From IMG/VR virus record IMGVR_UViG_3300028189_000001, positions 1 through 60,501 of that record: a stretch of DNA of 60,501 nt. One strand, 5' to 3'. Position numbers and translations under genes: made by a program. How positions within the stretch are numbered: position 1 is the stretch's first letter; every line of letters starts with the position of its first letter. Shown one piece after another: positions 1 to 60,501 of the stretch. Source of the stretch: a virus (Duplodnaviria > Caudoviricetes). The notes beneath the pieces were generated by a model. That model did no database searches. It was not told where the DNA came from and saw only the letters and a list, made by a program, of their open reading frames with translations.

Positions 1-127
1 AATACTGGGGTGACTTTAACGATGAATATTTTATACCAATAACAAAAACTGGAGGAATGCCTAACAATTTTTTTAGATAATACACTTAAAAGCCTTGCTA
101 CCATTGGTAGTGAGGCTTAAGGTGGTA
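1..127. repeat. Terminal direct repeat (assembly overlap marking a circular/complete genome), copy 1
   Basis: Identical to 60375-60501; the ORF at 60116-60454 reads through it. Confidence 0.95.
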
Positions 128-135
128 TAACTAAA
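83..135 (+). promoter_or_regulatory. Intergenic hairpin element, class A (AGCCTTGC..CC-ATT-GG..GTGAGGCT...GGTGGTATAACTAA)
   Basis: Paralogous copy at ~59191-59240 with compensatory stem changes. Confidence 0.65.
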
Positions 136-167
136 TAACAAAATTATAAACCTAAATAAATAACATT

Positions 168-263
168 ATGAAAAACCCAACTTGGGCAATCGCACTAGCT
201 TTACTGCTAGTGTTTGCATATACGTTAGTAATTATAGATATTATAACATTTTTAATAAACTAA
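168..263 (+). CDS. Small single-TM peptide (MKNPTWAIALALLLVFAYTLVIIDIITFLIN)
   Basis: Translated by hand; A-rich leader, hydrophobic stretch; below the ORF-track cutoff. Confidence 0.5.
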   Translation: MKNPTWAIALALLLVFAYTLVIIDIITFLIN

Positions 264-274
264 AACTATACAAA

Positions 275-850
275 ATGAAAAAAGATGTAAGATTAAAAAA
301 ACAAACCCGTAAAGTGGGGGTTGCTGGTAGTTTTATCAATCAAATGATGGGCAATAATTCAAGTGAACCTGTTGTTGGTGAAGGTGCAACAATATTAATG
401 TATTCCGATAGAGTAGCTTATGAGGTAACTGAAGTTTCCGATGATGGTATGCAATGTGTTATACGTCAAATGGATGCAAAAAATATTGGCTCTGGTTATG
501 GCGATGAGCGTTATACATATGAGTCAAATATTAAAAATCACACAATGACATTAGAGTGGAGCAATAAAAAACAATGTTGGAGTTCTGTTGGATATTCTGT
601 TGAAATCATCAAATCATTAAGAGGTAAGTACGATAAAGAATTCGGTTACGGCTCAACAAAATATTTATTAGCAGACTATGGAATTGAATCATATCAACAT
701 TTATATGAAAATCCAAATGATGAAGATGGAAATTATTACAATCAAATGATGATAATTTCTGGTATAACCAAACGATACAAAAACTTTGATAAAATATCAG
801 TAATATTTGGAATAATGGAAGAATACCGAGACCCAAGTTTTAAAAAATAA
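275..850 (+). CDS. Hypothetical early phage protein
   Basis: ORF 182-850; likely start is ATG 275 after an A-rich leader; ends with GIMEEYRDPSF. Confidence 0.75.
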   Translation: MKKDVRLKKQTRKVGVAGSFINQMMGNNSSEPVVGEGATILMYSDRVAYEVTEVSDDGMQCVIRQMDAKNIGSGYGDERYTYESNIKNHTMTLEWSNKKQCWSSVGYSVEIIKSLRGKYDKEFGYGSTKYLLADYGIESYQHLYENPNDEDGNYYNQMMIISGITKRYKNFDKISVIFGIMEEYRDPSFKK

Positions 851-865
851 TGTATAATTTAATCA

Positions 866-896
866 GGGAGGGCAATTTGCTCTCCCATAACTAAAA
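866..896 (+). promoter_or_regulatory. Intergenic hairpin element, class B (GGGAGGGCA-nnn-TGCYCTCCY-ATAACTAAAA)
   Basis: Copies at 866, 2001 and 60075. Confidence 0.65.
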
Positions 897-911
897 AGGA
901 AGGAGAATAAT

Positions 912-1046
912 ATGACTATCAAAGTACTAACAAAAGAGTCACTATACATTACAATAAATAATACTACTTACTACATAGATGACTCAACCAATGAGCAAAT
1001 AATGGATAAGTGGAATAATGATAAACTAAAAAAGAAAGGAGAATAA
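912..1046 (+). CDS. Small hypothetical protein (44 aa)
   Basis: Translated by hand; preceded by GGAAGGAGAATAAT; fills the intergenic gap. Confidence 0.6.
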   Translation: MTIKVLTKESLYITINNTTYYIDDSTNEQIMDKWNNDKLKKKGE

Positions 1047-1048
1047 TT

Positions 1049-1615
1049 ATGCCGAATTGGGTTTACAACAGAATTGTTTTTTCAGAAGAATTAACAACTG
1101 AACAAAAACAGAAAATAGAGGTAATGAAAATGCAGAAGGGGATGTGTAGATACTACACCCCAATGCCTATTGAACTTGAAGGGGGTAGTCACCCATCACA
1201 GACCAATCAAGATAATTGGTATGACTTTGCTATCAGAGAGTGGGGGACAAAGTGGGGTGATTGTGATTTTGATTTTGATTTTGAGGATGAAATTATATCG
1301 TTCGATACTGCTTGGTCACCCATATCCAACAAAATACTTAATCTACTCGCAAAAGACTTTCCCAACTTTACCTATGAGTTTGAAGAGGAAACAGAGTGGG
1401 GTGGGGAAATAGAGTACGAGAATGGAGAGGTCATTAGGTCTTGGGCTTATGATGAACCGAATTGGGAATACTATGAGGATGGTAATGAATACCAAATCAC
1501 CGAACTACAGAGTGAGCATCCCTTGTATGAGGATGATGGGGTTGGATTTTATTATGCGTATTCACGAGAGTATTTAGGTGAAACTTTAGATGAAGCAATC
1601 AAAAATTATAACTAA
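1049..1615 (+). CDS. YubB/DUF1281-type ferredoxin-like fold protein
   Basis: MPNW..N, WY....EWGTKW and FDTAWSP motifs. Confidence 0.75.
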   Translation: MPNWVYNRIVFSEELTTEQKQKIEVMKMQKGMCRYYTPMPIELEGGSHPSQTNQDNWYDFAIREWGTKWGDCDFDFDFEDEIISFDTAWSPISNKILNLLAKDFPNFTYEFEEETEWGGEIEYENGEVIRSWAYDEPNWEYYEDGNEYQITELQSEHPLYEDDGVGFYYAYSREYLGETLDEAIKNYN

Positions 1616-1635
1616 TAAAAAGGAAGGAGAATAAA

Positions 1636-1974
1636 ATGAAGAAAATAGAACTAAATAAAATAGCTAAGAAGTTACAACACTTAGAGATTATTGAGTTGAG
1701 GGATTCGGGGTTAAAGAATCGCAATGGTGGTTTTGCTATTGTAGAGATGTATGATTATGATGATGAAATCCTATACGTGACAGTACAAACGGGTGTTCAA
1801 ACGGGCAATGATGATTTTTCATCAACAGTGAGAGATAGGAAAATAAACAGAGAAACATTGGAGTGGTATACCATCCCCGACCCCAATGCAGTAGATTGTA
1901 ACAACTGTGATGGGCAGGATTTTCATTTGGATGAAATATGTCCTGATTGTGGAAGAGATAATTTTACTAAATAA
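1636..1974 (+). CDS. Hypothetical protein with C-terminal Zn ribbon
   Basis: CNNC...CPDC. Confidence 0.7.
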   Translation: MKKIELNKIAKKLQHLEIIELRDSGLKNRNGGFAIVEMYDYDDEILYVTVQTGVQTGNDDFSSTVRDRKINRETLEWYTIPDPNAVDCNNCDGQDFHLDEICPDCGRDNFTK

Positions 1975-2000
1975 AGCAGTAATAAAATAACATAAACAAA

Positions 2001-2030
2001 GGGAGGGCATTTTGCCCTCCTATAACTAAA
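2001..2030 (+). promoter_or_regulatory. Intergenic hairpin element, class B
   Basis: GGGAGGGCA-TTT-TGCCCTCCT-ATAACTAAA. Confidence 0.65.
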
Positions 2031-2048
2031 AAGAAAGGAGAATAAAAT

Positions 2049-2423
2049 ATGACTAATTTAACAGACTATATTGATTGGGTTTCTATAGATGTGGATTTCA
2101 ATTTACGAACCGATTTAAAAAGTATTAAAATTCTTTCTAGAATAGAGTCCAGTTTGAAAGATTATATAAACAACAACAGAGATTGGGATAACATAGATGC
2201 GTTTGACTTTTTATATACGCATAATGGAACACAAATTAATCGCACCGAGTTTAACAATAATGTTCCACTCGGATGGATGCTTGACCTTGACCATGAACTA
2301 GTGTATGATTATAGGGGTTACAAGGCACAACACCAAGAGATATTATTCTCATGTTGTGGTGATGAAATTACTGGGGATATACTTGACTATGGTAGATGCC
2401 CAACTTGTAAAGAAAATTTATAA
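2049..2423 (+). CDS. Hypothetical protein with C-terminal Zn finger
   Basis: SCCG...RCPTCKENL. Confidence 0.7.
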   Translation: MTNLTDYIDWVSIDVDFNLRTDLKSIKILSRIESSLKDYINNNRDWDNIDAFDFLYTHNGTQINRTEFNNNVPLGWMLDLDHELVYDYRGYKAQHQEILFSCCGDEITGDILDYGRCPTCKENL

Positions 2424-2434
2424 AACAATTTAAA

Positions 2435-2662
2435 ATGAAAAGTTTACTAGATAGATTAGAAACGAAAGGAAAAGATATGTTGAATGCTCATTCAATTAAG
2501 TACAGACATACTGGCAGACACCTAACTTTGATGTTAACACAACATAAAAGTCTTATGGATATGGAGTTCGGAGATGTTTGGGCTTTATCTTATGTATTTG
2601 AATGTGATATTATAAATGTTTTGGATTATTTTAAAATGGATAGCTATGAAGAAGTATTATAA
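2435..2662 (+). CDS. Hypothetical protein
   Basis: ORF in operon, A-rich leader. Confidence 0.6.
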   Translation: MKSLLDRLETKGKDMLNAHSIKYRHTGRHLTLMLTQHKSLMDMEFGDVWALSYVFECDIINVLDYFKMDSYEEVL

Positions 2663-2771
2663 TAATTTCAAGGAGATAGTTAGGAATGTGATGGATGTAT
2701 TTTACATTATCATTATTCCTATCTTTATAATTTTATTAACGATACATTTGTTATTACTATGGATGAGATAG
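2646..2771 (+). CDS. Small single-TM peptide (41 aa)
   Basis: Translated by hand: MKKYYNNFKEIVRNVMDVFYIIIIPIFIILLTIHLLLLWMR; bridges the flanking ORFs. Confidence 0.4.
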   Translation: MKKYYNNFKEIVRNVMDVFYIIIIPIFIILLTIHLLLLWMR

Positions 2772-3127
2772 ATTTAAAAATTTTAATTATCAAAGGAATG
2801 GAGGAGGCGTTTAGCACAAGAGGTAAAAGAAAGAACTTACTCAAAGCAAAATGTCCTCCAATAGATACATTAGGTTCTGCCGTTTGGCAAGGCTTAATGG
2901 CACACTCAAATAAATTCAAGTTAGGCATGGCTCATGTCATGTATCTAACTGGTGAGAGAAGAGAGGTTTTTGACTACTTAATTAAGTTAGGGTCAAGGGT
3001 TGACCTTTCGGGTATGGATTTAGATGCCAATATATTGGCTGACTTTTTTGACTTCGAGGTTTTGGACATGATAGATTGGGAAACCGAAGATGATTTTATT
3101 AATGATGATGATGAACCTATATTTTAA
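2759..3127 (+). CDS. Hypothetical protein
   Basis: ORF with RGKRKNLLKAKCPP motif and acidic tail. Confidence 0.7.
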   Translation: MDEIDLKILIIKGMEEAFSTRGKRKNLLKAKCPPIDTLGSAVWQGLMAHSNKFKLGMAHVMYLTGERREVFDYLIKLGSRVDLSGMDLDANILADFFDFEVLDMIDWETEDDFINDDDEPIF

Positions 3128-3131
3128 AAAT

Positions 3132-3524
3132 ATGAAACAACTAAAAGTACTACAAATTAAAGAAGGCACTCGATGGTATGATGTTAAGATTGATGACAAA
3201 GCCATAATGAGTACTGGATATTCTGAAGATATAAAAGAAAAATTCAGAAATCAAATAAATAAATATGACCAAGAGTTAAGAGTGGTATCAGTTTACTACC
3301 CATTACTTGAGGCATCAGTCATAACATTGAATAATGATGACTTGACTTATAGGGTAACAACTGACCTAACAAAGTTAGATGCAGAGGATGTTAACAAGTT
3401 AAGCTACCTATTCGAGGTTAGTACTGAAACAAAAGAAAATCAATGGGGAGATAACGGACTGGTACACACCCTATTGCACCGAATAAATTTTACCGATGAT
3501 GAATTTATAACTTTAAATATTTAA
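3132..3524 (+). CDS. Hypothetical protein
   Basis: ORF 3090-3524; likely start is ATG 3132. Confidence 0.65.
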   Translation: MKQLKVLQIKEGTRWYDVKIDDKAIMSTGYSEDIKEKFRNQINKYDQELRVVSVYYPLLEASVITLNNDDLTYRVTTDLTKLDAEDVNKLSYLFEVSTETKENQWGDNGLVHTLLHRINFTDDEFITLNI

Positions 3525-3527
3525 GAC

Positions 3528-3707
3528 ATGAAAAAATCACAGATTATAGATGGAGTGACAATAACTTTTCACGACAATAAACTAAACTTTAATATCCCAT
3601 CTTCATGGGATGGCATTGACTACTCCAGTTGGAAGAGTAGAAATCTTAATGATATAAATATTCTCCACAAAGAGATGAAGGAATTAAGGAGGTCTGAGGA
3701 TGTATAG
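3528..3707 (+). CDS. Small hypothetical protein (59 aa)
   Basis: Translated by hand; fills the gap and overlaps the next start. Confidence 0.55.
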   Translation: MKKSQIIDGVTITFHDNKLNFNIPSSWDGIDYSSWKSRNLNDINILHKEMKELRRSEDV

Positions 3708-4104
3708 TGATAAAGAAATATTCAAACAAGCAGAGTCAGACCCTACTTGTTTGATAATAAAAGATGAAATTACTTATGCCATTATAAATAACGGAACCAG
3801 AATAGAAAGGTTTGATGATGGTACATATGAATATATGAACACCTCTACAAGTGGAGATTATTATGAGCCGTTAAGTTCAGAGTGTAAGATGACAATAGAA
3901 TCTTACGGATGGGCTTTAGGTACACTCAAGGTTAAGCTTGTTAATAATATATACAAACTCAATAGGATTGAGGTTGCGATAAAAGATGAGGTTAATAGTA
4001 GACAAAACCCAAAAATACTTACCTTCCTCAAAAGGAGGAGGGAAGAGGTTATGGAGGTCTATAATACCTCCGTAAAAAAAACAAAGAAACTAAAAAGTTA
4101 TTGA
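3700..4104 (+). CDS. Hypothetical protein
   Basis: ORF in operon. Confidence 0.7.
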   Translation: MYSDKEIFKQAESDPTCLIIKDEITYAIINNGTRIERFDDGTYEYMNTSTSGDYYEPLSSECKMTIESYGWALGTLKVKLVNNIYKLNRIEVAIKDEVNSRQNPKILTFLKRRREEVMEVYNTSVKKTKKLKSY

Positions 4105-4113
4105 TATTTTTTG

Positions 4114-4121
4114 TATCTTTG
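4114..4121 (+). promoter_or_regulatory. Bacteroidota -7 promoter box TATCTTTG
   Basis: Matches TAnnTTTG; intergenic, upstream of the recombination operon; similar context at 9560-9582. Confidence 0.7.
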
Positions 4122-4265
4122 TGGACACTTCCACACCTATTTATGGTGACACTTTACACATACCTAAGATTATATTTTAATTTTAATATATTACATATGC
4201 TATAGACATTTAGCTGATAGCGTCAGCTCAGCTCTAAAAAAAAGGCGTTGGTCAAAAAGAAGAGA

Positions 4266-4299
4266 GGGTGATGAGGATTCGATTCCCTCATCACTCACT
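4266..4299 (+). ncRNA. tRNA-like minihelix (acceptor stem plus T arm mimic)
   Basis: GGGTGAT-GAGGA-TTCGATT-CCCTC-ATCACTC-ACT; no D or anticodon arm. Confidence 0.5.
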
Positions 4300-4334
4300 A
4301 TTAAATTTTAATTCTAATTAAACACAAATTTATT

Positions 4335-4937
4335 ATGAGTAACACTAAAGATTACACAAATGTTTTTAACACATTGAATTCAATTGATGTTAAACCAATG
4401 ATTGAAAAGAAGGGTAAGATGAATTACGTTTCTTGGTCACACGCTTGGCGTTCAGTCAAGACATTATTCCCTAACGCCACACGAAAAGTATACGAGGCAG
4501 AGAATGGCTTGAACTATTTCACAGATGGAAGAACTTGCTTTGTAAAAGTTGGAGTAACTATTAATGATGAGGAGATGATTGATTATCTACCTATCATGGA
4601 CTATCGGATGCAGAGTATTACTGCTGACAAGGTAACTTCAATGGATGTTAATAAGGCTATACAACGTAGTATGACCAAGGCTATAGCTATGCATGGACTT
4701 GGCTTAGAGTTATGGTATGGTGAGGACTTGCCAGTTGAGGAGAAGAAAGACCCTAACAAAAAAGCTAAGCTATCTACCGACTCTCCTAACTATGACAAGG
4801 TATTGGTATTTATAGAGGGCAAGGCTAAGTCAGGAGTATCATTCGCAAAATGTATGACTGACATTGAGAAGAAGTATGAGGTAACACCTCAAACTAAAAA
4901 AACTCTTAGTGCTAAATATAAATCAGCATCAGTCTAA
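4335..4937 (+). CDS. Single-strand annealing protein (DUF1071/Sak3-like, Rad52 fold)
   Basis: YVSWSHAW, LPIMDYR, DVNKAIQRSMTKAIAMHGLGL.L..GED motifs. Confidence 0.85.
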   Translation: MSNTKDYTNVFNTLNSIDVKPMIEKKGKMNYVSWSHAWRSVKTLFPNATRKVYEAENGLNYFTDGRTCFVKVGVTINDEEMIDYLPIMDYRMQSITADKVTSMDVNKAIQRSMTKAIAMHGLGLELWYGEDLPVEEKKDPNKKAKLSTDSPNYDKVLVFIEGKAKSGVSFAKCMTDIEKKYEVTPQTKKTLSAKYKSASV

Positions 4938-5662
4938 TGGATGTTATTACCGAACTAAGAGATGATGCAAAATATTATGGGGAATTTGGCAAACAATATG
5001 TCAGTGCCTCAGATATCGGAACTCTACTAAACAATCCTTCTGAATTCAAGAAGGATAAGACTCCAACTATTCCTATGTTGCAAGGACATATGTTCCATCA
5101 GCTAATATTAGAACCTAGCAAGGATGTTAAATATCATGTCGTTGATGCCAATACAAGGAGTACAAAGCACTACAAAGATTATGTGAATAGTAATCAGGTA
5201 GACCAAGCTTACCTGCAAAAAGAAGTTGATGCAGTTGAATCATGGGTTGATGTCGTAAAGAACAACTTTTTAATTTATGATTTGATTACGCAGGAAGGGA
5301 ACCTATATGAAGTACCTGCCGTTGGTGAGATTATGAGTACTCCATTCAAGGGAAAAGCTGATATTGTTGGTGATAAGATATATGATTTAAAAACCACAAG
5401 TGATATCAATCAGTTCATGTGGTCAGCAAAGAGATATAACTACGATAGTCAGGCTTACATCTATAAACAACTATTCGATAAGGACATGGTATTCATTGTG
5501 GTTGATAAACAAACCAATCAACTGGGTATCTTTGAATGTTCTCAGCAGTTCTATGATAATGGGAGAGACAAAGTAGAACGTGCATTAGAAGTATGGGATA
5601 GGTACTACTCTCCATTAAGTACAGAGGATATTAATTCAAGAATTATTTACCAAACATTATAA
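4937..5662 (+). CDS. PD-(D/E)XK exonuclease (DUF3799/RecE-like)
   Basis: GHMFHQLILEP, KGKADIV, YDLKTT, YDSQAYIY; adjacent to the annealase. Confidence 0.85.
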   Translation: MDVITELRDDAKYYGEFGKQYVSASDIGTLLNNPSEFKKDKTPTIPMLQGHMFHQLILEPSKDVKYHVVDANTRSTKHYKDYVNSNQVDQAYLQKEVDAVESWVDVVKNNFLIYDLITQEGNLYEVPAVGEIMSTPFKGKADIVGDKIYDLKTTSDINQFMWSAKRYNYDSQAYIYKQLFDKDMVFIVVDKQTNQLGIFECSQQFYDNGRDKVERALEVWDRYYSPLSTEDINSRIIYQTL

Positions 5663-5672
5663 ATATATTATT

Positions 5673-5972
5673 ATGAGTGAAAAAAAAGAAGTGCTATTTG
5701 CAGATGGAATTTATTTTAAAAGAAATGAAAACGCACCAGAGTTTGTGGTGGGCAAGGTTAAATTTAAAGTTGATGAAGCTATAAAGACCTTGAAAGAATT
5801 CCAGAGTGATGGATGGTTGTCAGTTGATATCAAGCAATCAAAGAGTGGAAACTACTATGTAGAAGTTGATACTTGGAAGCCTGAAGGTGGGTTTAAGAAA
5901 AAAAAAAATGACACACCTGTGACAGAAAATGACACACCTGTGACAGAAACTACTGAAGAACTACCATTCTAA
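5673..5972 (+). CDS. Putative single-stranded DNA-binding protein
   Basis: Small beta-rich protein with acidic EELPF tail, in the recombination module. Confidence 0.65.
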   Translation: MSEKKEVLFADGIYFKRNENAPEFVVGKVKFKVDEAIKTLKEFQSDGWLSVDIKQSKSGNYYVEVDTWKPEGGFKKKKNDTPVTENDTPVTETTEELPF

Positions 5973-6186
5973 CTATCAGTTATTTACCATTAAAATATGG
6001 GGAGGTAATGACAATCCTCCCCTATTTTTATATATATACAACTAATAACTTTCTAATATTTGTATATTTTTTTTTATTGATTTTGATAAATTATCAGTCA
6101 TTCAGTCATTAAGGACTTATAAATATTGATAATCAAATAGTTAAAAGGTAAATGCATCTGTCATTTATCTGTCATAAATTGTCACT
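5908..6186. repeat. Inverted TGAC/GTCA iteron array 1 (putative replication origin)
   Basis: RTGACA x4 at 10-11 bp spacing (5908-5945), ATGACA at 6008, GTCATTCAGTCATT at 6097-6110, TGTCAY x3 at 6159-6185, IHF-consensus AATCAAATAGTTA at 6131-6143; directly upstream of the primase. Confidence 0.6.
5997..6029 (+). terminator. Rho-independent terminator after the SSB gene
   Basis: GGGGAGG...CCTCCCC followed by a T run. Confidence 0.6.
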
Positions 6187-6204
6187 AATATAAATTAAAC
6201 ACAA

Positions 6205-8631
6205 ATGAAAATAACAATATTTAAAGACATAAGGGAGACAGAACAAAAACACATTGTTGATGTTGGGGTTATGTTAGAAAGGATTAAGAATGGGTCTAAG
6301 AGTAAAGACCTAATTAAATCTATTAGAGTTGAGAAGGATTCAACCAAGAGGCAACAACTAAAAATGAAGTTGCCCTCTATTTTATTCTCAGGAGAGTTTG
6401 TGGGTAGAAAAGATTCTGACATTGTAAATCATAGTGGGTTGATATGTTTGGACTTTGACAAGTACGATAGTCAAAAAGATATGCTATCAGATAAAGAGAA
6501 GTTTACCAAGGATAAGTTCACTTACTCAGTATTTATTTCTCCTTCAGGTAATGGATTGAAAGTGCTTGTTAAGATACCTAAAGATATACCTAATCATAAG
6601 CTATACTTCAATGCCTTACAGAAGTATTATAACAACCCACATTTTGATACCACATCTAAGAATATTGCAAGGGTATGTTATGAGAGTTATGACCCATTGA
6701 TTTTTACTAATGGTATTAGTAGTGTGTGGGAAAAGTATGAAGAGCCTGAGCACAGAGAGATAGAGTTGGATTCTAAAAGAAAGACCATTAAAATAACCGA
6801 CAAACCTAAAATAATAGATATACTTCAGAAGTGGTGGACAAAGAAGTATCCTATGATTGAGGGCGAGAGAAATAATAATGCGTATGTATTTGCCCAAGCT
6901 TGTAATGAGTTTGGAGTATACCCAGTGCAAAGCAAGAACGTGCTTTCAGAATATTGTGGCAATGGATTTTCTATTGAAGAGATGGAGAAGGTTGTTGATT
7001 CTGCTTACAGACAAACTGAAAAGAACAACACAAAATTTTATGAAGATGAGGATAGAATAAATAGAATTAAACAGCAAGTTAAATCAGGAGCACCAAGAAC
7101 AGAGATACACAGAAGTGCTGATGATGATATTGAATCAGACATAATAGATTCTATTATAGATGAAACGATTAATGAGGCTGATGAGTATTTGTTTTGGAGC
7201 ATAAGCGATAGAGGCGTTGTTCGGCTACAACCTAATACCTTTAAACATTTTTTGGAGGACAATGGGTATTATAAATATGCGATAGAAGGTTCAAATAATT
7301 ATACATTTGTTAAGGTAATCAACAATCTTATAGAGGCTACAGACGTTAATGATATAAAAGATTTTACCCTTAACTATCTTATTAAACTATCTAACATTGC
7401 AATCTATAATCACTTTGCTGATAGCACGAGGTACTTTACAGATAACTATCTAAGTCTAATAGATACAATTGATATATTCTTTATTGAGGATACTAAAGAC
7501 GTTAGCTATTTATACTATAAAGATTGTGCTATTAAAGTAACAAGTGGTGATGTTGAAATAATAGATTATATAGACTTAGGTGGCTATGTATGGAAAGACC
7601 ACATCATTGATAGAAACTTTAAAATAGTTAAGGTTGATAAACATTCTGACTATCCTAAATTTATTGGTAACATATCCAATAACAAAAGTGATAGACGCAG
7701 GTCAATGGAAAGTACAATAGGTTATCTTATGCATGGATATAAAACTCCATCGTATGCACCTGCTGTTATTCTTAATGATGAGATTATTTCTGACAACCCT
7801 GAAGGCGGTACTGGCAAGGGTATTTTTATGAACGCTTTATCTCATATGAAGAAGGTGGTTACTATTGATGGTAAGAGTTTTAGCTTTGAGAAAAACTTTG
7901 CTTATCAGTTAGTTAATTCAGATACTCAGATATTATTATTTGATGATATCAGAAAACACTTTCCTTTTGAAAGATTGTTTAGCGTGGTAACTGAAGGTAT
8001 TACTATAGAGAAAAAGAATAAGGACTCGGTTAAGGTTCCTTTTGAAAAATCTCCAAAGGTAGCTATCACTACTAACTATGCTATCAGAGGAGCAGGTAAT
8101 TCTTTTGTCAGAAGAAAGTGGGAACTAGAATTACATCAGTATTATAATGCAAATTATACACCACTAGATGAATTTGGTAAGATGCTTTTTTCAGATTGGG
8201 ATGATGACGAGTGGTCACAATTTGATAACTATATGATTTCTTGTTTGCAAGTGTACATGTCTCAGGGATTAGTATCTTCAAGCTTTGTTAATCTTAAGAT
8301 AAGACATTTGTCTGCCGAGACATCACATGATTTTGTGGAGTGGCTTGGGCTTGTAGATGAGGATAAGAATGACTTTAATAAATACTCAGTGGTTGGTTGT
8401 AAAATTAGCCTTAGTGAGGCTATGGGAGATTTCATATCTGATTATCCTGACTACCAAGCTAAGAGTAAGTTTGCTTTGTCATCTAAAAACTTCAAAAGTT
8501 GGTTCCAATCTTATGCTATATATAAGACTGGAGAAAAAGCTGAGAACGGAAGAGACGCTACAAGTAGATGGTTTAGGCTCAAAACGGAGCAGGAAATATC
8601 TGCTTCAGTACAAACTAAAATTAATATATAA
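6205..8631 (+). CDS. Primase(-polymerase)/SF3 helicase fusion (BT4734/VirE-N primase, PriCT, helicase)
   Basis: HSGLICLDFD, FISPSGNGLKV, GERNN; Walker A GGTGKG; Walker B LLFDD; ITTN. Confidence 0.88.
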   Translation: MKITIFKDIRETEQKHIVDVGVMLERIKNGSKSKDLIKSIRVEKDSTKRQQLKMKLPSILFSGEFVGRKDSDIVNHSGLICLDFDKYDSQKDMLSDKEKFTKDKFTYSVFISPSGNGLKVLVKIPKDIPNHKLYFNALQKYYNNPHFDTTSKNIARVCYESYDPLIFTNGISSVWEKYEEPEHREIELDSKRKTIKITDKPKIIDILQKWWTKKYPMIEGERNNNAYVFAQACNEFGVYPVQSKNVLSEYCGNGFSIEEMEKVVDSAYRQTEKNNTKFYEDEDRINRIKQQVKSGAPRTEIHRSADDDIESDIIDSIIDETINEADEYLFWSISDRGVVRLQPNTFKHFLEDNGYYKYAIEGSNNYTFVKVINNLIEATDVNDIKDFTLNYLIKLSNIAIYNHFADSTRYFTDNYLSLIDTIDIFFIEDTKDVSYLYYKDCAIKVTSGDVEIIDYIDLGGYVWKDHIIDRNFKIVKVDKHSDYPKFIGNISNNKSDRRRSMESTIGYLMHGYKTPSYAPAVILNDEIISDNPEGGTGKGIFMNALSHMKKVVTIDGKSFSFEKNFAYQLVNSDTQILLFDDIRKHFPFERLFSVVTEGITIEKKNKDSVKVPFEKSPKVAITTNYAIRGAGNSFVRRKWELELHQYYNANYTPLDEFGKMLFSDWDDDEWSQFDNYMISCLQVYMSQGLVSSSFVNLKIRHLSAETSHDFVEWLGLVDEDKNDFNKYSVVGCKISLSEAMGDFISDYPDYQAKSKFALSSKNFKSWFQSYAIYKTGEKAENGRDATSRWFRLKTEQEISASVQTKINI

Positions 8632-9008
8632 TGGAGTATAAACAAATTGTAAACCAGTTAGCAGGTCAGGCTTTAAGAGGGCTTGACTTTGCTGACATAA
8701 TAAATAATGTTATGAAGATGAATAACCGTAAAAAAATTGAAGTCTTATTAAAAGCTAGAAGGCATTTGATAGATGGTGATTACAGATTCATATGTACGTC
8801 TGTAAAAGCTGTTCTCCTGAATGATTCTGGAATAAGGGTTAGCTTAACTGATGTAGGAATAAAGTTCTTTCCTGAGCTGAGTGCTTACATCCCTATTAAA
8901 CCACATGAAAAACTCACAGGCTTAGAGGTAAGATTAAATATCATTGATACAATAATTGATATGATATTGTTTGAGGATAATGTAAAACTAATGTCAATAA
9001 AAAAATAA
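8631..9008 (+). CDS. Hypothetical protein
   Basis: ORF coupled to the primase stop. Confidence 0.6.
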   Translation: MEYKQIVNQLAGQALRGLDFADIINNVMKMNNRKKIEVLLKARRHLIDGDYRFICTSVKAVLLNDSGIRVSLTDVGIKFFPELSAYIPIKPHEKLTGLEVRLNIIDTIIDMILFEDNVKLMSIKK

Positions 9009-9011
9009 GTT

Positions 9012-9101
9012 ATGTTTAAATTTAAAATGAGTAACACCGAGACAGCAATTGTATGGCTGATTACAGCCGTTTGTATAACATTAATAATAATAAATAACTA
9101 A
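9012..9101 (+). CDS. Small hydrophobic peptide (29 aa)
   Basis: Translated by hand; exactly fills the intergenic gap. Confidence 0.35.
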   Translation: MFKFKMSNTETAIVWLITAVCITLIIINN

Positions 9102-9103
9102 AC

Positions 9104-9565
9104 ATGGAAATATTAAAAGCAATAGAAAAACTATTCGAGGGTAATTTAGAAATACTCGTTAAGAAAAATAATGACTATGCTTCATCAGAGCCTGAGAATT
9201 TCTTCAGGAACTTTGAGGCATCAGCTCATGTCGCAGGTATATCAGTAGAGCAAGGTATCATAGTTAGATTAATGGACAAGGTTTCTAGGATAAGTAATCT
9301 ACTAACAAAAGATGCTAAGGTAGAAGATGAGAAGATAACTGATACTATATCAGACCTCATTAACTATGCGGCTATACTATACGCCTACTTAGATAGGGAG
9401 CATAGCTTGTTTGAAAACTATAATCCTGATAGCGAAGATGATTGTGAGCCTAGTAATGAGGAGTTAGATAGTATGGTAATTGAAGACTTTTGTACAACAA
9501 CATTTACCTATAAAAAAGGTGATACCTGCTGTCATTCAAGTATAAATAAGTCAACAACTTATTAA
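9104..9565 (+). CDS. Nucleotide modification associated domain 1 (DUF1599-like) protein
   Basis: KKNNDYA, FRNF, IIVRLMDKVSRI, DTISDLINYA. Confidence 0.8.
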   Translation: MEILKAIEKLFEGNLEILVKKNNDYASSEPENFFRNFEASAHVAGISVEQGIIVRLMDKVSRISNLLTKDAKVEDEKITDTISDLINYAAILYAYLDREHSLFENYNPDSEDDCEPSNEELDSMVIEDFCTTTFTYKKGDTCCHSSINKSTTY

Positions 9566-9599
9566 TATTTTTTGTATCTTTACATCTTAATAAAATTTT

Positions 9600-9833
9600 A
9601 TGATAGAAATATTAAGCCACACCATTTTTAATGGGGAGAAAGGTAAGGATATTCCTTATCTTCACGAAATCAATTCGCAAGATGAATTGAATGAACACCG
9701 AGCCAAGCTTCTTAAGAAATACTTAGCCAAGAAACCTAAGGTACATCACATACAGCACAATAAAGAGAAACCTCTTCGTGTATTTTTTACATTAAGATAT
9801 TCTCCTGATGAAACGAGGAGGCTGCGTGGGTAG
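9600..9833 (+). CDS. Hypothetical protein
   Basis: ORF downstream of a promoter-like TATCTTTA at 9575. Confidence 0.6.
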   Translation: MIEILSHTIFNGEKGKDIPYLHEINSQDELNEHRAKLLKKYLAKKPKVHHIQHNKEKPLRVFFTLRYSPDETRRLRG

Positions 9834-10041
9834 TATATGGGATGATATGCGTAATCCAGCAGAACAGCTAGAGAGATTAAAGTCTATGCTTAAAGTTATG
9901 GAACGCAAGGTTCCTGCGAAGGGTCAGATAAAACGCAGGGGTCAAGAGGCACATATGGTATATAGGTTTAGAACAACATCTGACAATGAAATTAGAATTA
10001 AATTAAATAATAAAATAAAAGAATATGAAATACACAATTAA
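9808..10041 (+). CDS. Hypothetical protein
   Basis: ORF in operon. Confidence 0.5.
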   Translation: MKRGGCVGSIWDDMRNPAEQLERLKSMLKVMERKVPAKGQIKRRGQEAHMVYRFRTTSDNEIRIKLNNKIKEYEIHN

Positions 10042-10486
10042 AAAGGGGAGGCATTATGCCGCCTTTACAATCAACAGACTATTTCCATTTAGCAGTAGAA
10101 GTAAAGAGGGGAGTATAAAGTTTTCTAAAGAATGCCTAGAGGAAGGGGATATAAGTGGGTGGAATAAACTCACAGGCATAGCTAGTGCAGAGATTCATAA
10201 GAACTCAGGCAGATTAGTGTGGCGTTCTAACGGAAATTCAATAATGATATCAGGTTATGTCTATATGAATGGAGTAAGGAGAGAGATGTTAATCACAAGT
10301 ATAGATGTGGACAAATGGTATGACTTCAGTATTGAGTACTCTAACAAGGTTTGGAGGTTCAGTGTTAATGGTAGACAGATACTCATGTCTGGATATCTTC
10401 CTAGCAATGTACTAAACTTTAAGTGTTTCCCATACTTTGGAGGTCAGAGTGTAGCACCTCAGACTATGTATGTATGGGTTAAGTAG
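10025..10486 (+). CDS. Beta-jelly-roll protein resembling polysaccharide lyase family 14
   Basis: NKLTG...SGRLVWR...GYVY...YFGGQSVAP parallels the PL14 pattern GKLPG/R.MWR/Y.Y/FFGG. Confidence 0.5.
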   Translation: MKYTIKKGRHYAAFTINRLFPFSSRSKEGSIKFSKECLEEGDISGWNKLTGIASAEIHKNSGRLVWRSNGNSIMISGYVYMNGVRREMLITSIDVDKWYDFSIEYSNKVWRFSVNGRQILMSGYLPSNVLNFKCFPYFGGQSVAPQTMYVWVK

Positions 10487-10491
10487 TTCCG

Positions 10492-11724
10492 ATGGAGTTA
10501 AGAGACTATCAAGAAAAAATAAAGAACGAAGGGTTGAAAATCATTAGGCAACATCGCTTATTGTATCTATCAATGGAGGTGAGGACTGGAAAGACCCTCA
10601 CTTCCTTAAGTATAGCTCAAGAGCTAGGGGTAGATAATGTCCTCTTCATCACAAAGAAGAAGGCTATCTCTTCTATCAATGATGACTATGATAAGTTATG
10701 TCCTCACAACTTTTCTTTATTTATTATAAACTATGAGTCTATGCATAAGCTTTCCAAGATAAAATGGGATATGATTATATTGGATGAGGCTCATACGCTA
10801 GGTGCTTTCCCTAAGCCTAGCAAGAGAAGTAAGCAATTAAAAGACTTACTAAAAACTAATTATTCATTTGTGTGTTTGTTGAGTGGAACGCCTACACCTG
10901 AATCATACAGTCAAATGTATCATCAGGTGTATGGCATACCCACTAATCCTTTTAAACAGTACACAAACTTCTACAAATTCTGCCATGATTATGTAGATGT
11001 GAAGCAAAGAAAGATAAATGGTTTATATATCAATGATTATTCTAGAGGAAAGGATACAATACTTGATGCAATGAAACCATATACCATAAGCTACACTCAG
11101 AAAGCAGCAGGCTTTGAGTCTGAGATTCAGGAGGAAGTCTTATACGTTCCAATGAAACCAATTACCTACCAGTTAGTTAAGCGATTAAAAGATGATTTAA
11201 TTATTGAAGGTAAGTCAGGTGAGGTTGTCTTAGCAGACACAGCAGTTAAGTTGATGATGAAGCTTCATCAGTTGTACTCAGGCTCAGTTAAGTTTGAGTC
11301 AGGCAACTCTATGATAACCGACACCTCTAAGGCAGAGTTCATAAAAGAAAACTTTGCAGGTAAGAAGATAGGTATATTCTATAAGTTTAAGGCAGAGTTA
11401 GAAGTCCTCAAGGAAGTATACGGAGACAAGCTAACAACAGACTTGAAAGAGTTTGAAATTACAGACAAGAATATAGCCTTGCAAATTGTGTCAGGTAGAG
11501 AAGGCATCTCATTAAGATGGGCTGACTACTTGGTATACTACAACATTGATTTCTCAGCCACAAGTTATTGGCAGTCGAGAGATAGGATGACTACTAAAGA
11601 TAGGACTTTCAACAAGGTCTATTGGGTTTTTGCTGACAAAGGTATGGAGAAGGATATATACAAGGCAGTTACTAAAAAGAAGGACTACACGTTAAAACAT
11701 TTTAAACGAGACAATGAAGACTGA
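10492..11724 (+). CDS. SNF2-like superfamily 2 helicase
   Basis: LRDYQ, MEVRTGKT, ILDEAH, LSGTP, GREGISL, QSRDR. Confidence 0.9.
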   Translation: MELRDYQEKIKNEGLKIIRQHRLLYLSMEVRTGKTLTSLSIAQELGVDNVLFITKKKAISSINDDYDKLCPHNFSLFIINYESMHKLSKIKWDMIILDEAHTLGAFPKPSKRSKQLKDLLKTNYSFVCLLSGTPTPESYSQMYHQVYGIPTNPFKQYTNFYKFCHDYVDVKQRKINGLYINDYSRGKDTILDAMKPYTISYTQKAAGFESEIQEEVLYVPMKPITYQLVKRLKDDLIIEGKSGEVVLADTAVKLMMKLHQLYSGSVKFESGNSMITDTSKAEFIKENFAGKKIGIFYKFKAELEVLKEVYGDKLTTDLKEFEITDKNIALQIVSGREGISLRWADYLVYYNIDFSATSYWQSRDRMTTKDRTFNKVYWVFADKGMEKDIYKAVTKKKDYTLKHFKRDNED

Positions 11725-11959
11725 ACAACAAGTCCAAAGCAAACTCATTAAAGAGCTGGAAGCTAAGGGGTATTACGTTCTCAAGCTTGTCAAGACAAAC
11801 AAAAATGGAATACCTGATGTGTTGGCTATACCACCTGACAGTGACGTTGAGTTCTATGAGGTCAAGCGTAAGAATGGTAAAGCTTCTAAGCTTCAAGAGT
11901 ATAGATTAAAAGAACTAAACAATCTAAATATTAAAGCAGAAATATATAGAGGTGATTAG
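11714..11959 (+). CDS. VRR-NUC nuclease
   Basis: EQQVQ, GIPD, EVKR, SKLQ. Confidence 0.88.
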   Translation: MKTEQQVQSKLIKELEAKGYYVLKLVKTNKNGIPDVLAIPPDSDVEFYEVKRKNGKASKLQEYRLKELNNLNIKAEIYRGD

Positions 11960-11961
11960 CT

Positions 11962-12102
11962 ATGAAGAAAACTATTGAACACAAAATATGGTTTGAGTGT
12001 GACCATTGTCATACAAAGAGCAGGGATTATAAATTTATATCAACAACAGATGATGATAGCTTTGTAAGCTGTCCAGTCTGCACTAAACAAAATAGACTAT
12101 GA
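11962..12102 (+). CDS. Small Zn-ribbon protein (46 aa)
   Basis: Translated by hand; CDHC...CPVC; ATGA overlap with the next gene. Confidence 0.65.
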   Translation: MKKTIEHKIWFECDHCHTKSRDYKFISTTDDDSFVSCPVCTKQNRL

Positions 12103-12851
12103 GAAATTTTTTTGAAAGGCTAAGGTTTTATCTTAGCAGAATACCTGATTATACTACATTAAATTACATAGACAAAGATTCTGTTGTAATTGATGCTAAG
12201 AACATTACCTTTGGCAATATGCCTTGGAAGAAAGGGTGGACTAAAAGTTTTAACTCCAGTGACGGTGACCCATTTTTCAGACCTTCACGCCCTTGGAATA
12301 CCTCACTAAGTAAGCCGCAGAATTGTTATACTGAAGACGGTTTAATTAGATTAACATTCCCTAAGAACCAAATAAAAGATGCATATATGCAGTCTAACTT
12401 TACAATAAAGATAGGTACAGTCAAGGCAGTTGTTAAGGTTCCTAACGTTAAGTATGCGTGGTCAGCCTTCTGGTTATTTGGCGAGGATGGTATGCCTGAG
12501 TGTGATATGATGGAGCACTGTGGTTCTTGGAAAGATGAAGTATCAGTTACTCATCATTGGGGATATGACTATAACAATATTAGAGGCAAGAAGATGACCC
12601 ACAACAATGCTAGAACTAACAGAAAGTTTAAGCCAACTGAAAACTTTTACCTGTATGAGGTTGAGCTAACTCCTTATGAAGTTATATATCGTATCAACGG
12701 TATTGTGGTACGCAAAATGAAACAGGGTGTTCCTTCAGGAGGAAATAACATTATCTTTGATGTAACTCAAGGTAATTATTGCGACAATGGCATCCCAACA
12801 CAAGATGCAACGATGGAAATAAAACAAATAATTATAAATAAAATATCATAA
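12099..12851 (+). CDS. Glycoside hydrolase family 16 protein
   Basis: WSAFWL followed by catalytic E-C-D-M-M-E (ExDxxE); F..Y.VE.TP..V.Y.ING. Confidence 0.8.
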   Translation: MRNFFERLRFYLSRIPDYTTLNYIDKDSVVIDAKNITFGNMPWKKGWTKSFNSSDGDPFFRPSRPWNTSLSKPQNCYTEDGLIRLTFPKNQIKDAYMQSNFTIKIGTVKAVVKVPNVKYAWSAFWLFGEDGMPECDMMEHCGSWKDEVSVTHHWGYDYNNIRGKKMTHNNARTNRKFKPTENFYLYEVELTPYEVIYRINGIVVRKMKQGVPSGGNNIIFDVTQGNYCDNGIPTQDATMEIKQIIINKIS

Positions 12852-12856
12852 ACACA

Positions 12857-13378
12857 ATGAAAGAAACAGATTTAATTATTAAACTGGTAGAAAGAGAATT
12901 TAATATTGATAATATATTAACTAAGTCTAGAGAAAGACAATATATTGATGCAAGAATGTTTGCATATCAACTGATGAGAGACCTAGACTATAGTCTAGTA
13001 CAGATAGGTAGGCGTATGAACAAGAACCATGCTACCGTTTTGTGGGCTATCAAACAGTTTGGGTATATAAGAGAGTTTGATTTAGATGTTAGTAATAGAT
13101 ACGATAGCTTGTATGTAAAATTAAAAGAAGATTATGAATTGGTTTTAGATACCAACAGAACCAATGATAATCTTAATGATATGCTTAAGAGAAAGCTTGA
13201 TAAGGTTATTCAGGATAATGAAAGAATAACTAAACTCTACTCTGAATTAAAAGAAACAAAGGAAGAGACAGAGTTTGATGATGTATTTAAACTCATTCGT
13301 TCTAAGCTTAATCCTAGGAATAAGGAAGCCTTTTACATAAAAGCAAACGGCATACTTAATGGATTAATAGATAAATAA
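12857..13378 (+). CDS. DnaA C-terminal-like HTH DNA-binding protein
   Basis: KSRERQYIDAR...SLVQIGRRMNKNHATVL. Confidence 0.8.
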   Translation: MKETDLIIKLVEREFNIDNILTKSRERQYIDARMFAYQLMRDLDYSLVQIGRRMNKNHATVLWAIKQFGYIREFDLDVSNRYDSLYVKLKEDYELVLDTNRTNDNLNDMLKRKLDKVIQDNERITKLYSELKETKEETEFDDVFKLIRSKLNPRNKEAFYIKANGILNGLIDK

Positions 13379-13380
13379 TT

Positions 13381-13572
13381 ATGACAAAAATTCCGAGTAC
13401 AGACAAGAGTAGGTTAACCCATATTAATTTTACGACCAATGATTTATACAACAGTGTAGATATAATATCGGAGGCGTTAGTAGATAAGGATTATACCGTG
13501 GCAAAGATGGAGGCACAAGAGTTAATTAAAAAATGCAAAACACTAGCCGATTCTATTATGGGTCGCATATAA
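13381..13572 (+). CDS. Hypothetical protein
   Basis: ORF in operon. Confidence 0.6.
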   Translation: MTKIPSTDKSRLTHINFTTNDLYNSVDIISEALVDKDYTVAKMEAQELIKKCKTLADSIMGRI

Positions 13573-13583
13573 AACTATAAACT

Positions 13584-14690
13584 ATGAGCAGTAAAAGAAT
13601 GAGATTACAGCCTATTGAGGCTCAAATACTAGGAAAAAATACAATGATTAAAGAAAAGGGCAGGGGTACTGTCCGTGCATATCTCAATGAAGAGGAGCAA
13701 AATAAACTATCACAGATTCGTGAGAGTGATTCTGCATTTGAGAATGAATGTAAAGCCCTAGGCATTGAACCTCACACTGTAAGTAATTATTGGTATAAAG
13801 GAAAGCATTTTTCTATACACACCAAGCCTAACCAAACAAACATTGAAGATATTAAGGATGATATTATCTCTCAGATGAATGAGCATTCTCCTAAGTATAA
13901 GAAAGTGTTTCATAGCTCTAAACCTAACCCACACCTGTTAGTTATTGACCCTGCTGATATTCATGTAGGTAAGTTAGCCACAGCTATGGAATCAGGAGAG
14001 GAATACAATATGCAGATAGCAGTGCAAAGAGTTTTGGATGGAGTTCAGGGTATATTGGATAAGTCTAAAGGGTTTCATATAGACCAAATTCTTTTAGTGG
14101 GTGGTAATGATGTGTTACACATTGACTCACCCTCAAGAAAAACCACATCAGGCACACCTCAGGATACAGATGGGATGTGGTATGAGAATTTTATGATGGC
14201 TAAACAGTTATATGTAGATGTAATTGAGATGCTTGCAACCCACGCACCATTACACTTTGTGTTCAATCCCTCTAACCATGATTATATGTCAGGATTTTTT
14301 TTAGCGGACGTTATTAAGTCTTGGTTTAGGCAACACCCTCATGTCTCATTTGACACCTCTGTAGCTCATCGTAAGTATTTTCGGTATGGTAACTCATTAA
14401 TTGGAACAACGCACGGTGACGGAGCTAAGAATGCGACCCTGCCTATCCTAATGGCTCAAGAAGCTCCTAAGGATTGGGCATTCACTAAGCATAGATATAT
14501 CTACACTCATCATCTGCACCATAAGATTGCACAAGATGTAGTTGGTGTGACAATAGAAGCATTAAGAAGTCCGTCAGCTACAGACAGTTGGCATCATAGG
14601 AATGGATATCAGCACGCACCTAAGGCTGTTGAAGGATTCCTCCATCACCCTGAGCACGGTCAGGTTGCGAGGTTAACTCATATATTCTAA
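13584..14690 (+). CDS. Calcineurin-like metallophosphoesterase
   Basis: DIHVG, GGND, SNHD, THGD, HHLHH. Confidence 0.85.
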   Translation: MSSKRMRLQPIEAQILGKNTMIKEKGRGTVRAYLNEEEQNKLSQIRESDSAFENECKALGIEPHTVSNYWYKGKHFSIHTKPNQTNIEDIKDDIISQMNEHSPKYKKVFHSSKPNPHLLVIDPADIHVGKLATAMESGEEYNMQIAVQRVLDGVQGILDKSKGFHIDQILLVGGNDVLHIDSPSRKTTSGTPQDTDGMWYENFMMAKQLYVDVIEMLATHAPLHFVFNPSNHDYMSGFFLADVIKSWFRQHPHVSFDTSVAHRKYFRYGNSLIGTTHGDGAKNATLPILMAQEAPKDWAFTKHRYIYTHHLHHKIAQDVVGVTIEALRSPSATDSWHHRNGYQHAPKAVEGFLHHPEHGQVARLTHIF

Positions 14691-14693
14691 TAG

Positions 14694-15068
14694 ATGACAG
14701 AGGAATTCAAACGTGGTACTATGGATTTATTTGTCTCCATATTTGATGGAACTTATGTATCCGTTCCCAACCAGAAAGATTTAGTAGAGGTGTTTGATTC
14801 CAATGGAAGTCTTATTGCTACAGCTTTGATAGTGGAGGGGGAAGGAGAGATAAAAGACTCCTATCCCCTCACTATCTCAGCACGAAAGCTCTTGCCTACA
14901 CTATCCAACCGAATGACAGTCGTAATTATATGGAGCTGTTCAGATGGTATAATATATGGGAGGCTCAATCAAATTGAAGGCTCCATAAAGTGGGCAGGTC
15001 ACAAAAATTATGGTGAACCTGCCTGTTATTTTTATAAACAAACTAACTTGAAGTACAAGAAAGTATAA
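14694..15068 (+). CDS. Hypothetical protein (possible degenerate PD-(D/E)XK fold)
   Basis: Last + strand gene, convergent with the giant gene. Confidence 0.6.
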   Translation: MTEEFKRGTMDLFVSIFDGTYVSVPNQKDLVEVFDSNGSLIATALIVEGEGEIKDSYPLTISARKLLPTLSNRMTVVIIWSCSDGIIYGRLNQIEGSIKWAGHKNYGEPACYFYKQTNLKYKKV

Positions 15069-15071
15069 AGC

Positions 15072-18000
15072 TTACTTCTTTTTCTTGTTATAATCTTTAT
15101 ATAATTGCCTTAAGGTAACTCTTCTTATATCTTTATATAAAGGTAGTATACCAATTAAACCTAAAGCATCTACTGTTCCTCTTACTTTTAATTCCTTAAT
15201 ATTTTTCTGTCGAGTATCCCATCGGTTACTTGATGTGGCTCTTTGAGCCAAGGTTCCTGCTCTGATTCCTCCTTTAATGTAAGGAGACATCGCACCTGAA
15301 AACCCTTGAATTAAAGTTTTAGAAATGTTACCCTCTGTTAAATCTTGAAACGATACAGGAGAGAACAGTATAGAATGCTCAAATGAATCATAGTCTTGGT
15401 CAGGATAAGACCTTAAAAAACCTCCATGTTCTTTATTCATGGCTTCAACTCCCCAAGCTATAGGCATACGTCCTATTGCTCCTAGATTACGTTGCAATAA
15501 TAGTGTGGCTATTGAACCCGTCAACTGTCGCTTCATCAAAGCCGTGTAGTCTATTTCCTCTTCTTCAAAGTCATCAAATAGCATACTGCCTAGCATGACA
15601 TCAAACATTTCCCTAAGTAAAGAATACATTACCATATAACTAGACATCCTTAGTGTGGCTGCTGCTATTAAGGCTAAGCCTTTACGTCTACTTATTTTCC
15701 CTCCATACACTAACCCTAGGATACCATCTCTAAATGTGGTATATTCATATATCATAAAGGTCTGCATAAATCCGTTTATCTTTTTCCAAAGAACGGTAGC
15801 AGTATTGTCATCAGGGTTTATCTTCCCACTAAGTACACCATTAAATATATTAACAGAGGTGGCTGCCATTGTTACTTCTTTATCAGCCTTAAGTCTAGCT
15901 TTTTTAATAGCTGCTTTATGTTCTTTCAAGTAAGCCTTGTCATTTTCTCTGATAGCATCAAAGTTAATGTCTTGACCACTCTCTTTCTTAAACTCAATAG
16001 CCATTGTTCCAAACCAAAGAGGTCTAGATACCATCATATCAGGTGTTGATATCAGACCTGTGTGAAGGTAGTCTATACCTTTTAGAGGATAGTTTAAATA
16101 TTTTCCTACAACAGAGGTTACCCTACCTGCAACTCCTTTTGCTTTAGCTTTTTTTACAGACTGCTTTGTATCAAACATAGTTGACTCCATGAATTTACCT
16201 AAAGCTTTTCTACCAAATGCTTTGTTAGTGGCTTCAGACAGTGAATTACTCATAATATCCCTACTGTCTGCTCTCATTGAAAGGTTAGCGTATTTACTTA
16301 TACCTACACCATATCCTTTAGGCTGTGCTATCAGTACATACCCTAAGTTAGAAGAAAATTCAGCACCTGCTCTAGGTATGGACGCAAGTAAAGCTTTATA
16401 TCCTATACCTTCCATTCTAGCCAATACACTATTTTTTTTATGAGCCATATTAGAATCGAAAGCTATTTTTAATGCCTCATTAAAAGCATCTCTAACAGCT
16501 ATTAGCGATTCTAAATGTTCTTCGTTTATTTCTGGTTCATTGGATGCTTTGTATATAGCTTTATTTATGGTTCTCTGAATTGTTTTCACAGGATTTGTCA
16601 TATGAAAATCAAGTAGCGTTTCTCTTGCTCCATTTAATGTAGCGGCTAATGGGTCAAAGTTTATATTTTTAACACCCTCTGTTCTTTCTTGTAATGTGCC
16701 TGCCTTTATTGATGCTGATTTAAACCTGTTAAATATTTTTGATACAGCTTGGTTAGCTTGCTTTTCATTAGCATACACAGTATCGTGACGTATATAATTG
16801 TTATACATTGTAGGTCTGCTACCTCCTATGGTTGCTCCTGCATGTAAAGCTTTCTCATATACCACTTCATTAGTTTTGTCAACAACCTTAATCATTTCTT
16901 TTTGAAGAGGGTCAAGCGAATTAAATAATTTCTCTGCTGATATTTCACCATTTTCATCTTGGATACTTTTATCACTAAGAATTTTCTCAAATATTACTTG
17001 GTCTTTCTTATCATAGTATGATACCTCTCTCTTCTTTATACCATCTATCTGAGCTTCAAGAGCTTGTTTACCTGAGAATGTTGTACTCTCTTTACTAGGA
17101 TTTGAATCCCTCTCACGCTGAAGTAGATAGGTCATTACCCTCCACTTGAACTCAGCTATTTTATTAGGATTTCCTATGAATTTATTGTCAATTTTATTGT
17201 CAATATACAATATCTTTTCAGCCAACTTATCTACCTCTGCTCCAAACTTTGACATACTTACACCAGCCTTGCCAAATATCTCATTATATATAGCATGGTC
17301 TTCATGGTTACCAAACACAGCATCTATAGAGTGAAGAGGATTATTAGTTATAGCACTAAGCTCTTTGGTTTTATTCCCAAAAATATACGACCTAATTTTA
17401 GCTGTAGCTTTTTCCACCATAAGCTTTATGCCTCCTTCTGTCTTGTCATATAATATCTCTGACGCTGGTAAAGATTCAGCCTCAATGGCTACGTTGTTTC
17501 CGTATGCAGAAAAGTACCCATTTTTTATTTGGTCTAGTAAATCAGGTATATTTTCTAGCATACTTAAAGGCATTTTCTGTAGCTCCACCTTCTTTAATAG
17601 CTCTAATAAGTAATCTGCCCGCTCATTGTCATACTCATTCTCTGTTGTTTCTTCTACCTTAAAGTCTTTAAGCAAGGTTTTTATTTCTTTCTCAAGCTCC
17701 TCTTTTCTCTCTTGTATTTCTTCCTCAGTTTTAGGTTCACTCTTTAGTGAAGGAAGAATAAGGCTTTTATATTGCCTTATAATGTTAGCGGTTTCTTCAT
17801 CTAACTCACCTTCTTTAACCATTCTAGCAATGGTCTTAGCAAAGTCCACCTTGATACCGTCTTCACCCAAAGCTAGGTTAGGCGATGACATTATAAGACT
17901 GTTGTACAGTGGGATTTTTTCATATACATTACTAACTTCTTCTAATATTTTTTCTGCTTTAGCTACAATAATATCCTTCTGTTCAGGAGTAAGTACAGCT

Positions 18001-21000
18001 TTAGATGAACCGAATTGATTTACTAAAGATACATAATCTTCTAGAACAGAAGCGGGTATAAGCTTAGCTCTAATACTAAACACAGAGTCAAGTAAATCAA
18101 ATGTTGCATTTATAGCACCCACTTTCTTTCTTATATTCTGCTTAGCTTTCTTGCGTATCTTATCACTGCGTACCATTCTCTCAGCTAATTCAGCCTTCTC
18201 AAATATTTTTTGAGTAAACTCTGTGAAATTCTCTACTTGCTTAGAACTAAACACATTAAGTTTCATAGCTTTTTCAGACAGAACAAGTGCTTGATACTGT
18301 GTGAGCTTGCCTATTGTTCTTAATTCTTTTATAGTTTTAATTATTTCTTTAGCTATTCTAGTTCTTTCTTTCAAGGTGTTTCTAGCCTGAGATGCTGATA
18401 ACTTTATCTGCTCTATCAATGAAGTATACTCTTCAGTTGCTACCTGACTATCAACTGTACCCTTATCAACAGCAGTTTGTAATTGACTCTTGATACCGTT
18501 AACAAATCTAGTTATGGTAGCCTTAAGGTTATTTACTTGTTTATCTGTAAGATTTTTTCTTTTATTCCACTTTTCTAGTAGCTCCTGTGCTCTTGATTTT
18601 TGCTCCTTGTTACCATTAAGTAAAGCCTCGTTTAGTTTCTGGGCATACTTTTCAGTAACCTTCTTAGTAGGTGCAACCTTCTTAGTAGGTGCAACCTTCT
18701 TAGGTGTAACCTTCTTAGTAGGTGTAACCTTCTTAGTAGGTGTAACCTTCTTAGTAGGTGCAACCTTCTTAGGTGCAACCTTCTTAGGTGCAAGATTTTT
18801 TTCTCTTAGCTTGCTTAAATCTTTTTTGTTTTTTTCATTATCTACATTAAAACTTGCTGATGCTCTCCAATAATTTTCATTTATATTTTTCTTCTCTTCA
18901 TTGTACTTATCAGTAGAATATATATTCACCCAACCTTCTAACTCCTTAATCTCATTATTATGGTTTTTCTTTAAGGCTTTTAATTTACCATCAACTTCAT
19001 CTATCTTATCTTGAATCTTTTTCTTCTTGTCAAGATAAACCTTATCTGTGCTTTCTACCATAATAGGTTCTGCTTTAGACCCTTTAGTAGATGTATCTTT
19101 GATAGCTTTTTTTAGTAATTGCATATCCCCTCGCCACAATGCAATCTTTTTATTACTAGCTTTAATAGAGTTATTTTTTACATTGGTTGTCCTAGCTAAA
19201 CTTTTTTTATGTTTATCTAAACTCTCCTTAGTTTTAGCATTCTCTATCTTCTTCTTAATATTTGTAGAGTTATCCTTAAATGTATTTAGTACTTTTGTTT
19301 TTTTCTGTTCCTCTGCTTCTATATTATTTTTTAACTCAGCGATAGCTAATTCGGTTGCCTCTTCTTTATCAGCTCTCTGAAACTTAGTATCACTCTCCTC
19401 GTCAGGTCTCCAACTAAAATTATTTTTCTCTTCGTTAGCCCACTCTGCTATCCTTTCAGACCGTAGTACCAGTGGGGGAGCGGCTTCTCTAAGTCCTCGT
19501 CCGCCATCTTGTCTCCATGCAGATAGCTCATCGCTAAGGATTGTGTTAGCTCTTCTCCCAAGGAGTTTGCGAATATCTCCGCTGCTTTTAATGATTCTAA
19601 GTCCACTATCTGTCGCCCATTTTGGGAATCGTTTTCTTGTTTCTTCCTCATTTCTAAAGTATTGTATTGATGAAATTATTAATGACCTTTCTTCTTGTGT
19701 TATGTTTCCTTCTTCTATCTCTTTTACCAAAGCCTCAGATAAATCAAAGAAGTATTTTTTCTCATCATTTGTTCTTTGAGCATTGTTAACTCCAAAGGCT
19801 CTCTGAGCTTCCCAAGTAATTGATTGTAACTCTCTCGCACTTAACCCAACCTCTGCTGCTACTTCTTGGTATGCTTCTTTTATAACATCATACATAGCAG
19901 ATTTACCTTGGTCAAATAACTTGATGCCACCTGCATCATTTACAGAAGCAGGCAGGTTTAAAGCTACGGAAGCTGCGTGAGTATCTGCTGTTATGTAATC
20001 GTTCTCATGGTCAGGGTGTAGAATGTTATTTATAAAGTTTCTAACCTTATTCCCGTAACCTATTTGCACTGAGACATTCTCTCTACTGCCATCTAAGTAT
20101 AGACTAATAGCCTTAGCTATCTCGCTGTTTGAATTCCAAGTAATGGGTGTGCTGTTAAGCACAATATTACCTTTCTCATCCTTAAGTATCTTGCCATTAG
20201 GGTCTGTCTGAGCTACCCCAGAACTATTGTTCGCTTGGTCTTTTATTCTAACAACAGTAGCTACCTGCTGTAGTCTGTTTATGTAATCATTATCAGCCTC
20301 ACCTTTACCTTGAGGTGCAAGCAACTCGTCTATTGTCATTCCAATAAATTCTTTTGCTGCATCAATAGATTTAAGGAAAGTGCTTTTGCTGTCATTACGA
20401 CCAACATAGTTCTTTACCTTTTGCCACTCTTCCTGTGTAAGAGGCTTATCATTTTGATTAGTAAGAACATCCAAGACTCTCTCGGCTCCTGATATATTGT
20501 TGAACCAATCATTTTGTGGGGATAGTACTGCAAGTATACCAGCTACTTGAGGTGTACTGAGTTTGCTACCATCAGGTTTTACATATGTATCCTGAAGGTT
20601 TCTAGCAATTCTATGAGCACCATTATACCACTTCTTTGAATTCTCTATAAATTCAGAGTCTAAGGTATTATATATACTTCTTATATTAGCCTTAGCCATT
20701 TCTTTAAAACCATCCATCACTTTTTTAGCTAAAGGAACCATAAACTTTTCAGTCCAATCAGACTTTTTATCCATTCCACTTTCCTTAAAAAGCTCCTTAT
20801 GATTATCTCTAAGGCGTGATAATTCCTTGGCTTCTCCCATCATTGAAAAGGGTAGAGAAAACTTGGATGAAAATATAACTTTTTTAATTGCTCTATCAAT
20901 GTTATTTTTATCCTTAGCCTCAGCTTCTTTAGCTGTGATGCCGTGCTTTTCTTCAGAATCCTTATAAGTTACACCTTTGTTCCATGTATATATTCCTTTT

Positions 21001-24000
21001 GCTATACTTGTAGCCATACCTAGAATATGAGAATTAACTTGACTCTTTGCATTATTCAATTGGTCTTGAATACTACCATTACCAAGTTCTGTGTGCTTTG
21101 TATCTCCTCCTATTTTTTTCTTGTCGGCAACAGAAGGTATAGCATCTTCTTTCTTTCCTTTGAAGTCATACTTTTCTTCACCAGTTACGTTTAGGTTAGT
21201 AACATCTTCTATCTGTAATTTTGTCTCATCTTCAGAAATCTCAACTGCGTCCTTCTGCTGACGGGCTTTAGGGAGTTGGGGAGTTGCTGAAGTCTCAGTA
21301 ACCAATGGAGATTGCTTTATATCTCTACCTTTAGCAATGGCATTTAACAAAGTTTTTGTTTCACCTGCTGTGGATACACTAACACCTTTTACTCTTAACT
21401 TGTTTAAGATTCTATTAAGCCACTTCATTATCAGCTCTTTAACGCTCAGTGACATACTATCATAATTCTGAGCAAGTATGCCTGCTAATTCTGCCAGCAT
21501 TTCCTCTTTCTGGCTAGACTTTTTATAATTCTTAGCAAATTTTTCTAGTTTTATTTTAATATCTCCATCAACCTTACCTATAATAGAGTCAAGCATTCTG
21601 CTTGTAAGTTCAATTATTTCCTTATTACTAAGGTCACCACTATCTAATACAGCATGAAGCACTTCATGTGCTACAGTTCTAGGGTTAGCCTTCTCACTAT
21701 TAATATATATAACGCCTTTACTATAAGCACCTGCACCTGTTTGTCTTTGAGCCTTAGTTCCACCCATCCTTTCATCGTTACTAAAATCCTCAGTGCTGTC
21801 GTGTATAACAAATTTTACATTAGGAAAGCTTTTCTTAAGAGCTTTTTTATATTTTTTTACCTGCTTAGTAACCTCTTTTATACCAATGCTTTTTTGGCTA
21901 GTATCCTCCTCTACAATGTTAGGACTCTCCTGAGCCTCTTCTGCTTTAGCTTCTTCTGCTACCACCTCAATGAGCTGAGTCCTTGGTTGACCTGACCAAT
22001 CATACCCTACCTCGAAAGTTTTCGCACCATCTTTTGTTTTTACAACAGAAACATTGTCAGTCTTTTTATTGAGCTTATTCTTGAATGTAAAGTTATCATC
22101 ACCTTTAATTCTTAGTTGTGCTGTTCCATCTTGAAATACTAAACCCTCTGAATGAGCAACTGACTCTTGGTTAAATGTTTTAGCAAACTCAACAGCATGC
22201 TCCAATGATAGGTTAGGAACAAAATAAGAGTTCTCTGCTGTTCCATACTTACCCGTAAGCCTCCGAGGTGTATATCCTTTTTGCTTTAACCAAACCCAAG
22301 CTTTTTTATTAAGCGATGCATTCTCCTCTTCTGTTAATGGCTGAGCCTCAGGATTCTCACCAGTCAATATACCAAACTCTCCATCTAACTCTTCCTTTAA
22401 CTGCTCAATATCTTCTTCTTTTAATTCAGCAACAGAATCCTCTACATATTTTGGTTTTGTTCTAGCTGACTTTCTCTCAGCTTTTTGTTTTTCTGTAGGC
22501 ATCTTAACTCTTACACCTGCTATAAGAACATCACCGTCTTTGTCTTCTTTTGTGTCAGTCTCAAATGTAGCTTGCTCAATCTCAGCACCTTCATTGATTT
22601 CGTTCCGAAGGATTTCGTATACCTCAGTATAAACTTCTTGGTCTGTCTTACCTTCAGTATCAAGACTTTCCTTAACCTCAGCACCTTTGTCTCCAAAGAC
22701 TTCATCAACAGCGTTTGTGTAGTCTATAGAGTTCATTATCTCTGCCTTAGCATCAGATAAAACATTTATAGACTCCTGAAACTCAGCAGCTTCTTGTTTG
22801 CTTAAAGTTGCTCTATGCTTTTTTAGTTTTATATCAATTTGCTTAGGACTATCAGTTCTCTCAACACCTGCCTGTTTCAGTAATTTTGACATGAGGTTGT
22901 CGTATGTTAAAAGGTCACCAACTTTTTTTCCTCCTAGCAAAACAACATCCGCCTCTGCGTTCTTAACAAGACCGCTTATTTTCTCTACCAAGTTATTAAT
23001 CTTATTGTGTACCGCTGACCTTTGAGTGTCGCTCAATGGAGCGTTAAGCATACTCTTGTACCCATCTATTATATCGAACGCTTTTTTGAGTTGGTTCTTG
23101 TACTTTTTTATACCTACATCCTCCATAATCTTAGAGTAAGCTATGGAAGGAGCTGAGGAACCTGCTGAGGAAATAATTGATGTCACAGCAACATCATCTA
23201 ACTGGGAGAAGTCTACATCGTCACCCAAAATAAGACCATTAGAAAGTTGATATAATGACTCTATTGAAGTCTCCTCTACAATCTCTGAAGTTGTACGTTT
23301 ACCTAATTCTAATACAGGTTTCCATCCTGATTTGTTTCCGTTAAGAACACCATAAACAAACTTGTTAGGCTTGACTTTAGATAAGTCCTTAAGTATTTTC
23401 ATTGAGTTAGGAACTGTACCAACAAATCTTGTTATACTTCCTTCCACAAAACCAGCAGCAACGGCAGCTCTTATGAGGTCTTCCTCAGATATGTCTGATA
23501 TTTTTCTCTGTCTTTCAAGTTGATACTTCTGTTGGTTGTACTCTGATTCAGGTAATATATTCTTATTTTCCTCCAACTCTAACAATGCATCATCTATATC
23601 ACCTAATGCTCCTTGTCTTTCTTTCAGGTCTGCATATGTAGCACCATAAGACGATACTCCAAATATTCCTGCTGTAGTTGTAGCCACAGGTAACCCTAAG
23701 GTTCCTCCTGATGCTCCAATACCTATAGCCATTAATGTGTAAGGTAGCTGTGTTGTAAACTCTCTAGTGGCAAACTCCCAAGCGTTACCGTCATCAGCAA
23801 AAGCCTCCTTATATGTTTCCTTAATTGGAGTTGTAGCATAATACTCTTCTACCCTTTCCTTCTTATGCTCTAATATCTCGTTTATGTTTGCGTCTCTTTG
23901 TTTAGGGTCTCCAAAGCCTAATCCTTTATTAAGGGAATTCAAGGCAATTGATACATCTTCAGCTAACCCTACTGTTGTGAACATAAAGTCCTTACCTAAA

Positions 24001-25067
24001 GTATTCAATAAATTGTAATCTTTTTGTGCAGCTCCTAAATAATCACCAAGCTCTTGGGATTTTCCTAAAGCATCCCTAATTTCTTGTGTCTTTAATTTAT
24101 AAAGCTTCTCTCCTTCTTGCTGAAGCTTTAGTAACTCTTGATTTATTGCTCTGGTTACCGTCTCTTGATATGGTGTAGGGTTATTTATTTTAATCTGCAC
24201 AACAGGAAATCCATCGTCTTTACTTAATGTAGCAACTTCAAACATCTGACCTTCTTGTATGTCCAAATCATCAGGTATGCTTTTAAGCATAGATGTAGTC
24301 ATGCTGTCTACTGAATCTGTATACCACTGTAAAAATGCCGCAAGTTCTAATGTTCCACTTTCTGCTTTTTGATTCGTAAGGGTAAATCTTTCTTGTAAAA
24401 TTTTTTTTACTTTCTTTCTTACCTCTTCAGGTAATTCCCCCATAACTTTTTCTATAGCAATATCTTTCTGACGGTCTTGCATAGCTAAAGAGATATTGCC
24501 TCTCTGCATCTCCTCCCACTCACTAACTGTCTCAGGAGAGAATTTCTGATATTGAATTGTTTTTATCTCTTCAGGAGTATAGTCTCTGTATACTTGTTTT
24601 GGAACAGACATAGCACCATCAGGTGTGTATTCCATTACATCCTTTATCTCATACACACCACCTTTTCTTTCAGACTCTGTTAATTCAACTATCTCTCCTT
24701 TTTGTTCGGCATACTTAGATAAATCCAAAAGGTAGTCCGTGTTATATAGAGCTTCATTTAGCCTATTTTCATCTATTTCTAGGGAACGTTTATTAACTTT
24801 ATCAAGCTTTTGAATTAATGGGTCAATATCATAAAGAGGAGTAGACTTTCCATACTCCCTATAAAGCTCACCCAACTCACTAACCTCGTCTTGTTTTAGT
24901 AGATAATTAAAAGCCTCCTGTTTACCTAACACTGACTCGCCCAAGTGATTATAAATTTTATCTCTATACTCTTGACTTGTGGCTATAAGCTTATCAAAGC
25001 TCTCTTTCTTACCTAACACTGACTCGCCCAAGTAATTATATAATTTATCTCTATACCTTTTGTCCAT
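15072..25067 (-). CDS. Giant polyvalent virion/ejected protein (DUF3293-like, zincin HExxH, HhH glycosylase-like, Lys-rich repeats)
   Basis: 3331 aa; FGILTGENP...FNQESV; AHEVLH...EEMLAE; KWY...LSPQNDW...ADTH...QSITW; position at the end of the structural operon. Confidence 0.75.
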   Translation of the reverse strand: MDKRYRDKLYNYLGESVLGKKESFDKLIATSQEYRDKIYNHLGESVLGKQEAFNYLLKQDEVSELGELYREYGKSTPLYDIDPLIQKLDKVNKRSLEIDENRLNEALYNTDYLLDLSKYAEQKGEIVELTESERKGGVYEIKDVMEYTPDGAMSVPKQVYRDYTPEEIKTIQYQKFSPETVSEWEEMQRGNISLAMQDRQKDIAIEKVMGELPEEVRKKVKKILQERFTLTNQKAESGTLELAAFLQWYTDSVDSMTTSMLKSIPDDLDIQEGQMFEVATLSKDDGFPVVQIKINNPTPYQETVTRAINQELLKLQQEGEKLYKLKTQEIRDALGKSQELGDYLGAAQKDYNLLNTLGKDFMFTTVGLAEDVSIALNSLNKGLGFGDPKQRDANINEILEHKKERVEEYYATTPIKETYKEAFADDGNAWEFATREFTTQLPYTLMAIGIGASGGTLGLPVATTTAGIFGVSSYGATYADLKERQGALGDIDDALLELEENKNILPESEYNQQKYQLERQRKISDISEEDLIRAAVAAGFVEGSITRFVGTVPNSMKILKDLSKVKPNKFVYGVLNGNKSGWKPVLELGKRTTSEIVEETSIESLYQLSNGLILGDDVDFSQLDDVAVTSIISSAGSSAPSIAYSKIMEDVGIKKYKNQLKKAFDIIDGYKSMLNAPLSDTQRSAVHNKINNLVEKISGLVKNAEADVVLLGGKKVGDLLTYDNLMSKLLKQAGVERTDSPKQIDIKLKKHRATLSKQEAAEFQESINVLSDAKAEIMNSIDYTNAVDEVFGDKGAEVKESLDTEGKTDQEVYTEVYEILRNEINEGAEIEQATFETDTKEDKDGDVLIAGVRVKMPTEKQKAERKSARTKPKYVEDSVAELKEEDIEQLKEELDGEFGILTGENPEAQPLTEEENASLNKKAWVWLKQKGYTPRRLTGKYGTAENSYFVPNLSLEHAVEFAKTFNQESVAHSEGLVFQDGTAQLRIKGDDNFTFKNKLNKKTDNVSVVKTKDGAKTFEVGYDWSGQPRTQLIEVVAEEAKAEEAQESPNIVEEDTSQKSIGIKEVTKQVKKYKKALKKSFPNVKFVIHDSTEDFSNDERMGGTKAQRQTGAGAYSKGVIYINSEKANPRTVAHEVLHAVLDSGDLSNKEIIELTSRMLDSIIGKVDGDIKIKLEKFAKNYKKSSQKEEMLAELAGILAQNYDSMSLSVKELIMKWLNRILNKLRVKGVSVSTAGETKTLLNAIAKGRDIKQSPLVTETSATPQLPKARQQKDAVEISEDETKLQIEDVTNLNVTGEEKYDFKGKKEDAIPSVADKKKIGGDTKHTELGNGSIQDQLNNAKSQVNSHILGMATSIAKGIYTWNKGVTYKDSEEKHGITAKEAEAKDKNNIDRAIKKVIFSSKFSLPFSMMGEAKELSRLRDNHKELFKESGMDKKSDWTEKFMVPLAKKVMDGFKEMAKANIRSIYNTLDSEFIENSKKWYNGAHRIARNLQDTYVKPDGSKLSTPQVAGILAVLSPQNDWFNNISGAERVLDVLTNQNDKPLTQEEWQKVKNYVGRNDSKSTFLKSIDAAKEFIGMTIDELLAPQGKGEADNDYINRLQQVATVVRIKDQANNSSGVAQTDPNGKILKDEKGNIVLNSTPITWNSNSEIAKAISLYLDGSRENVSVQIGYGNKVRNFINNILHPDHENDYITADTHAASVALNLPASVNDAGGIKLFDQGKSAMYDVIKEAYQEVAAEVGLSARELQSITWEAQRAFGVNNAQRTNDEKKYFFDLSEALVKEIEEGNITQEERSLIISSIQYFRNEEETRKRFPKWATDSGLRIIKSSGDIRKLLGRRANTILSDELSAWRQDGGRGLREAAPPLVLRSERIAEWANEEKNNFSWRPDEESDTKFQRADKEEATELAIAELKNNIEAEEQKKTKVLNTFKDNSTNIKKKIENAKTKESLDKHKKSLARTTNVKNNSIKASNKKIALWRGDMQLLKKAIKDTSTKGSKAEPIMVESTDKVYLDKKKKIQDKIDEVDGKLKALKKNHNNEIKELEGWVNIYSTDKYNEEKKNINENYWRASASFNVDNEKNKKDLSKLREKNLAPKKVAPKKVAPTKKVTPTKKVTPTKKVTPKKVAPTKKVAPTKKVTEKYAQKLNEALLNGNKEQKSRAQELLEKWNKRKNLTDKQVNNLKATITRFVNGIKSQLQTAVDKGTVDSQVATEEYTSLIEQIKLSASQARNTLKERTRIAKEIIKTIKELRTIGKLTQYQALVLSEKAMKLNVFSSKQVENFTEFTQKIFEKAELAERMVRSDKIRKKAKQNIRKKVGAINATFDLLDSVFSIRAKLIPASVLEDYVSLVNQFGSSKAVLTPEQKDIIVAKAEKILEEVSNVYEKIPLYNSLIMSSPNLALGEDGIKVDFAKTIARMVKEGELDEETANIIRQYKSLILPSLKSEPKTEEEIQERKEELEKEIKTLLKDFKVEETTENEYDNERADYLLELLKKVELQKMPLSMLENIPDLLDQIKNGYFSAYGNNVAIEAESLPASEILYDKTEGGIKLMVEKATAKIRSYIFGNKTKELSAITNNPLHSIDAVFGNHEDHAIYNEIFGKAGVSMSKFGAEVDKLAEKILYIDNKIDNKFIGNPNKIAEFKWRVMTYLLQRERDSNPSKESTTFSGKQALEAQIDGIKKREVSYYDKKDQVIFEKILSDKSIQDENGEISAEKLFNSLDPLQKEMIKVVDKTNEVVYEKALHAGATIGGSRPTMYNNYIRHDTVYANEKQANQAVSKIFNRFKSASIKAGTLQERTEGVKNINFDPLAATLNGARETLLDFHMTNPVKTIQRTINKAIYKASNEPEINEEHLESLIAVRDAFNEALKIAFDSNMAHKKNSVLARMEGIGYKALLASIPRAGAEFSSNLGYVLIAQPKGYGVGISKYANLSMRADSRDIMSNSLSEATNKAFGRKALGKFMESTMFDTKQSVKKAKAKGVAGRVTSVVGKYLNYPLKGIDYLHTGLISTPDMMVSRPLWFGTMAIEFKKESGQDINFDAIRENDKAYLKEHKAAIKKARLKADKEVTMAATSVNIFNGVLSGKINPDDNTATVLWKKINGFMQTFMIYEYTTFRDGILGLVYGGKISRRKGLALIAAATLRMSSYMVMYSLLREMFDVMLGSMLFDDFEEEEIDYTALMKRQLTGSIATLLLQRNLGAIGRMPIAWGVEAMNKEHGGFLRSYPDQDYDSFEHSILFSPVSFQDLTEGNISKTLIQGFSGAMSPYIKGGIRAGTLAQRATSSNRWDTRQKNIKELKVRGTVDALGLIGILPLYKDIRRVTLRQLYKDYNKKKK
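18652..18792 (-). repeat. 15/18-bp tandem repeat encoding (A/T)P(T)KKV
   Basis: About eight units of AACCTTCTTAG(TAG)GTG(C/T) on the + strand. Confidence 0.9.
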
Positions 25068-25095
25068 CCTTTCGTGCTGTTATATTTATTTTTTT

Positions 25096-26817
25096 TTACT
25101 GACGCTCTGCATTCAGGTCTATTTTGTTTCCTACTGCTCCTGATGTATCATAGTTCTTTACTTCAACATATTTATCCTTATTATATGGTATAAAAGGTTT
25201 TAAGGCAGACATTAGGGCTTTCTTTTTATTCTGTATACTGTAGTCATCCTCACCTAAACTCCATAGGATATCACCGTCTTCTTTCACACTTACACCATTC
25301 TGTTGGTCTACGTTCAGCCCTTTAATTTCTAAGCTGCGAATCAATGTTGCAATATTATTTTTTATATTTTCATAATCTTCACCCTTTTTAATCAAGGCAT
25401 CCTTCCAGTTAGCATCAAAGGTTCTCTCTGTAGATTCATCTTTAGTTAGGGTATGGTTGTATTTATCAGGAGAATAGCCAGAGCTTGTTGTATTAAATTC
25501 TTTATTACTCATGTGTTTAGCCAATACTTGATTAAAATCAGAACTGTTAGTAATAAGATTTGCCAATTCCATTAAGAAGTTTTCCTTAGTTTTTAACTGA
25601 CCACTTCCATCCTTAAATGCTATAGTTACAGCAGGAGAGCCATCGCTTGGTACAACATAAACACCCTCTTCAGTTCTCTTTATAAATTTAGCTTTACCAT
25701 CCTTTATGTTTGCTAAGTATGTAGCTGCTGACGTAACACTTTGATTATCTCCAAACCATAAAATGTCTAGATTAGATACCATGTCTATTGCTTTTACCTC
25801 TCCTCGAGATAGTTTTTCTTCTATATCTTTAGGTATCGTTTTTTTATATTCTTTTTGGGACGTCTCCGAAAGCTCTAGAACTTCTTTGAAATGATTGGAT
25901 ATAGCTTCCTTATGTTCCTCTGACAGCTTAACTCCTTCCTCTATCACATTCTCAGGGTTCCAATAAATATACTGACTTCCTGTTTTTTCACGGTCAGTTG
26001 TTAATTCATAAGCTATACCCTCCTCTGTTGTGCCTATATAATTTATAAGTATATCCACGCCATTTAAACCATTGGTTCCTATTTCTGCTGTAACTAAAGA
26101 ATCAAAGGCTTTTTGAAAATCTTGAATCGCCTTTTTATCTGTCTTTTTAAATAGATATTCTTGACTCCCGTAATTTTCTCTAATATATTTAACTGTGCTG
26201 CCTATACCATTTTTTATTGTTGTAACTCCTGACTTATAGTTATACCCATCATATTCTATGCTATTCATTTTCATTATATACTCAGGAACTATTTTATCAT
26301 TTGTTACCGTGTTCACTAAGTAAAACCCACCATCATCGTGAGACCGAACTTCCAAATTCTCAGGATTAGCATTATCAAGTTGCCACCCTAAAATAGCTTG
26401 CTCTATAGGATTAGCTCCTTCAGCACCTCTTTGAGTTACATTACTAATATGCGTTTGAGCACCCTCACCCATTCCAAAGTATCCCTCAACACCAGAAGTA
26501 TTGTTATCAATGATTCTATTAAACTTAGAAGATGTTATTTCACCAGCTTGAAATCTTCTTAAAGCTTCTCCGTTAGACTCCACAATATGGTCTGAAATTT
26601 TATGATTAAGATTATTGATATGGTTGGATGAAGTCATACCTTTACCATAATCCTCGGCTGTCTTTGTAGCTTTATCTGCTTTTCCTTCAAGTTCTTGCTT
26701 GTACTTTTCCCAGCCTATTCCAGCGTCTGTGATACCTCTACCTAATTTGGATATAGCACCACCTATATCGGCTAAGTCTTTGCCTTCTCTTTCTTTGTAT
26801 TTATAGTATGTAGCCAT
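25096..26817 (-). CDS. Putative internal (ejected) virion protein
   Basis: Position between the nozzle region and the giant protein. Confidence 0.55.
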   Translation of the reverse strand: MATYYKYKEREGKDLADIGGAISKLGRGITDAGIGWEKYKQELEGKADKATKTAEDYGKGMTSSNHINNLNHKISDHIVESNGEALRRFQAGEITSSKFNRIIDNNTSGVEGYFGMGEGAQTHISNVTQRGAEGANPIEQAILGWQLDNANPENLEVRSHDDGGFYLVNTVTNDKIVPEYIMKMNSIEYDGYNYKSGVTTIKNGIGSTVKYIRENYGSQEYLFKKTDKKAIQDFQKAFDSLVTAEIGTNGLNGVDILINYIGTTEEGIAYELTTDREKTGSQYIYWNPENVIEEGVKLSEEHKEAISNHFKEVLELSETSQKEYKKTIPKDIEEKLSRGEVKAIDMVSNLDILWFGDNQSVTSAATYLANIKDGKAKFIKRTEEGVYVVPSDGSPAVTIAFKDGSGQLKTKENFLMELANLITNSSDFNQVLAKHMSNKEFNTTSSGYSPDKYNHTLTKDESTERTFDANWKDALIKKGEDYENIKNNIATLIRSLEIKGLNVDQQNGVSVKEDGDILWSLGEDDYSIQNKKKALMSALKPFIPYNKDKYVEVKNYDTSGAVGNKIDLNAERQ

Positions 26818-27459
26818 TTATTCGTCTTCTTTTTGTTGAATCAAGAAATTGTTATTTATTGCGTCATATGCCTTAAAAGTTTTATCCCAATCCATTTTAC
26901 CAATTTTCCCCTTATTAACAAATCCTGAACCTATGGCTACGGCTCCTCCTAGTGCTTGCATACCACTTTCCATTGCTTGAGACTCATATGCTGCTTGAGC
27001 TTTAGCTGCTTCTGCTGCCGCAACTTGAGCACCTTCGGCTTCTTGTAAATCTATTTTAGATTTTTCAGACATAAGCCTAGCTTCCTCCGAGGCTACTGTT
27101 TTTTCTAAGCCTAAAGCTTCTTGACCCATTGCCGATTGTATTTGCTGCTGCTGCTTGTTTTGAGCCATCTGCACTCTACCTGCTGTAGCTGCCGCACCTC
27201 TTACATCACCCTCCTGTGCTGCTTGTAAAGCCATCTTACCTTGAGCAAGAGAAGCTTCCCTTGCTAATTCGTATGGCTCTTTCTTAATAGAGAGGGCTTC
27301 ATATACATTAACATCTAACTTTGACTTAGCTTCTTCCATTGCATTTTCAGCAGCTTTATTAGCCTGCCTTTTCAATCTTTTTTGTTTTTGTGCTAGAGCA
27401 TAACTTGTTGCCGCTCCTATAGCCGCAACTGCTACACCACCTACTACTATTCCTGCCAT
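26818..27459 (-). CDS. Putative internal virion/DNA-ejection protein
   Basis: Hydrophobic Gly/Ala N-terminus and Ala/Gln-rich helix. Confidence 0.6.
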   Translation of the reverse strand: MAGIVVGGVAVAAIGAATSYALAQKQKRLKRQANKAAENAMEEAKSKLDVNVYEALSIKKEPYELAREASLAQGKMALQAAQEGDVRGAAATAGRVQMAQNKQQQQIQSAMGQEALGLEKTVASEEARLMSEKSKIDLQEAEGAQVAAAEAAKAQAAYESQAMESGMQALGGAVAIGSGFVNKGKIGKMDWDKTFKAYDAINNNFLIQQKEDE

Positions 27460-27983
27460 AATTGTTTTTTTATTATTGAAGATGGCAATTTTCTAAAGTC
27501 TGTTGTATAAACCTCTTTCTCTGCCTCCTCTATTGTTTTTGCATCTGTTTTGTATACGCATACCCAAGTAACATCTGAATGCATATAAGCCACTCTCTGT
27601 GTTCCGAGTTCAGTCATTACTTTCATTGGTGCTTTAATTCTTTCTACCTCTCCTGTATCTGTTAATATAGACATTTCTCCTTTTAAAAAAAAAGAAGGAT
27701 GGTTTTGTTTATGGATATAGCTAACAACGAAAGACCCTTGAGGCATAGACACCTCTCTTGTATACAAACCATCTTTTAAGTCGTGCTTAGTAGGGAACAA
27801 TTCCTCATGTTCCTTTGTGCCATTAACAGCCATCCCCTCTATGTCTTCTAGTTGTAATCTGAATTCATTTATATCTTCATACAACATACCTCTATCCTTA
27901 TGAACGGTACTGAGTATTATCTCAGCCTGCTCCCTTATTAAAGAGGATTTATATTTCTTTATAATATTCTTTATAAATTTCAC
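27447..27983 (-). CDS. Cupin-fold protein
   Basis: GLYTRE..MPQG...IHKQNH...LKGEM...GTQRVAY; start moved to GTG 27983 because a promoter box lies at 27988-27995. Confidence 0.65.
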   Translation of the reverse strand: MKFIKNIIKKYKSSLIREQAEIILSTVHKDRGMLYEDINEFRLQLEDIEGMAVNGTKEHEELFPTKHDLKDGLYTREVSMPQGSFVVSYIHKQNHPSFFLKGEMSILTDTGEVERIKAPMKVMTELGTQRVAYMHSDVTWVCVYKTDAKTIEEAEKEVYTTDFRKLPSSIIKKQLWQE

Positions 27984-27987
27984 ACAA

Positions 27988-27995
27988 CAAAGATA
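27988..27995 (-). promoter_or_regulatory. -7 box TATCTTTG
   Basis: Matches TAnnTTTG; immediately upstream of the cupin/ejection operon. Confidence 0.6.
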
Positions 27996-28003
27996 CAAAA
28001 ATA

Positions 28004-28756
28004 TTATGGATTACTTTTCATAACATTAGATTCTATAGCAAAAAGTTCAGTCCTTGTTGTTGAGGAGTTTTCTAAAGCCACGTTTATATAGTGACCCAAC
28101 ACTCCCTGAGACTCAGCCTCTACGTTTTTGGCTACAAGAACCATAGCTCCATTTTTTATCTGTTGGTCTGAAATATGGCTTGTTTGAACAGTAACGCTAG
28201 TATCAGTCTTAGCTGTAATAGTTCCTGCTGATACAGGTACATACGAAGGAGATTCTGCGTAAAGAACTGTGTCTCCAATACTTATAATAGTATCAACACT
28301 GTTAAGATTACAGGTTTCAAAGAATCCAACCTTATCTATAGAGCTTGGCACACCCAATCCTTGTACACTTCTTACATCATAACTGTTTGTGTTTACATTC
28401 CTTATGAATGCATACCAAGTATTCTCTTTCTTTTTAAACCAAGCTGCGTCTATAGTTCCTACATTGTCTGTGTCAGAAGTAACCCCAATACTCCAAGCCG
28501 TGTCAGACTCCAAAGATAAAGTCTTAAATAATTTTTGCTCAAAAGGATTTTGATTTATAACTGTATCAATAGTAGAGTTATATTGAGTACCATAAAAATT
28601 ATTATAAGTAGAATTCTTGTCATGCTCCCAAATGTTTCCACCTTTAAAAGAGTAAAACCTACCATTCATACCTAACATTCTGTCAGGCACATAAGAGAAA
28701 AAAGAAGTCCATCCTTTGTTCTCTTGACTATATGCTAATGTTTTGTTATTTGCCAT
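28004..28756 (-). CDS. Tail nozzle/stabilization protein, C-terminal-like part
   Basis: TLAYSQENKGWTSFFSYVPD, YNNFYG, KLFKTL.LES, FKKKENTWY, TELFA. Confidence 0.6.
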   Translation of the reverse strand: MANNKTLAYSQENKGWTSFFSYVPDRMLGMNGRFYSFKGGNIWEHDKNSTYNNFYGTQYNSTIDTVINQNPFEQKLFKTLSLESDTAWSIGVTSDTDNVGTIDAAWFKKKENTWYAFIRNVNTNSYDVRSVQGLGVPSSIDKVGFFETCNLNSVDTIISIGDTVLYAESPSYVPVSAGTITAKTDTSVTVQTSHISDQQIKNGAMVLVAKNVEAESQGVLGHYINVALENSSTTRTELFAIESNVMKSNP

Positions 28757-28765
28757 ATCTATATA

Positions 28766-29695
28766 TTAAGGAGCTTCACAATCAATTATTTCTACTATAA
28801 CCCCATTCGCCACCCTATAAGCATTTTGGTCTCCTTGCTGACCAAACCACCCATTACTAACAGCAGTTACTCCATTAGCATCAGTGAACACCCAGTCATA
28901 TAACCCTAAATCCAAAGGTGCTTTACCGTTTACATATGCCACATAAAAGTTTTCATAGTATACAGAAGAAAGGCAGGCTAAGTTTGAGGTTGACTGAATG
29001 CCTGTTGTAACCATCATATCTAATGCTTGAGGACATCCTAATTCCATACTCCAATTGGAAGAGGCACTGTTAATAACCTCAATTGTTAATTGGCTATCAG
29101 TTGAGGTAGGTTTAGGTACAATACAGTAATAGGCTAGCGAAGGTACTGTAACACTAGAACTATAAGACTCGTCTCCTGTTTGAAATGAGTAACTTAAGTT
29201 ACTGCCTGAATCCACCCAAGCACTTCCGTTCCATGTGTATATATCATATGATACAGGAGAGTGAGACGGAACAGTTGGGTGAGCATAAGAATCATCACCA
29301 ACTAAAACAAAGTTCCCTGAGTTGGATGTGTTGTGATATCCGTCATACTTAGCAGACAGTGCCGTGTAAGTAACCCCCTCGTATATAGCCCTAAACCCAT
29401 CTGCTACTAATCCTACATCAAACTTAATAACAATAGCACCTGTTGTATTGCCCATCATAATTTCATTTCTGTATACAACATTTAAACCACCTGTTGCTGA
29501 GTACTCAACATCACAAGGGTCACCGCAATCAGGACAAGGTACAGCAGGTTGTAAGTACCCACTTACCTGCCTTCTGGATATTGTGCCTGAAGAGTAATAT
29601 CCATCAGTCGCTTTAGTGGTCAGAGCTGCATCGGTGAAAACCGATAAAGCATCTGCTAAAGTATTTCCATCTAAATAATATTTTGTTGCTGCCAT
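28766..29695 (-). CDS. Virion structural/tail-associated protein
   Basis: VFTDAALTT.A.DGYY repeat-like motifs, Cys pairs. Confidence 0.55.
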   Translation of the reverse strand: MAATKYYLDGNTLADALSVFTDAALTTKATDGYYSSGTISRRQVSGYLQPAVPCPDCGDPCDVEYSATGGLNVVYRNEIMMGNTTGAIVIKFDVGLVADGFRAIYEGVTYTALSAKYDGYHNTSNSGNFVLVGDDSYAHPTVPSHSPVSYDIYTWNGSAWVDSGSNLSYSFQTGDESYSSSVTVPSLAYYCIVPKPTSTDSQLTIEVINSASSNWSMELGCPQALDMMVTTGIQSTSNLACLSSVYYENFYVAYVNGKAPLDLGLYDWVFTDANGVTAVSNGWFGQQGDQNAYRVANGVIVEIIDCEAP

Positions 29696-32600
29696 TATAA
29701 TATAAATGTATAATCATTAATTAAATCATTCCTTTCGTTCTCAGTCCTAGTTTTAACATCAGCATCAACCTCGTTATAAGCACTTACTAAGTGAGATTGT
29801 ATTTGGGTGTTCAGATTGTCTGGACTAGTTCCGTAAACTGTCCATCTTCCATCACCTAAGTCTACAGTCGATGGATATAACTCTGCAAAGGTATCTAAGT
29901 CTATTCCTTCAGCTATGTTGTCATCCCTATTATCTTGATTGGAAAGAGGAAGGTATTGGTCAAAACTAGCATAGTATCTGTCAGAAGTAATTCCTGTTTG
30001 AATAGGTATCTTAAACCCTACATATTCAGTAATGAATTTTTCTTCTGTGTCACTGTCCTCCCATCTAACCTGTCCAAAATAAAAGCTCTCACAAGTTAAG
30101 TTCTGTGATATAGTTTGGCAATCACAACAAGCGTCTTCAGGCAGCGTAGAATCATAACACAAATAATTAGGTACTGACTCTCTTAAATCCCACACAAAAT
30201 ACAGGTGTGAACCTGTGGTGGGCATAGTAAAGTCAGCATAGTATCTATCAGTTCCACTAACATTCTCTATTGGAGAAGCTTGTGTAGAGCTGGTTAGTAG
30301 TGATGTTATATCTGTGTCGTTATTACCATACGCAGTATTGGTTCTCATATACCTAAACTTGTGCATATTATGACGGAACGTAAATGTATCTCCATCTTGT
30401 TGGTCTGCAATAATAGAAACTGTTGCACCATCCGCAGGAATATATCCGCCTCCTTGGTTCCCTGTAAAAGAGTTGTAAAAAGAGACCACGGGTGATGTTG
30501 GGCTTGAAGCCATTGTTACAAAGTTGGAATGCAATGGGGAAACAAAGCTCCCATCAGTCCATCTGTAGTTAGCATGTATAGTCTCTCCAACATAATTACC
30601 GTTGGACACCACTACATTTACAACCGTAATTTCCTCAGCCAAAGGACAGTCTATCATCACTCCCACTATAGCAGTTCCTGTTGTTGTGGTTAGCTCAACA
30701 TCTACAGTTGATACTGATACAATATTTTTATCAAAAGTATAACCTCGTCCTGCTGGTGTGCTTGCTGTACGGCTGGTTGTAATACTATTATATGTCGTAT
30801 CTATAGTTACGCTACCCTCAGTGCTAATTAAATCCCAATTAACCCGTGCGTTACCAACAAGGTCTCCCAAGTCAACACACAGATTCACAGGAGTTCCTGC
30901 GGTAACTGTAAACGTTTTATACACACCACAATCTACACAAGATTCTATAACAGGCTTCTCTTGACTGTTAGTTGAAAGTATGTATTGGTCGTTAAACATA
31001 TCATAACCGCCTACCTTTTCTGTGTTGAAATAATCCGACATCATATCCTTAAAGTATCCATCCATACCTTCGTTAGATATAACTGTTAATACTTCATTAG
31101 AGTATGCTCCACCTACCAAGCTGAGTACCGCCCCTCTCTTTGCGTCTGTAAAAAACTTACTAGCTCCATATGTTGCAAAGCTTTCAGGGTGATTACTTAT
31201 ACCATACTCCTCTAGTCTTGCTAGCTGCGTTCCAAACACCTCAGGTATAGAGGCTATTGTTCCACCTGCGGCTGCATCTGATAATAAATTTTTACCTGCT
31301 AGTACATAGGATATTTTATCCTCTTGCAGCACAAGTATATCTGTTTGTCTTCCTACAATCTTCATAATCCTTCCAAAGGAATCTTCTAAAGACTTGAAGT
31401 TTAACAATCCCATATTAAACACATTGAGTCTGTTTAAGTTTGACTCATCATTATATACACCGCTATAAGTTAAGTCAGCGAATCTATCTGCCTGCTTGTA
31501 ATCCTGTTCTGATACGGTGGTTACTCTGTTGCCTAATCTTAACTGTCTACCGTCAATTGCGTCTCTAACCTTAAAAGATTCTACTCCATTACCAAAGGCA
31601 TAACAATTGAAAAACTCTGTATCTATAATGGCTGATGTAAATGTGCTTATGTCTTGGTTTTGAACATTACCTGAATGATTACCACTAGAGTCTATGGAGT
31701 AAGACACTGAATCCTCATACCATATATCAGGATTGGTATCACTAGGTTCTGTTTCAAATACAAGTGTTGAGTTATTTCTGTAGATAGTTATAGAAACATT
31801 GGCACATAACCTTTTTGCTTTATTACCTGTTCCTGTTAAATCACAACTATGAGTACCTAAAACTGTTAGCATTAATTCATTGGTTGCGTTCCTGTGAAAT
31901 CCATAGAAGTTAGTCCACTGCCCATTATCGTTTGGATACCAATCCCAATAAACACCTGTGTTAGGGTTATACTCAGTATTCCACAAAGTATTTTGTAGCT
32001 CAGTAAAGAAAACATTGTCAATATTATTACTATGGTCGCTTGTTCCTGTCTGAACAATGACATCAAGATTATCCCCTACAGCCCAATCAAATATATTATC
32101 ATAATCTCTTGAGGCAAATATAGTTTTGGTTAAATCATAATTAACTTCATTACATTTTCCCTTACCCTCTCTGTCAAAATTAAATCGTAATTCTATCCTA
32201 CTTCCCTCAGGTATAGTGTAATCATACCAATCACCGTTACCGTCCTGCAAGGATGTGGTGTAGTTTATCTGAGGTCTACTCTGAGAAGCACCACAAACTT
32301 CCTCACTACCTAAAGTTACCACAGTAAGTGTATCTTTTGATACAGCAAAGTTGTTAGCCCTTACCTTCATATATACACCAGCAGGTACATAGGCATTTTC
32401 AGTAGGGTCTTGAGTGCTTGGAACGGTAATAAAGTTAGCCGCTTTTGATTCTTTTTCCAAAACGGTAGTGTAAGTGCAAGGGCTTACAGCTCCGTTTGCA
32501 TCCACCTTAACCTTTAGTCTATCTCCTGTCTCTACCTTTTTAGAGTTTTCACCGTCTAATAGTATATATGTATAACCTGTCTCTATATCAAAGAAGGATA

Positions 32601-34545
32601 TTCCTCCGTATATTGTTTCATAAAATTCCTCATTCTGTTTTGCTACAAATTTATAACGAGCAGCCCAACTAGGAGCAACCTGTTGCGAAGGTATTTCTAC
32701 CCTTGCAATATTTGATTTGTTACTGGCATTACAAGGAACGTGGATGGTATTGTTATTACTAACAAGAGCTGTTGTCGAGCGATTATATTCATCCATATAA
32801 ACAATTCCTAACTCATAATCCCTGTCGCTATGTAAACTTTTTAAGGTACTAACATCTGTATAGGTTGCTTCAGCATTACTTATTCTGAAGTACTCAATGG
32901 CTTGTTGTGTTACAGTAGTTATATTATCAACATACCTCATAGCATTTACTTGGATTATCAGCTCGTCTGTTGCTGTTGCTGAGACTGAAAATGATTCCCC
33001 CCAATTGTCTCTACCCGACTCAAGCTTGGTATATGTTCCGCTATCTAAAGTTTGAAGGCAGTTGCAGTTAAATAAATCAGTAATAGAGTATCCTAAACAA
33101 GAATTTGATACGGGTATACTGGTGGTTATTTCTTCCAAGAACTCTGAAGATGCCACCATTTCCGCTAGGCTTGTATAGTCCTTGGGCAAGACAAAAGAAA
33201 ACCCTGCTGAAACAAAAGTATTTGTATCCGTAGGAGTTACACTTCCCTCCCAGTGTTCATGTGACACCTCCATAACTAACGATATAGCTACACCTTTTAT
33301 AAGTGGTTTATTCGACAGGTCTATACTTACAGTTGACTGAGGTATCACCTCATTAGAAAACCCACCCACATTATATGTGCCATTTGACAGGTTAGATGTT
33401 ACGCTAAACGATGCAACATCTTGTGTTACTAAAGATGTATTGTACTCTAACTTAGTTTCAAAACCACTACTGTCTTTTAGGTCATAACCATCTGTGTATC
33501 CTCCGTACACTAATCTGTTTCCCATAACTGTAAGGGTCTCAGCCTTTAAAGGTACATTGTCATACAGCCTTAATATTTCCGAGTCGCTAAGCACTGTGTA
33601 TACTTTGCTATTATCAAATGTGTAAATCAGGTCTGTATTATCTGATAACCCTAACTCTTCTTTATCTAGTTTCTCTATTACCTTTATAGTGTTACTACTC
33701 ATTTCTTTGAATAGCAAATCAACTCCAACAACAAGACTACTTCCTGTATTATAAGTAATCTCCACAGCATTCGCAGAGTTTATCATTCCTTCATTAAGCC
33801 CTGAATCTATATTGTAATTAAAGTTGTTGGGAATAAAAGACGGCTGAGTGAATTGAGATGTAGCAGAATACTCACCATTTTCATAACGATATCTATAAGC
33901 AAATGATAAAAACCTATCTTCTATATAGTTATCAGAATTAGGTATGGAAATTTCTGATGTAGTTGGAGAATTAATAGGTGGTTTTTTTACTACCAACAAT
34001 TCTTCTGCTGTAAATCCATCAATATATAAATTGACATAAGGAGCATAACCTTTTTTTACATTAATAAATCTTGGTTGGTTATAGTTGTCAGTCCATAATA
34101 AAAGGTCTTCAATTTTTACCACACTGTGAATGGGATATTCTGTATTAAAATTTAAAGTAGTGGTATTTTTTGTGCCTTCCCTAGTAGATGTAAGGTGATT
34201 TGTGAGTGATTTTGTTTGAGTATTGTAAGACACAATCATATCAATCTTTCCCACAGGTCTGGTGGTGTGTGTCATCTCATCGTGTATAAACCAATATATA
34301 GTTTCGTTAGAGCCATCCTCATAGCTGCCTATAACTTTTGCATTTGAACTTAATGACACTTGATTCCAAATTATATCAGTTAGCTGAGTATTACCCATAG
34401 CGTTTTCAGCAACTCCCTGCTGCCCCCCATCATTAGAGTTAACCCTAACATTTAAAGCATCAACATACTCCCCATCCTGAATAAGACGCTCATCCAACTT
34501 CTTATTCATTTTGCCCTGTACAAAAGTTCTTTTTAATTCTGCCAT
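29695..34545 (-). CDS. Tail nozzle/stabilization protein (large)
   Basis: F.QGKMNK.LDERL..GEY.DALN, LLWTDN.NQPR.IN, FAYRYRY..GEYS, NCYAFGNGVES..VRD, EYGIS.HPES. Confidence 0.75.
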   Translation of the reverse strand: MAELKRTFVQGKMNKKLDERLIQDGEYVDALNVRVNSNDGGQQGVAENAMGNTQLTDIIWNQVSLSSNAKVIGSYEDGSNETIYWFIHDEMTHTTRPVGKIDMIVSYNTQTKSLTNHLTSTREGTKNTTTLNFNTEYPIHSVVKIEDLLLWTDNYNQPRFINVKKGYAPYVNLYIDGFTAEELLVVKKPPINSPTTSEISIPNSDNYIEDRFLSFAYRYRYENGEYSATSQFTQPSFIPNNFNYNIDSGLNEGMINSANAVEITYNTGSSLVVGVDLLFKEMSSNTIKVIEKLDKEELGLSDNTDLIYTFDNSKVYTVLSDSEILRLYDNVPLKAETLTVMGNRLVYGGYTDGYDLKDSSGFETKLEYNTSLVTQDVASFSVTSNLSNGTYNVGGFSNEVIPQSTVSIDLSNKPLIKGVAISLVMEVSHEHWEGSVTPTDTNTFVSAGFSFVLPKDYTSLAEMVASSEFLEEITTSIPVSNSCLGYSITDLFNCNCLQTLDSGTYTKLESGRDNWGESFSVSATATDELIIQVNAMRYVDNITTVTQQAIEYFRISNAEATYTDVSTLKSLHSDRDYELGIVYMDEYNRSTTALVSNNNTIHVPCNASNKSNIARVEIPSQQVAPSWAARYKFVAKQNEEFYETIYGGISFFDIETGYTYILLDGENSKKVETGDRLKVKVDANGAVSPCTYTTVLEKESKAANFITVPSTQDPTENAYVPAGVYMKVRANNFAVSKDTLTVVTLGSEEVCGASQSRPQINYTTSLQDGNGDWYDYTIPEGSRIELRFNFDREGKGKCNEVNYDLTKTIFASRDYDNIFDWAVGDNLDVIVQTGTSDHSNNIDNVFFTELQNTLWNTEYNPNTGVYWDWYPNDNGQWTNFYGFHRNATNELMLTVLGTHSCDLTGTGNKAKRLCANVSITIYRNNSTLVFETEPSDTNPDIWYEDSVSYSIDSSGNHSGNVQNQDISTFTSAIIDTEFFNCYAFGNGVESFKVRDAIDGRQLRLGNRVTTVSEQDYKQADRFADLTYSGVYNDESNLNRLNVFNMGLLNFKSLEDSFGRIMKIVGRQTDILVLQEDKISYVLAGKNLLSDAAAGGTIASIPEVFGTQLARLEEYGISNHPESFATYGASKFFTDAKRGAVLSLVGGAYSNEVLTVISNEGMDGYFKDMMSDYFNTEKVGGYDMFNDQYILSTNSQEKPVIESCVDCGVYKTFTVTAGTPVNLCVDLGDLVGNARVNWDLISTEGSVTIDTTYNSITTSRTASTPAGRGYTFDKNIVSVSTVDVELTTTTGTAIVGVMIDCPLAEEITVVNVVVSNGNYVGETIHANYRWTDGSFVSPLHSNFVTMASSPTSPVVSFYNSFTGNQGGGYIPADGATVSIIADQQDGDTFTFRHNMHKFRYMRTNTAYGNNDTDITSLLTSSTQASPIENVSGTDRYYADFTMPTTGSHLYFVWDLRESVPNYLCYDSTLPEDACCDCQTISQNLTCESFYFGQVRWEDSDTEEKFITEYVGFKIPIQTGITSDRYYASFDQYLPLSNQDNRDDNIAEGIDLDTFAELYPSTVDLGDGRWTVYGTSPDNLNTQIQSHLVSAYNEVDADVKTRTENERNDLINDYTFIL

Positions 34546-34546
34546 A

Positions 34547-35449
34547 TTACTTCAACCATTTATCTTTGTTACGCATTACTTGCATTATTTTAGACGGATG
34601 CATATCGCTAATCCTAATCTTAGCATTTCTAAGAAGTGCTGTCTTTCTTTTTCTAGCTCTATGTACAATATATTCCTGCACTCCAAGTTTTGAGTTAAGC
34701 ATTTCTGCCTCTATGTATGCGTATACATACTGTTCAAATAATTTGTTTACACCTATTGAAGAGTTGTCTCCGTTTTCCATTCCATCTGATATATACTCAA
34801 GTATACAGCTTTCTCCTAACATTTCAGAAGAGAAGTTAATAACGCCAGTCTTTTTATCTATACGAAATGTTGGGTTCATATTTGCTGTCTCAGTATTAAG
34901 ACCAAACCTTGCACCCATATTGAATTTAAAATACCAATCCCCATCTAATTCATATCCTTCCATACCATGAAATGGATTTCTAGGATTCAGGTATATACTT
35001 CTTTTAGTTCCGTCCAATCTATCTGAGTTAATCTCTGAATCAATAAGAACTACACTCCCATCTGAATTAAATATTACATCACCATCAGCTTCCTGTGAGT
35101 AAGCCTTTGCGTAATTTGTCTGAACATTTTGTGTTAACGGTCTTAATACACCATCCTTATATAAGGATATTCTAACCCAATTTACATAATCAGGAGGCAG
35201 TATAAATGTTAAGTTGTCTGTAACATTTAACTGAAGAACTTTTAATTCTCTAGCTGCATCATAGTTCAATTCCTGAATAGCTCTCTTAGCGTGGAATAGT
35301 ATTTTATATCTTTCCTCATTATTTATTAATGAGTGATTACCTGTATACATCAGCATAAAGTTGTTAACTATATCTTGCAATGATACATACTGATAGCTAC
35401 CGTGATTAGCAGCATTATCATAGTAATTCTTATCTGTAATATAACCCAT
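34547..35449 (-). CDS. Tail ring/adaptor structural protein
   Basis: ILPPDYVNWVRIS, LEYISDG, LRNAKIRIS; position after the capsid genes. Confidence 0.65.
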   Translation of the reverse strand: MGYITDKNYYDNAANHGSYQYVSLQDIVNNFMLMYTGNHSLINNEERYKILFHAKRAIQELNYDAARELKVLQLNVTDNLTFILPPDYVNWVRISLYKDGVLRPLTQNVQTNYAKAYSQEADGDVIFNSDGSVVLIDSEINSDRLDGTKRSIYLNPRNPFHGMEGYELDGDWYFKFNMGARFGLNTETANMNPTFRIDKKTGVINFSSEMLGESCILEYISDGMENGDNSSIGVNKLFEQYVYAYIEAEMLNSKLGVQEYIVHRARKRKTALLRNAKIRISDMHPSKIMQVMRNKDKWLK

Positions 35450-35454
35450 ATCTT

Positions 35455-36420
35455 TTATGATTGTTGTTCTTGTTGTTCGTTATAAACCTCTTCTGATTTT
35501 GTATAAGCCACGACCTCTGCCTCTCTTATACTCACACCTGCATATTGTAATATCTTCATAACCAAATTAGGTTCGTCTGATGATGGAAGCTCAAAGTCTT
35601 GGTAGTCTACTGCTGATGAGTCAAACACAGGCTCTCCTCCGCTCAGGGATATATAAGTCCATTTAGGCTCTTTTGGATATCGTATACAGTTAGCCTCAAT
35701 TTCCCCGAAGCTGTAAACTCTTACAGGAAACAATTCTACTGTATCGGCTTGCATAACATAAGCAGGAAATGAATCAGATGGCTGTGTTAATAAGCTATTC
35801 ATTAACATTTGAATCTTACTTCTGGATATCTTTTCTACATCTACAGAATTATAATTAACAGGTCTACTTACAGAGTAGCTGATACCTGATGCGTTAAACA
35901 ACAAACCTGTTGTTGCTAATGTTGTTGAGTTGGGTATAGCTGTTATAAAAACTCTTCCTGTGGATGTTATCACAGTATCCCCTACAGCCACTTGGTCTTC
36001 TGTGGTAGCAGTAAAGTTTGCACTTGAATCTATTAGTAGATTTTGGGCAGCGTCTGAGCTTGTTGTCGTTCCGCTAGTAAGTATTCCCCTTTTTATAATA
36101 GAGTTAACAAGGTAGTAGTTGTAACCTTCTACATTTTCTCTTGGCAGGTAAAACACGTTACCGCTCGCCACTGTATTTAATGTGGTAACCTCACTGAAAT
36201 CCTCTATAACTTCTAGTATGCTTTTTGCAATATCTGCATTATCTGAGTGACTACGCCTTGCATTCTCTTTTGTTATTTGTGTGTTATAACTATAAAAATA
36301 ATCCTCAAATAAATCTAACTGTGCTTGTTTAGCAAACAGGTTAAAATCAGAAGGTGATATATAGCCGTAGTTATTCTTATTGAGAATTGACAGCACTGTG
36401 TTTCTAACTGAGTTAATCAT
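35455..36420 (-). CDS. Head-tail adaptor/ring structural protein
   Basis: INSVRNTVL.ILNK.N.GYI.P.DFN.FA.QAQ; DFELP; ILQYAG. Confidence 0.65.
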   Translation of the reverse strand: MINSVRNTVLSILNKNNYGYISPSDFNLFAKQAQLDLFEDYFYSYNTQITKENARRSHSDNADIAKSILEVIEDFSEVTTLNTVASGNVFYLPRENVEGYNYYLVNSIIKRGILTSGTTTSSDAAQNLLIDSSANFTATTEDQVAVGDTVITSTGRVFITAIPNSTTLATTGLLFNASGISYSVSRPVNYNSVDVEKISRSKIQMLMNSLLTQPSDSFPAYVMQADTVELFPVRVYSFGEIEANCIRYPKEPKWTYISLSGGEPVFDSSAVDYQDFELPSSDEPNLVMKILQYAGVSIREAEVVAYTKSEEVYNEQQEQQS

Positions 36421-36437
36421 ATCTTGATAATTTTGTA

Positions 36438-36445
36438 CAAAGATA
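36438..36445 (-). promoter_or_regulatory. -7 box TATCTTTG
   Basis: Matches TAnnTTTG; between the terminator and ATG 36420. Confidence 0.6.
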
Positions 36446-36449
36446 ACAC

Positions 36450-36484
36450 AAAAAAAGGATAACCCATTTCTGAGCTATCCTTTT
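36450..36484 (-). terminator. Rho-independent terminator
   Basis: AAAAGGATAGCTCA-GAAA-TGGGTTATCC-TTTTTTT on the - strand. Confidence 0.75.
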
Positions 36485-36503
36485 GCTTTTAGTTAAAATG
36501 AAC

Positions 36504-37247
36504 TTATAACAGATTGTTTAGCATACTAAAAACTTCCTTGCCGTCTTCTGTTTTAAAGTACTCAGCACAAGCGTCTTCAACTGTTCTACCAAACTCTACT
36601 GTTAGCATACGCTTTTTGTTTCCCTCCAAGTTAAAGAAAACCTCTCTACCTTTGTTACGAGACAGTATCATTCTTTGGTCAAAGAATGTTTGTATCTCTG
36701 ACTTGAACTTCATTGTAGGGTCTTCCATTGCTTGATTGAAATCAGTAGGATTAGTCTTTGCAAAAACCAATACATCCCTTTTCATTTCTGCTGTAGTTAT
36801 TACACTAGGGTCTTTGCCGAACAATCCTCTGGTAAGCATTTCCAATTGGTCTATGGTAAGGCTTGTAGCTATTGTTAAGGCTTGAGCTTCTGCATTAATT
36901 ATATCAACCTCAACGGAGGCATCTTTCTCTTTATCTATCTCTACGAATTTTTTATTATACAATGGATGTATGTGTAGAAACTTTTGAAGTGTTTGGTTTT
37001 CTTTACCAACAGTCAGCATACCATCTTCAAAAATGATAGGCTCTAGGATTGCATTTGAATCCTGCTCGTCTTCAAAGACTGAACGTTGGTTAGACGCATA
37101 CCTCATTGCTCTTTGTGTTCCTGAATCTTCATCAAAATAAAGTAAAGGTGAGCGTCTTGTATGTCTTGATGGAAGCATATATGATAAAGGTGCTTCATTC
37201 CTTACGAGCTTATAAGCTCTGTCTACATATTCTTGTTTTTTCTTCAT
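36504..37247 (-). CDS. Capsid-associated structural protein
   Basis: Directly downstream of the major capsid gene; RAMRYASNQRS.F.DEQ. Confidence 0.6.
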   Translation of the reverse strand: MKKKQEYVDRAYKLVRNEAPLSYMLPSRHTRRSPLLYFDEDSGTQRAMRYASNQRSVFEDEQDSNAILEPIIFEDGMLTVGKENQTLQKFLHIHPLYNKKFVEIDKEKDASVEVDIINAEAQALTIATSLTIDQLEMLTRGLFGKDPSVITTAEMKRDVLVFAKTNPTDFNQAMEDPTMKFKSEIQTFFDQRMILSRNKGREVFFNLEGNKKRMLTVEFGRTVEDACAEYFKTEDGKEVFSMLNNLL

Positions 37248-37268
37248 TACAATAAATTATATAAAATT

Positions 37269-37298
37269 AAAAAATAGGGAGAGGATTTCTCCCCTCCC
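37269..37298 (-). terminator. Rho-independent terminator after the major capsid gene
   Basis: GGGAGGGGA-GAAA-TCCTCTCCC-TATTTTTT. Confidence 0.75.
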
Positions 37299-37317
37299 AA
37301 AAAATATACTCATCTTA

Positions 37318-38745
37318 TTACTCTTGGAATAAAAAGAAGTTGTTTGCACCTAAAGTACAGATAGCTCTCTCTGATAGGAAGTTAACCTGCATTGCATCAA
37401 GGTCGCTAGTAGCTGCACCACCTGCTGAACCTGTAATCCAAGTTTTATACTTTCTATCTTCAGTAGATGACTTACGATACCTAACGTGTAGGAAAGGACG
37501 CTTAGCATTCTTACCCATTACTTGGTCATACACAGAAGTAGTTCCTGCTGGAACAAGTAAACCATGAATAGCACCTGAGCCTGAACCTAACTTTAAACCG
37601 CCACGCATTGTAGGGTCGTTAAGGTATTTCCAGTCAGTTTTATAAAAGTCATATCCTCTACGGAATCCATTGAACCCTAGGTTTAAAGCCATGTTCTCAC
37701 TGTTGTCAAAAAGACCATAAGATACTCCGCCTGCTGCATTAGAAGATTGAGCTGCTAACATATCATCAATGTCAAAGCTAAATCCTCTGTCTAAGAATAA
37801 TGCATTCTCTTCAATAGCACCTTGCTTATCAAGACGAGATACCACTGTGTCAAACTCAGCAAGTGTACTTGGGTTTCCTCCACCCCATACATTTCCTCTG
37901 TTACCTACAGTGTAGAATACACCTTCAGAACCTTTGTTACCAAAGGTTGGGTTGTGAGTAGCATTAACTACACCTGAACCTGTTTCAGCAGGAACAGCTT
38001 CTATCATAGAAGTCTCTAGATAATCATCAAAACGTAGACGAGTTTCTGACTCACTCTTTAGATACCATAGGTATCCATTTGCTCCGTTCTCAGTAGTAAC
38101 TTCAATCCAACCGATTTGAGCCATATCAGAACCACTAACTTCGTAGTTGTCTTTAAGGATAATTGGGCTGTTGTCAAAGATATCATCTTCAGCTTCTAAA
38201 GAACCTTCCATTCCAACGGTTCCTTTTTTAAACTCAGAACCATAAATGAATACTGTAAAGTCTGCATTACCTACACCTGTACCCGCTACAGCAAGTCCAC
38301 CTGCTTCATAGAAAGCCACATCAAATGTTTTTGCTGTTGTATTTACAGCAACAACGATACCCTTATTAGAGCCTACACCGATGTTAGCAGTTACCATTAC
38401 GGTCTGTCCTTTACGAATAGCTAAGTAGTCGCTAATAGTATCATTAACTTGAAATGTTACTTTGTCATCACCATCAGTTCCTGTGGCTGCCCCTACGTCT
38501 ACATACTTGGTGTGTAATCTTCCTTGCTCTGACCATTTAATCATATCAGAATCAGTTGGAAGTTCCGCTGACACCATTCTTAAGAATGATGATATACTTC
38601 TGTTTCCATAACGCTCGAATTCTTTTTCGTACACATCTGGAAGATATTGATTTAAGAAATCAAAATTTGTTATATAGTTTGTGCTCAAAGCAACCTGTTT
38701 GCTGCTTGGCTGTAAACTATATGTTGGTGTTGCATTTATTGCCAT
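37318..38745 (-). CDS. Major capsid protein
   Basis: 475 aa after portal and scaffold; QYLPD.YE.E.ERYGNR, WSEQGRLH, with an inserted beta domain; followed by a terminator. Confidence 0.85.
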   Translation of the reverse strand: MAINATPTYSLQPSSKQVALSTNYITNFDFLNQYLPDVYEKEFERYGNRSISSFLRMVSAELPTDSDMIKWSEQGRLHTKYVDVGAATGTDGDDKVTFQVNDTISDYLAIRKGQTVMVTANIGVGSNKGIVVAVNTTAKTFDVAFYEAGGLAVAGTGVGNADFTVFIYGSEFKKGTVGMEGSLEAEDDIFDNSPIILKDNYEVSGSDMAQIGWIEVTTENGANGYLWYLKSESETRLRFDDYLETSMIEAVPAETGSGVVNATHNPTFGNKGSEGVFYTVGNRGNVWGGGNPSTLAEFDTVVSRLDKQGAIEENALFLDRGFSFDIDDMLAAQSSNAAGGVSYGLFDNSENMALNLGFNGFRRGYDFYKTDWKYLNDPTMRGGLKLGSGSGAIHGLLVPAGTTSVYDQVMGKNAKRPFLHVRYRKSSTEDRKYKTWITGSAGGAATSDLDAMQVNFLSERAICTLGANNFFLFQE

Positions 38746-38771
38746 TACTTCAAAAATTTAAAAGTTATTAA

Positions 38772-39926
38772 TTAGCTCCCTCTTGGAGCTTTTATTTTTA
38801 ATCCTCGTCCTGATGATTGGCTTACGGCTCTGGCTTGGAATCCATCTGATTGGGATTTAGATGGAGTTCTTCGCTCGTCCATATTTACATTTTTAATTTT
38901 CTTTGTCACATCTTCTGTAGCTTTCGCTACTCCTTGCTCATAAAAAAACTTAGCGAACCTATCAGGATTCATTGCTACTGCTAAAGCCTTGTGGTATTCA
39001 GCCACGTTAATGATGGTTCCGTCATCATCCATATATTTCCCCACAAAATTACGGATATCTTTCTGACTATCCCTCACCTTTTCAATGTCATTCACTTGAT
39101 ATGAAAGACTAGTATCCTCTCCAATACCGAATTCAAAACCTTTGAAGTCTTTGTTAAAAACACTATCTGTCTCACTCTCAAATGCAGACCTTCTACGCTC
39201 GGCTGCTTCCTCCGAAGTTTTAGCATTTGCTATATATTGCTTATAGCTTTCGTAATCCTCCTTGTCTTCAGCAGATACATTTGATTGAGACTCTGACACA
39301 GCAGCCTCTTTGTACATTTGCTTTTGTTCATTGAAGTATTCCTTAGCTTTTACAATCGCTTTTTTCTTGGCTAGTTTTGCTTTCTTAATATCCATATCAT
39401 CATCAAGGTCTTCATCATAGTCAAAGTCTTGCATATATATGTCAAGGTCTTCTTCGTCTATTCCTTCTTCAGTTAATAATAGATACTCTTTAATCAAAGT
39501 ATCGCCATTCATTGCATCAAAGTCTCTGTTTAGTTTAACATAATCATCAACTCCTCTGCCTGTACTCTTCTTATATTCTAAGAACGCTTGCACATCTTCA
39601 GGTAGTTCTTGAGGAGTAGGCTCCCCTTTATTGAACAACTCATCAATGCTATTTAACTCTAAACCATCCCGTTTAGATTTAATATACTCAAGTACCTGCT
39701 CTTCTGAAAGCTCAGGCACATCTTCTTCTTTAGTTTCTTCTTCTTCTACGGGAGCTTTCTCCTCGGTAGGTTCAGTAGGTTGGCTTAAATCAATTTTAGG
39801 TACACCTACTTCTTCTTCCTGCAATTCCGTATGACCTTCGGTAGAGCTGAGGACTTCTTCTTCACGCTCGGCTTTACTTTTTTCTTCTTGTACTGCATCT
39901 TTTACTTTTACGTTTTTAAATTCCAT
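38772..39926 (-). CDS. Capsid scaffolding protein
   Basis: Very acidic, helical; FAKFFYEQG; upstream of the major capsid gene. Confidence 0.75.
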   Translation of the reverse strand: MEFKNVKVKDAVQEEKSKAEREEEVLSSTEGHTELQEEEVGVPKIDLSQPTEPTEEKAPVEEEETKEEDVPELSEEQVLEYIKSKRDGLELNSIDELFNKGEPTPQELPEDVQAFLEYKKSTGRGVDDYVKLNRDFDAMNGDTLIKEYLLLTEEGIDEEDLDIYMQDFDYDEDLDDDMDIKKAKLAKKKAIVKAKEYFNEQKQMYKEAAVSESQSNVSAEDKEDYESYKQYIANAKTSEEAAERRRSAFESETDSVFNKDFKGFEFGIGEDTSLSYQVNDIEKVRDSQKDIRNFVGKYMDDDGTIINVAEYHKALAVAMNPDRFAKFFYEQGVAKATEDVTKKIKNVNMDERRTPSKSQSDGFQARAVSQSSGRGLKIKAPRGS

Positions 39927-40005
39927 GTATATATAAATTAAATTAAATTGTATATGTTTACAAAACTATATAAAATTACTTACTATTTTTTCTATTTTTA
40001 CCACT

Positions 40006-40197
40006 TTACTTTTCGTTTCCACCAATAATCATACTCACTATTGCTATCATAGCCATCATAACTCCTGCAACTGTATCTCTTACTTTAGGGTCAAGATGTT
40101 CTCCTGTTATAACCGCCCTTATAAAAGTTAATATTATAAATAGGGCTATAAAGACTATTATTAATATAGACAGTCTGTATTTCTGATTGCTATTCAT
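40006..40197 (-). CDS. Small two-TM membrane protein
   Basis: Two hydrophobic helices. Confidence 0.6.
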   Translation of the reverse strand: MNSNQKYRLSILIIVFIALFIILTFIRAVITGEHLDPKVRDTVAGVMMAMIAIVSMIIGGNEK

Positions 40198-40200
40198 TTA

Positions 40201-42639
40201 CTATCTAGGGTCAAATTCTCCTAAATGGAATCCATCTAAGCTATCTTCATTAGACTCAAACTTTAAGGGAGCACCTTTAGTTTGTCTTTGATTTATAAGT
40301 TCAGACTGTTCGCTATTCTGTTGTGATATCCGTTCAGACTTCTTATCTTCTCTTTTATTTTCTCTCTCACTTAACTGCTGTGCAGTCTGTCCTTGTATGG
40401 TCATCTGATAATTAAACTCTCTTTCCATTAACATTAGCTTGAGCTGGGCTTCCTTATTTAGTTTAGCTATTTCAAATTGGCTCTTAGCTTGCTCAATGGT
40501 AACCTTGCTGTTTGTTTCAGCCTCAGCTTTTTGTTGAGCGACTTGTGAGGACATTTGTTGTTGCTGTAGCTGCATCTGCTGTTGCATAGCTTGTTGCTGC
40601 ATCTGCATCTTCTCATCACGTTCTTGCTTACCTTTACGCTTAACTTTGAGTAATTGGTTTGCAAGTTTGGTGTTGTTTATATCCCTAATATCAATAGCAT
40701 CCTCTAGGTATATATCACCTTTAGATAAAGCCATTTGTATATTCTGCTCTAGCATTTGCTTTGCCTCTTCATCAGGAGCAATCTCAATATATATACCAAA
40801 ATCATATAAATATAAACCTGATATTTGGTCTAGTAATGAAGAGTTATACTTGCCTACCTTAGATACAAAATCTTCTCTAAATGATGCATACTCTAAGATG
40901 TCTGCTATTCTTAAAGATGAAGCTTCAGATATCATATGATACATATAAATACTTCCGTCAAGTATGTGACGAGTAGCTGTATTAGAATTTAATGCAGCCA
41001 TTTTCTGTAACCCAACCAACCCTCTTGGGTCGGGAGTGCTGCCATCTCTCGCTTCATTTAAACCTGTTACAGTTCTAATCATATTGAGGTAATGGTTGTA
41101 GTTACCTATAAGCATCTGAGTTTTATTTGCTCCACTATTATGGCTAAGCTCTTGGATAGGAATTTTACCATGATTGTATTCCCCCTCTGATGTGTAGCTT
41201 CTACCAATAACAGAACCTGTTTGAAAGTAAAGTTTTAGTGCCTCCTCAGGTGAGTAAGCCTCTCCATTCCCTAGGTCTATTTCATTAAGACCATCTGCGT
41301 CAATGTACACACCATCGGGAGTTACCCTTGATATTACTTGCTGCAACTTAAGGTGAGTCATTTGGATTAAATCAGCAAATGGAATCATACGCCTAACTAA
41401 GGACTCTAACGAACCCTTGTATATTCTTGGAGCAACAGCAACATACATAGACATTGCGTGTTGGGATGATGATTTAGGTCTCACCATATTTTCAGCCATC
41501 TCCCATTTAATAACAATGTCTGTTCCCGCTACCATTACTCCTTCATACCAAACATCAATAGTTTTTTCAATCTTCTCAAACCTTCCCTCCTCTAACATTT
41601 CTTCAGGAGGATTAAACTCGTCAGTCTTTTCAATCATTTTCATTGCACCTGAATCAAGAATTTTTTTCTTGTATACAACTTTATTGGTAGTCTTAAAATT
41701 AAAATACATTAAAGAACAAGTTTCTCCTGTATATATACTGTCATCTACCTGATTGATACCGTGATACTGATACCAGTCTGTGCTTGCCTGTGAAATGTCT
41801 TTTATATCCTCAGGCGTAAGGTCAGGTTTAATTTTAAACAACTCTGTTAAAGGCATTGTTTTAAACTCTCCCCAATAGAATACATCACTAAAGTGTGGGT
41901 CTTCTGTGTATGAATGAACTACATTAGCAGGGTCAACATAAGAAATTTTAACACCTTCTCCCTTAAGAAATTCATGTTTCGCAACTCCCATTCCTAAGGT
42001 AACTATATCGTAATCAACCTGCTTACGAATTAAATCATATTTATTATCCTTAAGAACAGATTCAATAGCAGCCTCTTCAGCCATCTCAATAGCGGGCTTA
42101 TATTTTAACTGCATATGCAACATCATCTCTTCATCCGTCTGAGGCATATCACCCTCGTCTAGCATAAAAGGATTAATATTACCTTTCTCTTTTATCAAAG
42201 ACAACGCTTCCCTAGAAACCATTTGAGCTTCTAAGGTATCTTGGTATTGGTTCTTCCTTTCTTGTGATAACGGGTCAATAGCAGTACATACGGGTCGTAA
42301 GTCTCTTTCATTTAATCCATTAACAACTATATCAACAAACTTTGGTATGATTGGAACGGGAGTCCAATCTAGATTTAGGTAAGACAAGTCACCATCAACG
42401 GCTATCTCATTTTTATATTTTGCTATACTTTGTTCTCCTCTTGAGTACCTTCTTAGATTATCAAATTCATTATACCTTGAATAAAATCTAGAGTCTGATG
42501 CTCCACCTCTTTTAAACCATTCGTATTGAATGGCTTGACCTACCTGTAATCCATACTCTATAGTATCCTTCTCTTTGTCACCGACTGCCGAGCTAGGAAA
42601 GCTTGTGTAAGAAACACTTACCATTGAATCTTCTTTCAT
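40201..42639 (-). CDS. Portal protein
   Basis: 812 aa after the terminase; PIIPKFVDIVVNG; TGLNEARDG; Gln-rich coiled-coil tail as in P22-like portals. Confidence 0.85.
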   Translation of the reverse strand: MKEDSMVSVSYTSFPSSAVGDKEKDTIEYGLQVGQAIQYEWFKRGGASDSRFYSRYNEFDNLRRYSRGEQSIAKYKNEIAVDGDLSYLNLDWTPVPIIPKFVDIVVNGLNERDLRPVCTAIDPLSQERKNQYQDTLEAQMVSREALSLIKEKGNINPFMLDEGDMPQTDEEMMLHMQLKYKPAIEMAEEAAIESVLKDNKYDLIRKQVDYDIVTLGMGVAKHEFLKGEGVKISYVDPANVVHSYTEDPHFSDVFYWGEFKTMPLTELFKIKPDLTPEDIKDISQASTDWYQYHGINQVDDSIYTGETCSLMYFNFKTTNKVVYKKKILDSGAMKMIEKTDEFNPPEEMLEEGRFEKIEKTIDVWYEGVMVAGTDIVIKWEMAENMVRPKSSSQHAMSMYVAVAPRIYKGSLESLVRRMIPFADLIQMTHLKLQQVISRVTPDGVYIDADGLNEIDLGNGEAYSPEEALKLYFQTGSVIGRSYTSEGEYNHGKIPIQELSHNSGANKTQMLIGNYNHYLNMIRTVTGLNEARDGSTPDPRGLVGLQKMAALNSNTATRHILDGSIYMYHMISEASSLRIADILEYASFREDFVSKVGKYNSSLLDQISGLYLYDFGIYIEIAPDEEAKQMLEQNIQMALSKGDIYLEDAIDIRDINNTKLANQLLKVKRKGKQERDEKMQMQQQAMQQQMQLQQQQMSSQVAQQKAEAETNSKVTIEQAKSQFEIAKLNKEAQLKLMLMEREFNYQMTIQGQTAQQLSERENKREDKKSERISQQNSEQSELINQRQTKGAPLKFESNEDSLDGFHLGEFDPR

Positions 42640-42643
42640 ATAT

Positions 42644-44938
42644 TTATGTTATGCGTTGACTGTTGTTGCCTGTATTATTATACCGTGCAAAGTTAACACT
42701 AATTTTTGAATCTTTCTTTTCAGCTTTATATAGGTGTTTTTGACAGGCAAGTATAGCTAACCCTGATGATATGGAAGCATCAAACTTAGTTCTGTTATTA
42801 ATATCAAATTCCGCCCAATCAATTAGAGTTCTATTGAAAGGCATCATACCTATGTCTTCTGAGTCTCTAAACAAACCTTCGTAATCATAACCCACATATT
42901 TCTCTATATAAGCCTCTATTGAGGCTGCGTGTATTTGCTTTACATCTTCACTAGAGTTAGGTATTCCTCCTAATTCTTTTTCAGACTTGGATAACTTTGT
43001 GTAATGTTTATCAGGTCTATTCATACTATATCCTCTGTACCCCCTGTTCTTAAAGTGATACAACAGACGAGGCTTATTGTTCTCTGCTAGTATAGGCATC
43101 CCATAAAAGACACAAGCCATAAGAACATCTTCAAAAAATATCTCAGCAGTCTGTGGTCTAGATATATACTCTAAAAAGAATTCATTACTTGGAGCATTGT
43201 CCATATTAAACTTAGTCAATCCATGTAAAGAACCCTTGGAACCCCCTCCTCCTACTGTTCCTGATATGTCATAACTATCACAGCCAAATGCACCTAAGTG
43301 TTCGTTAACAGGATAGTATATACCATTACGCTTTTCTCTAAGGTTTGTTAATCTTTTTTCAGGAGTCCAACTAATCCTAAATCTTCCTCCTTGCTGAGGT
43401 GAGAATATTACCTCCGTATCTTTTATTCCATCCTTCCAAGTGAAGTTTCCTGATGTAACATGATGAGACTCAATGTTACCATCATTATAATCTATCTGTT
43501 CATTAATTTTAGTTAGATTAAATAAAGACTGCTTGCTCTCATTTCTAAATGCGTGAGATTCAGTTCTTGGAAACTGTCTGTAAAACTCATTAAGAGCAGA
43601 GGCATCTCCTTTAAGTGAGTCAACTTCTCCTTCCCAATACTCAACAGCACCTATGTCAATCATTTCATTATCAACTCCCAACACTGGTTTAGGAGGAGTA
43701 TTGATAACAGGCATACCATATCTATCTATGAACCCCTCTAGGTTAAACTCCATAGGAATGAATATTTTATATAGCCCACTCTTAGTCTGACCGTTACTAT
43801 TTCTTTTTGTCAGGTCAGAATCAAAGTACATATCCTTAAACTCTTTACCTCCCTTGTTCTGTGCGTTGACAGTTGAACCCATCATACACTTGCCTATAAT
43901 CTTTTTACCTAACCTAAGACAAGTTTTTTGGACACGCCATGATTCTTTTATATCGTTAGGCTTTAAATATTTACCACTCTCATCGTGTACCAAATACTGT
44001 AATTTTTCACCATCATAAGAGTTGTTGTCTGTGTTCCTCCAATCTATTGTGGTATCCAAACCTTGTGTGTATTCACCATCATCTTCAATGGTCATATTTT
44101 TTTTAGTAATCTTTGCTGCTGGAATCCTGTAAGCTAATTCAGTTTTAGGTTTATCCATACCATCCATGATGGGCTTGAAGAAGAATGGCAGGTTTGTATT
44201 CATAGGTACAACCTTGTCAGTAAACATCTTCTTAGCATCAGCACCTGTCTTGGATACGATACCAATCCTAGCGTTCTTTGATATAGTTCCTATATCCACA
44301 GCATTTGAAGCAGACATAAAAGAAAATCCTGAACGCCTAATCTTAACATAGTTCATTCCGTAACTTCTATTGTCAGCCTGACAAGCAGCCCAGTAGATAA
44401 ATAAAATTCTATTGGCTTCACGGAAGTCTGCATAACCCACATCAATCTTACACCACTGAAGATACATATAGTGTGAGCCTGTAATATAAGTAGGCTTGCC
44501 ATTGTTAGCAAAGAATACTCCTCTCTCACGCCTATCAAATTCATTCTCCACATAAGGAACCCATAAATCCTTAAAATACTTTGGCTTATCGTTCCACTGA
44601 AATATTGTTTTAATTTGGTCTATTGCCTTAGGAGGAGAAGTTCTCTCCCAATATTGCTCACTCTTTTTTTTTGACCTAACAATAATTAACTTGTCCTTAG
44701 GATTAAACAGAGGTAACCCAATCCTTAGTCCTTGAATGTTATATATATCACCTACTTGACCTGTTTTAGATATAACAACTAAATCACTCTCTTTATCATA
44801 CCCATACTTCCATAATCTCTTACCGTTCTTTATGGACAGCTCCCTCTTTGAAAGAAGGTGAGGTTCCGTGGTGTATAACTTATCTAGACTTTGACTCTGC
44901 AAATCCTGTTCCTTTAGTTGATATAGCCTTGCCACCAT
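42644..44938 (-). CDS. terL: Terminase large subunit
   Basis: KIRRSGFS Walker A variant, VHDESGK Walker B, GST, FGCDSYD nuclease, ENNK; start taken at ATG 44938. Confidence 0.88.
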   Translation of the reverse strand: MVARLYQLKEQDLQSQSLDKLYTTEPHLLSKRELSIKNGKRLWKYGYDKESDLVVISKTGQVGDIYNIQGLRIGLPLFNPKDKLIIVRSKKKSEQYWERTSPPKAIDQIKTIFQWNDKPKYFKDLWVPYVENEFDRRERGVFFANNGKPTYITGSHYMYLQWCKIDVGYADFREANRILFIYWAACQADNRSYGMNYVKIRRSGFSFMSASNAVDIGTISKNARIGIVSKTGADAKKMFTDKVVPMNTNLPFFFKPIMDGMDKPKTELAYRIPAAKITKKNMTIEDDGEYTQGLDTTIDWRNTDNNSYDGEKLQYLVHDESGKYLKPNDIKESWRVQKTCLRLGKKIIGKCMMGSTVNAQNKGGKEFKDMYFDSDLTKRNSNGQTKSGLYKIFIPMEFNLEGFIDRYGMPVINTPPKPVLGVDNEMIDIGAVEYWEGEVDSLKGDASALNEFYRQFPRTESHAFRNESKQSLFNLTKINEQIDYNDGNIESHHVTSGNFTWKDGIKDTEVIFSPQQGGRFRISWTPEKRLTNLREKRNGIYYPVNEHLGAFGCDSYDISGTVGGGGSKGSLHGLTKFNMDNAPSNEFFLEYISRPQTAEIFFEDVLMACVFYGMPILAENNKPRLLYHFKNRGYRGYSMNRPDKHYTKLSKSEKELGGIPNSSEDVKQIHAASIEAYIEKYVGYDYEGLFRDSEDIGMMPFNRTLIDWAEFDINNRTKFDASISSGLAILACQKHLYKAEKKDSKISVNFARYNNTGNNSQRIT

Positions 44939-45191
44939 TTTCTTTAATAGCTTCAAGCATATTTTTTTCTTGCTCTATCCTGTTGAGTATTTCAAATGCA
45001 TCAAATATTGCTAGTTTCTTTGTGGCTGCCGCATTCTTTAACCTGTCAGCAGCAAGAGCTTCTTCTTTTTCAGAAAGAGTTTCCTTGTCACCTGCCTTTT
45101 TAATTATACTTTCCTTTGCTACTTTAATTAGTTCCTTAACAGCTTGCTCACCTGCACTAATTATTTCGCCTTTCATTTTCTCAACATCCAT
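44880..45191 (-). CDS. Putative terminase small subunit
   Basis: Small helical protein directly upstream of and overlapping terL. Confidence 0.55.
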   Translation of the reverse strand: MDVEKMKGEIISAGEQAVKELIKVAKESIIKKAGDKETLSEKEEALAADRLKNAAATKKLAIFDAFEILNRIEQEKNMLEAIKENGGKAISTKGTGFAESKSR

Positions 45192-45195
45192 AGTA

Positions 45196-45762
45196 TTATA
45201 TTTTTATTGTAATCATATGGTCATATACCCTATAATAAATCTCACTATCAATTATAAACTCGTACTCTGAGTCAGGAGCAAACTTAATCTCATCACCCCT
45301 TTTTAAGCCCTGTGAGAGCAGATAGTCATTTGGATGTGTTAACACCCCAGTTAATGGTTCGAGTCCATTAGAGCTGATGTATTTATCTTCTTTCATTTTA
45401 ATAGGCTTAACGAAGCAGTATCTATCATATGCATACCATTCGTTATTCCTTTTGTACATATAGAACTGGTCAGGGTCAATTAAGAACAGGTCTTCCTTAA
45501 GGAAGGACTTACCGCTCTTGCGTCTACCCTTCATGTCATTGTAAAACTTAAATACATTATGGTGAACAAGTAGTATGTCTCCTACCTTTACTCCTGATGT
45601 ATTACCTGTTAACGGCAAAGCCACAACCTCGGCATACCTATTGCTAAAATTATGGTCTTCTTCAGATGTAGATGTAATAATTTCTATTCCACCCATCTCT
45701 TTAGTGTTGTCATACCTGCGTCCGTCCACTGGTTTAACAAGATACTGATGTAATGGTCTCAT
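45196..45762 (-). CDS. Tandem GroES-like (cpn10-fold) protein
   Basis: MRPLHQYLVKPV...AEVVA...VKVGD; second unit YCFVKPI...GLKRGDEI...YYRV. Confidence 0.6.
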   Translation of the reverse strand: MRPLHQYLVKPVDGRRYDNTKEMGGIEIITSTSEEDHNFSNRYAEVVALPLTGNTSGVKVGDILLVHHNVFKFYNDMKGRRKSGKSFLKEDLFLIDPDQFYMYKRNNEWYAYDRYCFVKPIKMKEDKYISSNGLEPLTGVLTHPNDYLLSQGLKRGDEIKFAPDSEYEFIIDSEIYYRVYDHMITIKI

Positions 45763-45992
45763 TAAAATTCTATATTATATTCTACACTAACAGGCATTGA
45801 AGGTGTAAAACTTTTCCATAGGAATATACAACCATCGCTGTTGTCTTCTATGTAAATTTTATAAACACCTGCGTCCTGTTCAAACACAACAAGGTGAATT
45901 GTGTGTGAACCATGAAGGATATCCTGACCTACAACATAATGCATTGCTGTCTTATAATCCACACCAACGGCTATCTTCCTTATATCGTGCAT
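45762..45992 (-). CDS. Hypothetical protein
   Basis: IRKI..G.DYK.AMHY.VGQ; coupled to the next gene. Confidence 0.7.
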   Translation of the reverse strand: MHDIRKIAVGVDYKTAMHYVVGQDILHGSHTIHLVVFEQDAGVYKIYIEDNSDGCIFLWKSFTPSMPVSVEYNIEF

Positions 45993-46003
45993 TTTTATTA
46001 TAT

Positions 46004-46387
46004 TTATTTTTTTATCTTCTCAAATGAACGTCCTCCAAAGTACGCTCCTATAACTGTTATTAACACTAACTGTAATAAGTCTACCCACTTATCCTGAACG
46101 GTAAATCCTATCCACCCCGCATCTATAAAGACAAGCAGTACTGTGGATGTCACTAAAAATATTAAGACCATAGGTCTTACGTTCTTAGACAACCAAGAAT
46201 CACTTTTCATATCTGCCTTCCAACGCTGAGTTATACCCTTTTCAAGCTCGACCTCCGAACTAACAATTAAGTCTTTCATCTTAATCTTTAATTCTTCCTT
46301 CTCTTCCTTAGTGGTTATAACCTCATCAATTATATCCGTAGCGTTACCAAGAAGACCTCCTATAATTTGTGTTATCCAACCTGCCAT
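46004..46387 (-). CDS. Holin (3TM/GTA-holin-like)
   Basis: RWKADMKSDSWLSKNVRP, two TM segments, AYFGGRS.EK. Confidence 0.8.
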   Translation of the reverse strand: MAGWITQIIGGLLGNATDIIDEVITTKEEKEELKIKMKDLIVSSEVELEKGITQRWKADMKSDSWLSKNVRPMVLIFLVTSTVLLVFIDAGWIGFTVQDKWVDLLQLVLITVIGAYFGGRSFEKIKK

Positions 46388-46791
46388 ATCAAACCATATT
46401 CTTTTGTAGCATCAAAACTTGGACATTCTTTGTCCGAAAAATCCCTATGTCCGTGTATGGATGCCTGTGGAAATATATTTTTTAAAACTTCTAAGAGTAA
46501 AAGGATAGACTCCTTCTGCTCTTCTGTTCTGTTATCTTCAGGATTCATATCCTCATCACATCCCCCTGCATAGCATATCCCTATACTATCAGCGTTATGA
46601 CCTGAGCAATGTGCTCCCTGTGTCTCTAATGGTCTACCTATCTCTATCTGACCATCTCTTTTTATAAAGTAATGATAGCCAATGCCTGACCAACCTCTTT
46701 CTAAATGCCATTCATTTACCATCGCAGCATCTACATACATATTGGGAGGTGTATCAGCACAATGGATTATTATTTCATTTATCTTTCTCAT
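46372..46791 (-). CDS. N-acetylmuramoyl-L-alanine amidase endolysin (T7 lysozyme-like)
   Basis: IIIHC, GW..IGYH, GAH, SIGICYAGG, GHRD, KECPSFD. Confidence 0.92.
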   Translation of the reverse strand: MRKINEIIIHCADTPPNMYVDAAMVNEWHLERGWSGIGYHYFIKRDGQIEIGRPLETQGAHCSGHNADSIGICYAGGCDEDMNPEDNRTEEQKESILLLLEVLKNIFPQASIHGHRDFSDKECPSFDATKEYGLIWQVG

Positions 46792-46975
46792 TTGTTTTGG
46801 TTATTTTTATCATTAAATAAGCCATAGTTAACAAACCTACTAGCATACCAATAACTCCATTTGCCACCTCCATTTGTTCTGTAACAGAAATAGACATCAA
46901 TTTAAAGTTCGCAAATGAAACAATGCCTCCGACCAATGTTGTTAAAATAGTCCTAAGATTTTCCATTATACCCAT
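46775..46975 (-). CDS. Small membrane protein (holin/antiholin-like)
   Basis: Hydrophobic segments; directly upstream of the endolysin. Confidence 0.5.
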   Translation of the reverse strand: MGIMENLRTILTTLVGGIVSFANFKLMSISVTEQMEVANGVIGMLVGLLTMAYLMIKITKTNEKDK

Positions 46976-47283
46976 TCGTTATACCAATGTTTTTCTTCTA
47001 CTATATATTTGCTCACAGGTAATTCATAGTCACTCACTATATCAACTGCAAAATCTTCATTAAAACTTGCTTCTGTTAATATTTCGCCCTCTTCATCGTA
47101 TGTCGCTGCAATAGGCACATTGCCAACTTCTCTAACTGTTATGCTTCCCTCTGCAATTTGAGCAGTATATATTGAATGATTTGGATAGTTACCATCTTCA
47201 TCAGGTAATACAAAAGTATTTCTAACCGAAATCCATTCATCTTTTGTTGTAAAACTTAATCTATATATCATTTTTTTATTCAC
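46966..47283 (-). CDS. Hypothetical tail-fibre-associated protein
   Basis: YDEEGEILTEA...AVD motif; downstream of the fibre genes. Confidence 0.55.
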   Translation of the reverse strand: MNKKMIYRLSFTTKDEWISVRNTFVLPDEDGNYPNHSIYTAQIAEGSITVREVGNVPIAATYDEEGEILTEASFNEDFAVDIVSDYELPVSKYIVEEKHWYNEWV

Positions 47284-47402
47284 TTATGGTTATAACTATT
47301 AGTTATTATATTATTTACTCTTGTTGTTTATATGTGTGTAATTGTTACACTTGTGTTAATGCTGCTAATTCGCTTATAAATGAAAGTTTGTTTACCATTG
47401 TT

Positions 47403-47510
47403 TTATACCGTTAAATTTATTACATTAAATGCATCTAATATCGCTAATATTATTCCTGATAGTATCACTACTGCAAGTATTACTTGTGCATATTTCCAAA
47501 GTAGTTTCAT
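47403..47510 (-). CDS. Small single-TM peptide (35 aa)
   Basis: Translated by hand: MKLLWKYAQVILAVVILSGIILAILDAFNVINLTV. Confidence 0.45.
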   Translation of the reverse strand: MKLLWKYAQVILAVVILSGIILAILDAFNVINLTV

Positions 47511-47513
47511 TGT

Positions 47514-48233
47514 TTATGGGTTTGTTAATTTTTTAAATATCATTCCCTTATATTTACCACGTTGTACAGGTACATTATATTTAATACTTCTTAAAATAGA
47601 TGTTTTATTTATACCTAATGTTTCTGTTATATTCCACATATAATATATCTTATCAGTTGTTATTTCTCTCACCTGTATTCCATTTTTGCGTCTTACTTCA
47701 GTAGATTTTTCTAGTGCCTCCTTACTAAGCCTTGAATATTTCTTAACTTCTTTCATTTTAGCTATTGATTCAGGAGTGTGCTTTTTACCTTTTGCAGCTG
47801 CAATAACCTTAGGATTGTTTGTTCTGCTTTTACTTATTTTATCTCTTGTTTCTTGTGTAACAATATGTCCTTTATTAGCTAATGACACTTTAAGCCTAAC
47901 CTCTTTACTGCGTTTTTTACCTCTATTTTTACTTGCAATTCTTTCAATAGTTTCTTTTGTATGTTTTAACCCAAAAGCACCCTCGCCACCCAATGTTTGA
48001 TTACAAAGATTTGATATACCAATCTCACTTATAAGGAATATTTCTAATTCTTTAGCTTGTTCGATTGATACATCATCTTCTATAATTTCAATAGTCCTTT
48101 CATATTTATTATAAACTCTAGTCCAGTGGGTATTTCTATTTGCACATCTCTGTGCTCTTTTAATAGTATTCCCTATCCCAATATAGAATACTGAATTATC
48201 ACAAGGTTTTCTATGTGCATAAACTATTGCCAT
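47514..48233 (-). mobile_element. Free-standing GIY-YIG homing endonuclease with NUMOD3 repeats
   Basis: IVYAH...FYIGIG...R, E..LI, NQTLGGEG; KHTKET.ERI and KHTPES.AKM repeats. Confidence 0.85.
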
Positions 48234-48237
48234 AATA

Positions 48238-50319
48238 TTAAGGGCTTGTCAATAAGGACATTTCTGCATCACTCAAATAATCAAATACTGCAATTGCTTT
48301 TGTTTTGCCGTAGAAATCATTTCCACCCCCACCATCATCAAAAGAAAGTTCGGTTAATGTGTTTGCAGGTAATGTAGTACCCGATGATTGTGAATCAACC
48401 TCAGAACCATCAACCCAAAGTGAAAAATCTTCATTCGCCCATCTTACTGCTATCTTATGAGATACTGTAATATCAATAGCGTTTGTCGTTTGCCATCTAA
48501 CAGCACCGCCTACATTTAACATTATCCAAACCTCATCGCTTGTATTATATCCAATAAACACCCTGTTAGCAATAGTTCCATCAGAAATTGACAACCTATT
48601 ACTAACACCATCATCAGCCAAAGCAGCAATCTCTGCATACAATACTCCACTTGCATTATAATCTTTAAAGTCCTGTGCCGTTCCACTACCAGTACAAGCA
48701 TCTGCTACTCTTGAAGTAGTTGAGCCTTCTGATGTTGGTAGCATTAGACTACTTGCGTAACTACTTTGTTCCATTTGGGAATAAGCTATTTTGACACCGT
48801 AACCTAACGTTCCTGTATAAGTATTAGTTAAATGAGAACCTGTAGTCCATTGGGCATCTGAAAGAAATATAGATGGATATATGTCTGTTTTTCCGCTTTG
48901 ACCTGTCATTGTTAATTTATACCATCCATCAACCAATGCGGTTATTGAGTATGCTTCTACTGAATATCCTGTTCCATTCTGATACTCATATACTTTTTCT
49001 CCTGTAGTTAGATTAAACTGAACACCTAAATTATCACTACCGCCATAAATCCAAACCAATGATATGAAATTTCTCTCATCTGCTTTGGCATAAACACTCC
49101 AAGTATAATCAGTTGCAAGTGATATTCCTGATATAAAACTTCTATGTATGCTATGTACTCCCGTATTAGTACTCTCCACAAGTTTGTAAGCCTCTCTTTC
49201 AAAGCCTCCACCTGAGTAAGATGTTGCTTCTTTGACTGATACATCATCAACATAAAATTCACCTCCAGCACCATCACAAATAAATGCTACCCTTTGATTT
49301 AATGTAGCAGAATTAGATGTAAAATGTCCTGATAGTTTAACCCAAGATGCTGATGAGGAAGAACCTATTATATGAAATGTATCAGTTGCCCTTACTTGCA
49401 TAGTAACTGTGCCACTCTCTACATATACCCACGCAGAACATACATAGGTACTGTTCTGTGCCATTGCAATACCATCTTGTTTTATACCATCATAAGTATC
49501 ATTACCTACTATATGTCTTGAATATGTACCTGTATGCGCTCTTACACCACTTCTTTCATTGGTGGTTGGTGTGAAATAGTCTGTCCAATCACTATCCAAC
49601 TCCATATCTCCATTCGTTACCAACTCTACTCCGTTAGCAACGGGTATCTCTTTAGGTGCTTCAAAGCCTTGTACTTCTTTTACTGATATACTATTAAATA
49701 CAGAACCAACACCTACTGAATAGCCATTATTCAATCCTAACCAATCATTACTTGAGCCACCCGTCATATATATAGTTTGTACACCTACACTTAATGCTTC
49801 ACTATTGTTACCTCCTGCATAAATATTTGTTGTACCATCTAAACTTTCTACATCTACAACTATTTTATATTGTGTACCTGAAGTTATAACTACGCTTTGA
49901 TAAGCTAAACCACCACTTGTTTTTGTTAATTGTCCTCCTGATATACTTCCTGAACCACCCCAATCACTATCAGTAGCAAAATCTCCATTAGTAACTAACT
50001 CACTTCCTGCTGTACTCGGGTCTCCTTGAATACTCGCACCACTCTTTGTCCAATAACTATTACCAAATGAAATAGGATATGTTATTAGGTTAGTAGACGC
50101 TGGTTCGGTTAACAATGCACCTTCGGGAGAAGTTGCATAATCTATTCTCGCAGTATCTGAAGGAACAACTTCTATATAACCATCCTTATTAACCCTTGTA
50201 GTTGTACTTGACCTCGCAAAGTCAAAACTTCTATCAAAGTATTTACCTTCAATAACCCTATAAGCTAAGAGTTCATCTTCCTTAGTAGCCCACTTTCCGT
50301 TGCCTAATTTTATTCCCAT
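48238..50319 (-). CDS. Tail fibre/receptor-binding protein with CBM-like and LamG-like domains
   Basis: FARSSTTTRVN..GYIE, LLTEPASTNL, ELVTNGDF modules, C-terminal LamG-like domain ending in LSDAE. Confidence 0.75.
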   Translation of the reverse strand: MGIKLGNGKWATKEDELLAYRVIEGKYFDRSFDFARSSTTTRVNKDGYIEVVPSDTARIDYATSPEGALLTEPASTNLITYPISFGNSYWTKSGASIQGDPSTAGSELVTNGDFATDSDWGGSGSISGGQLTKTSGGLAYQSVVITSGTQYKIVVDVESLDGTTNIYAGGNNSEALSVGVQTIYMTGGSSNDWLGLNNGYSVGVGSVFNSISVKEVQGFEAPKEIPVANGVELVTNGDMELDSDWTDYFTPTTNERSGVRAHTGTYSRHIVGNDTYDGIKQDGIAMAQNSTYVCSAWVYVESGTVTMQVRATDTFHIIGSSSSASWVKLSGHFTSNSATLNQRVAFICDGAGGEFYVDDVSVKEATSYSGGGFEREAYKLVESTNTGVHSIHRSFISGISLATDYTWSVYAKADERNFISLVWIYGGSDNLGVQFNLTTGEKVYEYQNGTGYSVEAYSITALVDGWYKLTMTGQSGKTDIYPSIFLSDAQWTTGSHLTNTYTGTLGYGVKIAYSQMEQSSYASSLMLPTSEGSTTSRVADACTGSGTAQDFKDYNASGVLYAEIAALADDGVSNRLSISDGTIANRVFIGYNTSDEVWIMLNVGGAVRWQTTNAIDITVSHKIAVRWANEDFSLWVDGSEVDSQSSGTTLPANTLTELSFDDGGGGNDFYGKTKAIAVFDYLSDAEMSLLTSP

Positions 50320-50321
50320 TA

Positions 50322-53300
50322 TTATCTTATTATAAAGTTATTTGCTGTTGCCAATGCGTTAAATGTGTTATACCCTTCTTCGGTGAGTTTTACCATTTGG
50401 TCATCACTCAAATAATCAAATACTGCAAGTGCTTTTGTTTTGCCGTAGAATTTATTTGCTGTATTTCCCTTATGATAGTGAATTACTTCCAAAGTGGATG
50501 TTGGATATGAACAATCTAGTACACTTGGAGTTCCAACACTTGCACCATCTATATATAATTGCGCCCCATCACTATTCCATCTTACAGCTATTTTATGTAA
50601 ATCTGTTATATCCGATACTTGATATAATATAGTTGCTTTAGAGACATCACCTATCCTAACCACACCATAAATATAATTAGTCAATGATGAATAGTATATT
50701 GATACCCTATTTTCATCTGAGCCATCTGAACATAATGATATATATCTAGTTGTCAAATCATCACTATTAGCAGCAATCTCTGCATACAAAACTCCACTAC
50801 TATTAACCGAACTAAACAAACTTTGATTACCAGCATTTTCTATTGAATCGCCAACTCTACTTGTTGTACTTCCTTCTGTTGTTGGTAGCATTAGGCTACT
50901 TGCGTAATCGTTCTCTTCAAGTTGTGCGCCAAATATGTATAGTCCTTTGCCTGAGCCAGTGTAGTTGTATGTTCCGTCTGCATTAGCTAAATATCTTATA
51001 TATTCTACATTTGTGGAGGAAACTGTTACTGTAATAGAACATCGATACCATCCATTAGCCATTGTTGTAATAGAATAAGCATCTGGTGTGTTACCTCTTA
51101 CGCTTCCTATTGTTCCATCTGTTAAATTGAAAAAATAGCCACCAGCATAATAACCCTCATACAATAACAACCAATTTCTCTCACCTGCTTTAGCATAAGT
51201 TGATAATGTGACAGTTGCCCCACTTGTTACGGTAATTGGTGATTTAATAACATAATGAGAACCACCAGCACTACTCTCCACCAACTTATAAGCCTCTCTT
51301 TCAAAGCCTCCACCTGAGTAAGATGTTACTTCTTTAATGCTAACATTATCAATAGTTCCTGAAAAACTATTATCAGAACGTAATACAAATATACTTGTAC
51401 CTAAAGCAGTATAAGTTTCAGTATATGTTCCAACTGCACCACGTTTTACTCCACTATAAGCACTCTGTTTAAAAAATATACTTCCACTTGTAACACTCAC
51501 AACATCATAAGTAACTTGATACATTTTTCCAGTTACAAAACCTATTGCACTAGATTGTTGTAAATCACCTGTAATAGAAGCAGCAACAGCAACCCCACCA
51601 CCAATACTCCACCCTACTCCCTTTGTCCAACCCGTATCAGTATCAAAAGTTCCATTAGTTACCAACTCTGCTCCGTTAGCAACGGGTATTTCTTTAGGGG
51701 CTTCAAAGCCTTGTACTTCTTTGACTGATATATTATCAATCGTAAAAGCTGTTCCACCACTAATATTGTAAGCATATATCGATAGAGGATTTGTTGAAAC
51801 AGCAGTTGCATAAAAACTATGTGTACCAACTGTATAGTTTTTAAGATTTGCACCTTCTTGAAATAATACACCACCTACATTTGAGTTAAACCCTATACGT
51901 GCAGTTCCACTAACAACCTCAAATTGTATATAATATCTTTTATCTATCCCAAATGTAAACAATTGAGCTAATGCATTAAGGTTATTAACAGCATCATAAC
52001 TTGCAACACCACTTCCTATTGTCCAAGATGAGCCAGTAGTCCAATAAGTGCCTGTTGTACTTGCAGATTGCGTTCCTGTTAACACAAAATCTCCGTCTGT
52101 TATTAGTTCTGTATTAGTATTAGTAGCAACTAAATCACCCTCAATACTCGCTCCACTCTTTGTCCAATAACTATTACCAAAAGAAATAGGATATGTTATT
52201 AGATTTGTAGAAGCAGCCTCTGTCAATAGATATGGACAACTATCTCCACTATCATAATTTAGTCTTGGAACATTTGCAGCAACTTGCTCAATGTAACCAC
52301 TTGCGTTTCTTCTTGTAGTTGTGCTTGACCTTGCAACATCAAAATCAGTTTCAATATTAGGTGTCCAAGCAACAATGTCAGCACTTGACATATTGGTCAT
52401 CATTGCTGGATTGCCTTGTACTTGTTTTATTGATATGTTGTCTAAATCAAAGGCATCTCCTGCTGTATTTCCCCAAATAGAAATTCCAGTTGAAGATACA
52501 CTCGCAGTAAAATATCTAACATAAGACCCATTTCCCCAATTTTCATTACCAATATAAAGAGTTCCCGAACTCGCATCGTAAATAGAGAGATGTGCAGAAC
52601 CTGTACAATTCAATATCTCAAATTCAACCCTATAAGTATTACCTAATACTATCGGACAGTCTGTTCTTCTAATATTATTACTACTTAGTTCATCGTAACT
52701 TGCAACCCCCGAACCAATACTCCAAGGTGCTTCTATTGTCCATCCTGTTGAACCATTTGAAAAATCCCCATTCGTTACCATCTCACTCCCCAATGTTGCG
52801 TTTGTTTGGTCAGCAATCAATGGATAACTATCTAATATTCCATCGCCCATTTGGTAGTACAAATCCAAGTCATTAACAACACTCAAAGCAACATCTGTTG
52901 TTATGTCGCTTGATGACATATTTGTCATTGTTGCTGGGTTTCCTTGTACTTGTTTTATTGATATGCTATTTACAGTAACACCATCTTCAAAACTTGCTGC
53001 AACGAATTTAATATAAGTAAAATTAGTATAAGCCACAAAATAAATTGTTTGAGTACCATCCACAAAAGAAATTATATTGTTGGCGTCATAAGCACCATTT
53101 AATCTTATAGTACAATTAGTCATACCAATAAAATCAGACGCTGTAATATCTAATTGATATGTTTTACCTTCAATACCCGCAATGTTAAGTGTTCCTGATG
53201 TAGACAGAGCATTAGAAGCACCCACAGCAGAACCTGAATACATTTTCATTCCACTACCTGTATCTTGTTGGTAAGCACCATCTTGCGTAGGTGCATTCCA

Positions 53301-54614
53301 TCCTGTTAGCCCGTTGCTAAAATCTCCATTTATTACAAGTTCACTCCCCAAAGTAGCATCAGTTTGGTCTGCAATCAATGGGTAATCATCCAATGTACCA
53401 TCTCCCATTTGATAATAAGCGACTAAACTATCTGATGTAGCATCTGTGCTTAAATCAATAGGCTGACCTCCGTTGTATTGTCTTGTTATTTCGGCTTGGG
53501 TTAATGCTTTGTCGTAAATTCCTATATTGTCAATTGAGCCGTTGAAATATGAACCACCACCATACGCACCAAAAAACCAATCTCCTGTGTTATCTACATT
53601 TGTAGATGATGTGCTTGATATATTAGTTGCAGCAAAAGAAACACCATTTAAATATAATGTTAAGTTTGCACTTCTATTTATAGTTACAATTAAATTAATC
53701 CATTCGTTTTCAAAAGGAATTAAACTCCCCATTGTAGTATTCCAAGCATAAGAACCACCTATTCTACCCTGTGCCATAAATTGACCAGTACCATCAGCGA
53801 TAAATAATATTCGGTTACTATTATCTTGAAATTTAGCTAAAAAAGTAACATTTGTAAAATCAGAACAATTAACCCAAAATGAAAAACTTGCATCTGATGT
53901 ACCTAAATTATTAAAATTACTTACTTGCAAATAATCATCCACCCCATCAAACTCTACACTCTTTGTTGAACTTTGTGAGATGTCAGTACCATAAGATGCT
54001 GGTAACAACAAATCATTTGGACTTCCATAGTTGTAAATCTCGGTTACATCTGCTGCTGATAACTCACTACTGAATACTGCAAAGTCTGAAATTGAGCCTC
54101 CAAAATAATAACCACCTGATTGCTGGTCTGAACCTATGGTTAATCCTTCAGTATAAGCATTTAAACTGCCTGTGGTCAAGGTGGTTGATGCAGTTTGCAA
54201 TACTCCATCTACATATAACTTTGAGTTTGTTATATCATTTGTATCTGAATAAACTACCCAATGATGCCATTCGCCATCATCTTGTGCAGAATTGTCAACC
54301 CAATACCTATAATAACTGCTGCCTAAATACAACAAAGGTCGTGTGCCATCATAATTAAAATGAAAAGCACCTTTACTATATCCTCCATGTCCAAACACAC
54401 CTTCATTATTACTTGTTTCACTTGACTTACACCAAAAAGAATAAGTTGTTGGTTGTGCTACACTATCTCCATCAGTAATAAGACAATCATCAACACCATC
54501 AAACTCAAGGCTTGATTGCTCCGATACCTCTGGAGATGGCACTACATTGTAAAGTTTTTCAGCCTTGTAGCCACTCGGCTTTTGGATTAAAACAGCTTCA
54601 TCGTATATGCTCAT
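50322..54614 (-). CDS. Large tail fibre/receptor-binding protein with multiple LamG and CBM-like modules
   Basis: EFDGVDD x2, LamG motifs (WHHW, LYVDG, FGGSISD), ELV.NGDF x4; C-terminal half paralogous to 48238-50319. Confidence 0.78.
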   Translation of the reverse strand: MSIYDEAVLIQKPSGYKAEKLYNVVPSPEVSEQSSLEFDGVDDCLITDGDSVAQPTTYSFWCKSSETSNNEGVFGHGGYSKGAFHFNYDGTRPLLYLGSSYYRYWVDNSAQDDGEWHHWVVYSDTNDITNSKLYVDGVLQTASTTLTTGSLNAYTEGLTIGSDQQSGGYYFGGSISDFAVFSSELSAADVTEIYNYGSPNDLLLPASYGTDISQSSTKSVEFDGVDDYLQVSNFNNLGTSDASFSFWVNCSDFTNVTFLAKFQDNSNRILFIADGTGQFMAQGRIGGSYAWNTTMGSLIPFENEWINLIVTINRSANLTLYLNGVSFAATNISSTSSTNVDNTGDWFFGAYGGGSYFNGSIDNIGIYDKALTQAEITRQYNGGQPIDLSTDATSDSLVAYYQMGDGTLDDYPLIADQTDATLGSELVINGDFSNGLTGWNAPTQDGAYQQDTGSGMKMYSGSAVGASNALSTSGTLNIAGIEGKTYQLDITASDFIGMTNCTIRLNGAYDANNIISFVDGTQTIYFVAYTNFTYIKFVAASFEDGVTVNSISIKQVQGNPATMTNMSSSDITTDVALSVVNDLDLYYQMGDGILDSYPLIADQTNATLGSEMVTNGDFSNGSTGWTIEAPWSIGSGVASYDELSSNNIRRTDCPIVLGNTYRVEFEILNCTGSAHLSIYDASSGTLYIGNENWGNGSYVRYFTASVSSTGISIWGNTAGDAFDLDNISIKQVQGNPAMMTNMSSADIVAWTPNIETDFDVARSSTTTRRNASGYIEQVAANVPRLNYDSGDSCPYLLTEAASTNLITYPISFGNSYWTKSGASIEGDLVATNTNTELITDGDFVLTGTQSASTTGTYWTTGSSWTIGSGVASYDAVNNLNALAQLFTFGIDKRYYIQFEVVSGTARIGFNSNVGGVLFQEGANLKNYTVGTHSFYATAVSTNPLSIYAYNISGGTAFTIDNISVKEVQGFEAPKEIPVANGAELVTNGTFDTDTGWTKGVGWSIGGGVAVAASITGDLQQSSAIGFVTGKMYQVTYDVVSVTSGSIFFKQSAYSGVKRGAVGTYTETYTALGTSIFVLRSDNSFSGTIDNVSIKEVTSYSGGGFEREAYKLVESSAGGSHYVIKSPITVTSGATVTLSTYAKAGERNWLLLYEGYYAGGYFFNLTDGTIGSVRGNTPDAYSITTMANGWYRCSITVTVSSTNVEYIRYLANADGTYNYTGSGKGLYIFGAQLEENDYASSLMLPTTEGSTTSRVGDSIENAGNQSLFSSVNSSGVLYAEIAANSDDLTTRYISLCSDGSDENRVSIYYSSLTNYIYGVVRIGDVSKATILYQVSDITDLHKIAVRWNSDGAQLYIDGASVGTPSVLDCSYPTSTLEVIHYHKGNTANKFYGKTKALAVFDYLSDDQMVKLTEEGYNTFNALATANNFIIR

Positions 54615-54616
54615 AA

Positions 54617-54847
54617 TTATACCCCTTCATTAGATGTCCATGTATCAGTTGCCATTTCGGCAAGAATCTCTTCGTGGGTATATGCAGTGTAACTTGCCAA
54701 TAACGCAGGAGTTTCTCCCTCGTATTTTAGCACTACTCTATCCTCGCCTTGTACGGAATGTCTTAGACTGTTTATATTACTCTCAACAACCAATTCCATT
54801 ATCTCCTCGGTTACATCTTCAAATGGTATAATTATATATGTTCTCAT
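54617..54847 (-). CDS. Hypothetical fibre-associated protein
   Basis: LRHS...VLKYEG.TP...YTHEEIL motif. Confidence 0.65.
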   Translation of the reverse strand: MRTYIIIPFEDVTEEIMELVVESNINSLRHSVQGEDRVVLKYEGETPALLASYTAYTHEEILAEMATDTWTSNEGV

Positions 54848-54848
54848 T

Positions 54849-55010
54849 TTATTGCAAATATTTTAAAAAAGATTTAACACACTCAATTCCCTCAACAATG
54901 CCTCCGTCATCTATAACCCTTTTCACATAAGCAGGTATTATAGAGGGGTCTACAGCACTTATTCCTGCTGAGTTAATACTTATTAATATTCCTATAATAT
55001 TATTATTCAT
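54849..55010 (-). CDS. Small hypothetical protein (53 aa)
   Basis: Translated by hand; RVIDDGGIVEGIEC; exactly fills the gap. Confidence 0.55.
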   Translation of the reverse strand: MNNNIIGILISINSAGISAVDPSIIPAYVKRVIDDGGIVEGIECVKSFLKYLQ

Positions 55011-55487
55011 CTACCAGAGTGCTATTATGTCTGACCCAAGTGTTGATGTGCTCCAAACCTTTACAACTTGAACGGGTAAAAAACTACCACTTGCAAGATT
55101 TGTAAAGGTAACATCGTGACCACCTGCTGTGGTAACCCTTACATCTCCTCCTGTTCCGATGTACAGAACACAACCATTATTATCACCTCCATATATCTGA
55201 TAAGTATTCCCTGCTGCAAATGTGCCGCCAGATAAAGGAAGGGTGTCTGTGTTAGTAGATTGGTTAACACCTGCTACAGTAGCCTGAACCCCTGTGGTAA
55301 CATTAACCACTATCATCCCTGTCTTAACTCCTAACTCAAAAAAGTTAGCACCCGTTACAGTTAAGGATGTAGCCGTAGAGCTTGACACAGTTCCAGTACC
55401 CCCATTTAAAAATATCTGAGGTATGTTTGTGTAATCACTTGGTACTACCTGCCAAGCACTTGTTGCTTGTAATTTTTGATATGCCAT
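55011..55487 (-). CDS. Virion structural protein (collar/fibre-base-like)
   Basis: LYIGTGGDVRV...F.NL.SGSFLPVQV..V...DIIALW. Confidence 0.65.
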   Translation of the reverse strand: MAYQKLQATSAWQVVPSDYTNIPQIFLNGGTGTVSSSTATSLTVTGANFFELGVKTGMIVVNVTTGVQATVAGVNQSTNTDTLPLSGGTFAAGNTYQIYGGDNNGCVLYIGTGGDVRVTTAGGHDVTFTNLASGSFLPVQVVKVWSTSTLGSDIIALW

Positions 55488-55560
55488 TGTTTAATATTTT
55501 TTTTTTACAAATGTACTACTATTTTTTGTTAATTCTTTTTAGACTGAATGACTACCCGTG

Positions 55561-55716
55561 TCATTTATTATAAGGCAGTAAGTTATTTAATCTCTCTTTT
55601 CTTTTTTCACACCCACACGGAGTGTTCGTTATTTTTGACACCTTATCCACTACAGCCTTTATTCCTGTTGCTTTTGTAATTTTTTCAACAGTGTCTCCAA
55701 TTCCCCTACTTCTCAT
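55561..55716 (-). CDS. Small conserved phage protein (51 aa)
   Basis: Translated by hand: SRGIGDTVEKITKATGIK...CGCEKRKE.LN; -7 box at 55721-55728. Confidence 0.7.
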   Translation of the reverse strand: MRSRGIGDTVEKITKATGIKAVVDKVSKITNTPCGCEKRKERLNNLLPYNK

Positions 55717-55755
55717 ATTGCAAAAATACTAAAAATTATTTTACTTGCTTTCTGT

Positions 55756-56292
55756 CTAAATCCATCCATCATGTCCATCATCAGGTGGGTTTTTTGCATT
55801 CTCAACCCTAAGCCTCTTTACTTCAGTATTAAATATCTTAAACCATTCTCTCCAACCTTCAGCATTAGCCTTTGTTGAACGCATCATTGGATTTAAGCGA
55901 GGAAGAACCGATACCTCCCTGTCCATCCTTAATATAGCATATATCATCCTGCATATGGTGTCACCTTTAGAAGATAGAGCATAGTAATATTTAAGCTTGC
56001 CGCTATTCATAGTATAAGGAAACTTATCAACAAAACCTAAACTAACCATCCTCTTCAATCTGTCATACCTCCACCATACTAATTTCTGAAACTGATTAAA
56101 CATTTCCCTATCAAAATAATCCTCGGTATACATGAACAATAAAATACTCAAAGTAGCCCTAGTTATGTTATAACGTTCTAGAACGTATCGCTCTGCTATT
56201 GGGTAAAATTTTAAAAAATCATCCTTAGGCTTTGAACGTCTTGATTTCCAATATGTTGTAGTTCCTTTATTGTGATTGTAATATTTTGCCAT
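55756..56292 (-). CDS. Winged-HTH-like protein (possible transcription regulator)
   Basis: ILLFMY, LKRMVSLGFV, YYALSSKG; start moved to ATG 56292, below the groES terminator. Confidence 0.55.
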   Translation of the reverse strand: MAKYYNHNKGTTTYWKSRRSKPKDDFLKFYPIAERYVLERYNITRATLSILLFMYTEDYFDREMFNQFQKLVWWRYDRLKRMVSLGFVDKFPYTMNSGKLKYYYALSSKGDTICRMIYAILRMDREVSVLPRLNPMMRSTKANAEGWREWFKIFNTEVKRLRVENAKNPPDDGHDGWI

Positions 56293-56304
56293 ATACATAT
56301 AATT

Positions 56305-56332
56305 AAAAAAAGGGAAGGCAATATACCTCCCC
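56305..56332 (-). terminator. Rho-independent terminator after groES
   Basis: AGGGAGGT-ATATT-GCCTTCCCT-TTTTTT. Confidence 0.7.
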
Positions 56333-56360
56333 TTATCACTAAACACATTAAACACACAAA

Positions 56361-56624
56361 TTAACTATTCACAACGACTATATCTTGCTCTCTTATAACT
56401 GAGAGTTTTTCTTTTCCGTATAATATGGTATGACCTGCTGCCCTATCGTACACAACTTCCATTCCACCTTTAATAACATCTACAACATCTGTTCCTGCTG
56501 AAACAACCTCACCCTTGCGGTATCGGATGTCGTTAATATCTTCGGAAGAAAGTAACAGACCGCTTTCAGTCTGTACCTCTTCCTCTATGGGTCTGATTAC
56601 TAAATACTTACCTATAGCCTCCAT
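56361..56624 (-). CDS. groES: Co-chaperonin GroES
   Basis: LVIRP, TESGLLL mobile loop, GEVVSAG, IREQDI. Confidence 0.9.
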   Translation of the reverse strand: MEAIGKYLVIRPIEEEVQTESGLLLSSEDINDIRYRKGEVVSAGTDVVDVIKGGMEVVYDRAAGHTILYGKEKLSVIREQDIVVVNS

Positions 56625-58196
56625 CTATACCTCCCCTTCTCTAGCAATAGTAACAATACTATTGGTGCTTAAGATTGTTACAGCTACAGACACAGCATTC
56701 TGTAATGCTTGCCTTGTTACCTTCGTAGGGTCTATGATTCCCATATTAATCATATTCCCACGGTTTAACGTTACCATATCATACCCTACTCCTTTTTCAC
56801 TAAACATATTATCAGGATATAGTGAGTCACCATTTTGTGATGCGTTCGCACAAATTTGTATCATTGGTGAACGTAATGCTTTATACATTATTTTATCTAA
56901 TGGCGTGTCTCCGCAGCAATACTTCGTAGCAATCTCTGCCAACGCTACCCCACCTCCTGATAATATTCCTTCCTCAGTAGCAGAGCGTACAGCTAGTACC
57001 GCATCCTCTACCCTGTCAAATAATTCTTTCTGCTCTATATCAGAGTTTCCTCCAACAAATATCTGCCCAATAGAGCCTGTTAAAGCAGCAACACGACTTA
57101 GTATAAACTCTTTGTCAGCCTTGGTATTACTCACGCTATCAAGGGCAAGCAATTGGTTCACTCTAACAGTTACCAACTCAGGGTCTATACTGTCGTGCTT
57201 TATTAATATTGTATCATCTCTAGACACTACAACCTTATGTGCTAAGCCCAAGTCCTGCTCAGTAATTAGAGATAGGTCATCACCAGTCTTCTCAGAAAAA
57301 TATGTCGCTCCTGTCGCAACAGCTATGTCTTGCATCAGCTCATGCTGACGGTAACCAAATTGTGGTGGAGGAACAGTTGCAATCTTTAAGTTACGCTTCA
57401 TCACATTGGCAGCCAGTGTGTTAGTCACATTGACCGATGTGGGAGCTATAATTAATAACGACTGCCCTTTCTTTATAACAGGCTCCAACACCTTCTCTAT
57501 CTGTAAAACATTTGATATCTCAGCGTCTGATACCAAGAGGCGAACGTCATTCTCAAAAATTACCTCGTCCTTCTTCTGGTCGTTTATAAATAATGGAGTA
57601 GTATAACCCCTGTCAAAACGTATACCGTCTGTTGTCTTATAATATGTCTCTGGTGTGTCACTCTTCTCAACAGTAACAATCCCATCCTTGCCCACCTCAT
57701 TGTAGCACTTAGATATCAGACCGCCCACAAAATGGTCGTTGTTTGAACTTATTATCGCCACATCCTTTAAACGCTTCTTTGATACAGACCTGCTCTTTTT
57801 CTTTAACTCACCTATCACAAACTTAGTCTCGTTAGTTATGTCACGCAATAATTGAGTCCTGTTATCAGTCATGTGCTCAAACCCACACTTGACAAACGCC
57901 TCAGCCAATACAATGGAAGTAGTAGTGCCATCACCAGCAGATGATGCCGTCCGCTCAGCAGCCTCCCTCATCATCCTAACAGCTAAGTTCTCAACTGGGT
58001 CAATAAGCTCTATTGATTTAGCAACAGTCACACCATCCTTGGTCACAGTCAAACCCTGTGTGTGATTAGGTGACTCCATTAGAACAGTGTTGCCGCTACT
58101 GCCTAATGTGCTCTTGACAGTCTTGGATATCTTTGTAATACCCTCGATTAATTTCTTCTGCCCGTCATCACCAAATGTTAAAGTCTTTGGATTCAT
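56625..58196 (-). CDS. groEL: Chaperonin GroEL
   Basis: VTKDGVTVAK, AGDGTTT, FDRGY, RVEDA, GGGVAL, GIIDPTKV. Confidence 0.97.
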   Translation of the reverse strand: MNPKTLTFGDDGQKKLIEGITKISKTVKSTLGSSGNTVLMESPNHTQGLTVTKDGVTVAKSIELIDPVENLAVRMMREAAERTASSAGDGTTTSIVLAEAFVKCGFEHMTDNRTQLLRDITNETKFVIGELKKKSRSVSKKRLKDVAIISSNNDHFVGGLISKCYNEVGKDGIVTVEKSDTPETYYKTTDGIRFDRGYTTPLFINDQKKDEVIFENDVRLLVSDAEISNVLQIEKVLEPVIKKGQSLLIIAPTSVNVTNTLAANVMKRNLKIATVPPPQFGYRQHELMQDIAVATGATYFSEKTGDDLSLITEQDLGLAHKVVVSRDDTILIKHDSIDPELVTVRVNQLLALDSVSNTKADKEFILSRVAALTGSIGQIFVGGNSDIEQKELFDRVEDAVLAVRSATEEGILSGGGVALAEIATKYCCGDTPLDKIMYKALRSPMIQICANASQNGDSLYPDNMFSEKGVGYDMVTLNRGNMINMGIIDPTKVTRQALQNAVSVAVTILSTNSIVTIAREGEV

Positions 58197-58219
58197 ATTG
58201 TAGTTAATTTTATATTATG

Positions 58220-58227
58220 CAAATATA
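58220..58227 (-). promoter_or_regulatory. -7 box TATATTTG for the groEL/late arm
   Basis: Matches TAnnTTTG; just upstream of groEL. Confidence 0.6.
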
Positions 58228-58267
58228 ATAAATATATTAATACTATTTTTAGTGGGTTATAAACATT

Positions 58268-58576
58268 ATGACGTTAAAATGACGCATCAATGACGCATCA
58301 ATTAAAAACTAATTCGCTAACCGCTAGTCTGTTACAGAGGTTTTGTGACAAATGACAACAAAATCCTATAACTGCTGAACAACTTTACTGTAAACGTGCG
58401 TGTTTTATTTTGAGCGTTTTCCCTTTTTATCTGTCATTCAGTCATTATTATAATATATATTATATATTTATTTATTATAAAGTATTAATATTAAGTATAT
58501 TATATAGTATACAGTAAAGAATAAGAGAGATGACAAAAGTAAAAAAGAACTGTCATTGAACTGTCATTGGTGTCAC
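58268..58576. repeat. Inverted TGAC/GTCA iteron array 2 with AT-rich core (putative origin)
   Basis: ATGACG x3 at 11-bp period (58268, 58279, 58290), doublet at 58345/58352, GTCATTCAGTCATT at 58433-58446, AT-rich tract, TGTCAY x3 (58551, 58562, 58571). Confidence 0.6.
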
Positions 58577-58890
58577 ATACATAGAGGTGTTGGGTTATAT
58601 AATAAATTTTAAGTCACGCCCCCCAAAAGAAAAGTTGATTTTTATTTCCTCCCCCCCTCCACATTTCAGATTCCTTCCCCCATTTTTTTGCCGTTTTTCC
58701 TCGCCCGTATAGGATACGCACACGCATGTTTCCTTTCCAAGCGAGAGGGAATCTTCTGCCGTTTTGCGTGAAACATCCTTGTAACACGCTGAGGGTGAGG
58801 GCGTAACCCCTCCATACTTATTCTGCATACATATTTAATCCATTATGATTCTCCGATAACATTCTGATACTCCGACATTTGTAAAATAAA

Positions 58891-58922
58891 TTTGGTAATG
58901 TCAAAAAATGGTTGTAGATTTG
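58891..58922 (+). promoter_or_regulatory. Full Bacteroidota sigma70 promoter (-33 TTTG, 20-nt spacer, -7 TAGATTTG); main early promoter
   Basis: TTTG at 58891-58894, TAGATTTG at 58915-58922. Confidence 0.75.
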
Positions 58923-58926
58923 CAGT

Positions 58927-59240
58927 ATCAATCAACGATAAGTGTAGTTCGCACTTCTAAAACTGGACTGGGTGGCTATCGCCACTCTCTCGCCAAAACG
59001 ACACCTATAAGCTAAAAGCGAATGGGCGTTATTGTGGATAGGGCTTCTGTTGAGAAACACATAGCCATCCCGTTGAATGGGTTGAATAAAACATTCAAGC
59101 GATAACGTAAAAGGTGTTGTGGAGCGTGAGCAAAAATGTGACTATGGTGGTTGCGTGATGGGTATATTACACCCACAACCATACAAATTCGCCACAGCCT
59201 TGCATCCATTGGGTGTGAGGCTTTTGGTGGTATAACTAAC
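58927..59240 (+). ncRNA. Putative structured RNA/leader
   Basis: GC-enriched, no credible ORF, several nested complementary segments. Confidence 0.55.
59191..59240 (+). promoter_or_regulatory. Intergenic hairpin element, class A
   Basis: AGCCTTGCATCC-ATT-GGGTGTGAGGCT...GGTGGTATAACTAA. Confidence 0.65.
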
Positions 59241-59255
59241 TAATAAATAATTATT

Positions 59256-59480
59256 ATGAAAATAACAACTAAAAGATTTTGTGCAGGAGAGTATTATGTA
59301 TATAGAGATGGTACTTATACTGGAACAATAAGTAATTTCACTACTGAAAAAGGTGTATGGGCTGTATTCGATGAGGATAACAACTGGCTTGGAACAACAG
59401 ATACAAAATGGTATTATTTAGATGCCTGTTTGCAGAATAATGAAGGTGCTGATTTATGGAATATATACAATAATAAATAA
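59256..59480 (+). CDS. Hypothetical early protein
   Basis: First ORF after the early promoter. Confidence 0.65.
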   Translation: MKITTKRFCAGEYYVYRDGTYTGTISNFTTEKGVWAVFDEDNNWLGTTDTKWYYLDACLQNNEGADLWNIYNNK

Positions 59481-59492
59481 ATAAAAATAAAG

Positions 59493-59780
59493 ATGGAAAC
59501 ACTAAAAACTAAAAAAATGGAATTAACAACGAAAGAATTAGAATTATTAAATGAGATTAAAGACAGCCAGCATGAAGAGGGACATTCTGAATTTACGAAT
59601 GAAGATGTGCTGGATAAAAAAAGGGCTGGAGTGTTGAGCAATTTGGTTCAAAAAGGATTAGTATATGATTCTTATGAGAATTATGACAAATACGATAATC
59701 CAGACAACACAAAAATGTGGTGTCTTGAACATTCAGCCGTTGATATTGTAGGACTTCCAGAAGAATGGGGTAAATATTAA
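59493..59780 (+). CDS. Hypothetical early protein (wHTH-like)
   Basis: LTTKELELL...AGVLSNLVQKGLV. Confidence 0.65.
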   Translation: METLKTKKMELTTKELELLNEIKDSQHEEGHSEFTNEDVLDKKRAGVLSNLVQKGLVYDSYENYDKYDNPDNTKMWCLEHSAVDIVGLPEEWGKY

Positions 59781-59786
59781 AATAAA

Positions 59787-59831
59787 AGATATTATGGTAC
59801 TCTGGAGGGTTCGAATCCCTCCATATCTACT
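59787..59831 (+). ncRNA. tRNA-like minihelix
   Basis: AGATAT...GGAGGG-TTCGAAT-CCCTCC-ATATCT-ACT. Confidence 0.55.
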
Positions 59832-59871
59832 TAAATAAACATAAATAATTTAAACACTAAAAACTAGAAAA

Positions 59872-60066
59872 ATGGAAACATTAAAAGTAACACCGAATTA
59901 CAGCAAAAGAACATTCACAATTAGAAAATATGACAATGGTAATGTATACTCAAAATATCGAACATCTCCTAGGTCAAGGGAAGAATTTGAATCGGAAGAA
60001 ATGAATACAGAAAGGGATTGGAGATATTTTTTGAGAAGTTCAAACGATTATTCAGTAATAAAATAA
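59872..60066 (+). CDS. Hypothetical early protein
   Basis: RTFTIR...KYRT...EEF...NT..DW..FL. Confidence 0.7.
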   Translation: METLKVTPNYSKRTFTIRKYDNGNVYSKYRTSPRSREEFESEEMNTERDWRYFLRSSNDYSVIK

Positions 60067-60074
60067 CATAACAA

Positions 60075-60105
60075 GGGATGGCATATTGCCCTCCCATAAC
60101 TAAAA
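60075..60105 (+). promoter_or_regulatory. Intergenic hairpin element, class B
   Basis: GGGATGGCA-TAT-TGCCCTCCC-ATAACTAAAA. Confidence 0.6.
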
Positions 60106-60115
60106 CATTAAAAAA

Positions 60116-60454
60116 ATGATAACTTTAAATATTGGATTAAACGATAAAGATACTCAAAAGCAAATTGATATTAATCTTGCTAGAGAGTTATCACAATGTA
60201 CTTACTCACGCTTAGAAAAAAGCGATACAGAACTAACATTAATTTGTGCAGTTAAAAATGATGTTGTTACACTAGACTATATCAATAACTTACTAGAGAA
60301 ACTTAATCAGGACTGCATTGCCGTTAAACTTAGTAATGGTAATGGATACCTAATTCACCATAAGAACCCTACTAAATACTGGGGTGACTTTAACGATGAA
60401 TATTTTATACCAATAACAAAAACTGGAGGAATGCCTAACAATTTTTTTAGATAA
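60116..60454 (+). CDS. Hypothetical early protein
   Basis: LNIGL...E.TL...LNQDCIAV...WGDFN.EYF. Confidence 0.7.
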   Translation: MITLNIGLNDKDTQKQIDINLARELSQCTYSRLEKSDTELTLICAVKNDVVTLDYINNLLEKLNQDCIAVKLSNGNGYLIHHKNPTKYWGDFNDEYFIPITKTGGMPNNFFR

Positions 60455-60501
60455 TACACTTAAAAGCCTTGCTACCATTGGTAGTGAGGCTTAAGGTGGT
60501 A
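60375..60501. repeat. Terminal direct repeat, copy 2
   Basis: Identical to 1-127; 127 nt is a typical assembler k-mer overlap. Confidence 0.95.

Follow-up and report, generated by a model that had tools for sequence, protein, structure and literature searches.

How should an extended Shine-Dalgarno (SD) sequence ahead of four consecutive early genes be understood in a phage whose hosts are likely to mask the anti-SD? We addressed this question in a window of 60,501 nucleotides, the whole stretch of DNA that was analysed, which represents a complete podophage genome of 60.5 kb. The portions of the literature that bear on it portray the 16S tail as sequestered, SD reporters as stimulated only upon mutation or depletion of bS21, and SD-like sequence as under-represented in the initiation regions of Flavobacteriales (PMC9976891). 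In the same account, each Flavobacteriales genome has a single strong SD, that of rpsU, and SD-dependent translation is confined to rpsU and to ribosomes lacking bS21 (PMC9976891). The SD-ASD helix and bS21 are likewise portrayed as mutually exclusive on the ribosome (PMC13000457), wild-type ribosomes as having a bS21 occupancy of ~0.8 (PMC13000453), and the extended SD of rpsU in Flavobacteriales as serving autoregulation via bS21-lacking ribosomes (PMC9976891, PMC13000453, PMC13000457, PMC7797042). Determinants of ordinary initiation in Bacteroidia include an A at -3 and an A at -6 (PMC6847099).

The phage likely infects a host of the Flavobacteriaceae type, that is, of an anti-SD-masking lineage. 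This is suggested by the TerL relatives, by the gene order, by intergenic motifs and by leaders that pair with the 16S tail more weakly than mock windows do. TerL gave 87 matches (68 Flavobacterium, 15 Cellulophaga, 2 Tenacibaculum, 1 Maribacter phage and 1 uncultured), and Flavobacteriaceae was the host family for all 86 host-named relatives. Synteny with Flavobacterium phage elemoF covers GroEL/GroES, TerL, portal and the giant DUF3293 protein, and the intergenic TAnnTTTG motifs were oriented correctly for the genes in a pattern scan of the window. A preliminary description of this DNA had assigned it to a lineage that masks the anti-SD, which fits both the Flavobacteriaceae-only kin and the SD-poor leaders. 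No bS21 gene was found in the phage by profile search (no match to PF01165; the control was positive in 6 of 14 genomes), and no tRNA gene by ARAGORN. Rfam had no match at gathering scores anywhere in the window, nor any in 58200-59300 at E values up to 1. Among GenBank phages there was no match to bases 1-8000 by megablast or to the 1049 protein by tblastn.

The same description had pointed to a motif shared ahead of the ATGs at 912, 1049, 1636 and 2049, and the sequence has it there as described. The leaders and the four consecutive ORFs that they precede are given here, with spacers counted from the last G of GGAG and with energies of pairing to the 16S tail.

889..911, + strand: leader copy 1, AACTAAAAAG-GAAGGAG-AATAAT, with AGGAAGGAG at 897-905 and 6 nt to ATG 912; -12.9 kcal/mol
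912..1046, + strand: early ORF of 44 aa, whose L254 orthologue has the same kind of leader
1025..1048, + strand: leader copy 2, with AGAAAGGAG at 1033-1041 and 7 nt to ATG 1049; -13.4 kcal/mol
1049..1615, + strand: early ORF of 188 aa, with a DUF1281_C / Api92-like ferredoxin-like domain
1609..1635, + strand: leader copy 3, ATAACTAATAAAAAGGAAGGAGAATAAA, with AGGAAGGAG at 1621-1629 and 6 nt to ATG 1636; -12.9 kcal/mol
1636..1974, + strand: early ORF of 112 aa, with a C-terminal CxxC...CxxC
2024..2048, + strand: leader copy 4, with AGAAAGGAG at 2032-2040 and 8 nt to ATG 2049; -13.4 kcal/mol
2049..2423, + strand: early ORF of 124 aa, with a C-terminal Cys cluster

The shared module spans ~22-27 nt and has four parts: a stop-rich ATAACTAA, an A run, the purine block AGRAAGGAG, and a spacer of AATAA and 1-3 bases ahead of the ATG. 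Copy 2 overlaps the final codons of ORF 912-1046, and the ATAACTAA of copy 3 contains the stop codon of the upstream gene. All four blocks read GGAGA, the last G of GGAGG being absent. An A stands at -3 in all four leaders and at -6 in three of them, and each leader was predicted to be unpaired in both minimum-energy and centroid folds. When the 22-mer AACTAAAAAGRAAGGAGAATAA was searched with up to 3 mismatches, the window gave four matches, exactly the leaders of 912, 1049, 1636 and 2049, and 100 dinucleotide-preserving shuffles gave none. The bare heptamer RAAGGAG showed no genome-wide enrichment in the same kind of shuffle test (22 occurrences versus 16.8 +/- 3.8 expected, with 22 reached in 13 of 100 shuffles). 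Since the heptamer is unenriched and the 22-mer is exclusive to the four leaders, the signal is positional. Pfam and PHROGs searches of the four led proteins returned DUF1281_C for the 1049 product (PF18406, E 1.8e-06, above the cut-off; phrog_12644) and nothing else; Atlas look-alikes of the 1636 and 2049 proteins all scored under 0.9 and were taken as leads at best.

The 16S 3' end was GGAACACCTCCTTTCT in five of five Flavobacteriaceae genomes, with a terminus reading ...ACACCUCCUUUCU. Together with the F. johnsoniae end, ...GGAACACCUCCUUUCU, which is given by an oligonucleotide printed in PMC13000453, this vindicates the tail given in the preliminary description. In all four leaders, AGRAAGGAG pairs without a break with the nine terminal 16S bases (CUCCUUUCU-3'), giving 9 pairs; copy 2 has 9 Watson-Crick pairs and copy 1 has one G-U, the A/G variation within the block keeping the pairing (A-U versus G-U). 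The helices begin at the terminal U of the 16S and end at -7 to -9 from the ATG. The proposed complementarity to the 16S tail was thus borne out as a 9-bp complement of the 3' end, and the four leaders combine complementarity to the tail of the likely host family with SD-like spacing and a predicted unpaired state.

To place these leaders among all others, ViennaRNA duplexfold was run against the tail CACCUCCUUUCU over positions -20 to -3 of the 65 called ORFs. The four led genes (-12.9 or -13.4 kcal/mol) stood out against a mean of -1.46 over the 65 ORFs, which was weaker than that of a mock window at -60 to -43 (-3.24 kcal/mol). A pairing of -8 kcal/mol or better was reached by 8 ORFs (12%), while 57 had no SD-like pairing, in line with the earlier remark that most other leaders are plain; with the same scoring, 35-70% of the genes in SD-using loci reached -8 or better. 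Three further strong scorers, at 56361 (-13.7), 3700 (-12.3) and 11962 (-10.1), owe their values to sites of different sequence, located within the 3'-terminal part of the preceding gene. The site of the GroES gene (56361) was rejected as an SD and treated as incidental groEL coding sequence, five related contigs having none (-6.3 to +0.6).

The obvious host counterpart of such a leader is that of rpsU, a gene present in 61 of 61 sampled genomes. All 30 rpsU leaders, from 30 genomes, carried a purine block of the phage type with 10-12 pairs in an unbroken run; the energies were -16.5 to -20.8 kcal/mol, and the helices ended at -6 to -10, mostly at -9. The claim that flavobacterial rpsU is SD-led is upheld by these leaders, and also by the relevant parts of PMC9976891 and PMC13000453. 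The phage and rpsU helices involve the same 16S tail up to its terminal U, and both are exceptions within a genome otherwise avoiding SD. The phage block AAAGAAAGGAG is contained in 8 of the 30 rpsU leaders, the A/G variant type also occurs in rpsU, and the helix ends are alike (-7 to -9 in the phage, mostly -8 to -10 in rpsU).

Nevertheless, the phage leaders differ from rpsU in several respects. They form 9 pairs, whereas rpsU forms 10-12 (13 in the F. johnsoniae structure). Their ~-13 kcal/mol (two copies at -13.4 and two at -12.9), computed with ViennaRNA, is weaker by 3-8 kcal/mol than the values of the 30 rpsU leaders on the same scale. It places the phage helix at the edge of the published rpsU class or slightly short of it, that class comprising helices of 9-13 bp below -13 kcal/mol computed with another program (PMC9976891, PMC13000453). 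The full GGAGG-CCUCC core of rpsU is lacking in four of four leaders, which read GGAG-A in place of GGAGG-U. This is the site of the disabling G-11 mutation: in the experiments described in PMC13000453, wild-type ribosomes fail on rpsU G-11U and bS21-truncated ribosomes initiate well on it. The phage register is shifted by 2-5 nt, and the phage leader is multi-copy and mobile between genes. It precedes early genes and not that of bS21, with no autoregulatory loop evident.

Close metagenomic relatives, L252, L253 and L254, contributed 11 further copies. The 15 AGRAAGGA copies (4 in the window, 3 in L252, 5 in L253 and 3 in L254) lie 6-9 nt ahead of ATGs opening ORFs of 44-189 aa, which belong to eight unrelated protein families. 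Orthologues of the 1049 gene (86-89% identity) have the leader in all three relatives; for the 1636 gene, the leader is intact in L253 and L254 and decayed in L252. Nine pairs are kept in 12 of the 15 copies and 8 pairs in three (two in L252, which are identical to each other, and one in L253), with the downstream genes still open. Selection on the full purine block is not absolute, because these three copies have lost the last pair and a strain variant in sequencing run X6 is without base 1629.

Across the window, L252, L253 and L254 the leader is constant even though orthologous genes have different upstream neighbours, and an identical 40-nt upstream stretch at position 2353 of L252 and position 4495 of L253 is followed by different genes. 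In variant contigs from runs X6 and X7, the match to the window begins or ends at 890, 1025/1029, 1608/1628 and 2024/2041/2045, with unlike sequence beyond. The flanks ACTAAAAA..AATAA are near-identical, beyond what an SD requires, which fits copying by recombination. Conserved boundary or linker sequences are found at the mosaic junctions of lambdoid and T4-like phages. Like these, the leader is a short repeat at gene boundaries, with flanking genes that assort independently and breakpoints at the repeat; unlike them, it doubles as an initiation region complementary to the 16S and mostly moves together with the gene that follows it. A cassette joint had been proposed as the alternative to an SD, and the eight unrelated families, the four related sequences and the change of partners at the leaders speak for it; the two readings are compatible.

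Outside these close relatives the feature is rare. The homologous gene in more distant relatives (L003, L255-L261) is without any SD. Pairing at -12 kcal/mol or better was found in 7 of 720 ORFs versus 4 of 720 mock windows across 26 SD-avoiding loci, in 0 of 386 ORFs from 33 loci, in 0 of 81 in elemoF and in 0 of 51 in MW202828.1; over ~1,200 genes in the more distant SD-avoiding relatives, strong pairing thus occurs at chance levels only. The four-gene block has a GC content of 34.7%, the genome one of 35.7%, and SD-avoiding contigs hold the closest homologues of the 1049 gene. A recent import from an SD-using phylum, which would have undone the original reading, is thus not supported for the genes, while the leader itself may be an import.

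The surroundings of the leaders were also inspected for signals of transcription.

866..886, + strand: 9-bp hairpin with a 3-nt loop directly 5' of leader copy 1; -18.7 kcal/mol, z -2.8; repeat family D3
2001..2021, + strand: 9-bp hairpin with a 3-nt loop directly 5' of leader copy 4; -18.6 kcal/mol, z -3.2
58886..58922, + strand: candidate Bacteroidota promoter TTG-N(17-21)-TAGATTTG, identified by pattern match only
60075..60115, + strand: hairpin and ATAACTAAAA leader without the SD block, ahead of ATG 60116; D3

Since the element at 60075-60115 has a hairpin and leader without the SD block, the hairpin/ATAACTAA part is separable from the SD part. A pattern search for hairpin plus ATAACTAA was discarded, its three matches being due to chance and having no hairpin. 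The candidate at 58886..58922 matches what we take to be the promoter consensus; ahead of the early block on the + strand, no other TAnnTTTG has a TTG on its 5' side. Because TAnnTTTG is absent from the + strand between 59256 and 2523 (across the end of the circular record), the four led genes probably lie within a single early transcript as internal cistrons. A scan for sigma-70-type promoters performed at chance (28 found versus 24.5 expected). The terminator-like match at 2002-2020 is on the minus strand, and the hairpins have no T-run on the + strand. A virion RNA polymerase of the N4-like or crAss-like kind, with hairpin promoters, was considered and rejected: the 3331-aa protein has DUF3293 and DUF7178 only and no PDB relative. 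The idea of hairpin promoters is further weakened by the two hairpin families lying at different distances from ATAACTAA. Contigs from two metatranscriptome runs (X18, X19) agree at 99-100% with portions of 394-4836, among them 1644-1983 and 2024-2580. Since DNA carry-over is possible and the contigs show neither ends nor levels, these matches are not evidence of transcription, and the gaps between them carry no meaning.

The form of the leader is not specific to Bacteroidia: block plus spacer (AAAAGRAAGGAGAATAA) has at least 110 exact matches in viral contigs, and ATAACTAAWAARRAAGGAG has 54. When 19 window proteins were compared by tblastn with 165 loci, including those with motif matches, L003 alone was recovered, plus a 26% GroEL match in L098. 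The public contigs with the motif were therefore dismissed as kin; they are unrelated, and their matches are ordinary ribosome-binding sites of other phages. Low-GC SD-using phages have the identical AAAAGRAAGGAGAATAA at the same spacing, but in those genomes 35-70% of the genes have an SD, whereas here four near-identical copies stand in an SD-avoiding group. Another point of comparison is offered by the bS21-encoding myophages assigned to Bacteroidetes hosts (Chen et al. 2022, PMC9723584), for which the suspected link is likewise to bS21 and the masked anti-SD of an SD-blind host. In contrast to these, the present phage has no bS21 gene, is a 60-kb podophage and not a T4-like or large myophage, and has its SD ahead of small, early genes and not of virion genes. 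Cellulophaga phages are described as lacking the SD feature in the section of bioRxiv 10.1101/2021.04.21.440840 that deals with them, and our literature search found no report of SD use by Flavobacteria phages.

Taken together, we favour, with about an even chance of being right, a portable initiation module that has a real rpsU-like SD usable by bS21-free ribosomes and that also serves as a cassette joint, the connection to bS21 being the inferred part. Alternatively, the leader may be a linker only, kept as homology for the shuffling and homogenisation of cassettes, its SD look being a relic (e.g., of a ribosome-binding site imported from a phage of an SD-using host) that SD-blind ribosomes ignore. 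Much of the mosaic evidence suits this explanation, which we consider rather unlikely on balance: the leader stays the same as the upstream neighbours change, L252 and L253 share 40 nt, the X6 and X7 contigs break at the leaders, the identical decayed copies in L252 suggest copying between leaders, and block plus spacer is common in unrelated viral contigs. However, any sequence could serve as a joint, while these leaders are perfect 16S complements of 9 nt in 12 copies and of 8 nt in three; many joints of the region (ATAACTTAAAATAAT..., with or without hairpins) have no purine block; and SD-like sequence is avoided both in this phage and, by the account in PMC9976891, in Flavobacteriales, so that a neutral relic should erode. 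That the host is not SD-blind at all, the leaders simply being the best ribosome-binding sites of an SD-using lineage, would be helped by the indirect nature of the host assignment. We regard it as barely credible given the host-named relatives, which all infect Flavobacteriaceae, the 57 ORFs without SD-like pairing, leaders that pair less than mock windows, and the 12% of genes at -8 or better against 35-70% in SD-using loci. The TAnnTTTG motifs and elemoF, with 0 of 81 ORFs at -12 kcal/mol or better, contradict an SD-using host as well.

Two further explanations look beyond the ribosome. In phage T4, RegB cuts GGAG in early leaders and RegA binds them, and by analogy the leader might be the target of an RNA-binding repressor or endoribonuclease that shuts off early messages. 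Conservation that extends past the purine block into the A-rich flanks, and the led genes being early genes of one operon, agree with this idea. It nevertheless appears improbable, as no candidate factor was found: PF10715 (REGB_T4) had no match in the genome in a search run without a positive control, Pfam and PHROGs show no RNA-binding protein among the early ORFs, and the exact register with the 16S terminus is left unexplained. A role in transcription, with ATAACTAAAAAG..., with or without the hairpin, forming a phage promoter or terminator-promoter unit that includes the purine block, is very improbable. The 3-nt-loop hairpins directly 5' of two copies and the RNA-library contig that begins at 2024 are what would suggest it, but the termini of an RNA cannot be read from contigs, and those assembled from DNA are interrupted there too. 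Moreover, no phage RNA polymerase was found, two of four copies have no hairpin, the hairpins lack a + strand T-run, and at 60075-60115 ATAACTAA and a hairpin occur without the purine block.

Under the favoured explanation of a portable, SD-bearing module, the four leaders would be copies of one intercistronic element belonging to one lineage of marine Flavobacteriaceae-type podophages. Its purine block would correspond to the 5' part of the extended SD of host rpsU, 1-3 pairs shorter, and would be a real SD that pairs with a free 16S tail. As bS21, bS18 and bS6 sequester the anti-SD tail in Bacteroidia, the block would act only on 30S subunits without bS21. The rest of the leader, unstructured and with A at -3 and -6, would let replete ribosomes initiate as on an SD-less message. 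The four early proteins could in this way draw additionally on bS21-free ribosomes, whose sole known client in the host is rpsU, and the module would double as the stretch of homology for exchange of early-gene cassettes between related phages. Because the helix has fewer pairs and is without the G needed by rpsU for bS21 eviction, the phage SD would depend on ribosomes already without bS21. The SD reading is limited in this respect, as there is no equivalent of G-11, whose mutation abolishes initiation by wild-type ribosomes in vitro. Replete ribosomes can probably also read the leaders, given the A at -3 in four and at -6 in three of them. The proposal that the four-gene block gives the phage a sensor of host ribosome state is weakened by these ordinary determinants and by the copies in relatives that decayed to 8 pairs. 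The sequences themselves show the motif with its complementarity, spacing and predicted accessibility, its presence before eight gene families, SD avoidance elsewhere, the type of host and the mosaic junctions; pairing in vivo, dependence on bS21 and any benefit to the phage are what we infer.

A bolder version, which we hold to be doubtful, is that a phage without a bS21 gene has copied the rpsU start signal onto a movable leader, by which its early messages enter bS21-free ribosomes. In the accounts consulted, this pool amounts to ~1/5 of the ribosomes in F. johnsoniae and has one known host client. If true, bS21-free ribosomes would have in these leaders their first natural clients other than rpsU, and competition with rpsU mRNA could reduce the synthesis of bS21 and move the cell further toward SD-reading ribosomes, a translational takeover or timing device achieved by a 9-nt RNA element alone. 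If the leaders are inert, this abundant marine phage would still provide a clear example of a recombination linker, with SD-like sequence persisting in an SD-blind host. A phage lineage with an rpsU-like SD on a portable leader, ahead of at least eight families of early genes, would give the bS21-free pool a second natural client. With bS21-truncated and anti-SD-ablated F. johnsoniae, gfp reporters, and dipeptide and toeprint assays already in existence, the leaders would also provide a ready-made probe for that pool.

Near-identical leaders precede the ATGs at 912, 1049, 1636 and 2049, and on reading the sequence their letters and positions proved to be exactly as the preliminary description had given them. 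A search of the window for AACTAAAAAGRAAGGAGAATAA with up to three mismatches returned four matches, at 889, 1025, 1613 and 2024, and none in 100 shuffles; the heptamer RAAGGAG alone was not enriched in the genome (22 occurrences vs 16.8 expected). The spacer from the last G of GGAG to the ATG is 6 nt at 912, 7 nt at 1049, 6 nt at 1636 and 8 nt at 2049. All four leaders were predicted by folding to be unpaired, and two are preceded by a stable 9-bp hairpin.

Pairing with the 16S rRNA tail (CACCUCCUUUCU) was computed for positions -20 to -3 of 65 called ORFs, with a mock window placed 40 nt farther 5' as the control. Mean pairing over all 65 ORFs was -1.46 kcal/mol, compared with -3.24 kcal/mol in the mock window. 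Since the leader mean is weaker than that of the mock window, Shine-Dalgarno (SD)-like sequence is avoided in the phage, as it is in its hosts. The complementarity to the 16S 3' end that had been proposed for the four genes was confirmed at -12.9 or -13.4 kcal/mol. Eight of the 65 ORFs reached -8 kcal/mol or better, and six reached -12 or better, vs none of the 65 mock windows. The other strong sites (GroES at 56361, and 3700), as well as 11962 (-10.1 kcal/mol), have unlike sequences and lie within the end of the preceding gene. At the GroES start (56361, minus strand) the SD-like GGGGAGG (-13.7 kcal/mol) lies within the end of groEL, and it is missing in all five related contigs compared. At 3683-3699, AAGGAGG is spaced 7 nt from the ATG at 3700 (-12.3 kcal/mol), within the end of ORF 3528-3707, and is of a sequence type unlike the four leaders.

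The 16S end of F. johnsoniae is ...GGAACACCUCCUUUCU, as given by an oligonucleotide printed in PMC13000453, and the same end was present in all five Flavobacteriaceae genomes read. The leader sequence AGAAAGGAG pairs with the last nine 16S nucleotides, starting from the terminal U, and AGGAAGGAG forms the same nine-position pairing with one G-U pair. The bS21 gene, rpsU, was surveyed in 61 genomes in the family of a Flavobacteriaceae MAG; all 61 carry it, and 30 leaders were extracted. Every one of these has 10-12 contiguous pairs (10 in 2, 11 in 20, 12 in 8) at -16.5 to -20.8 kcal/mol, with the helix ending at -8 to -10 in 29. Set beside the rpsU consensus, AAAGA(A/G)AGGAGGT(G/T), the phage block is thus its 5' portion: the phage's AAAGAAAGGAG occurs in 8 of the 30 rpsU leaders, and the phage version ends one base before the full GGAGG core, reading GGAGA.

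PMC9976891 reports that bS21, bS18 and bS6 bury the 16S tail of Bacteroidia ribosomes, that a Flavobacteriales genome typically has an SD above chance at one gene, rpsU, that initiation regions in these genomes hold less SD-like sequence than mock regions do, and that loss of bS21 raises only strong-SD reporters. Frameshifting on prfB is likewise described as increasing on bS21 loss (PMC10798248). The rpsU mRNA is reported to form a 13-bp SD helix in particles from which bS21 is missing (PMC13000457). According to PMC13000453, bS21 occupancy of wild-type ribosomes is ~0.8, and on the rpsU SD mutants G-11U, G-12A and G-15A wild-type ribosomes do not initiate, while bS21-truncated ribosomes initiate well. 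From these results we infer that the 9-bp phage helix, without the last core pair, would not displace bS21, yet would be active on subunits already without it. SD-less initiation is described as depending on A at -3, A at -6 and low structure (PMC6847099); because the phage leaders have A at -3 in all four cases and A at -6 in three, they should also be read by this ordinary route. The phage genome was searched for a bS21 gene, and none was found.

Next, we consider the leader in related sequences. A profile built from the product of the 1049 gene, which is Api92-like, and its homologue in L003 (a 62-kb viral contig; 39% identity, plain A-rich leader) matched 80 metagenome loci. Three of these, L252, L253 and L254, are close to the window (86-89% protein and 89-91% DNA identity in the 1049 gene) and have the same leader. 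Counting both strands, the four sequences contain 22 occurrences of the motif AGRAAGGA, and 15 copies (4 in the window, 3 in L252, 5 in L253 and 3 in L254) stand 6-9 nt before the ATG of an ORF of 44-189 aa; one further AGRAAGGA stands before a 7-codon frame. The 15 leaders precede eight protein families: the Api92-like gene in 4/4 sequences, the 1636 family in 4/4, the 44-aa gene in 2/2, and five others once each. Nine pairs are held by 12 copies and eight by three, namely that at position 2820 of L253 (GAAAGGAT, -10.1 kcal/mol) and two mutually identical copies in L252 (GGAAGGAATT, -9.8 kcal/mol). For the 1636 family, the window and L254 both have the leader GGAAGGAG and L253 has GAAAGGAG, a change from A-U to G-U.

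Beyond this small lineage the SD-leader signal disappears. No SD was found in the closest outgroups (L255-L258, L260 and L261; 35-39% identity). At 26 SD-avoiding loci of distant kin reached through the Sak gene, 7/720 ORFs paired at -12 kcal/mol or better, vs 4/720 mock windows; none did among 386 ORFs at 33 SD-avoiding loci with an Api92-like gene, 51 in the uncultured phage MW202828.1 or 81 in the Flavobacterium podophage elemoF. More distant Api92-like genes are also found on SD-using contigs (44 loci).

The window is an entire virus record, rated complete, of a podophage; it spans 60,501 bases, carries a 127-base terminal repeat and has two arms:

Minus-strand arm: terminase, portal, virion proteins, two tail-fibre-like genes, GroEL/GroES, 3331-aa virion-type protein
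Plus-strand arm: small early genes, then Sak-type annealase, exonuclease, primase/helicase, helicase

The TerL search matched 87 GenBank phage records: 68 Flavobacterium ('elemo' podophages of Flavobacterium sp. BAL314), 15 Cellulophaga, 2 Tenacibaculum, 1 Maribacter and 1 uncultured (MW202828.1, 67.5% identity). Gene order is the same in elemoF and the window, and the early region was found in marine/seawater metagenome runs (20 rows from 11 studies, three rows possibly being the record's source). TAnnTTTG, which we take to be the Bacteroidota -7 element, lies intergenic and correctly oriented upstream of several window genes. The host thus very probably belongs to the marine Flavobacteriaceae, and a wrong host assignment is barely conceivable. 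One TAnnTTTG (TAGATTTG), preceded by a TTG, stands at 58915 before the early block and is a candidate host-type promoter. A pattern scan of the plus strand from 59256 to 2523, read across the end of the circular record, found no TAnnTTTG. The four led genes are probably internal cistrons of a single early mRNA synthesised by host RNA polymerase; that the leaders are themselves a transcription signal is very improbable.

Other elements were observed around the early block and on the minus strand. The ~320 nt at 58930-59255, between the candidate promoter and the first early gene (59256), have no ORF of at least 40 aa, a G+C content visibly above the surroundings and no Rfam match; they could be a structured leader or small RNA. 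The divergent intergenic region that separates the early genes from the groEL side has short tandem direct repeats (tgacgcatcaa x2, aactgtcattg x2; 58270-58300, 58550-58575), which could be operator or origin repeats. Between two early genes, a hairpin at 59797-59830 resembles a tRNA T-arm (GGAGGG-TTCGAAT-CCCTCC); ARAGORN found no tRNA in the window. The GroEL/GroES pair (56361-58196, minus strand) is common to elemo phages and MW202828.1. GroEL is 57-59% identical in L337, a 62.6-kb contig in a Flavobacteriaceae MAG, and L339, a 61.6-kb contig in a Pseudomonadales MAG; both are the size of this phage (~60 kb), sit in bins of conflicting taxonomy and probably derive from phages that were binned with bacteria. 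The 3331-aa protein (15072-25067, minus strand) has domains DUF3293 and DUF7178, with no PDB relative and no recognisable polymerase domain; a tandem repeat of 18 nt lies at 18655-18805. Adjacent tail-protein genes of 693 and 1430 aa (48238-54614, minus strand) share several segments 70-90% identical, ~2.1 kb apart, and look like a receptor-binding module that has been duplicated or can be exchanged.

Gene order near the leaders varies among the four sequences. The 5' neighbour of the Api92-like gene is the 44-aa gene in the window and L254, a MEKDNK-family gene in L252 and a 95-aa gene in L253, and positions 2353 of L252 and 4495 of L253 share an identical upstream 40 nt before different genes. 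Contig pieces from two marine DNA runs that match the window begin or end at 890, 1025, 1029, 1608, 1628, 2024, 2041 and 2045; several run on into sequence unlike the window, and one connects 1772 to 2041 through 92 other letters. The neighbour changes and breakpoints therefore establish the leaders as real mosaic junctions, as the preliminary description had allowed in its alternative of a cassette joint. The following elements, which lack the purine block, behave likewise; loose ends occur at 91, and a joint connects 127 with 880:

60075-60115: hairpin/ATAACTAA element
91-142: hairpin/ATAACTAA element
59196-59247: hairpin/ATAACTAA element

A second hairpin family, at 91-117 and 59196-59222, has a 12-bp stem, an ATT loop and ATAACTAA 9 nt downstream; compared by eye, the copies differ in both partners of two stem pairs. 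Breaks in variant contigs fall at this family too.

A joint could be any sequence, yet the leader perfectly complements the 16S terminus at SD spacing, is unstructured and is kept in 15 copies, which points to a translational role. This is more striking because the genome and its phage group otherwise avoid such sequence, and because the block is the same as the host's one used SD. Given the published Bacteroidia biology, such a role would have to run via tail-free, bS21-lacking ribosomes. Against it, the helix is a weak-edge case within the rpsU class, decay is seen in some copies, flank conservation exceeds SD needs, and block and spacer together are a commonplace ribosome-binding site elsewhere. 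Judged from sequence, there is roughly an even chance that the leaders are a portable module with an rpsU-like SD that doubles as a joint. A linker or relic without function is a lesser, doubtful possibility, and a regulator or nuclease site is distinctly unlikely. The earlier proposal of tuning to bS21-depleted ribosomes thus stands in part: the rpsU-like complement at SD spacing and the joint hold, while the weak-edge helix and decayed copies weigh against it. Its stronger version, in which the leader would act as a sensor or takeover device, seems unlikely.

Our literature searches returned no publication on SD use by Flavobacteria phages, and one preprint notes that the feature is lacking in Cellulophaga phages (bioRxiv 10.1101/2021.04.21.440840). 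The rpsU-type SD itself is already known; what would be new here is its presence outside rpsU, in a phage-borne and apparently mobile form.

Follow-up and report, generated by a model that had tools for sequence, protein, structure and literature searches.

In bacteriophage HK022, the put RNA is a short element of two stem-loops, about 70 nt in all. In T7, a host promoter drives a polycistronic early transcript that begins with a non-coding leader of several hundred nucleotides, and this leader is cut at a long irregular hairpin. Similar RNase III hairpins separate the early genes of T7 and remain on the products as protective 3′ ends. To our knowledge, no conserved multi-helix fold is known for the T7 leader. 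The pRNA of phi29 is made from an early promoter at the genome end, and the CI RNA of P4 and the C4 RNA of P1, each about 70-80 nt long, pair with repeated target sites in their own operon. The folded RNAs of several hundred bases that are understood are ribozymes, protein scaffolds or regulators, and such RNAs are rare.

Here we analyze a 60,501-bp genome of a virus of the Caudoviricetes (IMG/VR record IMGVR_UViG_3300028189_000001). The record is complete, with a terminal overlap, and we refer to this whole stretch of DNA as the window. Its + strand carries a putative structured non-coding RNA at 58927-59230, counted from the predicted transcript start to the end of a terminal composite hairpin. 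Like HK022 putL and putR, this folded RNA begins with the first bases after an early promoter, and hairpins and terminators lie downstream in the operon. However, it is about 300 nt long (about 410 nt in the homologue L086) and has a multi-branched core and a terminal hairpin of its own, rather than two stem-loops in about 70 nt. The two are further set apart by relatives of this phage that have similar operons without the RNA.

The likeness to T7 lies in the hairpins. An 18-bp composite hairpin with an internal loop ends the RNA, and four more hairpins lie between the early genes, each followed by the 8-mer ATAACTAA. The host phylum and the sequences differ from those of T7, cleavage is here a prediction, and the body of the leader, unlike that of T7, is a conserved multi-helix fold. 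The RNA resembles GOLLD, ROOL and the phi29 pRNA in being a stand-alone structured phage RNA without coding capacity, but it is smaller than GOLLD and ROOL, and no Rfam family, these three included, reached E < 6 in 58300-59400. Finally, the P4 CI and P1 C4 RNAs offer the parallel of a small RNA processed from the leader of a phage early operon, as we would predict here. In contrast to those RNAs, ours has no complementary sites above chance in the window; candidate antisense targets were rejected, being genome matches of only 11-12 nt at about the chance level.

Results

Location and predicted promoter

The RNA lies within the 1,059-bp divergent gap between the start of a gene for a GroEL-like chaperonin (58196, − strand) and the first + strand open reading frame (ORF; 59256). 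The − strand genes run from 58196 down to 15072 and encode the GroEL-like chaperonin, tail proteins, terminase, portal and virion proteins. The + strand genes run from 59256 across the record ends to 15068 and include small ORFs without known identity, a Sak annealing protein, a PDDEXK nuclease, a primase/helicase, an SNF2 helicase, a GH16 hydrolase and a DnaA C-terminal domain protein. The first early ORF (59256-59480, + strand) is outside the RNA and encodes 74 amino acids without a family match. A scan of the window found no tRNA or tmRNA. The large terminase and the portal of this phage are of ordinary kinds; therefore, a packaging RNA is not called for.

We found 485 relatives of the GroEL protein in IMG/VR, and the best 80 of these 485 are 55-62% identical to it and come mostly from contigs of about 60 kb. 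The nearest deposited phage by GroEL is MW202828.1 (53% identity), and the Cellulophaga phages phi38:1 and phi40:1 are at 35%. An excerpt of PMC5332604 describes a "group 2" of marine Bacteroidetes phage genomes, kin to phi38:1, many of which carry GroEL. A host in the family Flavobacteriaceae is therefore likely, judging from this kinship. The sequencing runs that share the stretch are mostly marine or seawater metagenomes. Among the 20 runs listed, 14 contain at least half of its words (4 possibly being the source), and runs from 16 studies, of both DNA and RNA, share all or part of it. The DNA runs X5-X15 contain 0.46-0.62 of the words. Of the words sampled from 58600-59300, the RNA run X16 contains 0.31, X17 contains 0.29 and X18-X20 contain 0.06-0.10; DNA carry-over is possible, and we do not take this word sharing as evidence of expression.

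A Bacteroidota sigma-A-type promoter was identified at 58891-58922 on the + strand. It consists of a −33 TTTG, a 20-nt spacer and the −7 box TAGATTTG, and this arrangement, TTTG-N20-TAGATTTG, agrees with the Bacteroidota form in both boxes (TTTG and TAnnTTTG) and in their spacing (about 19-21 nt). The pattern TTTG-N17-21-TAnnTTTG has four matches in the window, compared with 2.6 expected by chance, and the match at 58891-58922 is the sole intergenic one. PMC9723704, the source of this consensus, places the TAnnTTTG box at −12 to −5, and +1 would therefore be A58927, the start given in the preliminary description. That description had placed the RNA directly after the main early promoter, and on sequence grounds the placement stands, with the predicted +1 falling on the first base of the element. 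From the promoter alone, we infer transcription from 58927. A motif scan recovered 114 viral stretches, mostly with unrelated promoters of the Bacteroidota type. In 24 of these stretches an extended −33 motif is followed by a TAnnTTTG box (25 occurrences), and the same is seen in the metagenome contigs L085 and L086; this extended motif is a general, common promoter form. A pattern scan of the window revealed no second consensus promoter in the + strand early region.

Structure of the RNA

The preliminary description had read a series of nested helices directly from the sequence, and we located every one of them. The 5′ segment (58927-58969) has a single-stranded A/C/U-rich start followed by bases with competing pairings, which form either a local hairpin (AAGTGT/GCACTT, 58940-58956) or long-range closing helices with 59120-59130 or 59176-59183. 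The P2 hairpin (58970-58987) has a 7-bp stem, GGGUGGC/GCCACUC (GGGTGGC/GCCACTC in the DNA), and a 4-nt loop. The core domain (58998-59120) comprises P3-P6 and is present in both the window-only fold and the consensus fold. P3 (9 bp) pairs ACGACACCT at 58998-59006 with AGGTGTTGT at 59112-59120 and encloses a small hairpin (59011-59019) and P4. P4 (10 bp) pairs 59026-59035 with 59099-59108, taking in the helix first read as GCGTTATTG/CGATAACGT (59026-59034 and 59100-59108), and encloses a junction with P5 and P6. P5 (GGAT..GGCT/AGCC-ATCC, 59036-59070) has a GAGA loop. P6 (59073-59098) pairs TTGAATG at 59073-59079 with CATTCAA at 59092-59098 and has a 12-nt loop, and UUGAAU is duplicated in it.

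The P7 region (59147-59182) contains the pairing TGGTTG..TGGGT/ACCCA-CAACCA (59148-59181). Its inner hairpin, UGGGU/ACCCA (59159-59175), is constant, and its outer pairing is either GUGGUUG/CAACCAU or a set of alternative helices. The RNA ends with the class A composite hairpin (59189-59230), which has a 6-bp lower stem, a small internal loop, a 12-bp upper stem and a 3-nt loop. In all, we count 13 helices and a multi-branched core. The minimum-energy fold of the window has all of the listed helices except the first local hairpin, the bases of which pair long-range instead. The peripheral and closing helices have two competing arrangements that are inseparable with three sequences, and we take only P2, the P3-P6 core, the inner P7 hairpin and the terminal hairpin as firm parts of the model.

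The + strand of 58927-59240 is predicted to fold at −101 kcal/mol, compared with −81.2 ± 5.0 kcal/mol for 100 dinucleotide shuffles (z = −3.95), and none of the 100 shuffles was as good. The − strand yielded z = −1.91, with 3 of 100 shuffles as good, as expected because the + strand has many G-U pairs. Both the anticipated advantage over shuffled sequence and the abundance of G-U pairs noted beforehand are in line with these values. The RNAs of L085 and L086 yielded z scores of −4.56 and −5.09, respectively, and 0 of 100 shuffles was as good in either case. For the genome background, we folded both strands of 314-nt segments at 44 positions within bases 1-19664 (88 windows in all, with 20 shuffles for each) and obtained a mean z of −1.13 (SD 1.39), with 4 of 88 windows at z ≤ −3.9. 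Therefore, on this partial scan, the fold energy of the RNA is in the top ~5% of the genome and is not unique.

The segment had also been called non-coding and richer in GC than the genome. Its GC content is 44.6%, above that of both the genome (35.7%) and the early region (34.0%). The only ORFs within it are of 35-65 amino acids, and these are broken by four 1-nt indels among the three homologues. No frame is kept among them, as the indels, at columns 189, 201, 272 and 319 of the three-sequence alignment A4, shift every frame.

We searched Rfam 15 (4227 families, including GOLLD, ROOL, HEARO, phage pRNA, 6S-type, C4, hammerhead and riboswitch families) with the gathering score as the criterion. 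The whole window had no match at the gathering thresholds and none at E ≤ 0.1, which accords with the earlier remark that the RNA was not recognized as a known family. At E ≤ 10, the sole match in 58300-59400 was FTX_1 on the − strand, with 14.5 bits against a required 50, which is chance level. The related loci L022, L083, L085, L086 and L087 likewise had no match at the gathering thresholds.

Conservation of the structure

With the 74-aa first ORF as the query, we detected one viral locus (L083), and in the metagenome collection we detected L084 (the contig of L083), L085, L086 and L087. The RNA is present in two of these metagenome contigs, at L085:41-348 and L086:1634-2048, with about 92-93% identity to the window. 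L085 is 92.7% identical to the window over 58887-59265. For L086, the identity is 99.1% across GroEL and the gap upstream (57294-58969) and 92.3% across the RNA, beyond which the sequence is about 80% identical or unrelated. The identity profile of the window against these two contigs shows that the early region is mosaic. The RNA is conserved no better than its best early neighbors (92.3% compared with 92.7% for 59843-60501) and less well than the GroEL side (99.1%). The carriers do not share the gene that follows the RNA: it encodes 74 amino acids in the window and an unrelated protein of 77 amino acids in L085 and L086, neither with a family match. A riboswitch aptamer would be linked to the genes of one pathway or function; here, the next gene changes between the window and L085/L086.

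The covariation analysis is based on three sequences only, and L085 and L086 are near-identical over the RNA, with several events common to both. Alignment A4 has 31 variable columns outside an insertion in L086, affecting 16 of 114 unpaired and 15 of 196 paired columns. In the RNAalifold consensus of the three sequences (98 pairs), 99.0% of cells are paired and five pairs are changed on both sides. Two of these are adjacent in the terminal hairpin, where they separate the window from L085 and L086, two are in P3, and one is in a closing helix, CUCGCC/G-GUGAG. As controls, 9 of 500 shuffles reached 99.0% paired together with five two-sided changes, and a two-sided change occurred in 0 of 6 slid controls. 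Depending on the fold, two to three pairs are broken, in one sequence each: two in P3, and as the third an A.C in a peripheral helix of the window. The consensus structure was chosen with the alignment in view, and we therefore repeated the count on the window-only fold (93 pairs). On this fold, 6 of the 7 changed pairs of L085 stay standard, 2 of them by two-sided changes, and the same is true of 7 of the 8 changed pairs of L086, 3 of them two-sided.

The remaining changes are of a similar kind. P4 has two wobble-compatible one-sided changes, and G59147 is an A in L085 and L086, by which a G-U of the window-type fold becomes an A-U. The P2 stem is invariant and its loop is different in all three sequences (UAUC, UACC and GAUA). 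The P5 and P6 stems are also invariant, with changes confined to the loops, and the core junction nucleotides do not vary among the three. L086 carries a 108-nt self-folding insertion with a closing stem, located in the junction between the 5′ segment and P2, immediately 5′ of P2; no other copy of it was found in the window or in any fetched locus. The four 1-nt indels and this self-folding junction insertion fit an RNA, not a gene. Collectively, these results support the original proposal of a multi-stem RNA element on the + strand, the helices of which tolerate substitutions like those of a selected RNA fold.

Occurrence in related phages

We built a covariance model, R1, that spans P2 to P7 (220 positions, 66 pairs). 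R1 scored the three carriers (the window, L085 and L086) at 263-270 bits, and the best other match, at 14.6 bits, was inside a GroEL gene. Among 166 sources, R1 detected no copy in the 163 loci other than the carriers, the search covering 82 further loci, 80 promoter-motif loci (L088-L167) and L202-L207. It also detected none in 19 near-complete related phage records, each searched whole.

Searches by sequence gave the same picture. With blastn and nhmmer, 58197-59260 was compared with 80 GroEL-linked loci; the promoter and the C-rich part upstream of it were matched in L022 and L025 only, and the RNA was unmatched. A distant blastn search of 50,697 phage records yielded no match. The exact 20-mer 59025-59044 had no match in viral contigs or genome contigs, and 59156-59175 had none in viral contigs. 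A third 20-mer, 59065-59084, had two matches among the genome contigs, in Chloroflexi metagenome-assembled genomes, and we attribute both matches, which R1 rejects, to chance. A scan with a hairpin-stem pattern returned no match, and the two viral-contig matches to a hairpin-flank pattern were both inside coding sequence and were set aside as chance. A search of viral contigs with the first gene of L085 recovered no relative. MW202828.1 and Cellulophaga phage phi38:1 were dismissed as carriers, having different layouts and no R1 match. Literature searches turned up no publication about this RNA or about leader RNAs in this group of phages, which does not prove their absence from print.

A strict-consensus promoter on the divergent strand was present in 12 of the 68 GroEL-linked loci with enough upstream sequence; the other 56 had no locatable promoter. 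In 11 of these 12 relatives, the first ORF (at least 40 aa) starts 26-81 nt past the predicted transcript start. L022, for example, has the same −33 region and a 60-nt leader before its ORF. L083 has a similar promoter, and its first ~20 transcribed bases are like those of the window, after which come ~300 different non-coding bases. On the sequences compared, the cassette that follows the promoter varies from lineage to lineage, and the RNA is one such cassette.

We also considered the L083 leader as a diverged homologue of the RNA. It was rejected, as it does not align, has a z of only −0.81, and has no R1 match with filters off. This alternative leader ends in a T-loop-like hairpin.

The terminal hairpin

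The hairpin at 59189-59230 has a predicted energy of −24.5 kcal/mol (z = −5.07). A second copy of the composite hairpin occurs at 83-124, after an unrelated gene, with stems of 5 bp and 13 bp; each copy folds at about −24 kcal/mol. The boundary hairpin is thus a separate, reusable module. The 8-mer ATAACTAA (59232-59239, + strand) directly follows five early-region hairpins, namely both composite copies and three shorter ones at about 866-886, 2001-2021 and 60075-60095. It is present in 13 copies in the window, compared with 6.9 expected, and 0 of 100 shuffles reached 13.

An intrinsic terminator has a GC-rich stem followed at once by at least five T in eight positions, and the hairpin at 59189-59230 does not have this form. 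Its tail is UUUUGGUGG, which is partly paired in the lower stem. A terminator scan of 58100-60501 identified two terminator-like sites, and neither is this hairpin. Its geometry is instead of the RNase III type, in which a small internal loop interrupts about two turns of double-stranded RNA; here, 6 bp and 12 bp flank a 1×2 internal loop. Since there is no second consensus promoter in the + strand early region, much transcription must pass the terminal hairpin. This hairpin is the likely 3′ boundary of the RNA, as a termination or processing site. Given the T7-like processing geometry and the passage of polymerase, release may occur by cleavage or by partial termination.

Discussion

We estimate a probability of about 80% that the early transcript begins with a real structured RNA element, the first of a new family, at 58927-59230. 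The sequence anatomy, the support for the fold, the non-coding nature and the distribution are directly observed in the window and the loci compared with it, and the comparison of carriers indicates that the RNA does not depend on which gene lies downstream. Our best reading of these sequences is that the RNA is an optional, lineage-specific accessory cassette, set between the promoter and whichever gene comes first.

From transcription through 3′ end formation and release to action in trans, the steps that we propose are as follows. Within seconds of infection, host RNA polymerase would make the RNA as the first part of the early transcript. At the composite hairpin, the transcript would then terminate or be cleaved in a double-strand-specific manner, releasing a stable RNA of ~300 nt, the 3′ end of which the same hairpin would shield. 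The released RNA would be an accessory early factor that acts in trans, most plausibly by titrating a host protein in the course of take-over or counter-defence, and would not be the controller of one particular downstream gene. Relative to its rivals, we give release and action in trans on a host factor about an even chance.

The main rival is control of read-through in cis, by a leader that governs the whole early operon as a put-like processive antiterminator, or as an attenuator or riboswitch with a core that senses a host factor and gates the terminal hairpin. The RNA is the first element transcribed from the only consensus early promoter, transcription has at least five strong hairpins to cross in the early region, and the RNA travels with its terminal hairpin and not with any gene. 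The alternative pairings around P1 and P7 and the duplicated UUGAAU in P6 are, moreover, what a switch would need. However, relatives whose early operons are also punctuated by hairpins have short leaders without the RNA, which counts mildly against an essential antiterminator, and the second copy of the terminal hairpin (83-124) works without the RNA upstream. That hairpin also has a weak U tail and is not scored as a terminator, and a leader of 300-420 nt that tolerates a 108-nt insertion is far larger than put or typical attenuators, by the sizes commonly given for these. We regard cis control as possible but on balance doubtful. Considerably less probable is that the RNA is an inserted passenger without a phage role, a remnant or a selfish small element in a harmless place, the early leader, with a fold that belongs to the element or its past and not to the biology of the phage. 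Its very narrow distribution, the different leader at the same site in L083, the mosaic early region, the further self-contained 108-nt insertion within the RNA of L086, and the lack of excess conservation over the adjoining early DNA would all suit such a passenger. Yet neither the RNA core nor the L086 insert was found a second time in the window or the fetched loci, there are no terminal repeats and no mobility gene, the substitutions keep pairing, and the sharing of the stretch by runs from 16 studies indicates that the carrier lineage persists.

Two further explanations have, in our judgment, very little chance of being correct. One is a self-processing ribozyme that cuts the early transcript, the job of type III hammerheads in a relative. 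In L022, the first early gene is directly followed by a type III hammerhead that scores close to the threshold (47.9 bits, E = 9e-10; gathering score 48.5), and RNA processing modules therefore belong to the early operons of this phage family. The core junction nucleotides are invariant in the three sequences, but invariance says little at 92% identity, and no ribozyme family matched anywhere in the window, even at E ≤ 0.1. The other, equally improbable, is that the divergent control region holds an element acting as DNA, such as a replication origin or a protein-binding array, and not an RNA. The segment is at the strand switch and at the minimum of the cumulative GC skew, the phage encodes a DnaA C-terminal domain protein, and there is one near-consensus DnaA box at 59033-59041, with GTGGATAAC occurring twice in the L086 insertion. 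Against this, DnaA-like boxes are not enriched (21 compared with 22.9 expected, only one of them within the RNA), for which reason we rejected a DnaA-box cluster or origin. The G-U pairs become A.C on the other strand, folding is strongly strand-asymmetric, and two-sided changes that keep pairing are not expected of protein-binding sites.

A more specific proposal can be made, although we hold it as speculation and consider it unlikely to be correct. The RNA would be the first representative of a new class, mid-sized phage RNAs (300-420 nt) made before any other product of infection, and would serve as an RNA-only decoy for counter-defence or take-over, capturing a nuclease, a sensor or an RNA-binding protein of marine Flavobacteriaceae. 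The variable junction domain (the 108-nt insert of L086) and the replaceable cassette (the different leader of L083) would then represent the evolving interface of an arms race.

As a practical matter, three near-identical sequences are known and there is no cultured host. If real, the element would be a new RNA family from marine phages of an abundant, uncultured group, with Flavobacteriaceae as their probable hosts. The RNA would occupy the first-expressed position of infection, where phages tend to put anti-restriction and take-over functions.

Repeated motifs between the early genes

An identical 8-mer, ATAACTAA, lies directly 3' of each of five hairpins located between early genes on the + strand of the window. 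The resulting hairpin and 8-mer modules are located at 83-134, 866-894, 2001-2029, 59189-59239, and 60075-60103. Two of the five hairpins are 18-bp composite structures (class A), and three are of a 9-bp GGGAGGGCA type. Across the window, ATAACTAA occurs 13 times versus 6.9 expected, a count reached in 0 of 100 shuffles. Together, the hairpin and ATAACTAA look like a reusable module for processing or termination.

Hairpins with a T-loop-like appearance also occur between early genes, at 59803-59823 in the window, at ~620-645 in L085 and ~2325-2350 in L086 (metagenome contigs that carry the structured RNA), and at ~441-461 in L083, a related locus whose unrelated leader is closed by one of these hairpins. 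Each has a stem of 7-8 bp and a 7-nt loop, UUCGAAU or UUCGAUU, that resembles the tRNA T-loop. ARAGORN detected no tRNA in the window. The T-loop-like hairpins may be tRNA-like processing signals.

Several early genes in the window are preceded by AAGGAGA words with a strong likeness to the Shine-Dalgarno sequence (895-915, 1616-1635, and 2030-2051). Such words are unusual for messages of Bacteroidota, which published passages and abstracts describe as being without them.

Elements in related loci

In the related phage locus L022, a type III hammerhead ribozyme is positioned directly 3' of the first early gene (2197-2251, - strand of the locus). Its score of 47.9 bits (E = 9e-10) is slightly below the gathering score of 48.5. 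No type III hammerhead was found in the window itself.

The copy of the structured RNA in L086 contains a 108-nt insertion (1676-1784) with two copies of GTGGATAAC, a word resembling the DnaA box, at a spacing of 24 nt. A DnaA C-terminal domain is present in one of the proteins encoded by the phage (window 12857-13378). The window shows no enrichment of DnaA-like boxes.

Elements in the divergent gap

Between the two divergent promoters, positions 58600-58830 form an element that is C-rich on the + strand and G-rich on the - strand, with C runs of 5-7. Folding z-scores were -4.10 for the - strand and -2.04 for the + strand. The GroEL-linked relatives L022 and L025 have a similarly C-rich stretch to which the element aligns weakly (E about 3e-5 with nhmmer), so its conservation extends more widely than that of the structured RNA. 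Possible identities for the element are an origin and another RNA.

Region 58534-58570 contains two copies of a direct repeat, ACTGTCATTG, one at 58549-58558 and one at 58560-58569. Both lie a short distance upstream of a TACTTTTG box on the - strand (58541-58534). At the matching place, L022 has a repeated word of different sequence. The ACTGTCATTG repeat and TACTTTTG box are candidates for the operator and promoter of the leftward genes, which encode GroEL and structural proteins.
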